From the IMG/VR virus record IMGVR_UViG_3300028888_000089: a stretch of DNA of 31,595 nt; one strand, written 5' to 3'. This document shows positions 1 through 31,595 of this stretch, piece after piece. Numbering within the stretch: position 1 is the first letter of the stretch; every line of letters begins with the position of its first letter. A program made the translations under genes and the position numbers. The DNA comes from an uncultured virus (IMG/VR IMGVR_UViG_3300028888_000089). Lineage: Duplodnaviria; Heunggongvirae; Uroviricota; Caudoviricetes. The notes under the pieces are model-generated. The model made no database searches. It saw nothing but the letters and a program-made list of their open reading frames with translations, and was not told the origin of the DNA.

Positions 1-688
1 TTCCAGGCCCAAAGATGCCATCTATAGCTAAAGTAGAACCATCTTTTGCGAGAAGAGTCTGAAGGGTCTTAACGTTCTCTCCTTTGTCTCCCCTACGAAG
101 AGTAGGCGGAATCTTAACTTTTTCCTTCTTAGGCTCTTCTTTCTTGGTTTCTTCCTTCTTAGCGGTTTCTTTCGGAACAGTCGTCTGCCCGGGAATGAAG
201 TCAAATGTGATTCCCTTGCCGAGTCCCCAATATTTCCACTTTCCGCCATGAAGCTTTGTCTGGATAACGCCCTGCGTTGTTCCAGCAGCTTCTGTAACTA
301 AACCATCACCTGTATAAGTTCCAATATGGGGCTTGCTGCTATCGGTACCAGTATAGACCCATGCGCCAACTGGAATTTCCATTCCTTTGACAAGCTTGCC
401 TTTAGCCTGACAGTCATACTTATAACTACTATTAGAACCATGATGGAACTTAAGGCCAAACTTAAGACCTTTAGAGTAGGTTAAACCGGAGCAGTCCCAA
501 ACGTAATGACCGATCCATTTCTTACCATACTTACGGCCATTCGCTCGATTCGCATCAGTTGTCTTATTCAGGGCCTTCTGCCTAGCTTCGGTCCAGAGAA
601 CACCAGCTGTTCCCCAAATATAACCTGCTTTTTTCTCAAGTTTGGTTACTTCTAAAATAGCATCGGCATATTGTTTACCTGTTACCAT
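1..688 (-). CDS. Endolysin: NlpC/P60-type catalytic domain + K/E-rich linker + peptidoglycan-binding (PG_binding_1-like) domain; 3' end runs off the window
   Basis: Not in the ORF track; translated by hand from ATG at 688 (GGAGG RBS upstream): MVTGKQYADAILEVTKLEKKAGYIWGTAG...HYVWDCSGL...KPHIGTYTGDGLVTEAAG...KWKYWG...KKEETKKEEPKKEKVKIPPTLRRGDKGENVKTLQTLL...IDGIFGPG. Y-x-WG, DCSG and HIG motifs are typical of NlpC/P60; LRRGDKGENVKTLQ..L and IDGIFG are typical of PG_binding_1. Confidence 0.9.
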   Translation of the reverse strand, partial: MVTGKQYADAILEVTKLEKKAGYIWGTAGVLWTEARQKALNKTTDANRANGRKYGKKWIGHYVWDCSGLTYSKGLKFGLKFHHGSNSSYKYDCQAKGKLVKGMEIPVGAWVYTGTDSSKPHIGTYTGDGLVTEAAGTTQGVIQTKLHGGKWKYWGLGKGITFDFIPGQTTVPKETAKKEETKKEEPKKEKVKIPPTLRRGDKGENVKTLQTLLAKDGSTLAIDGIFGPG

Positions 689-944
689 AATTGTTTCCTC
701 CATACATGAGCTGCTGCAATTGCTGATTACTGATCCCTCGACTTTGCTGTAAATAAGCTAAAATCTGATTTGGATCATTAATAATTGCGTCTGGAATATC
801 TGGAAACTGTTGTTTAACAAACGCAGCTGGATTTGTTAAACTCTGCATGATGTATTGAGCTTTCTGAATTGGATTCATAAAATTCGCTCCGGACATCTGC
901 TGCGCTACAGGTTGACCAATGATCCTGGAATACCAGTTATTCAT
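675..944 (-). CDS. Hypothetical Q/N/M-rich small protein
   Basis: 89-aa ORF overlapping both neighbours; low-complexity helical (NPIQKAQ, DPNQILAYLQQSRGISNQQLQQL). Confidence 0.75.
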   Translation of the reverse strand: MNNWYSRIIGQPVAQQMSGANFMNPIQKAQYIMQSLTNPAAFVKQQFPDIPDAIINDPNQILAYLQQSRGISNQQLQQLMYGGNNYGNR

Positions 945-1417
945 TTATTGTCACCCCGTCCATTATTCCTATAATTACTTCCATTTTGATTTTGATGAAT
1001 CGACTGGATCATATTCTTAATCTCGGTCCTGAAACTCTCAAAATCTTCTTTTGTTAAATATTTGCTCATATCCGGTATTTCAACAGGAGCACTCTGCTGA
1101 CTTACATTTGGAAGATTTGCAGGAGCAGAATCCTCTTCGAAAACTATCTTGCCCTTCTTAATAGGGTTCATCCTTCCGTATGCATCAACAGATTTGAAAT
1201 ACACATGCTGACCATCTAAATCCCAAAGAGGGATTATAGTATTAGGAGGCAGATTATTAGGAATCTGCCAAGCTCTAGCCGCTAACTCACCATCGACGCT
1301 AATCATATATTGTGAACTACCTTGTCTTTGCGGTGCGATAAATGGCTGTGGGATTGAATATGGGCTAGTGGATATGTTCTGACCAAATGTTGGATATACA
1401 TCATAATAATTTGGCAT
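941..1417 (-). CDS. Hypothetical protein
   Basis: 158-aa ORF with RBS (AGAAGGAG); P/Q/Y-rich N-terminus, compact core (VDGELAARAW...IPLWD...VYFKSVDAYG), C-terminal helix YLTKEDFESFRTEIK. Confidence 0.8.
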   Translation of the reverse strand: MPNYYDVYPTFGQNISTSPYSIPQPFIAPQRQGSSQYMISVDGELAARAWQIPNNLPPNTIIPLWDLDGQHVYFKSVDAYGRMNPIKKGKIVFEEDSAPANLPNVSQQSAPVEIPDMSKYLTKEDFESFRTEIKNMIQSIHQNQNGSNYRNNGRGDNK

Positions 1418-1434
1418 AGTTAATAGTGCTCCTT

Positions 1435-1812
1435 CTAATTAGATATACGCCAGAAAAAAGTTGGAATAGCATCTCCAGAATCCCAACTGTCATAATAGTT
1501 ACCATCGATAACAGCAACCGCATGCGTACCGGTACCTATTATGTACGTCCCATATGGATACATTTTTGTAAATGTCTTTATTGTTATGCAACGAGGACAT
1601 TCACTAGGAAGAAGAAACGGTTTAAACCCTTGCATATAAAGATAGTGTCCCCAGACATTATCATCTAGGGACACGCTGTAATCTTGTCTTGCAACGGAGT
1701 TCAACTCATCAAAAACCTCTAACCATGGTTTGTTAAGAGCAATGCAAATGGCTCTTATAACACAGTCTGGAACCTCTTTCTTTTTCGGATTCGGATTAGC
1801 TTCTATCCACAT
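1435..1812 (-). CDS. Small putative papain-like (Cys-His-Asp) peptidase-fold protein
   Basis: PDCVIRAI (Cys17 at a helix start), GTHAVAVIDG (His) and YYDSWD (Asp) lie in papain/C39-like order; start overlaps the holin stop. Confidence 0.6.
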   Translation of the reverse strand: MWIEANPNPKKKEVPDCVIRAICIALNKPWLEVFDELNSVARQDYSVSLDDNVWGHYLYMQGFKPFLLPSECPRCITIKTFTKMYPYGTYIIGTGTHAVAVIDGNYYDSWDSGDAIPTFFWRISN

Positions 1813-2102
1813 TATTCGTCCTGGTCCTGATCGTCAGGCTCATCCTTCCAGGGCTCAACATACTGCATTGCCCTCTTACTATCACCAAGTCCGGCAGTCG
1901 TCGGATCGACAATAACGCCAATAAGCGCCAGGAATTCAAGAGCCTGATTGGCGACCTGAAGAATAACGTTCTCAGTTACCTTCGGATAAACGTCGAACAT
2001 AGACAGCATAGTAAACACAAAGCTTACTATCAGGGCAATAAAACTGCCAAGCCAAACCTTATTCTTAAATCTTACTTTCCAGTTAATCTTATTTTGTTCC
2101 AT
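1812..2102 (-). CDS. Holin, phiLC3 family
   Basis: INWKVRFKNKVW N-terminus, two hydrophobic segments, GVIVDPTTAGLGDSKRAMQY signature; GGAGG RBS. Confidence 0.92.
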   Translation of the reverse strand: MEQNKINWKVRFKNKVWLGSFIALIVSFVFTMLSMFDVYPKVTENVILQVANQALEFLALIGVIVDPTTAGLGDSKRAMQYVEPWKDEPDDQDQDE

Positions 2103-2115
2103 TTTGATTTCCTCC

Positions 2116-2580
2116 TTACAGCTTCTCAGCTAAGAACTTTTGTAAATCAGCATGAGCTTCTTTGATCTTATCATTATCCCCTAAATCACCATAATTGCTT
2201 ATAACAAGCATGAATTTACAAATTGCACGTAATCCATCGCGTGTCGCAGTTTGCGTTGATTTAATGCTTTCTATTGCCGCTTCGTTCGCTTCGAGTCTGT
2301 TCTTGTCTTTTTCAAGCTTTCGCTCAATGTCAAGAAATCGCGGCTCCAATTTGCTGATAACTTCTTCCACGACTTTTTTACTGACTTTGTCTGCAAAATC
2401 GGGTTTTTCAGCTTCCCGCCTTTCTTTATGGCGTTTGATTATTGTATGAATGGCATCATAGATTTTATAGCCTATAAGGAATAACAAGCCAATGCATATA
2501 AGCCCATAGATTGTCGTCCAGATCACGGAAGGCGTAAAACCCTCCACGGTCGGAAGTCCTTCTACAGCCGGCACCATCAA
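2116..2580 (-). CDS. Membrane protein (one TM helix + coiled coil), probable lysis-module accessory
   Basis: Hydrophobic IWTTIYGLICIGLLFLIGY followed by a heptad-rich region; immediately upstream of the holin. Confidence 0.65.
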   Translation of the reverse strand: MMVPAVEGLPTVEGFTPSVIWTTIYGLICIGLLFLIGYKIYDAIHTIIKRHKERREAEKPDFADKVSKKVVEEVISKLEPRFLDIERKLEKDKNRLEANEAAIESIKSTQTATRDGLRAICKFMLVISNYGDLGDNDKIKEAHADLQKFLAEKL

Positions 2581-2590
2581 CCATCACCTC

Positions 2591-3748
<1,158 letters not shown>

Positions 3749-4097
3749 CTTCCGAATCATCCTCCTTCTTTAATGAACGTTCGTGAGTAATGGAAATATC
3801 ATCGCCTTCGATATAGACCTCAACTCTGGTGGTCTTTTGAGTTATGGATATAAGTCTATTCCATCCAGAATAAGTCGTCTTATCGAGAAAATGAGGTTCG
3901 TCTATTTCAAAAGTAATAGTACTAAATTTAGAAACCTCATTAAAATAAGAAAATGCCTCTGCAAAAGATATTCCTTCTAAAAAACAAGTTAATGTCTTTT
4001 CGTAATATCCGCATTGGCAATTTTCCAACACAGTTCCGTCACCGAGCTTTAATCTATAGACAACGTCAGCCATGCGGTATCACCTTCCATTTTGATT

Positions 4098-4493
4098 TTA
4101 TTTAAATGAAATAAAAGGCATCAAATAACCGATGTCTTCTCCTGAGATCTGAATATTAGCTAATTCATTTTCGCTAATTGAAAACGTCTCTATATTCAAA
4201 TCTGAAACTTCTAAATTTCCAAGTTGAGTCAATTCGTTGTCAACAGCCTTAGCTATAGACTTTGCCTTATCGATTTCTTCCTTGGATGAGCCAGTTGTTC
4301 GACAACCATTCAATTCTGGAACAAAGTCCGGATACTTAGCCCATATCTTATTTTCTTCCTGAATTTGAAAGTCAATCGTTGGCTGAAGTTTTTTAACAAG
4401 CATAAATATTTTCATTGCTGTCTGGCCCGGAAAAGGCTGAGAGTTCAACCTTTTTGCAGCTAAATATGCTTTTACAACCTCATTTTGGGTCAT
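4098..4493 (-). CDS. Hypothetical tail-region protein (possible fibre chaperone)
   Basis: 131-aa helical ORF with AAAGGAG RBS directly after the Tal gene. Confidence 0.7.
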   Translation of the reverse strand: MTQNEVVKAYLAAKRLNSQPFPGQTAMKIFMLVKKLQPTIDFQIQEENKIWAKYPDFVPELNGCRTTGSSKEEIDKAKSIAKAVDNELTQLGNLEVSDLNIETFSISENELANIQISGEDIGYLMPFISFK

Positions 4494-4508
4494 AATTATC
4501 TCCTTTCG

Positions 4509-7500
4509 TTAGTCAAAGTAAACTCGCTTATTGCTGCCAACAGAGAATGGAACCGACTGCGATGCACTATAAGAAACCTGCAATGTCACGGTCTTTGTAC
4601 CAGTTGTCCCATATGATATATCACTGCAATACAAATAAGCATTATGAGACCAATTGTATTTGCCATCATTATATTGCTGAGTAGCATCTACTTCTGTTTG
4701 AGCATAGACTGTTCCTGTTGTAGAATTCATCCTCAAGAATACTGTTTTCTTATGATTGCTGCCAAAACTATTTTGTGTTAAATATAAGGTTGCACTTTTA
4801 GTTAAATTAGTTGGGCGACCTGTGGTACTGACGGATACTGTTCTGTGATCTGGAACTGATCCAGTTATAGCATTCCATGATGGATCAGTTAAATTAACAT
4901 GGTTTCGGCCATTATCATAAACTTCGCTGGCATTAATAGTAACAGTTTTTTGCATTATTTTTTTATCAGCATCATATGTGTCTGGATCCATGCTATATAC
5001 TATAAAATCCTGTTTTACACTTTTTCCACTTACAGTTACACTACCAGTAGGTACCAGTCCATCATAAACTTCACCTACTGAGATGTTTCCTTGTGGGCTT
5101 GCCGTAACGACGTATCGTCTGCCACTCCACTCGCCCGTCAATGTAGTGGCTCGGCTAAAAGACGATACTGTTGTCCATTCATTCGGATCGCCGTACGTTT
5201 TAACCTGAAGATTATAAGTATTGCTCGAAGCTGATGCTTGGACAATCTGCACGTTTGTTATATTACTGGACAATCTAGAATAGCTTATACTAATGTTTCC
5301 ATCTGGGCCTTCAAAAGAAGCATAACTATTAGACCCAAAAGTTAATTTAGTTTTAACAAAAATGTTTGGAAGTAATGATACATAAGATTCTAATAATGAC
5401 GTCTTCAAATATTGCGATTCTATGGACTGGAAATGGCCATTAATCGCATACATATCATGCGCATAAACGCTACTTAATACTAATGAATTCGATTCTAAAG
5501 TATCGCTATCTATTACACCAGCATCGATTAATGCTTTAATAACGGTGTTCGACGAATCGTCATCACCTAATATAATTTGTTCACCAGTCAAATATATCTT
5601 TTTAGTCCGATCTCTGGAACCGATCTTAACGATATCGCCATCAACATAGGCTACGACCATCTCTCCGCCAGCCCAGTTTTCAATAGCTTGACCCATTTTA
5701 TAAGTGTGGAATTTGCCATCTTGTCCGACAATATTCTCGGTAACCATACTACCAATAAAAGTATCACTTTGAACGGCGGATAATTTAAGATCTCTTATCG
5801 TTGTCTCTTTGCCATCTTTATCATAATACTTATATTCGCCAGTTTTTGGATCTAGCGAGATCATAACTTTGCGGCCATCTTCGGTCTCTTTATAATATCC
5901 GGTATGACCAAATTTATCTGTGGCAATGACGATATCTTCTCCGCCGCCAAGTTGATCCATGATGGTGGTTTTTATACCTTCGAAATCAACTTCGCCACTA
6001 ACAGGATCAACGATTGTTCCAATATTTATAGTCGGTCCACCAGGAACACTAATCTCAATGTTTCCTGCATCATCAGTCGTTAATGGCGGTTTTGTAACTG
6101 ATAAATCGGTCTCTAAATTAATTCCATATTCATCTTTAACATATTCAAATAAAAGGTGGCTTTTTAAAAGTGAAGCTGTTATTTCAGATGTCTTCTTATA
6201 AGCCTTTGTGAATTGAGGAAGATTTCCAGATTTGCGCCAGTGATAAATCTGTTTGCTAGGATTAGCAGGATCTGGTGTAACGCCAGCTACTATCGGATAA
6301 TATATCCTGGATAAATAACTTCCGTCTTCACTTTTGCTGGCTATTGTTTCAATAAAATAACCATAAAGTTTACCTTCATAACCGGAAGGATCTTCTGTTT
6401 CTTCAGCCCAGCCTGTTTCTGATTGGGACCCGACACTTCGCTTATATATTTTATGCGAAGCAAACCATTCTACTATTGAGCTATTCCAATCGGGTTCTTT
6501 ATCCTCACCATCGTCCGGATCTTTAGGAGGACTATATGAACTGCTCGTTTTCTTTTTCTTTTCGGTATTATCCCCATAGGTTTTACTAAGGGCATTCGCT
6601 GGAATGCCAAAAGTATACTGATTATTTTCTGGATTAAACAAATCATATGTAACGCTTGTACATGTTAATATACGTGTTACGATCCTTGCAACTGAAGTTT
6701 TAGTGCCAATAGGATACTTGATCTTAACTCGATCGCCAAGAAGTATTTTTCCAGTACTCTCTCCGATAAAATGAAGATCCACTGCTTTTACAGAAAATGT
6801 TTCAACTCCACCCTGGTAATTGTTTTTAATCCATTCGCTTACCTTATTGAATAATTCGGCTTGATTTTTTGCATCTTGAAAGTCTATTGTTTTAAAAATT
6901 CTGCCATAATTGGTTATGGCCGTTTTATAATCTTCAGCTTCATGATAACCAGAGTTTAATTGCGAGTCTGTATAAGATCCATATGAGTACAAACTTTTAC
7001 AAATCTCTGGGACTAACATATAATTGGTATTAAATGTATGGCCATTAGTAGTGTAGCCATTCAAATATAATCCTTTATCTGTCGATGAGGATTTTCCTAT
7101 TGGTATAACAGCTGTAAAAATATTACTTACCTCGGTCGATCCGCTTATATCTAGAAGGTTTTTGCCAACTTCGATAGTCTGCGTATTAACAGTTGATCTG
7201 AAATAATGATTCATCCAATCGAGATAGCATTTATTATCAGCATATCGAATTCTAAAACAGCCACCATAATGACTCTTTAGATCTTCTAATACAGATTTAG
7301 TAGTTGTCCATCCGGAAGTTCCAAAATCTCTAGATGCGTTTTCTATTCGTTGTGCAGCAGATATAGAGCTTGAATAACCTCCAGGAATTTCTCCAGGATA
7401 AATCTTTTTCCTATCATCGGCAACTTGAGCGTTATGATTATTCAATACAGCTGTTATATGGGCATTTATGGTAATTGCTTTACGATTTTTCTTTTCCGTA

Positions 7501-7844
7501 CCTGGATAATAGGTGTCATTTAAAAATGCTAATGCTCCTTCGCAGTGAACCTTTTGTTCACCAAAGAAACCATTACTTACAGTAAGAACCCGTCCGTAGA
7601 ATATGGTATCGCCGTCATAGTCTACTTGAACATATGTCCGCATCTGTATGCAAGAATCAAAGTATGTGGTTCCATTTTGAATTCCGAGATCCATGCTTGT
7701 AGCATTGCCCATATCGCCCTTTGTAGTAGGCGCTAACAAACGAATCGCAGATTCACTTCCAGCTGGAATTGTTTGTACTTTAGTACGACCAGTATGAATT
7801 CCACCAGAAGAATCCTTATAGTAATAAAAATAGATGTCAATCAT
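4509..7844 (-). CDS. Tail tip / baseplate hub protein (Tal-like minor structural protein) with long C-terminal extension
   Basis: Follows Dit; N-terminal motifs IFYGRV, CEGALAFLND, IEVGKNLLD, IFTAVIPIG and VKAVDL...LGDRV are typical of Firmicute siphophage minor tail proteins; T/S/V-rich beta C-terminus. Confidence 0.82.
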   Translation of the reverse strand: MIDIYFYYYKDSSGGIHTGRTKVQTIPAGSESAIRLLAPTTKGDMGNATSMDLGIQNGTTYFDSCIQMRTYVQVDYDGDTIFYGRVLTVSNGFFGEQKVHCEGALAFLNDTYYPGTEKKNRKAITINAHITAVLNNHNAQVADDRKKIYPGEIPGGYSSSISAAQRIENASRDFGTSGWTTTKSVLEDLKSHYGGCFRIRYADNKCYLDWMNHYFRSTVNTQTIEVGKNLLDISGSTEVSNIFTAVIPIGKSSSTDKGLYLNGYTTNGHTFNTNYMLVPEICKSLYSYGSYTDSQLNSGYHEAEDYKTAITNYGRIFKTIDFQDAKNQAELFNKVSEWIKNNYQGGVETFSVKAVDLHFIGESTGKILLGDRVKIKYPIGTKTSVARIVTRILTCTSVTYDLFNPENNQYTFGIPANALSKTYGDNTEKKKKTSSSYSPPKDPDDGEDKEPDWNSSIVEWFASHKIYKRSVGSQSETGWAEETEDPSGYEGKLYGYFIETIASKSEDGSYLSRIYYPIVAGVTPDPANPSKQIYHWRKSGNLPQFTKAYKKTSEITASLLKSHLLFEYVKDEYGINLETDLSVTKPPLTTDDAGNIEISVPGGPTINIGTIVDPVSGEVDFEGIKTTIMDQLGGGEDIVIATDKFGHTGYYKETEDGRKVMISLDPKTGEYKYYDKDGKETTIRDLKLSAVQSDTFIGSMVTENIVGQDGKFHTYKMGQAIENWAGGEMVVAYVDGDIVKIGSRDRTKKIYLTGEQIILGDDDSSNTVIKALIDAGVIDSDTLESNSLVLSSVYAHDMYAINGHFQSIESQYLKTSLLESYVSLLPNIFVKTKLTFGSNSYASFEGPDGNISISYSRLSSNITNVQIVQASASSNTYNLQVKTYGDPNEWTTVSSFSRATTLTGEWSGRRYVVTASPQGNISVGEVYDGLVPTGSVTVSGKSVKQDFIVYSMDPDTYDADKKIMQKTVTINASEVYDNGRNHVNLTDPSWNAITGSVPDHRTVSVSTTGRPTNLTKSATLYLTQNSFGSNHKKTVFLRMNSTTGTVYAQTEVDATQQYNDGKYNWSHNAYLYCSDISYGTTGTKTVTLQVSYSASQSVPFSVGSNKRVYFD

Positions 7845-8305
7845 CCAATCACCGCCTTATTATCACTTTCGCGATATTTATACGGTTTTACTCTATACTC
7901 TATAACAACCATTGAGAAATTTTCACCTGGTTGCCAATCTTTCATATAAAAACGGCCTAAATAGTAATAATTGATGTCGTCTTCTAATGTTAATTTTAGT
8001 AGCTTGCGTCCATCTAAAAATTGAGCTATATCTTGTTTTCTAGACGCCCAGTTTCCAAATCCTCTTCCGGTACTTGGATCTTCATTAGCAACATAAAATG
8101 AGAAAGACCCACTACGATCTGTGTAAGTAGGTCTACCAATAAGATAGTCACTAAAATCTAAAGATCCATCTCTACCTGGAACATCTACGTATTTGTAAAC
8201 GGGATTAGGCTGAGCAACAACAGGACGAGTGGAAGGAATTAGATGCCAATTATTCCAAGTATTCCTAACAATCGTTCCATCTTTAAATATCAAGGAATGG
8301 TACAT
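7841..8305 (-). CDS. Distal tail protein (Dit-like)
   Basis: Between tape measure and Tal; YVDVPGRDGSLD, Y.DRSGSF and LEDD..YYY.GR motifs. Confidence 0.82.
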   Translation of the reverse strand: MYHSLIFKDGTIVRNTWNNWHLIPSTRPVVAQPNPVYKYVDVPGRDGSLDFSDYLIGRPTYTDRSGSFSFYVANEDPSTGRGFGNWASRKQDIAQFLDGRKLLKLTLEDDINYYYLGRFYMKDWQPGENFSMVVIEYRVKPYKYRESDNKAVIG

Positions 8306-8330
8306 TCTAATTCCTTCCTTTCTCGTCTAA

Positions 8331-11300
8331 TTATGGGATCTGACTACGAACTGCATAATATCCTTGCTCTGCAAGATACTTATCCATTTCAGGTCCAATA
8401 GCAGCAACAACAGAACCCGTTTGAAATACGAATTTCATTTGTTGCATAGCTTCAGCTAATGTTCTAAGATCACTACGCATATTATCTATTCCATCTCTGA
8501 CTTCCCCTATAGCTGATGTATAATCTGTTGGAATTGCCTGATTGGCATAATCATTTACGCCACTTGGATCAATAGCAAGTGTTCCGTCAGCATTCATCGT
8601 TATATAAGGGTTGTTAAGTAAAGCATTTAACTTCTCAGCATCAGTCGATATCTTAGATAAATCAAGAATTGGTGTAATCTTAGGACTGCTATCAAGAGTA
8701 TCTGTTTCGGCAGCAAGAAGTGCCGAACGGCAAAGATTCAGTACAGCTTGTTTTACATCATCTTCTCCGCCAATTATTCCTTTCTTAATACCATCGGAAA
8801 TACTTGTTCCGACTTTTCCAAAATCTAAAGACGGATCGACGTTTATTAATGCAGATATGCCCTCTGTCATATCTCTAAATGCAGAAAAAGCAGAAGAGTT
8901 CTTTATATCTTTTCCATCGAACACGTCGAACCAGTCATCAAACTCTTTAACCATTTGAGCTAAGGGCTCAACGGCACTATCGAATCCTACGGGTTCTCCT
9001 GCGTCATTAACATAAGAATATCCAGTATTCATTGCCTGTAGGAATTCAGCAATATAACCAGCAGCACGTACTGCACTAACCTTAAATGTGGAACCGTCAT
9101 CAGAGAGGTTCTTAGATAAGAAAGATATAACTTCAGAGAAAGACAAAAGATTTCCAACTGCCGATTCAACAAGCTCCGAATTATAAGACTGACCATCTTT
9201 AGTTAAAGCATTAGAGAAGTTAGCCATGCCCTGACCGACTTTCTCAATATCTTCAGCAAGGCTTCCAATCGTTTGCACATGGCCACTAAACCATTGAGAA
9301 ACGCCCTCAATAATTGGCAGACGTCTAGCAATATCACTAATCCTGTCTAAAGCATTTATTGCTTGACTAAATTTTTCAGCTTTCTCATCGTCAAAATTTA
9401 CATTATTTGCAAACTTTCCTAAAGCTTCGCCAAGCTCACCAATATTATTACCGAATTCGGTTAATACATCTGTAGAAGTTATACCTGCTTCTTTAAATAT
9501 AAGAACAGAGCTCAATCTTTCTTTTGTCAGCCTCGTTTTAAGATCGGCAAAGAATGTAAGAGCATCTTTCACATTTTGACTGTAACTAAAGTTCTTAGTC
9601 TTATCAGAGAATTTCTGTAAAGCGATTCCTAAAACTGCGATGTTTACTGCAAAATCTGTTAAAGCATCTGTTGTAACATTTGCACCTGTAAATGCACCAA
9701 TCGGATCTAAACTCGCAACTGTAAGTTTAAGCTTCAAATTTCCCAAGAAGTCCAACAATTCTATCGCTTTGGAAGTATCGCCAAGATCTTGAGATGCGCT
9801 TGCAAATTTTGTCATGGCGGTCGCAAGTGCTGCCAAATCAATTCCAAAATCTCCAAGGACATCGTCTTTTGGTATATTAGGAAGCTCAAAACCGCCATCT
9901 GCTCCAAGGCTGGTTATCACAGAACGCATAAGCTCAACAGCTTTTTGGATATCAGGAACATCTCCTTCCTGTAATCCATCTGCTTCTGTTGCACCTGTCG
10001 CATAAATGCTCAAAGCTCCACCAAGTCCTGCAATATTGTTCTTTAAAGTATCAAGTGGCAGCTTAGATAAAGTATCAAGATTAGTCGCTTGACCAGCAAG
10101 ATCTTGAATCATCTTTATACCGGACTGTATTTTTTCGACGTCTTCCGTGGCAAATGATCCGCCAAATATAGAAAGAGATCCACCTAATTCGGCGACATCA
10201 TTATTGAAATTTCCAATTGAGAAGTTAGAAAATTCGTCCTTATAGGATAATATTTCTTTAATGAATTTTAAGCCTTCGTTATTCTCGGGATCGCTAAGAT
10301 CAGAAGTTGAATACACGAACTGACTTACGCCGTTTCCAAGTTTGAGCATGCAGGTTTCAAAATCATTAATGCCGGAAATATAAGATCCAGCATCTTTTGT
10401 TATAAGTATGATATCCATTAGCTTTTCAAACTTACGCTTTGCTGCATCAAGTTCGCCTTCTGATACTTCGCCCATTCCTCTAGAGAAATCAGCGAACATA
10501 CCACCGACTAAGGCTAATTTAGCCATCATACTTTCAAGACCGCTTCCGATCGCATTCATAACTACAGGAATCATAAGAGCTATTGCGCCCATGACTAAAA
10601 TTATGCCAGCGACCAGCACTCCTATCGCTACTATTCCAGTGGCAACATTCACTTTACTTAAAATAAACAATGCCGCCGCCATTCCAACAATCAAAACTGT
10701 TAAACCAGCGGCAAATGCTAATATTGTTTTTGGATCAACATTCTTTACAGATCTTAATGCCAGTCCAAATGCGCCAAGAACGACAGCTAATGCCACCATC
10801 ATAAGCATCATAGGAATGGCTTTTGTCATGTCCTTGATCTTAGTAAGCCTTGTAATTAACAGCATATACACGGTTATTACGGCCATTATAGATAAACATG
10901 CAGCTACTATCTTATCCCAACTTACATCCTTTACGACAAGGAATAATAATGAGAAAGAAGCGATAACGGCAACCAGTCCAAGCATGACAGATGCAGAGCC
11001 AAGACCCGACTTTACATCTTTTGCTGGTTTAATAAGATGGGTCATGATTATAACCATAGCAATAATGGCCGCTAATCCAGCACCCATCTTACCAAGTTGC
11101 TCCCATTCAAAATTAGCTAATGGTAAAGCGGCCTGGACAAGAGCGTATATCGCACCGGATATTGCTCCAACTCCACCTATGTCACCGATCTTCAATCCGC
11201 TTGTTGTTTTTGTAAATAAAACGATCAAACCTAATAAAACAACTAAACTAGCGCCCATCTTTCCGAGGGATTCCCAGCTATAGTTCGCCAAAGGCTTAAT

Positions 11301-14300
11301 TGCTTCTAATAATAAGAATATTGCACCGGCAACGATAATAAGTTGGCCCATGCCTGTTCTTTTCATACTTGCGGAATCATTAGTGAAAGCGGTTAAAGTC
11401 AACATCAAAAGAACTAAACCGGCACCCATTTTTGCAAGTTGTCCCCATTCATAATTAGCTAATGGTTTCAATGCTTCTAATAGAATCCATATAGACCCAG
11501 CTAATAAAATTAACTGGAACATTCCGGCTCCCTTAATAAAGGAGACTTTCTTAGTGAAAGCAACGAGCATTGCTAATATAACAAATAAGCTTGCACCCAT
11601 TTTGCCAAGCTGCCCCCATTCGAGATCAGCAAGGGACTTTAATGAGAATACAAGAATTGCTACAGCTACAGATAGCAGCACAATACTCATTACGCCCTTA
11701 ACTTTTATGCCTTTCTCTTCTTGTTGGACAACTCTTGCAAATATAACAAGTATCAACAAGATTCCAGATAAAGCCGTGAGCATCTTGATAACGCCCTCTG
11801 GCTTCATCTCTGCAACAGGCTTTAACGCAAGTAATAATATTGCAACGCCTATTGAGATAGCTATAACAGCGAATCCTAAAGCGGCAAGCACGCCGATAAT
11901 AGTCATTGTTTGCTTGAAATCAGCAGCTATCTTCTTTAATATCGCCATGAAGCCTAATATCACACCTAATATAACCGTAAATGCGATCATACCTTGGACT
12001 AGATTCTTTAAAGGAATTAGACCTAAAACGGCTATTGATGCCGCTATAAGGGCAATGGCTTTAGCAATCTTTAATAATTTATCTCCGAATGTTTCTGTTT
12101 CATTATCCATTTTGATGTGGAGACCATTTTTCACAGTATCAGATAAATTTGTAAAGAAGCCCTGAACCGTGCCAAGCAACCCAGATCCAGATTTAAAAAG
12201 CTTAATGAGCTTAAATAAAGCAAATAAGCCCATAAAATTCTGAATTAAGAAAAATACATTTGTGCTCTTGAATAAGCCAATTAATCCGCCAATAAATTTA
12301 CCAAGAACACCAAGACCTAAAGCCTCTTTAATAAGAGTGAATAAATTAGCATTCGTCGTGCTTTCCTTGAAATCTTTAGCAAAATCATTAAACCATGTTT
12401 TCAACTTATCGAAGAAAGACCCAACAGCTCCTTTAACTGGCTTACCATCTTTATCAAGGACCTGTTTTGTATCTTTGCTCCCGAAGCTAAAGATTCCCAT
12501 AACTTTAGCTTTTATTTTCTCCCAAATTTCTTTTAATTTAGCACTAATTTTACTAGATATATTAGTAAATGCTTCTTTAACTCCATCTGGAAGTTTGTCG
12601 TATAATTGTCCGAATATAGTTTTAAATCGACGTCCTAATTGCTTAATGCTACTTTTGCTAAAGCCGGATTTAAACACATTTTTTATATCGTCAATCAGCG
12701 GATCTATTACTGCTTTAATCTTAGTCCAAATATTTGAAACGAATGTTTTTATATTAGTATAGATTGACTTAATAGCCTCTTTAACTCCGCCTGGAATCTT
12801 CTTTTTGAAGTCTCCAAAAAGCGCTCCGACTTTATCAGAAAGATCTTTAATGCTCTCTTTACTGAATCCGCTGGTAAAGACTTTTTTTATCGCCTGAAAA
12901 ATGCCTTTAACCTGACCTGTGAAATTCGGAGTAAAGCTAAATATACTATTTATCATTTGCTCAAAACCGGTTTTAATATGCATAGCAAATGTTTCAAAAC
13001 TAATTTGACCAGTAACTAAACGCTTAAATGCATTTGTAATTCTGGTTAAAAAGTTCACAATTGGCGTCGCTATCTTAGCAACAAAATTAAAAACTTTAGC
13101 TAAAACATTAGCCAATTGCTGCCAAAGACTTATAGTTGTGCTCTGTCCAGAATTTGCTCCTGTTATTGTTAATATAAGCCTTTTAAATGCACCAGAAAAT
13201 GACTTTATAGCATCTATTAAGCCGGAGTCTATAAGTATCTTTGATATGTCATCAAAGAATTTCTTTAGCCCTTCTCCACGATTTGCCGCTTTTCCGGTTT
13301 TTGTAAGCTCGTCACCAAACGACTTAAATATTTCTATAATGTCATCAATAACGGGACCTAGCATATCTGGACCGAATATCTTTAGAATGAAGCCAACGAT
13401 ATCTTTAAATATACTATATACTATTGCAAAAATGGAAAATACACCAGTTATCGTGTCGGTTATCATTTGGAATCGTGATTTTGTCTGTCCCTCTGGAACA
13501 GCATTAAGGAAATCTTTGATTCCTTGTATGAAACCTTTTACTTTTTCTATGGCCTTTTTAAATTCATTTCCTAAATACTGAACTCTATATGCTTCATTAT
13601 CCATCCATTTTTCATTACTTAAAGAATCAAGTTTTGGATCCATGATCTTAAGTAATGTCCAGAAAGCATCGCCTATCATCTTACCGATGTCATCAATAAC
13701 ATCTAAAATACCATAGGCTCCCTCATACATGCCATCATATTCACCGACGAACATACTCCACAGAGAATCACGTCCGCCAATTTTTGCCCAATAGCTGAGT
13801 ATACCATCTACATGCTGAGTTGTCCCGTCTTCTAGATCTTCTTCTCCGCCAACAAGCAACTTAATAAATTCAGAGAAATGGTCGCCAACTTTGTTACAAA
13901 TAGTGGAAAATAATTCCATCGACTCGGAAAGATCGCCAAATATAAGTTGCCATGCTCTCATCCAGCCAGTTGATAACTGGTCACGCCAGGCATTGAACAC
14001 ATCAGACAATGTAGTACACTTTTGAGCAGCTGCATAAGAAGCATCAGCAAGATTTTCTATAAGGCCAATCTGCTGAGCAACCGATTTATCAAACCAGCCA
14101 ACTTCTAATGTAGATGCAATGTTGTCAAGTGTTACCTCAATTTCTTTGCCATAAACTTTGTTTGTCTTATAGATAGCCTTCCCGCTCTTGTCGACTGTTT
14201 TAACAAGAGTCCCCATTTTGACAGCTGCATCAATAGCTGCCTGCTTTAATTCTGTTGTGGCGAGATTTTGAGTTTCAAGATAACTAAAGTCATCCTTGTT

Positions 14301-15284
14301 TAAACTAAAGTCTTCAAATTTCTTTTGAATGGCTTTTTGTTGATCTTCTGTTAAATCTACAACCGGTTTAATAACAGCATCGGGATCAAGATCATTTCGA
14401 TAATAACCCTCAAGGGTCTTACCTAATGTGTTTTTATCTGCCCACTTTTTATTAAGGGTTTCAGCAAGATTCGAATATGTAACTTCTGTTTGTTTACCAA
14501 ATTTCTTTGCGGTTTTAACTACTGTTTTACCATTTCTATCGGTTGAAACAACAAGGTTCCCTGTCTGAATACCAGCCTGAATAAGTTGTTCTTTGAACTC
14601 CTTTGTCGCCATGCCAGCATTTTCAATAGACTTCCAGTCGATCTTCTGTAAAGAGCCAACGCCCATGGCCTGACTTAAATTGTACATCGCTCGTGATGCT
14701 TCATTTATGCCAGCGCCAGAACGAGCTGCCCAGTTAGCTATACCCTCCATCTGCTTTTCAGCTTGTTCGAGGGGTATACCAACAGAAGTAAATTTACCTA
14801 TGTTAGCAGCCATCTCCGTGAAATTATAACTTGTCTGGTCTGTATATCTATTTAATCTTTCCAAATTACTATATACATCTTCTTGTGAACGACCAGTTGC
14901 TGCCATAATTGTCTGAACATTTTTGTTCATCTGGCCATATTTATCCAGACCTTGCGTTATTTGTTCAAAACCTAAAGAATCTACAAATCTTCCTATCTTA
15001 TTAGCTGTAGATTCTATTCCATATCTAATTTTGCTTAAAATATATTCACTTACGGTTCCGAGACCTGTAAACTTGTCAGTAAGTTTTTGGACGTTGTTCA
15101 CTAAATTGTCGAAAGTCAAAGCTTTTGTTGCTCTTGCAAAGTCAGAAAGGCTTCTTTCACATTTATTGAAATCCAAATTTTCTTTAAATTTGGACAATGA
15201 CTTATCACTCGTCTTAATGTTTCTTTCGAAATCTCTATTATCGAATTGCATTTGGATAACACGAGTGTCAACGGCATTTGGCAT
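8331..15284 (-). CDS. Tape measure protein (2317 aa)
   Basis: Very long helical ORF; N-terminal tape-measure domain (LNRYTDQTSYNFTEMAANIGKFTSVG...ASRAMYNLSQAM); central hydrophobic ~40-aa repeats; canonical position. Confidence 0.95.
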   Translation of the reverse strand: MPNAVDTRVIQMQFDNRDFERNIKTSDKSLSKFKENLDFNKCERSLSDFARATKALTFDNLVNNVQKLTDKFTGLGTVSEYILSKIRYGIESTANKIGRFVDSLGFEQITQGLDKYGQMNKNVQTIMAATGRSQEDVYSNLERLNRYTDQTSYNFTEMAANIGKFTSVGIPLEQAEKQMEGIANWAARSGAGINEASRAMYNLSQAMGVGSLQKIDWKSIENAGMATKEFKEQLIQAGIQTGNLVVSTDRNGKTVVKTAKKFGKQTEVTYSNLAETLNKKWADKNTLGKTLEGYYRNDLDPDAVIKPVVDLTEDQQKAIQKKFEDFSLNKDDFSYLETQNLATTELKQAAIDAAVKMGTLVKTVDKSGKAIYKTNKVYGKEIEVTLDNIASTLEVGWFDKSVAQQIGLIENLADASYAAAQKCTTLSDVFNAWRDQLSTGWMRAWQLIFGDLSESMELFSTICNKVGDHFSEFIKLLVGGEEDLEDGTTQHVDGILSYWAKIGGRDSLWSMFVGEYDGMYEGAYGILDVIDDIGKMIGDAFWTLLKIMDPKLDSLSNEKWMDNEAYRVQYLGNEFKKAIEKVKGFIQGIKDFLNAVPEGQTKSRFQMITDTITGVFSIFAIVYSIFKDIVGFILKIFGPDMLGPVIDDIIEIFKSFGDELTKTGKAANRGEGLKKFFDDISKILIDSGLIDAIKSFSGAFKRLILTITGANSGQSTTISLWQQLANVLAKVFNFVAKIATPIVNFLTRITNAFKRLVTGQISFETFAMHIKTGFEQMINSIFSFTPNFTGQVKGIFQAIKKVFTSGFSKESIKDLSDKVGALFGDFKKKIPGGVKEAIKSIYTNIKTFVSNIWTKIKAVIDPLIDDIKNVFKSGFSKSSIKQLGRRFKTIFGQLYDKLPDGVKEAFTNISSKISAKLKEIWEKIKAKVMGIFSFGSKDTKQVLDKDGKPVKGAVGSFFDKLKTWFNDFAKDFKESTTNANLFTLIKEALGLGVLGKFIGGLIGLFKSTNVFFLIQNFMGLFALFKLIKLFKSGSGLLGTVQGFFTNLSDTVKNGLHIKMDNETETFGDKLLKIAKAIALIAASIAVLGLIPLKNLVQGMIAFTVILGVILGFMAILKKIAADFKQTMTIIGVLAALGFAVIAISIGVAILLLALKPVAEMKPEGVIKMLTALSGILLILVIFARVVQQEEKGIKVKGVMSIVLLSVAVAILVFSLKSLADLEWGQLGKMGASLFVILAMLVAFTKKVSFIKGAGMFQLILLAGSIWILLEALKPLANYEWGQLAKMGAGLVLLMLTLTAFTNDSASMKRTGMGQLIIVAGAIFLLLEAIKPLANYSWESLGKMGASLVVLLGLIVLFTKTTSGLKIGDIGGVGAISGAIYALVQAALPLANFEWEQLGKMGAGLAAIIAMVIIMTHLIKPAKDVKSGLGSASVMLGLVAVIASFSLLFLVVKDVSWDKIVAACLSIMAVITVYMLLITRLTKIKDMTKAIPMMLMMVALAVVLGAFGLALRSVKNVDPKTILAFAAGLTVLIVGMAAALFILSKVNVATGIVAIGVLVAGIILVMGAIALMIPVVMNAIGSGLESMMAKLALVGGMFADFSRGMGEVSEGELDAAKRKFEKLMDIILITKDAGSYISGINDFETCMLKLGNGVSQFVYSTSDLSDPENNEGLKFIKEILSYKDEFSNFSIGNFNNDVAELGGSLSIFGGSFATEDVEKIQSGIKMIQDLAGQATNLDTLSKLPLDTLKNNIAGLGGALSIYATGATEADGLQEGDVPDIQKAVELMRSVITSLGADGGFELPNIPKDDVLGDFGIDLAALATAMTKFASASQDLGDTSKAIELLDFLGNLKLKLTVASLDPIGAFTGANVTTDALTDFAVNIAVLGIALQKFSDKTKNFSYSQNVKDALTFFADLKTRLTKERLSSVLIFKEAGITSTDVLTEFGNNIGELGEALGKFANNVNFDDEKAEKFSQAINALDRISDIARRLPIIEGVSQWFSGHVQTIGSLAEDIEKVGQGMANFSNALTKDGQSYNSELVESAVGNLLSFSEVISFLSKNLSDDGSTFKVSAVRAAGYIAEFLQAMNTGYSYVNDAGEPVGFDSAVEPLAQMVKEFDDWFDVFDGKDIKNSSAFSAFRDMTEGISALINVDPSLDFGKVGTSISDGIKKGIIGGEDDVKQAVLNLCRSALLAAETDTLDSSPKITPILDLSKISTDAEKLNALLNNPYITMNADGTLAIDPSGVNDYANQAIPTDYTSAIGEVRDGIDNMRSDLRTLAEAMQQMKFVFQTGSVVAAIGPEMDKYLAEQGYYAVRSQIP

Positions 15285-15674
15285 CTATCGAACAACCTCC
15301 TTCCAACTTTCTTCTGCAATTTGATTAAATAAAGGTCTTATTGCTGGGGATGCAAAATCATAGCCTTGGACATAGCTACCATTTTGTAATCCATGCCCAT
15401 AAATTAAAAGAATAGCAATACAAATTCCATCTTCGCTATTGGAATTCGTCCAATATAATGTAACTTTGCCATCCTCTTCACTGATTCCAAAATTCCAACT
15501 TTCGGCTGTCTTTCCGCTATCGGATGGTGTCGCAGCAGATAAAGCCTCTACACCCCATTGCCCATATTTTTCCAATATATTCAAATAATTACGATGCAAA
15601 GCTCTATTGAAGAAACGTTCGGCTTTATTGAAGTTACCTTTGTGCTTTACGCTAATCATAGCCACAACGATCAC
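15285..15674 (-). CDS. HK97 gp10-like neck/tail-completion protein
   Basis: ATPSDSGKTAESW and ILLIYGHG...GSYVQGYDFASPAIRP motifs; the true start may be a few codons downstream. Confidence 0.7.
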   Translation of the reverse strand: MIVVAMISVKHKGNFNKAERFFNRALHRNYLNILEKYGQWGVEALSAATPSDSGKTAESWNFGISEEDGKVTLYWTNSNSEDGICIAILLIYGHGLQNGSYVQGYDFASPAIRPLFNQIAEESWKEVVR

Positions 15675-15680
15675 TCCTTT

Positions 15681-16226
15681 TTAGCCTCTTGTTCCATGCT
15701 TGGCTCTTCGCATAGCATTAATCGATCTATACTGACTCATAACGTCTCTCTTACTCATCTTCTTACCAGGTTGTTCTTTTTCATTGCAAACTCTAATAAG
15801 TGTAAGTAATCTGTTTAAATGCCATTTCTGGCACTCCATTGGAATTTCCAAGCTAATCATCCAATAATATATAATTTCGCTTGTTATAACGCTATTAGAT
15901 GATCCACCTTGTTTTTTCTTGAATGTCGTAGCGGTCATTGAATCTTCAAGATAGGCATTAACCTCTTTAATGTTTTGTATTGAGAGCCCTTGATATAACC
16001 GTGGATCGACATTCTGTGTCAATGTCATGCATCGAATATAATCAATGGTTTCCTCTTTCGTTTTGTTCTTCGAACTCAAAAAAGGTTTTTTCCATTTGCT
16101 CTCCCATTTTGAAATAGAAACGAGGGAATGCTCCAATTGCAGATCTCGACCTTTGATTGTGTTTATTCGGTTATCTTTTTCATCATAATATTCGAATCCT
16201 GGAACTGTTATCGAAAGCATTCCCAT
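15681..16226 (-). CDS. Tail assembly chaperone-like protein (second)
   Basis: Position between the first chaperone and the tape measure; LEHSLVSISKWESKW and WHLNRLLTLIRVC motifs; own RBS (GAGGGG). Confidence 0.6.
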   Translation of the reverse strand: MGMLSITVPGFEYYDEKDNRINTIKGRDLQLEHSLVSISKWESKWKKPFLSSKNKTKEETIDYIRCMTLTQNVDPRLYQGLSIQNIKEVNAYLEDSMTATTFKKKQGGSSNSVITSEIIYYWMISLEIPMECQKWHLNRLLTLIRVCNEKEQPGKKMSKRDVMSQYRSINAMRRAKHGTRG

Positions 16227-16240
16227 CGCCCCTCATATAA

Positions 16241-16696
16241 TTAGTTCTTAGGCAGTGGCGTCAAACCGCCATTTTCCTGCATAAGATTTGCTTTCTCTTT
16301 TTCCATCTGCTCCTTAGCACCTTCTGCAACATCCTTAGGAACAATTCCAACAAGGAATTCATTGAGCTCCTGCTCATTCTGCAGAAGATTAAGGAACAGA
16401 ACATCCCATGCTTCACTGACTTTAAAGTAGCTGCTTAATTTACGACCTTGCGCATCCTCTTTGACAAAGCGGCCGTCTTCTGCTTTTTCACCATAAGAAG
16501 CAAGGATCAGTGTGCTCATCAGATCAAGCAGACGATCTTCATCTTTTTCGACTCGAATCTGCTCAATTAGGTTATTTAATCCGCCAGGAATAGCACGATC
16601 TAATTCGCGGAACTCCATTTTGCTAAGATTAAAATAGTGATCTTTTGTGACCTCATTTCCATCATAATCGAGATAAGTTAAAGTCTTCTTAACCAT
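16241..16696 (-). CDS. Tail assembly chaperone
   Basis: Start corrected to ATG 16696 (MVKKTLTYLDYDG) with AAAGGAG RBS; the ORF-track extension runs through a terminator; follows the major tail gene. Confidence 0.75.
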   Translation of the reverse strand: MVKKTLTYLDYDGNEVTKDHYFNLSKMEFRELDRAIPGGLNNLIEQIRVEKDEDRLLDLMSTLILASYGEKAEDGRFVKEDAQGRKLSSYFKVSEAWDVLFLNLLQNEQELNEFLVGIVPKDVAEGAKEQMEKEKANLMQENGGLTPLPKN

Positions 16697-16721
16697 TTTT
16701 ATTGCTCCTTTCAATTTAACC

Positions 16722-16770
16722 GAAAAAAAATAAAGAAAAGGGACCCAAAGCACAACGCTAAGGGTCCCAG
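16722..16770 (-). terminator. Rho-independent terminator after the major tail gene
   Basis: Minus strand GGGACCCTTAGC-GTTGT-GCTTTGGGTCCC hairpin followed by TTTTCTTTATTTTTTTT. Confidence 0.85.
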
Positions 16771-16784
16771 ATAAATGAGATTAT

Positions 16785-17492
16785 TTAATTACCATCGCCA
16801 TGAGCGTCTTCTTCCTCTTCTTCATCGCCACTGAGGATTTCCATAATCTTCAGAGGAGAAGGCAGATAGGCATCTTCTTCAGCAGTTCCATACAGAGCTG
16901 CTTCGAGCTTTGCCATATTTTCAGGAGAAACCTTAGTGCTATCGATAACCAGACAGCTAGTGGGCTTATGACCAGGAACGTCCACAGGAGTAGAGTCGAA
17001 TTCCCAGCTAAAGGTAATAGCATCGGGGCTATCGTTAATGGTTTCGTAAGCACGCTCAGAAGGAGAGCAAGTGCAGTTATAAACCAGATGCAGTTTATAG
17101 CCATAGTTAGCACCCATAGTATCATTACCCTGCTCTGTACGATAGCACAGACCAAAGGACTCACGAACCTGCTGACCAATGACGATGCCATCTACCAGAG
17201 AAGCCTCACCATTGCAAGATTCGAACTCCGGAGGATAAGTATAAGCTTCGATTGTACCACCAAAGGTTTCAGCAGCACGCATAGAAGCATACTTAATATT
17301 ATCCGCCCACAGGTCGGTCTTATCAGCACCTTCGGGGCTTTCGGTAACACTGGTCAGACCATTCCACGCATAGCCTACCATCTTATCAGAAGAGGCATTC
17401 TCTTTCTTATACAGAACGCCCTTAGAAATACCATTTTCGTATTTCTTTTCACCAGACTGATCCCACTTTAAAGGATAAACAGTATTAGGCAT
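16785..17492 (-). CDS. Major tail (tube) protein
   Basis: LKWDQSGEKKYENGISKGVLY, AWNGLTSVTESPEGA, GGTIEAYTYP, GYKLHLVYN..SPSERAYETINDSPDAITFSWE; strong RBS; followed by a terminator. Confidence 0.9.
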   Translation of the reverse strand: MPNTVYPLKWDQSGEKKYENGISKGVLYKKENASSDKMVGYAWNGLTSVTESPEGADKTDLWADNIKYASMRAAETFGGTIEAYTYPPEFESCNGEASLVDGIVIGQQVRESFGLCYRTEQGNDTMGANYGYKLHLVYNCTCSPSERAYETINDSPDAITFSWEFDSTPVDVPGHKPTSCLVIDSTKVSPENMAKLEAALYGTAEEDAYLPSPLKIMEILSGDEEEEEDAHGDGN

Positions 17493-17513
17493 AATGATGT
17501 ACCTCCTATTGAA

Positions 17514-17849
17514 TTAGTCAAAAATGTAAAAAACATAATGATGTAGATTGTCTGATTCGAATACGCGACCAGGTCTACATGTTTGCATACGAGCAATTGC
17601 TTCCCGAAGTGGAGAGTTCGGATCAGGATCGATCACGGTTAGCTCGTATTGATGATCAATTTTATAAGGATAATTATTTGCTGGATCAGAGGGCATTTCT
17701 GAAAGCTTATAAATAATGCATGGGTACGTTAATCTTACATTGGATGGCGGCTGATAATAGATCTTATCCTTATGACTCTTTTTTGTTGCTAAAGTATACA
17801 CTTCTTGCAATTTATGATGGAGTTCTAGGCGTCGGTCCATTGTAGACAC
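17514..17849 (-). CDS. Tail terminator / tail completion protein
   Basis: IYYQPP...YPCIIY and DNLHHYVF motifs; immediately upstream of the major tail gene. Confidence 0.75.
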   Translation of the reverse strand: MSTMDRRLELHHKLQEVYTLATKKSHKDKIYYQPPSNVRLTYPCIIYKLSEMPSDPANNYPYKIDHQYELTVIDPDPNSPLREAIARMQTCRPGRVFESDNLHHYVFYIFD

Positions 17850-18165
17850 CTCCGATTGTTAATATAATTCTAGGCCGTATAGGCTCAACACTTGTTACTT
17901 TCCAAAGAGTACCTTCGAAATCAACGTACTTTATACTGTGCTTATGACTATTAATATAATCATCGGCTACAATACTAATTTGCACATTTATATGAATATC
18001 ATCGATAATATCAGTCCCCGTATCAGAACGTCGGCTTAATCTTTGGACGTCTCCAAAGTATTCGCGCTCAACAATCGGGGCTTCTTTAACGATTCCTTCA
18101 TTAGAGCCTCGACCCTCTTTTAAATCAGCAGCAAAACCAACAACGCCATAAAATTTACTAGCCAT
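17812..18165 (-). CDS. Head closure (head-tail joining) protein
   Basis: KFYGVVGF, ISIVADDY, IKYVDFEGTLWKVTSVE..RPRIIL beta-rich motifs; first gene after the capsid. Confidence 0.72.
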   Translation of the reverse strand: MASKFYGVVGFAADLKEGRGSNEGIVKEAPIVEREYFGDVQRLSRRSDTGTDIIDDIHINVQISIVADDYINSHKHSIKYVDFEGTLWKVTSVEPIRPRIILTIGGVYNGPTPRTPS

Positions 18166-18180
18166 TATTTTGCCCTCTTA

Positions 18181-18217
18181 ATAAAGAAAAAGAGGGATAG
18201 CCCTTAGACTACCCCTC
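18181..18217 (-). terminator. Rho-independent terminator after the capsid gene
   Basis: Minus strand GAGGGGTAGTC-TAAG-GGCTATCCCTC 11-bp stem (two G-U pairs) followed by TTTTTCTTTAT. Confidence 0.88.
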
Positions 18218-18229
18218 AAATATCTTTAA

Positions 18230-20341
18230 TTATTCGCCATCATCGTCGTCTTCTTCGGTTTCGACTTCTTCTTCGATGACAATCGCAGAATAGGGCTTAG
18301 TCAGAGCACCAGAGCAGTAAGTTTCGATCAGATACTTCTGCTGGTTGTAGTCGATGTCGAAGTCTTCGAACATATTGATGCTGCCACCCTTATCGGCACC
18401 AACATTGTAGTCATTCAGGTCAAGAATGATAACCAGCGGCTTATAGGTCTTGTCAGTGGTCTCGTCAACACGAACAGTAGAGCTTTCGCTCATCTGAGGC
18501 ACAAACAGAATTTCTTTCACGCCCAGAGCGCTGGCAATTTCAGAATCATTAGCATAAATGCGCCGACCCTGACGATCCTTCAGCAGCTTCAGACCACTAT
18601 ACTCACGGCGGGTCATCAGAGCAACGCAGTCACCAGTACCCTGATAATCTTCCCAAGCATAAGTAACGGTGTCGACCAGAGCTTCGCCCCTAGGAGTGCC
18701 TTCGGGAACTTCCAGAGTCTTGCGGATAACATACAGCGGGTCATCCTTAAACACAGGAATGATCTTATCTTCCTTAATCTTGTCTTCAGACTCGGGGCTA
18801 CGGCCATCACCAACGATAAAGGCACGAGCCAGTTCCTCGTCCAGCATCATGCGCATTTCGCTCTTCAGCCAAGCGACCTTATCGAAACCTTCGCTGATGT
18901 CAATCATGTCCTGACGATCCAGCTTCTGCTTCTTATAAACCATGTCCGGACCGACTTCACGCTTCAGAAGGGCCAGAACTTCTTCCTTCTTCTTATGGGA
19001 CTTCAGGTAACCCCGCGCACGAGCCTGTGCACCAGTGATATCGGCAAAGGTCATCTTAACCTTAGCAAAGGGAGTATGATGAACACCGCGCATGATCTTG
19101 GACACCCAGGTCGTATCGCGCTTAATGAACTGAGGGGCACCATTTCCGCTAACTTCGCGGTATTCGGGCTGCAGATAATCAATCTGCTCAATTCCATATT
19201 CCTGACTATGCTGGAGAATAGCTTCTTTTAGTGTGCTTTTCATAGCATCACGCTGGATCGTTGCAAGCTGATCATGGGTCAGGGTGTCATTCTGGATTTC
19301 CGTAGCACTGTTGTCAAAAATATTTCTATTCATAGTATAATCCTCTCCTTCTTCGTATGAATGGGAAGCTTCATCATCTTCCTCATCTTCACCATCGTCA
19401 TTGTCTTCTTTAGAAGCTAAAGCCTGAGCAACAAGGAACTCTGTTACCTTGCGCTGTTTTTCAGACATGCTATCGAGCACATCCTGAACCGTACGTTCTC
19501 CTGAATCTGCATGAGAAACGGGTTTCTCTTCTTCAGTTTCATTTCCTTCCTCTGCATCTTCGCCTTCGAGAGCCTGACCGACAAGATATTCAACAACCTG
19601 ACGCTGTTCGTCATTCATTGAATCAAGAACATCCTGAACAGTTTCGTTAGCATCGTCTTCGGAGTCATCAGCATGCTGAATTACAGAGTTCTTTTTGTTC
19701 TTCTCTTCATCGCCTTCGTCGTTTTCATTGCCTTCGCCATCGGTTTCATCTTTGTCTTCACCCTCTGGCTCTTCTTCTACGACTTTTTCATTCTTTTTAG
19801 ATTCTTTTTTTGCATTGGCCTCTTCTTCGTCTTCATCTTCTTCATCCTTTGCAGAATGCTTAAGACTCATTCCGTCGCCCATTTCAAGGCCATCTTCATC
19901 ACCAGGCCAAATATAAGCCTCGGTTTCGCTTTCTTCTCCATGTTCAAGAATCGGGAACTCAATTACTGCCCCAGGATTAGCCCCAGCAAGAACAACACTA
20001 AGTTCTCTAATGGTACCATGGATGACGTCTCCACCACGCTGAGTTAACTTATTAGCAAATATGCTAAGTCCATTAATGTCACCATGACGAATACATTCCT
20101 TGACATGCCTTCCGATGTCAGTACCATTCAAACTGCAATACGCATAAACGCCTTCATTTCGATTTTCAAGTAACGCATGACCGATTACACGAGTAGGGTC
20201 CTCATGATTATGCTGATAAACCAGCGGAACCGTTCGCCCGTCATCGTCCTTAAAGGCGTCTCTTCGAATGGTTCTGCCATCGGCGCAAAGCAGATCATTT
20301 TTAGTTGCCCAGCCACCGAAGTCAAATTTGTTTTTGCTCAT
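18230..20341 (-). CDS. Prohead protease - acidic scaffold - major capsid protein fusion (HK97 fold)
   Basis: N-terminal HK97-type protease motifs (FGGWAT, VPLVYQHNH, GLSIFAN, RELSVVLAGANPGA); D/E-rich linker aa ~135-335; capsid motifs LDEELARAFIVGDG, LKDRQGRRIY and FDIDYNQQKYLIE. Confidence 0.93.
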   Translation of the reverse strand: MSKNKFDFGGWATKNDLLCADGRTIRRDAFKDDDGRTVPLVYQHNHEDPTRVIGHALLENRNEGVYAYCSLNGTDIGRHVKECIRHGDINGLSIFANKLTQRGGDVIHGTIRELSVVLAGANPGAVIEFPILEHGEESETEAYIWPGDEDGLEMGDGMSLKHSAKDEEDEDEEEANAKKESKKNEKVVEEEPEGEDKDETDGEGNENDEGDEEKNKKNSVIQHADDSEDDANETVQDVLDSMNDEQRQVVEYLVGQALEGEDAEEGNETEEEKPVSHADSGERTVQDVLDSMSEKQRKVTEFLVAQALASKEDNDDGEDEEDDEASHSYEEGEDYTMNRNIFDNSATEIQNDTLTHDQLATIQRDAMKSTLKEAILQHSQEYGIEQIDYLQPEYREVSGNGAPQFIKRDTTWVSKIMRGVHHTPFAKVKMTFADITGAQARARGYLKSHKKKEEVLALLKREVGPDMVYKKQKLDRQDMIDISEGFDKVAWLKSEMRMMLDEELARAFIVGDGRSPESEDKIKEDKIIPVFKDDPLYVIRKTLEVPEGTPRGEALVDTVTYAWEDYQGTGDCVALMTRREYSGLKLLKDRQGRRIYANDSEIASALGVKEILFVPQMSESSTVRVDETTDKTYKPLVIILDLNDYNVGADKGGSINMFEDFDIDYNQQKYLIETYCSGALTKPYSAIVIEEEVETEEDDDDGE

Positions 20342-20365
20342 TCTTCTTCTGCCCTTTCTTAATTT

Positions 20366-21712
20366 TTAAGGTATGTCTGCTACCTTCATTTCTGCGAGCG
20401 TAGGTTCGCCGCTGTTGTCCTCATCATAGTCCTCTTCATATTGAGAATCGTCATACTCTTCACCATCTGGAGAAGGTTCCATTGGCATCTCTCCTTCATG
20501 AGGATTAATATTCGGATTGCTCAACTGATTTGCAACCTGGTCATCAACCGGAGCATAGCCAAGCTTCTGTCTAAGTTCATTACGAGTTATGACTTCGCTG
20601 ATAACCAATTGGCTACCATTGGTGGCGATACTATCCATGGTTGCCAACTTGAAAATGTCGTTGAAGTACATAATCCGTTGATTCCTAGATCTAGCTGTCT
20701 TGGTTAAGAACTTTCGATTGAATTCCTCGGTTATCACAGCTACAATGGGTTCGATTGTACGGTTAATATAATTCAGCCAAGTTCGTTCGTCAGCAGTTCC
20801 CTCAAAGACTTCCTTCGTCATCCCTAACTGGCTATAAAGCATGCTCGTTAAGTACTCGATCTGGTCTAAGAGTTTGTTCTCGACACTTCGATTAAGCTGA
20901 GTTACTTTCTCCGTACCATCTGTGTAAGCAATGCCGTACCTATTTGTCATCAGCTGAGTTTCGATATCTCTACGACGTTTCTCAGCCTCCTGCCTTCTCA
21001 ACTCGGTTTTGATCGTGTACGGCAGTTGAATAATCAAATCGAGTTTTCCGCTTGATGATTGTTCATCAACAGCGTCAAGAAGATTTAATTTATAAATAAG
21101 CCGTTTCAAAGTAGAAATCGGCTCATTCATAACAGCATATAAAGGGTTTTCTATGATAGCAATTGTATCTTTAGGTAAGGTTAAATTCTCATGTTGGCCG
21201 GTTCTATCGTTATATAAATCAACCTTAACATGTCTAGGAAACCATTCAACGATCTTACCAACCCTTAGACTCTCTATGTCATAACTTCCGGAATATGTTC
21301 CTTCTTTCATAGGACTCCTGCTTGTATCAACTGGAACAACAGCAACAGATCCTTCATCAAGCATACTCGCAACAAGATCCTGCTTAAATGCTCTAGCTGT
21401 CTGGTCTATATTAGATTCAACATTCAAACAATAATTCAATCCGGAATTTATGACTTCAACAAATCGGTCATCTTGGTCCAATTTCACATGCTGGATCTTA
21501 ACACTCGCGACATCTATAGCAATTCGTGTATATATGCCAGCCAAGATTGATCGTTCATTGCCATAGCGAAATTTTATTCTGTCTGGACGAGAATAAAAAA
21601 CAGGACCTAAGTCCTGCTTAATTATTTCTTTCTGTTCTCTTCCAAGGAATGCGTTCCAGCCATGACGGAGTCTCTGCCCAAGAGTTAAAGCATCCTGCTT
21701 CATTTCACTCAA
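20366..21712 (-). CDS. Portal protein (HK97 family)
   Basis: RIAIDVASVKIQH, LNVESNIDQT, YINRTIEPIV..ITEEFNRK and ITRNELRQKLGY motifs; directly upstream of the protease-capsid gene. Confidence 0.93.
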   Translation of the reverse strand: MSEMKQDALTLGQRLRHGWNAFLGREQKEIIKQDLGPVFYSRPDRIKFRYGNERSILAGIYTRIAIDVASVKIQHVKLDQDDRFVEVINSGLNYCLNVESNIDQTARAFKQDLVASMLDEGSVAVVPVDTSRSPMKEGTYSGSYDIESLRVGKIVEWFPRHVKVDLYNDRTGQHENLTLPKDTIAIIENPLYAVMNEPISTLKRLIYKLNLLDAVDEQSSSGKLDLIIQLPYTIKTELRRQEAEKRRRDIETQLMTNRYGIAYTDGTEKVTQLNRSVENKLLDQIEYLTSMLYSQLGMTKEVFEGTADERTWLNYINRTIEPIVAVITEEFNRKFLTKTARSRNQRIMYFNDIFKLATMDSIATNGSQLVISEVITRNELRQKLGYAPVDDQVANQLSNPNINPHEGEMPMEPSPDGEEYDDSQYEEDYDEDNSGEPTLAEMKVADIP

Positions 21713-21742
21713 TATGCATCACCTCCGATTTGAAATATAATT

Positions 21743-21937
21743 TTAAGCATTTCTCTTGCTTGCTTTATCTGCTTTGCGCTTTTTTACGGAGTTATATGCC
21801 CAAGCGGTGGTATGTCCAGCAGCAGAAATACCAGAGCCAATAGAAACTCCAGTCGACACTGTCGCCAATAAGCTAGTGGGGCCTTTAACTCCATAATGGC
21901 AAAGAAAATATGGAGAATTTTTAAACGATGTTGGCAC
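21743..21937 (-). CDS. Leader-family gene 8: truncated leader fused to a short hydrophobic/basic peptide (possible deletion remnant)
   Basis: MPTSFKNSPYFLCHYGVKG then departs from the family consensus; GTG start with AGGAG RBS; 30 nt identical to the 5' end of 21976..22647. Confidence 0.65.
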   Translation of the reverse strand: MPTSFKNSPYFLCHYGVKGPTSLLATVSTGVSIGSGISAAGHTTAWAYNSVKKRKADKASKRNA

Positions 21938-22635
21938 GTCATCAACTCCTATTGATTAAAATCGTTTTATTTAGTTTACATCCAACGATATAATCCACTA
22001 GAATTAATATAATTCCAAAACAATTCATCTTGTTTACTTAATGGCAGATCGTTGAAATTGGGATATTGTTTTTCTAAATCAGAGTATGCTGTGCTAATCG
22101 CTTTTTTAGAGCTCATTTTCTTTGTTCCGTATTTTTCACTGCGGGGATCAATATAGTCCGGATCATTATTTGGTGACGTTTTAGAATCATTTTGTTTATT
22201 CTTTTTATTTTCTTTTTCTTTCTGTTTTTTAACTTTTTTTTCAAGTTCTTTAACGTCATCATCAGCGCTAGTGTTATAGAACACCATCTCATTTAGCCAC
22301 TCTTTACCGACTATTGTTTTTGGATCGGTTTTCATATCTTTGGCTAAAGTTTCTACAAAATTTTTCTTATAGGCATCAACAACTTCTTTTGTGTATTCTA
22401 AATTGTTAATATCCTGATTTAAATCTACTTTTTCATATTTTTTATTTATTTTCTTAAGATCCCTGTTCATATTATCAACGGATCTATTATAAAGCTCGAC
22501 CTGTTTGCCGATATCTTCGATATACCGTCTACGGCCTTCTTCAGTTAGTGTTCCATCTTCATTCTGAAACCTTCGAACGCCCCAATGTTGACCTTTGATG
22601 CCATGATGGCAAAGAAAATATGGAGAATTTTTAAA
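21896..22635. repeat. 30-bp exact direct repeat in the leader-coding regions (21896-21925 and 22606-22635)
   Basis: atggcaaagaaaatatggagaatttttaaa occurs at both positions. Confidence 0.9.
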
Positions 22636-22647
22636 AGACATTGGCAT
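21976..22647 (-). CDS. Leader-family gene 7: soluble K-rich helical body
   Basis: MPMSFKNSPYFLCHHGIKGQHWGVRRFQNEDGTLTEEGRRRY leader. Confidence 0.85.
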   Translation of the reverse strand: MPMSFKNSPYFLCHHGIKGQHWGVRRFQNEDGTLTEEGRRRYIEDIGKQVELYNRSVDNMNRDLKKINKKYEKVDLNQDINNLEYTKEVVDAYKKNFVETLAKDMKTDPKTIVGKEWLNEMVFYNTSADDDVKELEKKVKKQKEKENKKNKQNDSKTSPNNDPDYIDPRSEKYGTKKMSSKKAISTAYSDLEKQYPNFNDLPLSKQDELFWNYINSSGLYRWM

Positions 22648-22654
22648 ATGCGCA

Positions 22655-23206
22655 TCACCTCATCCTAGAAAGATCAATTTTCATCCACGATGCAGTTTTC
22701 ATACTGTCAATAAAACTGTCAGCTTTTGCTTTATATGCCTGATTCATTTTTCCTTTAATGACTCCAATAGCAGTCGCAACCAAAATAGCAGATGCTGTTT
22801 TTCCGAGCCATTCCGCTGCCTTACGCTTATTACTCTTGGTAAGGTTCTTGTATTGCTGTTCACGTTGAAGTCTACTATTTCTTCTATTTAATTCAGCATC
22901 ACTTAAAGTACTAGCATCTTTACTTTTCCAAGTAGAGCTTTCTGGTTTTTCTTTTTTATTTGAACCTTTAACTTTTTTAACACTTGACGTTTTAATTTTA
23001 TCTACTCTAGACAATATTTTATTGAGTTTAGACGAACTTTTTCCAGGACCCATTTGGCCAGGGCTACGTTTTTCTTCTAAATAATGCCGCTTTCCAGCTG
23101 CTGTTAATTCACCGTTTCTATAATAAAGTCCAGCACCCTTTTTACCAGAGCGCCCAGGTTGGCCCCAATGAATTAAATATGACGATCGATTTTCCACTAG
23201 CGTCAC
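22655..23206 (-). CDS. Leader-family gene 6: basic protein with LSDAEL...RLQRE helix and a hydrophobic segment
   Basis: SSYLIHWGQPGRSGKKGAGLYYRNGELTAAGKRHY leader; the start may be GTG at 23197 (MENRSS). Confidence 0.82.
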   Translation of the reverse strand: MTLVENRSSYLIHWGQPGRSGKKGAGLYYRNGELTAAGKRHYLEEKRSPGQMGPGKSSSKLNKILSRVDKIKTSSVKKVKGSNKKEKPESSTWKSKDASTLSDAELNRRNSRLQREQQYKNLTKSNKRKAAEWLGKTASAILVATAIGVIKGKMNQAYKAKADSFIDSMKTASWMKIDLSRMR

Positions 23207-24552
23207 CCCATTAAATTATTTAAAATTTCTTTATCCGTCAATTTTGTTCCAGGATGCTCTTTTTTGTATTCGCGAATAAGTCTAAGATTTGCCTGAGATC
23301 TTACTCCAGCTGCTACTTTTTTATTTGACTTTTTAGTATCTTCCGTTGAAGTCTTATTTTTATCTTTAGCGGCTTTTATAGTTTTCTTCCAATCAGGTTT
23401 TAATTCGGCACAGACAATACCTGCATTTTCCCATTTGACTTCCTTGTCGTCTAATCTAATAGCCTGAGTAGCACTAGGCTGGAAAAATGATAGTTCCTCA
23501 TCAGTTAGTTTTCTTTTAGTATTGCATTGAGCATCATATATCTCCATTTTTCCATCTTGAATCTCAAAAGCCATAGCATGCCCACCGAAAATAGAAGAAA
23601 CCGTTATCATTCCTCTAGATCCTTCTGGGTATTTAGATTCGCATTTGCGATATACTTCAGACCAGTTTTTTCCTCCAATGTTATCTAGCTTTTTGCCAGC
23701 GCCTTCATAAAGATCCTGGACGAGTTTATCGCCATACATCCCTGTTTCACATAATTTCGCTGTTACATCATATCCTCTACGACGTAAGTCATATGTCAAA
23801 CTGCATAAAGCACAGTTACTAGAATTTCCTTTAACAGCCAAATCAAATTTAGGATTAACGGCAGCCATATCAGATTCTCTAGTATGATCTCCTTTTATCT
23901 TCTTAGGAGGTTCATCTGCCGTAAACTGTTGTTTACTAGTAATATCTGAAAGATAGTCTTCAGAAATTTGATCGTTTTGCTCTTTATACTTTTTATGATT
24001 CTTATTTTTTCTAATTGGAGCATATATTTTGCATCCGATTATAAATGCAGCTATAGCTGTTGCTTCTGCAGCATAAGCAACAATTACTGGATCGACCGCC
24101 CCTACTTTATTTTTATCAGTGCCTTGACTAGCTACAACTTCTTTGTGTGTTTTAGCATCTAAAGGGTAAGGCGGGCCATTTTTCTTTCCCCAGGATTGTC
24201 CAGGAATACCATAATGCATCAAATATTCAGTAGTTCTTTTTACATTATAGTAATTTGACGTAACAGAAATACTATGTTCTATTTTTTGATCTTCAGGATG
24301 AATTTTATATGGGTTTTTAAGGAGCTTCATCAATTCCTTATCTTTAAGAACTACTCCTAACGGTATTGAACCGGATGCACCGCCATCTTTAGGATCAAAC
24401 AATCTGAATTCAATATTGGCTTCTGATCTGTCTACTCCTCTGGGGGCTAAACTAAATAGGTACATATCTTTATAGGGGATATAATAAATTGGATACATAT
24501 CCGGATAAATTTCTTTAACTTTAGATATGCTCTCCTTAAGACTCAAAGCCAT
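23203..24552 (-). CDS. Leader-family gene 5: N-terminal ~90-aa domain + internal leader + hydrophobic helix + papain-fold (Tox-PL-like) Cys-His-Asp domain
   Basis: Internal YLMHYGIPGQSWG (His113); NCALCSLTYDLRRRGYDVTA (Cys247), GGHAMAFE (His325), IYDAQ (Asp340). Confidence 0.8.
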   Translation of the reverse strand: MALSLKESISKVKEIYPDMYPIYYIPYKDMYLFSLAPRGVDRSEANIEFRLFDPKDGGASGSIPLGVVLKDKELMKLLKNPYKIHPEDQKIEHSISVTSNYYNVKRTTEYLMHYGIPGQSWGKKNGPPYPLDAKTHKEVVASQGTDKNKVGAVDPVIVAYAAEATAIAAFIIGCKIYAPIRKNKNHKKYKEQNDQISEDYLSDITSKQQFTADEPPKKIKGDHTRESDMAAVNPKFDLAVKGNSSNCALCSLTYDLRRRGYDVTAKLCETGMYGDKLVQDLYEGAGKKLDNIGGKNWSEVYRKCESKYPEGSRGMITVSSIFGGHAMAFEIQDGKMEIYDAQCNTKRKLTDEELSFFQPSATQAIRLDDKEVKWENAGIVCAELKPDWKKTIKAAKDKNKTSTEDTKKSNKKVAAGVRSQANLRLIREYKKEHPGTKLTDKEILNNLMG

Positions 24553-24570
24553 ATATTATACCTCCTATAA

Positions 24571-25266
24571 TTATCTATTTCGCATAAAATCAGCAAAGGC
24601 ACTGCTTCCTGAGGAACTACCGGGGTGCCAATCATATCCGCCATAATATTTAGCATTCTTAATTTTCGATAAAACAGTCCTTGCTTTATTAGCAATCATC
24701 TTATCAGCACCTGTTGATTTAGCAATGTTAACAATAGCAATAGCAGCAATAGACGTCGTTCCGACTCCAAGAAGTAGATTTTTTATGCCGCGACCAACGC
24801 GCTTTACTTTTTCTTTTGTGTCTTGTGTTTTTCTTTCCCTATTTGCTGCTTTCTGATGCTTTTCCATATCCTGCTTAGACAACTCTTGCTCAAATGCTTT
24901 CTTATAATCAGGATCCTTCATTTTTTCACTTATAAGATTTTTAATCTTCTTGCGTCTTGTCCCGGCTCCATCGCCATAATACGCTTTAGCGCGTGCATAT
25001 TCAGAAGCATCTTTTGAAGCTTCATGCTTAATCTTTTTATAGTTTTTGCTTCCATCAGCATTTATAAAATGAGATGTTTTAGTGTTATTTGTTGTTTGAC
25101 TTTGTGAACCTTCATTCTGGGATGGTTCGTGTCCATACTTTTCCATATAATAATGGCGATAGCCTTCTTCGGTAAGCTGACCATTTTTATACCAACGACC
25201 AGCTCCAACTTTGCCAGAACGACCAGGCACTCCATAATGGATTAAATATGAAGATTTATTATACAT
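24571..25266 (-). CDS. Leader-family gene 4: basic protein with a hydrophobic segment
   Basis: Start corrected to ATG 25266 (GAGGTG RBS): MYNKSSYLIHYGVPGRSGKVGAGRWYKNGQLTEEGYRHY; also EYARAKAYYGDGAGTRRK and LLLGVGTTSIAAIAIV. Confidence 0.82.
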   Translation of the reverse strand: MYNKSSYLIHYGVPGRSGKVGAGRWYKNGQLTEEGYRHYYMEKYGHEPSQNEGSQSQTTNNTKTSHFINADGSKNYKKIKHEASKDASEYARAKAYYGDGAGTRRKKIKNLISEKMKDPDYKKAFEQELSKQDMEKHQKAANRERKTQDTKEKVKRVGRGIKNLLLGVGTTSIAAIAIVNIAKSTGADKMIANKARTVLSKIKNAKYYGGYDWHPGSSSGSSAFADFMRNR

Positions 25267-25287
25267 GTATCTCACCTCTTAAAAGTA

Positions 25288-25923
25288 TTATTTAATCCCA
25301 TACTTTTTCAACAAGTCGGAATTAGATCTGTCAAATCTGCTTGTCGCTTTTCCCAATTGCCTGGCCTGCTTTTCTTGCAATTGCTTTATCTTCTCTAAAT
25401 TACGTTGGGCTTTTGCTATCTTATCATCAGTTCTGGCCATTTTATGCTCATTAGCAAGAACTTTCTTAGCTGCTCTAGAATTTCTCTTTATAGAGCTAAT
25501 ATACTTATGCTGTTTCCTTCTGCTACTTAAGTCTATGTCTTTGCCAGCCGATTTAAGTATCATTGACTTCTTCAGTTGGCCACGCTTATGAATACCATAA
25601 GCAGCAACGGCAGCTAAAGTAACTGCGCCAGCAGCGATCATAATTTTCTTAGCTTTTTCTTTTCTTGCTTTTTCCTGAGCTTTTGTCTCTTTTTTAGATT
25701 TTGTTTTAGTTACATTAGACGATGCGATCCTTTGCTTTATGGCGTTGCCAACAGCTCGAATGGCATCGGCGCCTCGATTGAAATCAGATTGCCTATACTG
25801 CTCTTCGCGTTGACGCTGTCCTTCTGGGGTCAATGAACCATCTTCATTTTGAAAACGACGAATACCCCAGTGCTGGCCTTTTATACCAAAGTGAATTAAA
25901 TAATCATTATCCTCGTACAACAT
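25288..25923 (-). CDS. Leader-family gene 3: very basic protein with one hydrophobic helix
   Basis: MLYEDNDYLIHFGIKGQHWGIRRFQNEDGSLTPEG leader; IMIAAGAVTLAAVAAYGI; paralog of 25942..26679. Confidence 0.87.
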   Translation of the reverse strand: MLYEDNDYLIHFGIKGQHWGIRRFQNEDGSLTPEGQRQREEQYRQSDFNRGADAIRAVGNAIKQRIASSNVTKTKSKKETKAQEKARKEKAKKIMIAAGAVTLAAVAAYGIHKRGQLKKSMILKSAGKDIDLSSRRKQHKYISSIKRNSRAAKKVLANEHKMARTDDKIAKAQRNLEKIKQLQEKQARQLGKATSRFDRSNSDLLKKYGIK

Positions 25924-26637
25924 AAAAGGCCTCCTGATATGTCAAATTCTGCCAATGGCGTGTATATTTCTAGCTGCCAACTTACGAGATTTCTCTATAG
26001 TATGCTTTGATAACGGCTTTAATTTTCCAGTTATCTTACTTTTAGTAAATCCTTTTTCTATGCCAATCGGACCAAGTCGCTTTTCGATAATATCAGCCAT
26101 ATTTTGAGATGCTAATTTATTGTTTTTAATATATCTACTTGCATCTTTTCTGGTCATATGAAGTGCTTTTCTAGCAGAACGTCGACCTCTTATTTTGGCC
26201 ATTTCTTTAACTCGTTTTACCGCAAGATTCTCTTGCTCTTTTGCTGTCAAAAATCTCGTATCTTTTGGGGTATATTCAGCATGCACCTTATTTTTTGCAA
26301 TTTCCATTAAGTTAGCTGTTGCTTTTTCTCTGCGATGAAGCGCATATGCTCCAGCAGCCGCTAAAGTGACTGCACCAGCTGCAATCAAAATTTTCTTAGC
26401 TCTATCTTTTCTTGCCTTTTCCTGAGCTGGTGTCCCTTTTTTAGGTTTGGATTTAGTTATATTAGATGGCGTAATTTGACGTCTCTGAGAATTTCCAACA
26501 GAGCGTATTGCATCTGTTCCGCGTTTAAAATCGTGACTTCTATATTGGTCATAATATTCAGCACGTTGACGCTGTCCTTCTGGCGTTAACGAACCATCTT
26601 CATTTTGAAAACGACGAATACCCCAGTGCTGGCCTTT
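25835..26637. repeat. 47-bp exact direct repeat in the leader-coding regions (25835-25881 and 26591-26637)
   Basis: gaaccatcttcattttgaaaacgacgaataccccagtgctggccttt occurs at both positions; similarity extends through the RBS (GGAGGCCTTTTATG). Confidence 0.9.
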
Positions 26638-26679
26638 GATGCCATAATGAACTAAATAATCGTTATCTTCGTATAGCAT
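25942..26679 (-). CDS. Leader-family gene 2: very basic protein with one hydrophobic helix
   Basis: MLYEDNDYLVHYGIKGQHWGIRRFQNEDGSLTPEG leader; ILIAAGAVTLAAAGAYAL. Confidence 0.87.
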   Translation of the reverse strand: MLYEDNDYLVHYGIKGQHWGIRRFQNEDGSLTPEGQRQRAEYYDQYRSHDFKRGTDAIRSVGNSQRRQITPSNITKSKPKKGTPAQEKARKDRAKKILIAAGAVTLAAAGAYALHRREKATANLMEIAKNKVHAEYTPKDTRFLTAKEQENLAVKRVKEMAKIRGRRSARKALHMTRKDASRYIKNNKLASQNMADIIEKRLGPIGIEKGFTKSKITGKLKPLSKHTIEKSRKLAARNIHAIGRI

Positions 26680-26696
26680 AAAAGGCCTCCTATGAA

Positions 26697-27263
26697 TTAT
26701 AAGTCTTTAATTATTTCATCATTGGAATTGACAATATACTCTAAACGATGCTCTATATAATGGTTTTTTTCGTTTTCTACGATCATATGGTCAATGATTA
26801 TCAAAAAATCTTCGTACTCTAATTTTCTCTGTGAAATTTCAATAATAGAAAACTTATCAGAATCCATATACTCATCTAAAGCGAATCCTCGACTTCTTAT
26901 CATTATACTTTTATCAAAATTTGCTATTCCATATTTGATATCAAGTCCGGATTCAATAGTTTCATAATCTCCTGTTTGAATAGTTCCGCTTTCAGAGTAT
27001 ACTATTCGAATTCCATTTAGTTTATTGTTCGTAAAAATGTAGACTAGTGCGCTTTTAGGTATTCCAGAAAGGGCAATATTTTTAGCAAAGATATAATAAG
27101 AGGACTTAGTGAATAATCCTTCAACTTCTTTGTTAAACACCTCATCTATAGAATCTCCAAAGTGAATCCCGTTTCTATATTCAAATATAGTAGGTGCTTC
27201 CGAATATGAAACGCTAGGAATAATTAATAAAATTGCTAATAATATTAGTAAAAATTTCCTCAT
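26697..27263 (-). CDS. Secreted/exported hypothetical protein (moron-like)
   Basis: Sec-type signal peptide MRKFLLILLAILLIIPSVSYSEA; AGGAGG RBS; AT-rich; lacks the family leader. Confidence 0.8.
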   Translation of the reverse strand: MRKFLLILLAILLIIPSVSYSEAPTIFEYRNGIHFGDSIDEVFNKEVEGLFTKSSYYIFAKNIALSGIPKSALVYIFTNNKLNGIRIVYSESGTIQTGDYETIESGLDIKYGIANFDKSIMIRSRGFALDEYMDSDKFSIIEISQRKLEYEDFLIIIDHMIVENEKNHYIEHRLEYIVNSNDEIIKDL

Positions 27264-27289
27264 TGCATACTTCCTCCTAAATATACAAA

Positions 27290-29044
27290 TTACTCGAATG
27301 CATCTGTATTTAATTTATAAGCAACGTATGCATCAATTAATGCCGCAACAGAGTCGATCTTTTGATCGGACCGCTTTTTCTGCAGCTTTCTGTTGCCATT
27401 TGTGTCTTCAAGTGTAACAGCATTTCCCATTGTGAACATCATGATTTGCTGATCGAATATAAGCATTCTTTCTGCACAAATCTTTTTAATTTCGCCAATC
27501 GGAACACTCTCGGTTTTTGCACCTTGGATTACTTTCTCAACACCAAATTCGCCATTTTCGCGAATCCATCTTTCAACGAAAGCTCTCGCGTTATATGGGT
27601 CGAATCCAAAGCAACGAATATCGTATTGGCAATCTGAAATATATCGATCGAGATCATCATATACGTCCATCATTTCTAGAACTGTGCCTTCCATGATGAT
27701 AAGACTACCTTCATTTATGAAATCATCATACTTTATTCTTAATGCAGCCGAGAGCTTACTTAATGTGAATGAAGTAATATAACATCTGGTTTTCACACCA
27801 TATTGCCCACGTCCTAATGGGAATAAGAAAGTAAATGCACAGAAGTCATCGCCCTGTGACAAGTCTGCACCCATAGCGCATGGCATATTCCAGAAATCTC
27901 TTCTTCTATGTGGTATAGTTTCTTCATACTTAAAGAAGAACGTATAACCTTCAGACGGAATATTAAATCTCTTAGCGAGCATGTCATTCTTATAAGCAGG
28001 TGCATTCTCCGCTTTCTCAATATCTAACAAATATGTTTCGAATGTGACTGTTTTACCTAGATTAGGATTAGCTTTAAGCCACACCATAGGATCGGTCTTT
28101 CCAAGTTCGACTTCTTTAATATCATCAAGCTTGTAATACCAAATCGAAACATGCGGATTAATGTACTCGCCTCTTAAAATGCTCTCGAGCTCCATCTTAA
28201 TTGTATCACCAGGGCCATTACGAACCGTACCTTCGGAACTAGCAGCAACGATAAGATAGTCATCGTTCTTAGAAGCACCTTGCTCAAGAGAGCCGATAAC
28301 ATCCTCACGAATAACACCAGAAAGCCACTCGTCGACTGTTGCAATTTTACAACGAAGACCCTCAAGTTTATCGATAGACATTGGCCGGATTTCGAGAATA
28401 GAGTTTGTAAGAAAATTTTCAATACCTTTCTTTGTAGAAGCTATCTTCTGCCTATCCGCTTTACTACCAGTTGTATTTTGAAGTGATCCGTCAGTCATAA
28501 ACTTAAGCAACGGACCTCTAGCTCGAGCTATGGCTGTTCTTAATGGCGACATAACTTCATTAGCCTGCTTCATAGTAGGAGCAGTTGTAATTTGTTGCGT
28601 CGTAGAAGTGTCAACAATTAAGAAATATGCCTGAATAAAGGCCATATACATAGACTTAGCAGCAGCTCTAGGAATAACCAAAAACTGCTTATTAATGAGC
28701 CTCTTTTTTACTCTTCTTGTTTCATAATGTATGGACTTTCCATCGGGACTTGTTACGGCCACACTTCTTGTTACAAAGTAGTACCAACCAAATACCTGCT
28801 CAGCCCATAATTTAAAAGTATCCAAAAGAAAAAGATCTGACCCATCAGTTAAGGTCAGCTCATTTTCGCAAAAAGCAATAAAACCATTTATTGCATCTTC
28901 GTCGTAATAATATTGAGGATCCCTTATGAGGGCGTCTATCCTCGTCATTTCCATCGAGATCTCACGGCACACCGGAATCTCTCCACGTAGTACCTGGTCC
29001 CGGAATTTTCCATAATAATATGGAGTTGCCGTGTTTGACAGCAT
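27290..29044 (-). CDS. terL: Terminase large subunit
   Basis: Walker A-like IPRAAAKS, Walker B ATVDEW, coupling motif AASSEG, nuclease MGADLSQGDDF, FDPYNA, C-terminal KIDSVAALIDAY. Confidence 0.95.
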   Translation of the reverse strand: MLSNTATPYYYGKFRDQVLRGEIPVCREISMEMTRIDALIRDPQYYYDEDAINGFIAFCENELTLTDGSDLFLLDTFKLWAEQVFGWYYFVTRSVAVTSPDGKSIHYETRRVKKRLINKQFLVIPRAAAKSMYMAFIQAYFLIVDTSTTQQITTAPTMKQANEVMSPLRTAIARARGPLLKFMTDGSLQNTTGSKADRQKIASTKKGIENFLTNSILEIRPMSIDKLEGLRCKIATVDEWLSGVIREDVIGSLEQGASKNDDYLIVAASSEGTVRNGPGDTIKMELESILRGEYINPHVSIWYYKLDDIKEVELGKTDPMVWLKANPNLGKTVTFETYLLDIEKAENAPAYKNDMLAKRFNIPSEGYTFFFKYEETIPHRRRDFWNMPCAMGADLSQGDDFCAFTFLFPLGRGQYGVKTRCYITSFTLSKLSAALRIKYDDFINEGSLIIMEGTVLEMMDVYDDLDRYISDCQYDIRCFGFDPYNARAFVERWIRENGEFGVEKVIQGAKTESVPIGEIKKICAERMLIFDQQIMMFTMGNAVTLEDTNGNRKLQKKRSDQKIDSVAALIDAYVAYKLNTDAFE

Positions 29045-29084
29045 TCTATTGCCCTCCTTTCAAAGCAAATGGAATGCATAGGAT

Positions 29085-30140
29085 TTAGTCCCATTTAATA
29101 TGATCGACTAGCTCTTGAAGAGTTTCGCCTGGTTTTTGTTCTTTATCATTAAAGTCTCCAAATGACAAACTGGAATATTTTTTATTATTTCCAAATTCTC
29201 CAGTTTTATGTGCTTTTTTAATTTCTTTCTTTATAGCATCTACACTATCGTATTCTTTGACGCCAGCTCTATCAGCCCAGGCATTTTCCACCCAGTATGT
29301 TTTATTATTCTTAATAAAATATACTAAACTGTGCGTCATTCCACCTTTATCGCCAAGATGTTCCATGACAAAAAGAGCTTTTGGATCGAGGCCTAATTTT
29401 CTAAGCTCTCTAAGTTCATACATGACTTGATCGTGGCACGATCCTTTTCTTTGTTTACTAACAGCATCTGGAGACATTAATGTTGTAAATTCTTTGTATT
29501 TAAAATCTTTCATAGATTGGGCAACTTTATCCGCTTTTATTTGTTGCTCATCTACCCAGTCATCTTTATCTTTTCTATTTATGCTAAATACTTTAACATC
29601 TTTACTTTGATCAATTAATCTAGATACGTTTTTACGTGTGGCACTAGCCCCGTCTTCAATTACAACTGCCAATCCGACAGTGGCTGCTTTTGTCATCGCT
29701 TCGTCTTTTTTAGCTAGCCATTCTTTTGACCCAGGCTCATGATCAGTATCATTTATAGGATGGGTTTTCCATTTTTTATTTGCCGAATATCTAACACTTG
29801 TTCCTGGGCCATATACTTCAACTCGTTCGTATTTCTTTGAATTCAAATAATCTTGAACTTGTCTATCAATCCCAGGAGCATCTCCAACTACAAATTTGCT
29901 TCCGCTTTCTATAGCTTCATCGATCTCATCGCGAATTTCTTTCGGAAGCTCTTTTCTATAATACTCTGATTCTTTATCCTGTGTCTTTGATGATCCAGAA
30001 ATAAAAACAACATCATTTTTAGAGTATCTGTGTTTCCCTTCTTGCGTAAGCGTTCCGTCTTCGTTTTGAAATCGACGAACACCCCAACGCTGGCCTTTAA
30101 TGCCATAATGGACTAAATATAAGTTGTCTTCGTATAGCAT
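29085..30140 (-). CDS. Leader-family gene 1: leader + SLOG/YspA-like domain + transglutaminase/papain-like domain
   Basis: MLYEDNLYLVHYGIKGQRWGVRRFQNEDGTLTQEG; VFISGS...FVVGDAPGIDRQVQDYL...KDEAM...ATRKNV (SLOG-like); GSCHDQ (Cys235), THSLVYF (His270), YWVENAW (Glu285). Confidence 0.75.
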   Translation of the reverse strand: MLYEDNLYLVHYGIKGQRWGVRRFQNEDGTLTQEGKHRYSKNDVVFISGSSKTQDKESEYYRKELPKEIRDEIDEAIESGSKFVVGDAPGIDRQVQDYLNSKKYERVEVYGPGTSVRYSANKKWKTHPINDTDHEPGSKEWLAKKDEAMTKAATVGLAVVIEDGASATRKNVSRLIDQSKDVKVFSINRKDKDDWVDEQQIKADKVAQSMKDFKYKEFTTLMSPDAVSKQRKGSCHDQVMYELRELRKLGLDPKALFVMEHLGDKGGMTHSLVYFIKNNKTYWVENAWADRAGVKEYDSVDAIKKEIKKAHKTGEFGNNKKYSSLSFGDFNDKEQKPGETLQELVDHIKWD

Positions 30141-30155
30141 AAAGGCCTCCTAAAA

Positions 30156-30545
30156 TTAACATTCCGTATGCGGGTTGTTGTCGTAATTTACAAATGAGAA
30201 CTTTTTAACAGACTCGGCCTGCATGACTATACGCTGTTCATACTCCGTGCATCGATCTTTCATAGCTTCCATCACATAGGAATTTCCAGGAGGATCGAAT
30301 ATCATCTTAACTTTCATATATACGTATTCCTGAACAGCATTTAACATAACCTCATTTGAGGAAAGAAAATCAGACCATGTTTTGGAATTATCTCTAATTG
30401 AGAAACCTTCTTCGGGACCGACGCCAAGTTGAGTCAACGTCATGAAAGCCGAGTTGATTAAAATTATGATGTCCATATCAAATGGCGTATAGTCATCCTT
30501 AATGCCGAGTAATTTCTTTATCGTTGCAAGAATGCTTTCACTCAT
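30156..30545 (-). CDS. Head-tail adaptor/connector (gp6/gp15-like)
   Basis: SILATIKKLLGI..DYTPFD.DIIILINSAF..L.QLGV and YVYMKVKMIFDPP helical adaptor signature. Confidence 0.75.
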   Translation of the reverse strand: MSESILATIKKLLGIKDDYTPFDMDIIILINSAFMTLTQLGVGPEEGFSIRDNSKTWSDFLSSNEVMLNAVQEYVYMKVKMIFDPPGNSYVMEAMKDRCTEYEQRIVMQAESVKKFSFVNYDNNPHTEC

Positions 30546-30569
30546 TCATATCGGTCCTTTCTTAATAAT

Positions 30570-30989
30570 TTAGTTTTTCCATGGACAAGTATCGTTAGGA
30601 ACTCTAACTATTGGTTCAATTGCCAATAAACTGGAGTCTCCATAATGTATCGCATTATGCGTTCTATGACTTACGCATATTAGGTACTCTGGATTGAATA
30701 TATCATCTGATACATCTTCTATGTCTTTTTGTGTTAGTGGATTCATATGATGAATGATGATCTTACTTTTAATATCGTATCCAGCAACACCAAGATCACA
30801 TCCATTATCTCTTATGATTATCTCGTTTCGAATTTTTCTCCAACGATCAGAAGTGTATAGCAACTGATTTAAATATCGATCGAATCCGAAAGTAGATTCG
30901 CCAACGATTCCTGCTAATCGTAAGTACTCATATCGATCCATAAAAGTTTCTAATCTTTTGAGTTCTGAATATCTTCTTTGTGGTCCCAT
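30570..30989 (-). CDS. HNH endonuclease (packaging-associated, HK97 gp74-like position)
   Basis: W..IR..IIIRDNGCDLG, IIIHHMNP and YLICVSHRTHNAIH motifs; located near the terminase genes. Confidence 0.85.
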   Translation of the reverse strand: MGPQRRYSELKRLETFMDRYEYLRLAGIVGESTFGFDRYLNQLLYTSDRWRKIRNEIIIRDNGCDLGVAGYDIKSKIIIHHMNPLTQKDIEDVSDDIFNPEYLICVSHRTHNAIHYGDSSLLAIEPIVRVPNDTCPWKN

Positions 30990-31327
30990 TATTCATTACT
31001 CCTATTTATTGATCCTTGGTAAATCTGCATAGCCTCAATAGCATTTCTATACATCTCTTCAGACTTTGCTGCAGATTTGACTGCGTCAGCTTTTGCTTCC
31101 AGCAGCAGATTCTCCTTTCGAAGCTTTTCCTTTTCTAATTGATTCTTAGTTGTTGCCAACTTCAAATAATGAAGAACAACCTGATTTGAAGGATGCTCTT
31201 TCATAAGTTCTCGTTCAGCGGCATCTATAGCCAAACTAATAAGTTGGTTTTCTCTTGCTTCAGGATCAACTGCTGGGGCAACTCTGCGCTTAATTGTGCC
31301 GTCTGATATCTTTTTACTGGCAGCCAT
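30989..31327 (-). CDS. First late-operon gene; possible terminase small subunit
   Basis: 112-aa helical/coiled-coil protein (RENQLISLA, VVLHYLKL, LEKEKLRKEN.LL.AK) with GGAGG RBS; function inferred from position only. Confidence 0.55.
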   Translation of the reverse strand: MAASKKISDGTIKRRVAPAVDPEARENQLISLAIDAAERELMKEHPSNQVVLHYLKLATTKNQLEKEKLRKENLLLEAKADAVKSAAKSEEMYRNAIEAMQIYQGSINRSNE

Positions 31328-31409
31328 GCGCTTTTAACCTCCATTCAGTTTATCTCCTTAACATTCTTTAACATGCAGGATACTTTCGCTAGTTTGAGTG
31401 GCACTTTTA

Positions 31410-31505
31410 GCATACTTTTGAAGCAGGCATCGAATACTGAAAGGAGCTCTTGCAGGACCAGAACAAGAACAAAAAAAGCACCCGATACCTGTTTCAAAAG
31501 TATGC
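31410..31505. repeat. 23-bp inverted repeat (21/23) with 50-nt spacer upstream of the late operon
   Basis: gcatacttttgaagcaggcatcg (31410-31432) pairs with cgatacctgtttcaaaagtatgc (31483-31505). Confidence 0.85.
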
Positions 31506-31595
31506 ATCGCATAAGTTACTAAAAAATATAATCCAAGTTTCGCATAAAAATATAATTAGCGTTTTTCAAAAATTCCCTCCGGAGAAAATTCAAAG

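Follow-up and report, generated by a model that had tools for sequence, protein, structure and literature searches.

The prohead protease gp21 of phage T4, a member of family S77, has the cleavage motif L/I-x-E. This code, a hydrophobic residue, any residue and then P1, occurs many times in the T4 scaffold core, and the same enzyme removes short N-terminal leaders from packaged proteins. In HK97 the scaffold (delta domain) is fused to the N-terminal side of the capsid and is removed by the protease, with the maturation cut after Lys103. Herpesvirus assemblin is a protease-scaffold fusion with a release site right after the protease and, at the opposite end, a maturation site; its consensus, V/L-x-A followed by Ser, places a hydrophobic residue at P3 and Ser at P1'. 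To our knowledge, a cleavage code has been defined for the prohead proteases of only a few model phages, namely T4, HK97 and the PhiKZ/SPN3US group. For SPN3US, the accessible part of PMC10052503 reports that gp245 cuts after A-X-E (P3-P2-P1) with Ser preferred at P1', that it makes several cuts within the propeptides of head and ejection proteins, and that the propeptides of the ejection proteins are N-terminal; propeptide targeting in T4 is mentioned in the same part. A fusion of protease, scaffold and capsid has been described in PMC5513430 and bioRxiv 10.1101/2020.01.10.891226, which in their accessible parts treat the fusion only and give no cleavage sites, His motif or role for the upstream genes.

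We analysed a window of 31,595 nucleotides, the whole stretch of DNA from an uncultured virus, which is a Firmicute-type gut relative. In actinophages such a fusion is already annotated. The actinophage fusions are about 41-45% identical to the 703-aa fusion protein of the window, the matches covering about 77-87% of the query, and two Streptomyces records with split annotation cover 69%. They have the same gene order, in which the terminase is followed by small genes, the portal and the fusion, and they share the His motif and the leaders described below. T4 has Glu at P1 and separate protease, scaffold and capsid genes, whereas here His is predicted at P1 and a single chain holds all three parts. 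The SPN3US/PhiKZ-type gp245 likewise has Glu at P1, with Ala at P3 and no capsid fusion, as opposed to His, Leu/Ile/Met and a fused capsid here. HK97 gp4/gp5 has the same protease Pfam family and capsid fold (VIA Z 16.7, 267 residues aligned), but its protease is a separate gene, while here it is fused and His is predicted at P1. Assemblin differs in its P1 Ala, its separate capsid protein and the lack of such multiple internal cuts.

The fusion and its parts are arranged as follows:
18230..20341, minus strand: protease-scaffold-capsid fusion ORF, 703 aa (ORF list; Pfam; phrog_3270)
19943..20341, minus strand: protease domain, aa 1-133 (AF2 pLDDT; conserved residues)
19208..19942, minus strand: acidic scaffold linker with seven His, aa 134-378 (sequence; AF2 model)
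19550..19639, minus strand: scaffold helical module 1, aa 235-264 (AF2 helices; internal repeat)
19400..19489, minus strand: scaffold helical module 2, aa 285-314 (AF2 helices; internal repeat)
18233..19207, minus strand: HK97-fold capsid domain, aa 379-703, 325 aa, 37.1 kDa (Foldseek; VIA)

The ORF combines a Peptidase_S78 protease (PF04586, 24.7 bits against a cut-off of 21, aa 24-128), an acidic scaffold linker and an HK97-fold capsid (PF05065 Phage_capsid, 30 bits against a cut-off of 24.2), and matches phrog_3270 with an E-value of 5.5e-198. In the protease alignment (A1), S93, D88 and E113 are each present in 126/126 rows and H44 in 125/126. We take S93 and H44 to be the catalytic Ser/His pair from HK97 gp4 numbering, and their spacing to equal that of H65 and S114 in HK97 gp4; the invariant D88 and E113 are candidate residues for recognition of His by the protease. 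The AF2 model gives the protease domain a pLDDT of 92-98 in 10-residue blocks over residues 11-130 and of 77 in block 1-10. A segment below 50 starts at residue 134, and the linker stays below 50 at 134-227, 266-278, 317-341 and 344-350. Between these segments lie module 1 (helices 235-240, 244-259 and 261-264; block pLDDT 86-93) and module 2 (helices 285-291 and 294-314), which align locally with a score of 124; residues 224-277 and 278-327 form an internal duplication, each half ending in x-S-H. A sequence search with the fusion protein found nothing among solved structures at E up to 0.01. In the fold search with the whole fusion model, the matches listed were capsids (model span 375-694); the capsid domain matched the GTA capsid with a Foldseek E-value of 6e-13 and a VIA Z of 17.6 over 270 residues.

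A preliminary description of this DNA had placed seven histidines at 19208..19948, between protease and capsid, all in a [LIVA]-x-H motif and read as cleavage sites. The translation holds 16 His in total, seven of them between the protease and capsid parts, and their codons run from 19940-19942 (H134) down to 19208-19210 (H378), matching the span given. The candidate sites are:
19937..19948, minus strand: site 1, L132-E-H134 then G (PILEH/GEES), at the protease domain end (conservation)
19853..19864, minus strand: site 2, L160-K-H162 then S (MSLKH/SAKD) (conservation)
19670..19681, minus strand: site 3, I221-Q-H223 then A (SVIQH/ADDS), a lineage-specific insertion (homologue column mostly gap)
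19508..19519, minus strand: site 4, V275-S-H277 then A (KPVSH/ADSG), between the two helical modules (conservation; model)
19358..19369, minus strand: site 5, A325-S-H327 then S (DEASH/SYEE), after helical module 2 (conservation; model)
19271..19282, minus strand: site 6, L354-T-H356 then D (DTLTH/DQLA) (conservation; model)
19205..19216, minus strand: site 7, L376-Q-H378 then S (AILQH/SQEY) (conservation; fold alignment)

All seven linker His carry L, I, V or A at -2, as had been noted, and six of the seven carry S, A or G at +1. These four residues at -2 make up 19.8% of residues 129-385, and in 200,000 shuffles of that segment a 7/7 fit arose at a rate of 1e-5. Among 768 residue, offset and class combinations compared post hoc, L/I/V/A at -2 of His ranked first. 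There are fewer than seven independent linker sites, because 224-277 and 278-327 are an internal duplication. Outside the linker, 3/6 protease-domain and 1/3 capsid-domain His fit the motif, and the His of the other window ORFs are near background for a hydrophobic residue at -2.

The first and last sites fall on the boundaries of the model, as the preliminary description had it. H134 is the exact end of the modelled protease domain, where the pLDDT collapses, and mature processed capsid chains align from model residues about 382-384, just past H378 (HK97 104-383 to model 382-693; T5 167-457 to 383-693; GTA 89-385 to 384-693). H162, H223, H277 and H327 fall in non-helical segments of low confidence, H277 in 266-278 and H327 in 317-341, between and after the helical modules. 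H356 and H378 are within modelled helices (356-368 and 371-382) and not in loops, H356 being the first helix residue; the 10-residue blocks over 351-390 have mean pLDDT of 74, 84, 78 and 67.

We then turn to conservation across the fusion family, which comprises at least 7996 proteins (90% clustering, E of 0.001 or less) in 1612 clusters at 50% identity. In 120 close homologues (54-100% identity), H134 is kept in every sequence, as it is in 150/151 representatives and 126/126 rows of A1. H378 is kept in 119/120 close homologues and 145/151 representatives. Among the internal sites, the close homologues retain H162 in 105/120 (P3 Leu 105, Ile 7, Val 6), H277 in 96/120, H327 in 120/120 (P1' Ser in 115/120) and H356 in 116/120 (P3 Leu in 120/120), and the H223 column holds His in 12/120 and a gap in 106/120. 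The acidic residues around the linker His vary in this set while the His stays. A conserved His beside acidic residues could instead reflect metal binding or pH sensing.

The same motif is found far beyond the close relatives. In 150 distant representatives (54% identity or less), L/I/V/M/A/F occupies P3 of 973/1040 linker His against a background of 0.30, and 67/1040 do not fit; the motif is therefore conserved in homologous linkers, where the preliminary description had proposed to look for it. Its [LIVA] class holds in the window and is slightly too narrow for the family, in which P3 follows the order L > I > M > V > A > F. P3 carries 1.76 bits, P1' is Ser at a frequency of 0.31 or Ala at 0.28, and P2' is Asp at 0.41 or Glu at 0.16. 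His makes up 3.5% of the linkers vs 1.1% of the capsid domains, whose His have no P3 bias (0.14 bits). The bias belongs to His: a hydrophobic P3 is found for 0.94 of linker His vs 0.25-0.39 for 11 other residue types, and 154/221 His in poorly conserved linker columns still fit. In the capsid domain the motif is neither depleted nor enriched (187/537 = 0.35, background 0.36). The same linker pattern is present in 9/9 named phage homologues examined, drawn from Rhodococcus, Microbacterium, Arthrobacter, Gordonia, Streptomyces and Bifidobacterium phages and from Lactococcus P118 and 1706. A preference for basic P1 residues in general was ruled out, linker Lys (0.25) and Arg (0.34) having no P3 bias. 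Linker sites are in part related through duplication and common descent, and the counts are not independent events.

By analogy with related prohead proteases, the best reading of the linker motif is that the protease cuts at [LIMVA]-x-H followed by S, A or G; the predicted scissile bond is placed by the P3-x-P1 likeness to those enzymes. The 703-aa protein would then be a self-contained head-assembly polyprotein. The procapsid would probably assemble with protease and scaffold on the inside, and the HK97-type serine protease would cut past His, at [L/I/M/V/A]-x-H followed by S/A/G and often D/E. Seven such cuts would yield the protease (aa 1-134), a mature capsid of 325 aa with a predicted N-terminus at S379 (SQEYGIEQ) and, from the stretch between them, six acidic peptides 22-61 aa long. 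Hydrophobic-x-His also heads the DUF7211 leaders, and the cargo would most likely meet the same protease. We consider a maturation protease that cuts after His at hydrophobic-x-His, with the cargo meeting the same protease, the best explanation, at a probability of roughly 75%. In our literature search nothing was returned on cleavage sites or a His motif in the fusion family, no capsid maturation protease was linked with cleavage after His, and no mature N-terminus or mass was given for any family member in the sources read.

The cargo leaders reported earlier (YLVH, YLIH, YLMH and FLCH, sharing an L-x-H core) are present in eight window ORFs around the terminase and portal genes:
30042..30140, minus strand: DUF7211 leader, YLVH11 then YG, of the 351-aa ORF 29085-30140 (Pfam 28.0 bits, cut-off 27)
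26581..26679, minus strand: DUF7211 leader, YLVH11 then YG, of the 245-aa ORF 25942-26679 (23.7 bits, under cut-off; A2)
25825..25923, minus strand: DUF7211 leader, YLIH11 then FG, of the 211-aa ORF 25288-25923 (20.6 bits, under cut-off; A2)
25162..25275, minus strand: variant leader, YLIH13 then YG, of the 234-aa ORF 24571-25275 (sequence; no Pfam DUF7211 match)
24148..24240, minus strand: internal leader, YLMH113 then YG, of the 449-aa ORF 23203-24552 (sequence)
23093..23206, minus strand: variant leader, YLIH13 then WG, of the 183-aa ORF 22655-23206 (sequence)
22540..22647, minus strand: DUF7211 leader, FLCH14 then HG, of the 223-aa ORF 21976-22647 (25.5 bits, under cut-off)
21878..21937, minus strand: leader remnant, FLCH14 then YG, of the 64-aa ORF 21743-21937 (sequence)

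Against DUF7211 (PF23847, 25 positions, cut-off 27 bits), one of the eight leaders scores above the cut-off, three below, and four have no hit; the core L-x-H-x-G is common to all eight by eye. Their form is YL-x-H-[YFHW]-G-I-K-G-Q-x-W-G. The three window leaders in the leader alignment (A2) have H, G, G, W, G and R where that alignment is invariant, and the variant and remnant leaders depart from the A2 columns downstream. The leader of ORF 24571-25275 has an insertion ahead of the Trp. The 64-aa ORF duplicates the N-terminus of ORF 21976-22647 and diverges past YGVKG. The 449-aa ORF encodes a Gln_amidase papain-fold domain, and its N-terminal extension holds I-E-H93 followed by S. In the nearest record (G001), six leader matches were found at E up to 0.1, three of them above the family cut-off. 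Neither DUF7211 nor the leader core string appeared in our literature search, which gave no described function for DUF7211; orf7 of phage 1706 bears DUF7211 and is a 'structural protein' in the record annotation.

We collected further leaders with a pattern that left the His position free. His is nevertheless present in 133/134, with Leu (120) or Ile (11) at P3. P1' is His in 78, Tyr in 31, Phe in 13, Trp in 6 and Ser in 6, and P2' is always Gly, so that the caveat raised at the outset stands: the leaders have an aromatic residue or His and then Gly, the scaffold sites a small residue and then an acidic one. Leaders and fusion occur together in both directions. A leader was found in 53/60 fusion-seeded loci with at least 5 kb upstream, and the fusion in 33/36 leader-seeded viral loci with at least 8 kb downstream. 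Together with the near-invariant L-x-H, this co-occurrence upholds the proposed tie of the array to head maturation. In the three leader-seeded loci without a fusion match no alternative head type was seen: in L144 the terminase comes so late that the fusion would lie outside the flank, and in L101 and L137 the onward genes are tail-fibre-like and include no capsid gene that could be recognised. Among 50,697 phage records, leaders (179 records) are confined to host genera in which the fusion (244 records, 133 of which cover at least 80% of the query) is present too. The hosts of the fusion-bearing phages are Arthrobacter, Gordonia, Streptomyces, Rhodococcus, Lactococcus and gut bacteria. Co-occurrence of leader and fusion could also reflect shared descent of one head module and not a functional tie.

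The remainder of the cargo avoids the motif. In the part after the leader of 179 leader-bearing ORFs, 72/358 His (0.20) have a hydrophobic residue at -2, compared with 0.27-0.38 at other offsets and with 1522/4114 (0.37) at -2 in 787 control ORFs (Fisher p 3.6e-11). The avoidance is strongest where P1' is small or polar (24/159 cargo vs 704/1705 control). As comparative evidence, conservation, the His-only bias, the model boundaries and this avoidance strongly support the earlier proposal that the protease cuts at hydrophobic-x-His; trimming of the leaders, its second half, is a possibility. The cargo proteins would be packaged into the head. The eight DUF7211-led proteins most likely enter the procapsid, exposed to the protease of the fusion, which may cut the leader after its His or may only bind it. 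A complex prediction of the protease (aa 1-130, A1) with the leader (A2) scored 0.01 against a mark of 0.32 and is neutral on binding.

It is possible, though in our judgement unlikely, that the scaffold is cut after His while the DUF7211 leader is a docking element or pseudo-substrate kept on the mature cargo, its L-x-H-aromatic-Gly tethering the cargo to the protease, the scaffold or another head part. Such a role would fit the P1' and P2' of the leaders, which lie outside the range of the linker sites, and the longest conserved leader stretch in A2, G-x-x-G-x-x-W-G-x-R, which, like most of the conserved leader, follows the His. It would also fit the marginal avoidance in cargo at an aromatic P1' (9/36 vs 220/519 in controls, p 0.05). 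However, the leader His is near-invariant although the cargo bodies avoid the motif, and a second, different family between portal and fusion in actinophages has only the [F/L]-[L/I]-x-H start, with Y, E or A at P1' and the rest of DUF7211 absent. In addition, where a leader is preceded by an N-terminal extension of at least 40 aa, the extension is enriched in fitting His (33/49), like a degraded propeptide, and a pseudo-substrate would block the enzyme needed for head maturation. We regard it as improbable that the likeness of scaffold and cargo in L-x-H is coincidental, DUF7211 being a separate motif of the same inherited head module with a role in, for example, portal, DNA or membrane binding. 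All of the co-occurrence does come from a single phage lineage whose head module is syntenic. The leader modelled alone lacks confident structure (pLDDT 61, 64 and 80 in blocks over residues 1-30, with no secondary structure before residue 25), which says nothing on a partner or on burial of the His. Coincidence is nevertheless hard to hold, because avoidance in the cargo bodies specifically at offset -2 implies that they meet a protease of that specificity, and no leader-bearing locus among those examined has another identifiable capsid type.

Very improbable, in our assessment, is a scaffold function of the linker His other than cleavage, such as contacts, dependent on metal or pH, that they make with one another or with the inside of the capsid, in which the hydrophobic residue at -2 would belong to a recurring structural unit, e.g. 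a helix end. His flanked by Asp or Glu is a common metal-binding or pH-sensing arrangement, H356 and H378 are modelled as helical, and part of the pattern stems from the internal repeat. Yet H134 sits precisely at the protease domain end and H378 at the mature capsid starts, and the other four His lie in low-confidence, non-helical segments. The small P1', the site spacing of 22-61 aa and the cargo-body avoidance fit a protease code better, and the P3-x-P1 form matches the described prohead protease motif.

With the protease reading preferred, we tentatively suggest, at somewhat less than even confidence, that hydrophobic-x-His is a lineage-wide address-and-cut code, by which a His-specific S78 protease fragments the scaffold and processes modular DUF7211-tagged cargo for co-delivery with the DNA. 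The cargo would be a fast-changing, capsid-loaded set that includes toxin-like enzyme domains and hydrophobic-helix proteins. If this is true, DUF7211 would be the first capsid-loading tag described for these Gram-positive and gut phages, a very large group, and would offer a means of packaging proteins of choice in their heads. For a serine protease, a preference for His at P1 would be uncommon. The motif yields a rule, open to checking, by which the N-terminus of the mature capsid and the fragments of the scaffold can be annotated. It also suggests a first function for DUF7211 and for the small genes, so far unexplained, that lie between terminase and portal, and cargo packaging in siphophages of Gram-positive hosts becomes directly testable.

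One possible extra site lies in the portal protein:
21659..21670, minus strand: portal N-terminal L15-R-H17 then G (homologous portals)

Among 83 homologous portals, His is present at this position in 48, P3 is hydrophobic in 82 and P1' is Ala, Gly or Ser in 79.

The window is filled by the minus-strand morphogenesis module of a phage or prophage, as read from its ORFs in the following order:

Minus strand, first in the module: HNH endonuclease
29085-30140, minus strand: DUF7211 protein
27290-29044, minus strand: large terminase
21743-27263, minus strand: run of small ORFs between terminase and portal
20366-21712, minus strand: portal
18230-20341, minus strand: 703-aa ORF
Minus strand, end of the module: connector, tail and lysis genes

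Pfam places Peptidase_S78 (aa 24-128, 24.7 bits, cut-off 21) and Phage_capsid (aa 485-688, 30 bits, cut-off 24.2) on the 703-aa protein, which also matches phrog_3270 (E 5.5e-198) and is therefore a protease-scaffold-capsid fusion. Such a fusion is already known: it was noted in PMC5513430 and in bioRxiv 10.1101/2020.01.10.891226, where the passages on it give no cleavage sites. Searches under DUF7211, the leader core string, cleavage after histidine and related terms returned no earlier account of a hydrophobic-x-His motif in the literature covered, most subscription journals lying outside that coverage. An alignment of 126 sequences of the protease domain keeps S93 in 126/126 and H44 in 125/126; these two are probably the catalytic Ser and His. 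The invariant residues D88 and E113 (126/126 each) are, speculatively, candidates for reading the His side chain.

Seven of the 16 His residues of the fusion lie in the linker between the two domains:

Residues 134, 162, 223, 277, 327, 356 and 378 of the fusion, minus strand: linker His

Translation bears out the preliminary description, which had placed all of them in a [LIVA]-x-H motif. With His as P1, residue -2 (P3) is L, I, V or A at 7/7 and the next residue (P1') is S, A or G at 6/7; across residues 129-385, L, I, V and A together account for 19.8%. Shuffling these residues 200,000 times gave a fit of all seven with a frequency of 1e-5, and His/-2/[LIVA] ranked first among 768 post-hoc combinations of residue, offset and class. 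The seven His are not fully independent, because residues 224-277 and 278-327 form an internal repeat with x-S-H at the end of both copies. The fit is near background for His of the protease domain (3/6), the capsid domain (1/3) and, likewise, other ORFs of the window. That the linker observation lies far beyond chance is confirmed once relatives are included.

We aligned the best 120 of at least 7996 proteins found at E <=0.001 in a word-index search (54-100% identity). His is kept at position 134 in 120/120, at 162 in 105/120, at 277 in 96/120, at 327 in 120/120, at 356 in 116/120 and at 378 in 119/120, and H223 sits in an insertion absent from 106/120. In these close relatives 97% of linker His have L, V, A, I or M at P3, and 87% are followed by A, S or G at P1'; the acidic residues separating the sites vary freely.

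The pattern extends to the best 150 of 1612 cluster representatives from an exhaustive search (E <=0.001), all at <=54% identity. Counting the query, 150/151 sequences have His at position 134 and 145/151 at 378. The motif is conserved in homologous linkers, as the preliminary description had asked to be checked: L/I/V/M/A/F occupies P3 of 973/1040 linker His (93.6%; background 0.30). Position tables, built from 1001 His after leaving out those <=5 residues from a segment end, give 1.76 bits at P3 (L 0.42, I 0.20, M 0.11, V 0.10), with S 0.31 and A 0.28 at P1' and D 0.41 and E 0.16 at P2'. His is threefold more frequent in these linkers than in capsid domains (3.5% vs 1.1%), and capsid-domain His of the same set show no P3 preference (0.14 bits). 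Within linkers, residue -2 is hydrophobic for 0.94 of His vs 0.25-0.39 for 11 other residue types tested, so the bias is specific to His. In columns with His in <5% of sequences, where the alignment is unreliable, 154/221 His still fit, which speaks against descent from a handful of ancestral sites as the whole explanation. Each protein carries 4 to 17 linker His, the fitting sites being spaced by a median of 26 residues. Nine fusions from sequenced phages show the same pattern (ReqiPepy6, Count, CapnMurica, Qui, Kenosha, BitterVaud1, Bing, Lactococcus P118 and Lactococcus 1706), the ReqiPepy6 sites including VNIA-H-GDG, IELT-H-SEE, MTIA-H-ADD, KALS-H-SEI and YALK-H-GIE.

At R339 (window 19325-19327, minus strand; context M-N-R-N-I-F), 73 of the 151 sequences of the distant set, query included, have His, and 128/151 have Met at P3. 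This phage and its near relatives have apparently lost a widespread eighth site, M-x-H|N-V-F.

An AlphaFold2 model of the fusion (126 sequences, mean pLDDT 79.3) is confident in the protease domain through residue 133. Segments with pLDDT <50 (134-227, 266-278, 317-341 and 344-350) begin at the first site and also hold H162, H223, H277 and H327; two helical modules are modelled at about 235-264 and 285-314. H356 is the first residue of a helix and H378 lies within helix 371-382, of middling confidence. The HK97 capsid fold is confirmed by Foldseek (E 6e-13) and VIA (Z 17.6 to the GTA capsid, Z 16.7 to HK97). The capsid proteins of HK97, T5 and GTA are N-terminally processed, and their processed chains align from model residues 382-384, except HK97 1ohg, which aligns from 364:

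HK97 2fs3, residues 104-383: model residues 382-693
HK97 1ohg: model residues 364-693
T5 capsid, residues 167-457: model residues 383-693
GTA capsid, residues 89-385: model residues 384-693

By the drop in pLDDT at 134 and these alignments, the first site coincides with the protease domain's end and the last with the start of the mature capsid, in agreement with the earlier reading of their positions.

Most likely, [L/I/M/V/A]-x-H is a maturation code that the fused S78 protease would read, cutting before S, A or G; we put the probability of this reading for the linker sites at about 75%. The observed steps behind it are the motif, its conservation and placement and, for the genes considered below, co-occurrence and avoidance. 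The scissile bond would lie after His. Complete cleavage, with all seven sites used, would break the fusion into fragments of 134, 28, 61, 54, 50, 29, 22 and 325 residues, freeing each helical module as its own peptide of ~50 aa and leaving a mature capsid with a computed mass of 37.1 kDa. The T4 code, L/I-x-E, and the herpesvirus code, V/L-x-A|S, have the P3-x-P1 form in common with the proposed one. The same form is found in A-X-E, the code given for SPN3US gp245 in PMC10052503, with Ser preferred at P1' and propeptides cut several times.

The proposal of protease sites had also included the leaders of putative cargo genes. Their shared L-x-H core is present in eight window ORFs as Y/F-L-x-H, then Y, F, W or H, then Gly; Pfam DUF7211 scores one of these leaders above cut-off and three just below, and four have no match. 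Genes around terminase and portal begin alike in all eight named phages whose flanking genes were covered (e.g. D-D-F-L-A-H-Y-G-V-K-G-M-K-W-G). Lactococcus 1706 orf7, labelled 'structural protein' in its record, carries the same core ~30 residues from its start, with DUF7211-like leaders. In 80 fusion-seeded genome loci, a pattern without a His requirement found His in 133/134 leaders, the sole exception having it displaced by one residue. P3 is L in 120 and I in 11; P1' is H in 78, Y in 31, F in 13, W in 6 and S in 6, and P2' is always Gly.

Leader and fusion occur together. At least one leader is present in 53/60 fusion-seeded loci with >=5 kb upstream and in 7/20 shorter ones, and the fusion in 33/36 leader-seeded viral loci with >=8 kb downstream and in 7/33 shorter ones; the three leader-seeded loci of >=8 kb downstream that lack the fusion offer no alternative capsid type. 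Across 50,697 phage records, compared at genus level, leader matches (179 records) come exclusively from host genera in which the fusion occurs as well (244 records). In actinophages, proteins of a second family, with genes located between portal and fusion, start with [F/L]-[L/I]-x-H but have nothing else in common with the leaders, continuing Y-D-P-V-K-A-R-E-Y-Y; this suggests that the short element is a self-standing module.

Of the new evidence that the cargo meets a protease of such specificity, avoidance of the motif is the strongest. In 179 leader-bearing ORFs from the comparison loci and the window (stop to stop, match strand), taken from 25 residues past the last leader through the stop codon, residue -2 of His is hydrophobic in 72/358 (0.20). 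The corresponding fraction is 0.27-0.38 at the seven remaining offsets and 0.25-0.37 at -2 of nine other residue types, and 787 same-strand control ORFs of >=150 aa give 1522/4114 (0.37; Fisher p 3.6e-11, ignoring kinship among paralogues and phages). Depletion is greatest with small or polar P1' (24/159 vs 704/1705, p 1.2e-11, kinship ignored) and marginal with aromatic P1' (9/36 vs 220/519, p 0.05, kinship ignored). N-terminal extensions show the reverse: in the 11 ORFs where >=40 residues precede the leader, 33/49 His of that stretch fit, as expected of a propeptide that is degraded.

Cleavage is well supported for the scaffold and plausible for the cargo leaders, which the protease would trim with a probability somewhat short of even. 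The cargo would be packed into the head. An uncut leader serving as docking element, with which its H or aromatic P1' is compatible, is somewhat less likely than trimming, the fitting extensions pointing to cutting; a leader role unrelated to the protease code is improbable given the avoidance.

Several cargo genes have features of their own. Gene 13 of Gordonia phage Kenosha (522-2234 of its locus), a 570-aa protein encoded upstream of terminase with its leader at residue 358, has a hydrophobic -2 residue at 14/17 His ahead of the leader and resembles an extended propeptide or a polyprotein rich in putative cut sites. The 449-aa ORF at 23203-24552 (minus strand) has an internal leader (H113) after a 112-aa extension with an I-E-H|S site; its aa 246-344 match Gln_amidase (papain-fold toxin 1) weakly (26.2 bits, cut-off 24.1). 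In another cargo ORF, at 29085-30140, similarity to the transglutaminase-like DUF553 is weak and below cut-off. Most cargo proteins (21976-26679, minus strand) combine leader, Lys/Arg-rich stretch and one hydrophobic helix, e.g. KKILIAAGAVTLAAAGAYAL; the record of Arthrobacter phage Qui labels their counterparts 'membrane protein'. The 64-aa ORF at 21743-21937 (minus strand), near-identical in its first 16 residues to the next cargo gene (21976-22647) and then divergent, looks like the remnant of a duplicated cargo gene. A leaderless 188-aa ORF within the array (26697-27263, minus strand) has the signal-peptide-like N-terminus MRKFLLILLAILLIIPSVSYS and matches nothing in Pfam or PHROG; it may be an insertion without relation to the head.

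Two actinophage genes (L005 3025-3507 and L009 5596-6090) have annotated starts (M-K-W-G...) inside the leader; these are probably too late, because the open frames extend upstream through F-L-E-H-Y-G and L-I-H-Y-G. Two IMG/VR contigs, L101 and L137, carry leader and terminase followed by tail-fibre-like genes (GDSL lipase; Ala/Ser/Glu repeats), complete portal and capsid missing at that place and the L137 portal having homology limited to its first 263 residues; they may be rearranged phages or assembly chimeras.

The portal N-terminus reads R-L-R-H|G-W-N-A-F, and its L-R-H|G (aa 15-18, window 21659-21670, minus strand) fits the scaffold-type motif. Of 83 homologous portals, 82 have a hydrophobic P3 and 79 carry A, G or S at P1'; the site itself is His in 48/83 and otherwise N (16), R (8), S (4), K (3), Q (2), G (1) or D (1). 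L-R-H|G may be an optional trimming site. The 389-aa tail ORF at 2591-3760 (minus strand) carries collagen-like G-x-x repeats in its C-terminal part.

Follow-up and report, generated by a model that had tools for sequence, protein, structure and literature searches.

Eight genes in the head module of an uncultured phage share a short leader peptide in front of bodies that, one pair apart, are unrelated, and we put the probability that this leader sends the proteins into the capsid at about 0.5. On this reading the eight genes would encode internal head proteins of a siphophage resembling Lactococcus phage 1706, which would be co-assembled, processed and ejected. The leader array is a hallmark of the 1706-like head module rather than a local oddity and is carried by cultured phages of two phyla, Firmicutes and Actinobacteria. 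The window analyzed is the whole stretch of 31,595 nucleotides from the uncultured virus IMGVR_UViG_3300028888_000089.

Leader genes of the window and their neighbors

Six-frame translation of the whole stretch gave exactly 8 matches to [YF]-L-x-H-[YFHW]-G-x-[KP]-G, all in minus-strand ORFs and at the start coordinates of the original prediction (29085, 25942, 25288, 24571, 23203, 22655, 21976, and 21743). These ORFs, numbered 1 to 8, and the neighboring head genes are as follows.

30156..30545, minus strand: connector-like virion protein (Phage_connect_2, 119 bits; phrog_4247, "virion structural protein"), opening the conserved block
29085..30140, minus strand: ORF1, 351 aa, between the connector gene and terL; leader aa 1-37, SLOG-like part about aa 41-190, transglutaminase-like Cys-protease fold about aa 195-351
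27290..29044, minus strand: terminase large subunit, TerL (TerL_nuclease, 107.5 bits; phrog_9), with leader genes on both sides
26697..27263, minus strand: leaderless ORF, 188 aa, signal-peptide-like N-terminus, interrupting the array
25942..26679, minus strand: ORF2, 245 aa, pI 10.5; leader, basic linker, hydrophobic segment; DUF7211 at 23.7 bits, E 3.2e-5
25288..25923, minus strand: ORF3, 211 aa, pI 10.4; DUF7211 at 20.6 bits, E 2.9e-4
24571..25275, minus strand: ORF4, 234 aa; variant leader, conserved helical body (phrog_6291), hydrophobic segment
23203..24552, minus strand: ORF5, 449 aa, two-module protein; N-terminal domain aa 1-90, I-E-H-S junction aa 91-94 (nt 24271-24282), internal leader with its core from aa 110 (nt 24175-24225), then hydrophobic segment and papain-fold domain aa 246-344
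22655..23206, minus strand: ORF6, 183 aa, pI 10.4; variant leader, basic body, hydrophobic segment; matches the profile derived from the window's leaders
21976..22647, minus strand: ORF7, 223 aa; leader and soluble, mostly polar body; DUF7211 at 25.5 bits, E 8.4e-6
21743..21937, minus strand: ORF8, 64-aa stub; first half of the leader joined straight to a short hydrophobic and basic tail
20366..21712, minus strand: portal (Phage_portal, 68.9 bits; phrog_12), directly downstream of the array
18230..20341, minus strand: protease-capsid fusion, 703 aa (Peptidase_S78, Phage_capsid, phrog_3270); prohead protease S78, acidic scaffold-like linker, major capsid protein; hydrophobic-x-H-[SA] sites starting at aa 160, 221, 275, and 325, a looser form at 354 and 376
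19307..19924, minus strand: linker of the protease-capsid fusion (aa 140-345), pI 4.1

The peptide had been described as a shared leader. It is N-terminal in 7 of the 8 ORFs; in ORF5 it is internal, with a 93-aa N-terminal domain ahead of it and its first residue at position 110, and ORF8 has only half of it. Continuation to G-x-L-T-x-x-G was confirmed in 6 of the 8, ORF5 and ORF8 being the exceptions. The core of about 17 aa reads [YF]-L-x-H-x-G-[IV]-x-G-x-x-W-G-x-R, often followed by RFQNEDG-x-LT-x-EG, so that leaders measure 17-40 aa, and an N-terminal place in the primary product is not obligatory. A suspicion that the leader might match an uncharacterized DUF was correct: it is Pfam DUF7211 (PF23847), a 25-position family without assigned function, of which no mention was found in the literature searched. 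ORF1 scored 28.0 bits, above the gathering score of 27; three further ORFs matched below it (25.5, 23.7, and 20.6 bits; E 8e-6 to 3e-4), and ORFs 4, 5, 6, and 8, with leaders too divergent for the DUF7211 model, had no Pfam match at E <= 0.01. A profile made from the window's own leaders matched all 8 ORFs and recovered thousands of PF23847-annotated proteins. Leader DNA is repeated among the array genes at 62-87% identity, and the 5' 55 nt of ORF8, a stub also retained in the relative L008, are 87% identical to the 5' end of ORF7. Confidence for the leader was low in 2 AF2 models (pLDDT 38-67 in ORF1 and 49-61 in the other), and the peptide is thus predicted to be disordered alone, as expected of a segment that folds upon a partner.

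Body-versus-body BLASTP of all 8 proteins agreed with the claim that the bodies differ except for one paralog pair: only ORF2 and ORF3 matched significantly (65% identity over 74 aa, E 1e-19), with E above 0.1 for all other pairs. These two genes also have a common 148-nt DNA repeat at 86% identity and are, judging from their sequences, true paralogues. The bodies have unrelated folds (SLOG alpha/beta, papain-like, and helical bundle), and in this respect the leader is as portable as had been proposed. Both predicted domains of ORF1 were recovered in an AF2 model (pLDDT 87), with Foldseek probabilities of 1.00 to ShosA, DprA, and YpsA for the SLOG part and to CPR-C4, LapG, and vasohibin for the transglutaminase-like part; in its homologues (n = 861), the two domains are also met separately, and either then has a leader of its own. 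The predicted papain-like domain of ORF5 is Pfam Gln_amidase (PF15644; 26.2 bits against a cut-off of 24.1). The expectation of a single basic membrane-helix body failed, with an Ala/Gly-rich hydrophobic segment in 5-6 of the 8 proteins (Kyte-Doolittle 19-aa means 1.3-2.0); hydropathy profiles gave no such segment in ORF1 or ORF7. The pI is 9.0-10.5 in 6 of the 8 proteins, compared with 4.1 for the protease-capsid linker.

The terL-portal pair is separated by 5,577 bp, matching the anticipated interruption of about 5.6 kb. All 8 predicted leader genes belong to the array, and the gap additionally holds the leaderless ORF 26697..27263, which had no Pfam or PHROG match and, among the loci compared, was found elsewhere only in the near-identical relative L008. 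The holin and NlpC/P60 genes lie 20 kb from the array. The window's TerL shares 57-72% identity with its counterparts in 1706-like phages and actinophages, and the next matches are at about 26%.

Distribution and conservation in related phages

Seeding by the leader motif only gave 73 viral and 30 genomic loci, or 102 after the window's own near-copy was dropped. Every one of the 102 carries a 1706-type head gene (TerL, portal, connector, or protease-capsid fusion), with TerL present in 95, and 75 loci seeded by the ORF4 body are likewise tied to the head module. Together with the cultured phages of two phyla described below, these loci bear out the predicted association of leader homologs with head modules. 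At least 1 leader gene was identified in 59 of 67 terL-portal intervals and in 61 of 72 connector-terL intervals, and none of 330 leader genes lay on the strand opposite terL. Array size between terL and portal ranged from 0 to 9 genes, varying widely even among close relatives. All 17 leader matches in 5 whole bacterial genomes fell on one contig per genome, and neither the 150 other genomes sampled from the class nor the 14 control genomes contained the motif; its bacterial occurrences are restricted to prophage head modules.

In the cultured Rhodococcus phage ReqiPepy6, the terL-portal interval holds 7 genes, every one of them encoding a DUF7211 protein (51-58 bits), and gp020 is annotated as "hypothetical membrane protein". 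DUF7211 was also identified in gp16, gp18, and gp19 of Gordonia phage OhMyWard and in AUV56562 of Faecalibacterium phage FP_oengus. ORF7 of Lactococcus phage 1706, located between the connector gene and terL, has two DUF7211 stretches (41.8 bits). Its record carries the annotation "structural protein", a label that may rest on mass spectrometry, and the neighboring ORFs 14-16 are labelled "hypothetical".

Calling the bodies unrelated cassettes is right for their folds and otherwise goes too far: many relatives keep orthologues of the ORF4, ORF5, and ORF6 bodies, and several bodies are conserved core genes, not free cassettes. ORF4 is a core array member: it matches phrog_6291 (E 4.2e-33), its body matches 150 actinophage records and 302 representative clusters, and the leader accompanies that body in 73 of the 75 body-seeded loci. 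An ORF4-type gene stands just before the portal gene in all three cultured phages inspected (ReqiPepy6, OhMyWard, and SscP1EGY). Residues 79-170 of ORF4 were modeled by AF2 at pLDDT 93-98, and the predicted structure had no PDB match. Orthologues of ORF5 were found in 19 loci, fused to the ORF6 body in 3 of them, and the ORF6 body was present in 26 loci. Scanning of 100 non-redundant relatives identified papain-fold toxin 1 (PF15644) in 9 and an ADP-ribosyltransferase exoenzyme (PF03496; 84.5 bits) in 1, with DUF7211 the sole Pfam domain in 88; combinations of GNAT, ADP-ribosyltransferase, and transglutaminase-core domains also occur in relatives. Toxin-like or enzymatic domains fused to the leader thus recur, as had been anticipated, and such bodies look like delivered enzymes.

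Polyprotein forms, junction motif, and known systems

The best 120 of 6,766 leader-profile matches contain 3-6 leaders each at a median spacing of 231 aa, and in 117 of these 120 the first module's leader directly follows the start codon. The separate-gene array and the polyprotein are equivalent forms. Of the 177 distinct 40-aa stretches that precede internal leaders, 134 contain the motif H-[STDAM], compared with 18.5% among random 40-mers; its logo is hydrophobic-K-H-S-D-hydrophobic, and its favored spacing from the leader is 7-11 or 21-22 aa. The motif is absent in the other 43 stretches, and the junctions of one relative (L024) read H-Q and H-E/H-K. The junction pattern, as hydrophobic-x-H-[SA], occurred 206 times in 41 protease-capsid fusions, most of them in the linker, against 29.0 +/- 4.8 in shuffled sequences (maximum 42). 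TerL had 7 occurrences with 13.5 expected, and portal had 42 with 8.8 expected; there the pattern also falls in a conserved N-terminal motif that does not imply a cut site. The actinophage OhMyWard keeps the pattern in gp22 and at the gp18 junction. Since the junction motif is the same as that in the protease-capsid linker, it suggests that the prohead protease cuts the polyproteins inside the capsid. No hydrophobic-x-H-[SATD] was found behind any of the 8 window leaders, its sole near-leader occurrence in the window being 16 aa in front of the internal leader of ORF5. Because there is no protease-type site behind it, the leader seems to be kept on the mature protein.

The internal proteins and Alt of phage T4 carry an N-terminal capsid-targeting sequence of about 10 aa that is cut off by the prohead protease. 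The array resembles this system in having a short peptide common to unrelated, basic proteins encoded with head genes, an ADP-ribosyltransferase among the presumed cargo of the window's relatives, and a putative role for a prohead protease. The T4 analogy of the original prediction is unsupported where leader removal is concerned. The leader of 17-40 aa is unrelated in sequence; the motif search gave no site just behind any of the 8 window leaders, which are seemingly kept, and the putative sites stand in front of internal leaders. The T4 peptide lies at the extreme N-terminus; 7 of the 8 window leaders are N-terminal, one starts from residue 110, and many are internal in relatives. The window phage is also a siphophage of Gram-positive hosts with a protease fused to its capsid protein.

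Head-module location and variable toxin-like C-terminal domains are shared with MuF-fused toxins and SPP1 gp7-type minor head proteins, but the 33 window proteins scanned gave no Pfam match to the MuF (phage head morphogenesis) domain. As in polymorphic toxins, a variable C-terminal toxin domain follows a constant part (PF15644 here; PF15644 and PF03496 in relatives), but no immunity gene and no small leaderless ORF follows ORF5, where a leader gene comes next, or ORF1, where terL does.

In the description drawn on here, polyvalent proteins of phages and conjugative elements are single polypeptides with many effector-type domains, and their genes lie among the virion genes of portal-terminase phages (Iyer, Burroughs, Anand, de Souza, Aravind 2017, PMC5512222). 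Their defining features are MuF, portal, or other anchor domains together with embedded peptidases, and packaging, injection, and release by proteolysis have been proposed for them. By that description, the array is encoded among virion genes of a portal-terminase phage, ORF1 has at least two effector-type domains (SLOG and transglutaminase-like protease), ORF5 has two modules, and relatives have 3-6, with GNAT and papain-fold domains. Unlike the polyvalent proteins so described, each module here has its own DUF7211 leader, the window spreads the same content over separate genes, and the junction motif matches the prohead protease-capsid linker; papain-like bodies are present, and no MuF domain is found in the window. 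P22, T7, and the giant phages phiKZ and SPN3US are reported to have sets of head-internal proteins that a prohead protease processes at a short consensus and that leave the head with the DNA (PMC5694885, PMC10052503). The proposed set of head-internal proteins, some with hydrophobic segments, is similar to the ejection or core proteins so described, and differs in virion type and in having no sequence relation to them. We know of no shared leader module in the internal proteins of these four phages.

Proposed route into the head and alternative readings

We propose that the leader docks on an inner procapsid component, probably the acidic helix-repeat linker of the protease-scaffold-capsid fusion or, alternatively, the portal, and that docking would bring unrelated basic proteins into the head during its assembly. 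The fused S78 protease would cut hydrophobic-x-His-Ser/Ala sites in its own linker and between polyprotein modules, the latter represented in the window by the I-E-H-S site of ORF5 and in relatives by up to six modules, so that each module would obtain its own leader, retained near the new N-terminus. The basic proteins would remain with the DNA after packaging and may exit via the tail when a cell is infected. Those bearing an Ala/Gly-rich hydrophobic helix would be destined for the membrane. The enzymatic members would act on host targets; in the window they are the SLOG and transglutaminase-like protease and the papain-fold domain, and relatives have ADP-ribosyltransferase and GNAT. Parts of this route face objections: processing could be the work of an embedded papain-like peptidase rather than of the prohead protease, the hydrophobic segments of 5-6 of the 8 bodies would suit infected-cell membrane proteins just as well, and the leader is kept and repeated in each polyprotein module, which a pure loading tag would not need.

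DUF7211 proteins could instead serve the structure or assembly of the head, for instance as a portal-associated core, plug, or DNA-end holder, with the leader as common assembly interface and the enzymes acting in the particle or during assembly without being delivered. The orthology of the ORF4, ORF5, and ORF6 bodies, the retention of the ORF4 body across Firmicutes and Actinobacteria phages, beside the portal in the three inspected and with a leader in 73 of 75 loci, the 88 of 100 relatives without a further Pfam domain, and the "structural protein" label of phage 1706 ORF7 all agree with this. We nevertheless think it unlikely, as array content and copy number vary widely among close relatives (0 to 9 genes between terL and portal) and papain-fold toxin 1, ADP-ribosyltransferase exoenzyme, and GNAT domains recur, both typical of conflict proteins rather than of structural ones. 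Late-expressed, unpackaged membrane or cytoplasmic proteins of the infected cell, serving superinfection exclusion, lysis timing, or assembly anchoring with a leader that binds a cytoplasmic partner, would account for the single Ala/Gly-rich segment in 5-6 of the 8 proteins and for the annotation of ReqiPepy6 gp020. This is quite improbable given that the genes always lie within the packaging/head block and never in the lysis block and that the ORF1 and ORF7 bodies are soluble; the label of phage 1706 ORF7 and the junction motif shared with the protease-capsid linker also count against it.

The spacing of the His-Ser/Asp motif before internal leaders (7-11 or 21-22 aa) and the recurrence of papain-like bodies in arrays would also suit a leader whose sole role is to direct polyprotein cuts, as exosite or processing signal for the prohead protease or a papain-like member. 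Most leader genes, however, are single-module with the leader right after the start codon and nothing to cut (7 of 8 in the window; 117 of 120 first modules), and no site stands behind the leader, making this a very improbable sole function. A relic of tandem-paralogue descent, or a host secretion signal of the WXG type, with no phage-specific targeting, would explain the ORF2-ORF3 paralogy, the leader DNA repeated at 62-87% identity, and the W-G present within the leader. We give this almost no credence: the body folds are unrelated, the same body domains bear separate leaders in relatives, which needs domain shuffling, and the motif is absent from the 150 other sampled genomes of the class and the 14 controls, its bacterial copies lying only in prophage head modules.

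Beyond internal head proteins of a 1706-like siphophage, we would tentatively, and with more doubt than belief, extend the packaging reading to DUF7211 as a transferable head-loading and delivery tag of one phage lineage across Firmicutes and Actinobacteria, any bearer of which, be it the product of a separate gene or a polyprotein module released at His-Ser/Ala junctions by the capsid-fused prohead protease, would be packed into the capsid and injected ahead of or with the DNA. If this is true, several hundred cultured phages would have capsids that act as natural, programmable vehicles for protein delivery, with an effector repertoire that evolves fast.

The shared leader and the proteins that carry it

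We identified the leader, a short and mostly N-terminal peptide of the form [YF]-L-x-H-[YFHW]-G-x-[KP]-G, exactly 8 times in the six-frame translation of the window, once in each of the 8 ORFs expected to carry it and nowhere else, and its continuation into G-x-L-T-x-x-G was borne out in 6 of the 8 copies. The observation of an 8-gene array with a shared leader is therefore confirmed. The window makes up a siphophage structural and lysis block with every gene on the minus strand, in the following order:

Gene 1 (-): small phrog_4259 protein
Gene 2 (-): HNH endonuclease
Gene 3 (-): connector-like virion protein
Gene 4, 29085-30140 (-): leader gene 1 (ORF1)
Gene 5 (-): TerL
Gene 6, 26697-27263 (-): 188-aa signal-peptide ORF
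Genes 7-13 (-): leader genes 2-8, at 25942-26679 (ORF2), 25288-25923 (ORF3), 24571-25275 (ORF4), 23203-24552 (ORF5), 22655-23206 (ORF6), 21976-22647 (ORF7), and 21743-21937 (ORF8)
Gene 14, 20366-21712 (-): portal
Gene 15 (-): 703-aa fusion of S78 prohead protease, acidic linker, and major capsid protein
After the fusion gene, 8331-15284 (-): tape measure (TMP_3), among the tail genes
After the tape measure, 2591-3760 (-): collagen-repeat (collagen-like) tail fibre
Last (-): holin and NlpC/P60 lysin

The tape measure is a very long protein of 2,317 aa. As predicted, the bodies (the remainder of each protein) included a single paralog pair, ORF2 and ORF3 (65% identity over 74 aa, E 1e-19), with all other pairs at E >0.1. 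Other details of the original prediction needed amendment. The terL-portal gap measured 5,577 bp and holds 7 of the 8 leader genes, but also a leaderless ORF; the leader is N-terminal except in ORF5, where it begins at residue 110, and is full length except in ORF8, a 64-aa stub. Hydrophobic Ala/Gly-rich segments, first noted in a single body, were present in 5 or 6, and 6 of the 8 proteins had a pI of 9.0-10.5. In the stub (21743-21937, -), the leader breaks off halfway and passes into a short tail that is hydrophobic and basic. Over its first 55 nt the gene shares 87% identity with the neighboring leader gene, and the close relative retains the stub. The leaderless 188-aa ORF between terL and the leader array (26697-27263, -) has a signal-peptide-like N-terminus and no Pfam or PHROG match. 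Among all loci it was found only in the window's near-identical relative, and it may therefore be a moron, for example an exclusion lipoprotein.

The suspicion that the leader matches a domain of unknown function proved correct: Pfam DUF7211 (PF23847, 25 positions) matched 4 of the 8 leaders, one of them above the cut-off, and the 4 divergent leaders were matched by a profile of the window's own leaders. All PHROG families matched by leader proteins lack a known function, and the leader was of low confidence in both AF2 models (pLDDT 38-67 and 49-61). Neither "DUF7211" nor 4 typical 8-residue motif strings were found in the literature searched, and PDB sequences gave no match to the leader profile (E <= 10) or to a profile of the protease-capsid fusion. 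A relationship to ribosomal protein L27 and Prp-type processing was dropped, with no similarity seen, as was a type VII secretion signal, the motif being phage-only.

We analyzed the bodies by domain search and structure prediction. ORF5 matched papain fold toxin 1 in Pfam (26.2 bits against a cut-off of 24.1). The ORF1 model, folded by AF2 with 40 homologues (pLDDT 87), had a first domain matched by Foldseek to the SLOG proteins ShosA, DprA, and YpsA, and a second matched with probability 1.00 to the transglutaminase-like cysteine proteases CPR-C4, LapG, and vasohibin. In ORF4, a helical body (aa 79-170) was modeled confidently (pLDDT 93-98, AF2), with no PDB match at E <= 0.001 in Foldseek. 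Bodies of ORF4 (found in 15 of the first loci and in 150 actinophage records), ORF5 (19 loci), and ORF6 (26 loci) are conserved, so the array is in part a stable core, not a cassette. Further, aa 1-90 of ORF5 (24283-24552, -) form a 90-aa domain ahead of the junction and internal leader, conserved in 6 loci, which could be a pro-domain or inhibitor freed by cleavage. For a census, 346 leader genes were reduced to 159 non-redundant representatives of at least 190 aa, and the 100 longest were scanned at E <= 1e-4. Precomputed Pfam labels of homologues added combinations with GNAT, transglutaminase core, ADP-ribosyltransferase, and DUF5662.

Table. Domains in 100 leader-protein representatives
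Papain fold toxin 1: 9
ADP-ribosyltransferase exoenzyme: 1 (84.5 bits)
Helix-turn-helix: 1
DUF6582: 1
Nothing other than DUF7211: 88

Occurrence of the array in one phage lineage

A pattern from the alignment of 4 window leaders retrieved 73 loci from viruses and 30 from bacterial genome assemblies, most of the latter from gut Clostridia; counts leave out the window's near-copy (L008) and the separately fetched cultured-phage loci (L081-L083). The expected tie to head modules held throughout, with at least 1 head gene homologous to the window's in 102 of the 102 remaining loci (TerL in 95, connector in 78, portal in 77, and fusion protein in 68). Gene order was constant, with the connector, 0-5 leader genes, TerL, 0-9 leader genes, portal, and fusion protein, and the 7 leader genes between terL and portal place the window at the upper end of the range. 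Leader genes occupied 59 of 67 terL-portal and 61 of 72 connector-terL intervals, and none of 330 lay on the strand opposite terL. A second search, seeded with the ORF4 body motif rather than the leader, returned 80 loci, 75 of them new; the new loci had the same block, and 73 of their 75 ORF4-type genes carried the leader. In a subgroup (L146, L148, L152, L159, and L181-L188), the HNH and connector genes were relocated between the array and the portal, giving the order small protein, leader gene, TerL, 2 leader genes, HNH, connector, leader gene, portal. The portals at L012:9676-11910 and L058:6943-9138 were 744 and 731 aa long, compared with ~420-450 elsewhere, and each had a very basic C-terminal extension.

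The leader motif was rare among sampled genomes of the host class, with matches in the centre genome only out of 151, and in 5 whole bacterial genomes all 17 leader matches fell on a single contig per genome. TerL was 57-72% identical to relatives of Lactococcus phage 1706 and to Streptomyces, Gordonia, Arthrobacter, and Rhodococcus phages, with the next matches at ~26%. At a TerL identity of at least 57%, the lineage has ~250 cultured members, among them many SEA-PHAGES isolates as well as a Faecalibacterium phage that is prevalent in the human gut. Leader genes numbered from 1 to >10 per genome, and thousands of metagenomic proteins also carried the leader. The lineage is the Actinobacteria-Firmicutes phage group of bioRxiv 10.1101/842583, and leader genes are not mentioned in the part of that preprint available to us. 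DUF7211 was identified by Pfam in the following cultured members:

Rhodococcus phage ReqiPepy6: all 7 genes between terL and portal (51-58 bits)
Gordonia phage OhMyWard: gp16, gp18 (2 leaders and GNAT), and gp19
FP_oengus: the single gene ahead of the portal
Lactococcus phage 1706: ORF7 (2 copies)

The leader array is a hallmark of one phage lineage; it puts a Pfam DUF to a use that is real, extends across the lineage, and has not been described so far.

Polyproteins and a predicted prohead protease site

With the leader profile, 7,999 candidates were scored and 6,766 proteins passed E <= 0.001. The top 120 of these were 319-1,872 aa long with 3 (58 proteins), 4 (48), 5 (10), or 6 (4) leaders each, a leader stood at the start of 117, and the median leader spacing was 231 aa, about the size of the window's separate genes. 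Orthologues of ORF5 and ORF6 formed one 638-aa protein in 3 loci, and the 2 domains of ORF1 occurred apart in other loci, each behind its own leader. Gene array and polyprotein are therefore interchangeable forms.

Among 177 distinct 40-aa stretches before internal leaders, 134 contained H-[STDAM], against a frequency of 18.5% in 40-mers drawn at random from these proteins. The junction logo was hydrophobic-K-H-S-D-hydrophobic, 7-11 or 21-22 aa ahead of the leader, and window ORF5 has I-E-H-S 16 aa ahead of its internal leader. The same motif, as hydrophobic-x-H-[SA], recurs throughout the acidic linker in each of the protease-capsid fusions, and we compared its counts with 200 shuffles.

Table. 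Hydrophobic-x-H-[SA] in head proteins
Protease-capsid fusion, 41 unique sequences: 206 observed; shuffle mean 29.0 +/- 4.8 (max 42)
TerL, 57 unique sequences: 7 observed; shuffle mean 13.5
Connector, 47 unique sequences: 2 observed; shuffle mean 3.2
Portal, 44 unique sequences: 42 observed; shuffle mean 8.8

The portal value (42 against 8.8) is due to a conserved N-terminal motif shared by portals of the lineage (L010-L079), of the form R-L-K-H-A-W-N-A-F and present in the window as R-L-R-H-G-W-N-A-F (20366-21712, -). This motif agrees with the consensus of the junctions but is not necessarily a site. The looser hydrophobic-x-H-[SATD] occurred 15 times in the window's 10,053 aa, with 8 of the 15 in the fusion protein. 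In OhMyWard, the junction motif persists in the fusion protein as well as at the junction of gp18. The window linker has a pI of 4.1, with 75 acidic against 19 basic residues. This linker, aa 140-345 of the fusion (19307-19924, -), holds 2 tandem ~54-aa helical repeats, each bounded by hydrophobic-x-H-[SA], and relatives have 1-3 such units.

Because the fusion must be cut in the linker to free the capsid protein, we infer that hydrophobic-x-H-[SA] is a predicted site of the fused S78 protease. Read as its substrates from their junction sequences, the polyproteins would be placed inside the procapsid. About a quarter of the junctions lack the motif, and those of locus L024 have a different sequence; the polyproteins could instead be processed by the papain-like array member.

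Probable virion location, proposed loading, and relation to known systems

ORF7 of phage 1706, which carries the 2 DUF7211 copies, is labeled "structural protein" in the phage record, and ORFs 14-16 of the same record are labeled "hypothetical." Garneau et al. 2008 reportedly assigned these labels from gels and mass spectrometry. The FP_oengus paper contains no proteomics, an Arthrobacter phage paper includes no mass spectrometry and mentions only the fused capsid-protease gene, and nothing on phage 1706 ORF7 appears in the Metavir 2 paper or in a review of lactic acid bacteria phages. We consider that the leader proteins are probably located in the virion.

In the mechanism we propose, the leader would dock basic cargo proteins onto an inner procapsid component, with the acidic helix-repeat linker as the favored partner, and the fused protease would cut the linker and the polyprotein junctions. 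Cargo would then remain with the DNA and exit via the tail at infection, where hydrophobic members may work at the membrane, and those with enzymatic bodies on host targets. We put the probability that the leader is a loading signal at about 0.5, and regard injection of the cargo as a tentative proposal, somewhat below even odds. That the leader proteins are membrane proteins of the infected cell would also fit, as the hydrophobic segments agree equally with that reading.

How proteins are packaged and injected is well documented for T4, P22, T7, N4, P1, and giant phages. To our knowledge, descriptions from siphophages that infect Gram-positive bacteria are poor. The closest known kinds of system to the proposed leader-based loading are the T4 internal proteins with their capsid-targeting sequence, MuF-fused toxins, the ejection proteins of P22, T7, and giant phages, and polyvalent proteins, as covered by the available part of PMC5512222. 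The window falls outside the MuF class because it has no MuF domain. The T4 targeting peptide is cut off, but no site was found behind the window's leaders; the leader here thus seems to stay attached, with each polyprotein module retaining its own. The system is allied to head-packaged cargo and polyvalent protein systems and carries a predicted cleavage rule. If the leader is a loading tag, it would point directly to candidate injected proteins for anti-defence or takeover, predict where the prohead protease of the lineage cleaves, and offer a handle to load foreign proteins into phage heads.

Follow-up and report, generated by a model that had tools for sequence, protein, structure and literature searches.

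The 351-aa protein encoded at 29085..30140 (minus strand) of the window, by which we mean the entire 31,595-nucleotide stretch of uncultured virus DNA analysed here (IMG/VR record IMGVR_UViG_3300028888_000089), is best explained as a soluble fusion of two separable cargo modules, a SLOG-fold domain and a transglutaminase-like cysteine-peptidase-fold domain, behind a single DUF7211 tag. On this explanation, which we regard as evenly balanced between right and wrong, the protein would be loaded into the capsid, trimmed by the head protease and delivered to the host, where it would combine a nucleotide-ligand activity with a thioester enzyme.

The gene and its two folded domains

The limits of the gene, which comprises the leader, the SLOG and the transglutaminase-like parts, were taken from the ORF list, the homologues and the structural model. 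A Shine-Dalgarno sequence, GGAGG (30146..30150, minus strand), lies 5 bases ahead of the ATG, and the Pfam scan identified the upstream neighbour as Phage_connect_2 (30156-30545) and the downstream neighbour as TerL (27290-29044), which agrees with the placement between adaptor and terL made in the first-pass annotation. The 351-aa ORF is not a chance feature; homologues made up 898 of the 2636 candidates at E<=1e-3. The AlphaFold model of the protein has a pLDDT of 88.7 and a pTM of 0.77, hydrophobic segments are absent, and S48, G49, T53, Q54, G86, G90, D92, R93, Q94, R117, Y118, T168, N171, C235 and H270 are invariant in 36/36 full-length homologues. Megablast found no counterpart of 27000-31595 among the GenBank phages, and tblastn matched the leader alone, in 6 records at a coverage of at most 24%. 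Searches of solved structures with the single 351-aa sequence yielded nothing usable (the top match was a designed repeat protein with E 0.052) and with the full-length profile reached only E 0.48, while an NCBIfam scan of the target returned nothing relevant. The strings that the first-pass annotation had quoted were all present (VFISGS at aa 45-50, VVGDAPGID at 84-92, KDEAM at 145-149 and ATRKNV at 167-172), and both of its fold calls, SLOG and transglutaminase, were supported by structure matches, with Foldseek in agreement. Both folds and a conserved triad, any of whose absence that annotation had named as fatal to its proposal, were thus found.

The SLOG-fold Rossmannoid domain, delimited by VIA-align Z scores and invariant columns, covers aa 43-197 (29550..30014, minus strand). 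Its three-layer alpha/beta Rossmannoid fold superposes on solved SLOG members over 127-147 aligned residues (aa 41-207), and the VIA-align matches of the model (aa 41-205) were YpsA 2nx2 (Z 14.0), TM1055 (13.2), DprA (12.7) and ShosA (12.6), with further matches to DprA (12.6 and 11.8), MCP (12.2), LOG (10.8) and ThsA (8.9). Foldseek gave a probability of 1.0 for ShosA, DprA and YpsA, and the BFVD matches were viral DUF2493, 'YspA cpYpsA-related SLOG' and DprA-like proteins. The model thus places the SLOG module on the YpsA/DprA side of the superfamily, although the target is only 10% identical to B. subtilis YpsA (2nx2), on which 147 residues (target aa 41-195) align with an rmsd of 3.3.

The conserved loops of the domain are S48-G-S-S-K-T-Q54, G86-D-A-P-G-I-D-R-Q94, R117-Y118, W124-K-T126 and G164...A167-T-R169..N171. 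Right after strand 44-49, F46, S48, G49, S51, T53 and Q54 are invariant and S50 and K52 are kept in at least 90% of the sequences; a polar/Gly-rich loop after strand 1 contacts the nucleotide in SLOG domains, according to the available text of PMC9503650, and a loop of this type is present in the target. Strand 107-112 is followed by the invariant pair R117-Y118 and by W124, K125 and T126, which are conserved in at least 90%. The helix that follows strand 2 begins at G90-I91-D92, a triplet without variation in the 36 full-length homologues (36/36) and in the SLOG-only alignment (30/30). This triplet fits the GxD/E signature of the YpsA clade, a predicted substrate binder represented by G53 and E55 in B. 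subtilis YpsA (PMC6459960, available text), with a positional equivalence that we infer without superposition. The SLOG-only alignment from 30 phages has a mean column identity of 65%, and the SLOG part seeds a family of 1332 clusters.

With the threshold at E<=0.1, DUF7211 and DUF553 were the only Pfam models that matched the target, neither being a SLOG-family model, PF06908 (Pfam YpsA) had no match in the nearest record, the identical 12.9-kb contig G001 (locus L001), and the SLOG profile gave 0 matches to PDB sequences at E<=10. Two strict SLOG peptide patterns, run against prokaryote genomes (one for each species), produced 86 pattern matches and, within the reach of those patterns, no confirmed relative; in the ESM Atlas, the leads obtained with the SLOG part were weak, at scores of 0.79-0.80. 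Two remote leaderless relatives showed a weak match, below cut-off, to a nucleoside 2-deoxyribosyltransferase model, a hint of another wing within the same Rossmannoid class.

Since no curated model or solved-structure sequence matches the SLOG part, the assignment of a ligand class rests on the fold and the conserved loops. The intact and strongly conserved pocket loops, together with the acidic character of the domain (pI 5.4), point to a small molecule of the adenine-nucleotide type, and not to DNA, as what the module most likely binds or cleaves. DprA and ShosA are among the best structure matches, as would be expected if the module bound DNA in the manner of DprA and coated or protected the genome on its entry; however, we rejected this reading on account of the acidic domain and hold it to be the least probable of those considered, and the Pfam scan returned no DprA model, YpsA is the best match and the conserved loops resemble small-ligand pockets. 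LOG phosphoribohydrolases carry a PGGxGTxxE motif with a catalytic Glu. The stretch of the target that matches this motif by eye, D163-G-A-S-A-T-R-K-N171, has the invariant Asn171 where the Glu would be expected, for which reason a LOG-type hydrolase identity was provisionally rejected; the Pfam scan of the target contained no match to a LOG model, at a fold Z of 10.8. As for the Thoeris ThsA SLOG sensor (7uxs, 7uxt), which is matched over target aa 41-200 at 17% identity, the match is clearly weaker than those to YpsA, DprA or LOG, PADLOC gave 0 matches, including none to ThsA, and the partner of the SLOG domain is a peptidase in the target, whereas it is SIR2 in ThsA.

The transglutaminase-like cysteine-peptidase-fold domain (aa 205-351; 29088..29528, minus strand) was assigned from Z scores and DUF553. 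Over aa 196-351 the model matched CPR-C4 (Z 11.7, 141 residues aligned, rmsd 3.0), vasohibin (10.3), LapG (9.5), TglA (8.6), Ceg10 (8.4), PeiW (8.0) and PeiP (7.5). Pfam DUF553 (PF04473) scored 19.0 bits in the target (E 1e-3), under its cut-off of 20.5, and 21.7 bits, above the cut-off, in the homologue P0067; at E<=0.01, DUF553 was present in 16/36 and Transglut_core (PF01841) in 11/36 homologues, and the ESM Atlas returned DUF553/Peptidase_C93 clusters for the peptidase part (scores 0.91-0.93). The candidate triad Cys235-His270-Glu285, proposed in the first pass, proved to be conserved both in the 36 full-length homologues and in an alignment of 19 sequences that includes stand-alone leader+peptidase proteins. 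Cys235, the candidate nucleophile in G-S-C-H-D-Q (codon TGC, 29436..29438), and His270 (codon CAC, 29331..29333) are invariant in 36/36 and 19/19, and Glu285, the candidate third residue (codon GAA, 29286..29288; all three codons on the minus strand), is kept in at least 90% of the 36 and is invariant in 19/19; the adjacent Asn286 is likewise kept in at least 90% of the 36 full-length homologues. The target therefore has the fold as well as the conserved Cys and His of CPR-C4 (7pjo), the vasohibins (6j4s) and LapG/Peptidase_C93 (4fgo). CPR-C4 and the vasohibins have a Cys-His-Leu(carbonyl) triad (PMC9108980, available text), whereas the conserved Glu285/Asn286 of the target sit 15-16 residues after the His. 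This module most likely forms a thioester intermediate with a protein or peptide, which it would proteolyse, deamidate or use in acyl transfer.

The likeness to PeiW and PeiP, which are pseudomurein endoisopeptidases, and the DUF553 family match could also indicate that the domain is an endo- or isopeptidase associated with the virion that acts on the cell wall and opens peptidoglycan at DNA entry, where tagged neighbours with hydrophobic segments could build an ejection conduit. This is distinctly unlikely in our judgement, as the intracellular-type peptidases CPR-C4 and vasohibin fit better, the Pfam scan of the target contains no cell-wall-binding domain and the tail already has a Prophage_tail endopeptidase protein.

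Modular relatives and genomic position

Among the best 120 hits, 46 consist of leader and SLOG alone, 60 have a C-terminal extension and 10 an N-terminal extension. The partner domains of the SLOG part include GNAT (15/133) and Gln_amidase (4/133), as well as ADP-ribosyltransferase (P0024) and DUF5662. Conversely, proteins of 173-186 aa made of leader and peptidase accounted for 18 matches among 24 candidates, with DUF7211 detected in 11. Since both domains can stand by themselves after a leader of their own, the target represents two modules joined in one protein; a second tag between its two domains is absent. Hence, of the coupled two-domain enzyme put forward in the first pass, both domains stand, but the notion of a single coupled enzyme is weakened by the occurrence of each on its own.

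In 35/38 related loci the SLOG gene is surrounded by HNH, connector, TerL and portal genes, its exact slot varying, and the combination of SLOG and peptidase occurs in 5/38 of these loci only (L001-L004 and L008). Transglutaminase-fold enzymes can make isopeptide bonds. This ability, together with the location of the gene in the late packaging/head module, would suit a protein that is never delivered: DUF7211 would then be an assembly or regulation peptide shared by late proteins, and the target would act in the producing cell, for example by cross-linking or trimming virion parts during head maturation. However, an accessory that is confined to 5 of the 38 loci and occupies a variable slot does not look like a core morphogenesis function, and ADP-ribosyltransferase, GNAT and glutamine deamidase partners are typical host-modifying effectors, so that we consider action in the producing cell unlikely.

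The DUF7211 tag and the capsid precursor

The leader (aa 1-42; 30015..30140, minus strand) was delimited by the DUF7211 match, phrog_32444 and low model confidence, being mostly unstructured in the model (pLDDT 39-73 over aa 1-40). Its presence at the N-terminus, already recognised in the first pass, is confirmed by Pfam DUF7211 (PF23847), which matches aa 7-23 (30072-30122, minus strand) at 28.0 bits against a gathering cut-off of 27, and phrog_32444 matches aa 4-43 with E 2.4e-14. DUF7211 is matched at E<=0.01 in 28/36 full-length homologues. The fixed Leu-x-His of the tag, Leu9-Val10-His11 (30108..30116, minus strand), is a candidate prohead-protease site; His11 is invariant in 36/36 full-length homologues, the position -2 to the leader His is L/I/V/M/A in 263/263 leader copies (Leu in 238), and the residue after the His is aromatic, Tyr or His in 232/263.

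In the window there are 8 leader-bearing ORFs, and the 38 IMG/VR loci scanned hold 104 non-redundant tagged ORFs. Besides the target, the minus strand of the window encodes a basic 245-aa protein (pI 10.5) with a leader and one hydrophobic segment (25942..26679), its leader-bearing 211-aa paralogue (25288..25923), a 234-aa protein with the variant leader LIHYGVPGRSG (24571..25275), a 449-aa protein (23203..24552), a 183-aa protein with the variant leader LIHWGQPGRSG (22655..23206) and a leader-bearing 223-aa protein (21976..22647; DUF7211 E 8.4e-6). The 449-aa protein consists of about 100 N-terminal residues, an internal leader LMHYGIPGQ (His113), a hydrophobic segment and a papain-fold Gln_amidase (PF15644, 26.2 bits against a cut-off of 24.1). 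Many tagged neighbours of the target have a hydrophobic segment, which is unusual for soluble head cargo. In the tail region, the gene at 4509-7844 encodes a Prophage_tail endopeptidase protein.

The tag can be internal, and polyproteins carry 2-4 tags, with up to 4 in P0222. Such polyproteins raise the question of whether the cysteine peptidase processes tagged cargo, freeing modules at or near the DUF7211 tags, and autoproteolytic release of domains has been proposed for polyvalent proteins in the available text of PMC5512222. We find this very improbable, since most related phages are tagged yet lack such a peptidase (present in 5/38 loci), no further tag separates the two domains of the target and the head protease, with its matching hydrophobic-x-His sites, is a simpler candidate. 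This protease is encoded at 18230..20341 (minus strand) as a fusion in which Pfam recognises a prohead protease (S78) and a major capsid protein, joined by an acidic spacer. The spacer (aa 130-380 of the capsid precursor) contains 7 hydrophobic-x-His sites; 7/7 of its His residues have L/I/V/M/A at -2 (binomial p 2.8e-5), and in six relatives 34/40 spacer His residues have a hydrophobic residue at this position. The residue after the His is Gly, Ser, Ala or Asp, so that the sites of leader and spacer are not identical, with an aromatic residue in the tags and a small one in the spacer. A complex prediction for leader aa 1-45 and the 703-aa protease-spacer-capsid precursor scored 0.00; run without controls, it weighs neither way.

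In phage T4, a capsid-targeting sequence on Alt and on the internal proteins IPI-III is removed by the prohead protease at Leu/Ile-x-Glu. As in the case of T4, the target has a short N-terminal peptide common to several unrelated proteins of the head/packaging module (whose packaging we infer here), a hydrophobic-x-residue motif of the tag recurs in the capsid precursor, and the tagged cargo includes an ADP-ribosyltransferase fusion (P0024). In contrast to T4, the sequence is unrelated, the candidate site is Leu-x-His instead of Leu/Ile-x-Glu, and DUF7211 tags may also lie inside a protein and recur within polyproteins. The likeness of Leu-x-His to the spacer sites fits capsid loading and trimming, and the tag, the position among packaging genes and this match to the capsid spacer reasonably suggest virion delivery. 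Among cultured relatives, Faecalibacterium phage FP_oengus has DUF7211 proteins (gp69 and gp55). Literature searches found nothing on the tag, and no experiment or proteome placing any DUF7211 protein in virions.

The target also resembles the polyvalent/MuF-effector proteins of Iyer et al. 2017 (PMC5512222, available text) in having effector-type domains in one polypeptide beside terminase/portal genes, with exchangeable partners. However, the target lacks a MuF domain and its modules are bounded by DUF7211 tags; in the text available of that paper, SLOG and transglutaminase have 0 occurrences each.

Proposed delivery and function

In our preferred explanation, the tag with its Leu-x-His would most likely serve as the signal for entry of the protein into the procapsid, and the tag would there be cut at this site by the head protease. 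The trimmed protein would then enter the host along with the DNA and act early, its SLOG module binding or cleaving an adenine-nucleotide-type small molecule and its transglutaminase-fold module modifying a host protein or peptide. In the available text of Iyer et al. 2022 (PMC9503650), viral SLOG domains are described as mainly YpsA-like and are predicted to have a counter-defence role, and NAD/ADPr-handling domains (ARTs, Macro, NADAR and Nudix, with SLOG not included) beside terminase-portal genes are considered probably head-packaged. The partners given there for viral YpsA-like SLOG domains are Macro/NADAR, whereas those of the target family are the DUF7211 tag and peptidase, GNAT or ART domains. 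The SLOG module may plausibly serve the phage as counter-defence against signals derived from NAD, a counter-defence role having also been proposed in the first pass.

In a bolder version, which we regard as doubtful, Oengusvirus-like gut phages would use DUF7211 generally to load proteins into their capsids, with cleavage at Leu-x-His. The tagged SLOG family would be injected as a first line, either as an enzyme acting on immune signals that are NAD-derived or otherwise of the adenine-nucleotide kind (Thoeris-type cyclic ADPR, for instance) or as a sponge for them; the fusion would deliver, and perhaps ligand-gate, a peptidase that disables a host protein. If true, the phage would carry a pre-loaded anti-signalling weapon that works before any phage gene is expressed.

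The SLOG module represents a large, well-conserved, phage-only family outside all curated models, and identifying its ligand would directly test what has been predicted in print for viral YpsA-like SLOG domains, namely that they act against immune signals derived from NAD. Should DUF7211 load heads, a swappable arsenal of SLOG, cysteine peptidase, GNAT, ADP-ribosyltransferase and glutamine deamidase modules would be carried into gut Firmicutes, and the short portable tag would be of practical use for directing proteins of choice into phage capsids.

A two-domain protein next to TerL

The ORF at 29085..30140 (-) encodes a protein of 351 aa, and its coordinates in the first-pass annotation agreed exactly with the ORF list; the motifs quoted there, as well as Cys235, His270 and Glu285, were all found in the translation. 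A Shine-Dalgarno sequence (GGAGG) lies 5 bases upstream of the ATG. The expected flanking genes were also confirmed, with a Phage_connect_2 head-tail connector upstream (30156-30545, E 1.3e-34) and TerL downstream (27290-29044). Sequence comparison shows a real, conserved protein: of 2636 candidate proteins, 898 are homologous at E<=1e-3, the exact protein is present on two contigs (the longest of 93,595 nt), and the IMG/VR contig L001 carries a copy with 100% identity. Upstream of the connector lies an HNH endonuclease gene (30570-31327 (-), phrog_4321, E 8e-62), directly after the gene of a 112-aa phrog_4259 protein; this order is kept in most related loci, which fits an HNH-assisted packaging module.

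The leader of the protein scored 28.0 bits with Pfam DUF7211 (cut-off 27), and a DUF553 (transglutaminase-like) match fell below threshold (19.0 versus 20.5 bits). For the SLOG part, the Pfam scan of the protein gave no match at E<=0.1, PF06908 did not match the contig carrying the identical protein, and NCBIfam, PADLOC and profile searches of the PDB gave nothing; this part is an orphan at the sequence level. A confident AlphaFold2 model was built with an alignment of 36 full-length homologues (pLDDT 88.7, pTM 0.77, with pLDDT <50 at aa 1-12 only). In an all-against-representatives structure comparison, the matches split the model cleanly into aa 41-205 and aa 196-351. The first region matched solved SLOG proteins, namely YpsA (2nx2, Z 14.0), TM1055 (Z 13.2), DprA (Z 12.7/12.6/11.8), ShosA (Z 12.6), a Mo-cofactor carrier protein (Z 12.2), LOG (Z 10.8), TRPM2 SLOG (Z 9.8) and ThsA SLOG (Z 8.9). 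The second matched transglutaminase-like cysteine peptidases, including CPR-C4 (Z 11.7), vasohibins (Z 10.3/9.8), LapG (Z 9.5), TglA (Z 8.6), Ceg10 (Z 8.4), PeiW (Z 8.0) and SseI (Z 7.7). Foldseek against the PDB made the same two assignments, and the top BFVD matches were viral DUF2493, 'YspA cpYpsA-related SLOG' and DprA-like proteins. Since these searches agree, the SLOG and papain/transglutaminase folds initially proposed for the protein are both correct.

Conserved residues and the likely ligand

The proposed Cys235-His270-Glu285 triad proved to be conserved, as C235 and H270 never vary among 36 full-length homologues, of which at least 90% retain E285 and N286; all three triad residues are invariant in 19/19 sequences that include stand-alone forms. 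The clear exception at E285/N286 is P0020 alone, the frame-shifted product of a SLOG-peptidase gene on the near-identical contigs L003 and L004, where the frame shifts soon after the His270 equivalent at an 8- or 9-T run (L003:1880-1895, L004:1880-1896). Either a sequencing error or slippage-prone variation could account for the shift.

The SLOG part is under strong constraint, with a mean column identity of 65% in a SLOG-only alignment from 30 phages. The invariant residues (F46, S48, G49, S50, S51, T53, G86-D-A-P-G90, D92, Q94, Q96, R117, W124, K145, D146, G164, A167, T168 and N171) cluster in the loop that follows strand 1, at the helix start after strand 2 and in the loop after strand 3. 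The GxD motif at the second of these sites resembles the GxD/E signature given for the YpsA clade in PMC6459960, and the third site probably corresponds to the region where Iyer et al. 2022 (PMC9503650) place the active site of the SLOG class. The domain has an acidic pI of 5.4, and the protein lacks membrane-type segments. A rival explanation is that the domain binds DNA like DprA; because of the conservation at the pocket sites, the acidic domain and the lack of a membrane-type segment, we read it instead as a small-ligand binder or enzyme. One stretch was equated by eye with the LOG catalytic motif, and invariant Asn171 stands at its end in place of Glu; therefore, a LOG-type mechanism is not indicated.

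Separable modules in varying genomic slots

With the SLOG-only profile, 1332 clusters (50% identity) passed a threshold of E<=1e-3; of these, 657 also passed <=1e-10 and 136 passed <=1e-30. When the best 120 single-sequence matches were sorted by a motif script, 46 consisted of leader and SLOG alone (~195 aa), 60 had a C-terminal and 10 an N-terminal extension, and the SLOG regex was absent from four. Among 36 extended forms, Pfam detected ADP-ribosyltransferase (P0024), GNAT (P0107), DUF5662 (nine) and DUF553 (P0067) domains, and a second DUF7211 stretch in seven. The run on 133 of 141 new representatives (8 short fragments excluded) gave GNAT in 15, Gln_amidase in four, DUF5662 in two and DUF7211 at E<=1e-4 in 75. 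Nucleoside 2-deoxyribosyltransferase gave sub-threshold matches in two remote members lacking the leader, and one polyprotein (P0222) carries as many as four tags. The peptidase also occurs alone behind its own tag, with 18 matches among 24 candidates in a search of shorter proteins (173-186 aa, 55-62% identity, DUF7211 in 11/18). As both modules are thus found alone behind their own tags, the protein is a fusion in which two independent modules, each tagged in its own right, were joined with loss of the inner tag; the same order recurs in a remote relative (P0257, SLOG E 3e-28). Such separability makes it less likely that the peptidase has to be regulated by the SLOG domain.

The SLOG gene sits within the group of HNH, connector, TerL and portal genes in 35/38 related IMG/VR loci, between TerL and portal in 11, HNH and connector in 10, and connector and TerL in eight. 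Hence, there are several cargo slots, and the place between adaptor and terL is one of them. In three loci (L007, L035, L037), no HNH, connector, TerL or portal marker lies within ~6 kb of the SLOG gene, and so the module is also present in a different genomic setting or group of phages.

Tagged proteins as probable head cargo, and their predicted role

Eight ORFs of the window, this one included, carry the leader or a variant, and leader DNA forms four repeats with 72-78% identity. The other seven, all on the minus strand, are leader ORFs of 245 aa (25942-26679), 211 aa (25288-25923), 223 aa (21976-22647) and 64 aa (21743-21937, truncated leader), variant-leader ORFs of 234 aa (24571-25275) and 183 aa (22655-23206), and a 449-aa ORF (23203-24552) with an internal leader ahead of a Gln_amidase papain-fold domain. 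In the latter, a ~100-aa N-terminal part, the leader (His113) and a hydrophobic segment (aa 156-174) accompany the glutamine-deamidase domain (PF15644, 26.2 bits), so that this phage has a second cargo of the cysteine-enzyme type; L002 and L003 encode homologues of it. In the 64-aa ORF, the truncated leader at the start (…FLCHYGVKG) gives way to a hydrophobic stretch, and the first 37 nt copy the start of the upstream 223-aa ORF with 92% identity (21900-21936/22610-22646), pointing to a cargo gene, either duplicated or decayed, immediately ahead of the portal gene. The 245-, 211-, 234- and 183-aa proteins are strongly basic (pI 9.9-10.5) with one membrane-like segment each (best 19-residue hydropathy 1.3-2.0), features that are atypical for soluble head cargo and recall ejection proteins. 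The gene that immediately follows TerL, amid the tagged ones, encodes a 188-aa acidic protein (26697-27263 (-)) that has an N-terminal signal-peptide-like segment and no tag, Pfam or PHROG match. Elsewhere, we observed a very long tape measure protein (8331-15284 (-), 2317 aa) and, near the holin gene, a protein of 389 aa containing collagen triple-helix repeats (2591-3760 (-)). A cultured phage, Faecalibacterium phage FP_oengus, shows the same order of genes, with tagged gp69 ahead of the portal; in its gp55, annotated as RNA polymerase, the variant tag ILEHYGTKRHSGRYPWG lies near the N-terminus (residues 21-35) and is of the type on the 234-aa and 183-aa ORFs.

Tag copies gathered from 291 stored proteins by a regex anchored on His only had L/I/V/M/A at -2 in 263/263 cases (Leu in 238), with -1 variable. 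A single polypeptide of 703 aa (18230-20341 (-)) comprises the prohead protease, a ~250-aa acidic spacer and the major capsid protein; in it, 7/7 His of the spacer (aa 130-380) have L/I/V/M/A at -2 (background 0.22, binomial p 2.8e-5), compared to 4/9 outside it; in six relatives, this holds for 34/40 His at residues 121-420. The match between tag and spacer is imperfect; the residue after His is Tyr or His in tags (232/263) versus Gly, Ser, Ala or Asp in the spacer. A helix-like repeat (TVQDVLDSM..Q..V.E.LV.QAL) also occurs twice in the spacer. An analogy to the T4 capsid-targeting sequence suggests that tagged proteins may be loaded into the capsid.

In the most likely order of events, the protein would be made late in infection, steered into the procapsid by its tag, cut back at Leu-x-His by a head protease of the S78 type and delivered into the host along with the DNA. 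Both modules would act early there, the SLOG module on an adenine-nucleotide-type ligand and the Cys-His-Glu module on a protein or peptide by way of a thioester intermediate. Alternatively, the protein could serve late in head maturation and not be delivered, its second domain could be a tag-processing peptidase, or it could be a virion-borne cell-wall endopeptidase, as the fold similarity to PeiW/PeiP would favour. In Iyer et al. 2022 (PMC9503650), viral SLOG domains, mostly YpsA-like, are predicted to counter NAD/ADPr-derived immune signals, and NAD/ADPr-handling domains of terminase-portal neighbours to be head-packaged; counter-defence by the present family, as proposed in the first-pass annotation, would be an instance of the general prediction for viral SLOGs.

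Leader matches alone, and none to the SLOG family, were found in GenBank phages, a scan of species genomes with limited peptide patterns gave no relative of this family, and a literature search on the DUF7211 tag found no paper. In summary, effector fusions delivered by phages are already a known kind, as are viral SLOG domains; what is new is a SLOG family without a curated model, comprising >1300 clusters and so far seen on metagenomic phage contigs only, and its joining to a transglutaminase-fold peptidase and a DUF7211 tag.
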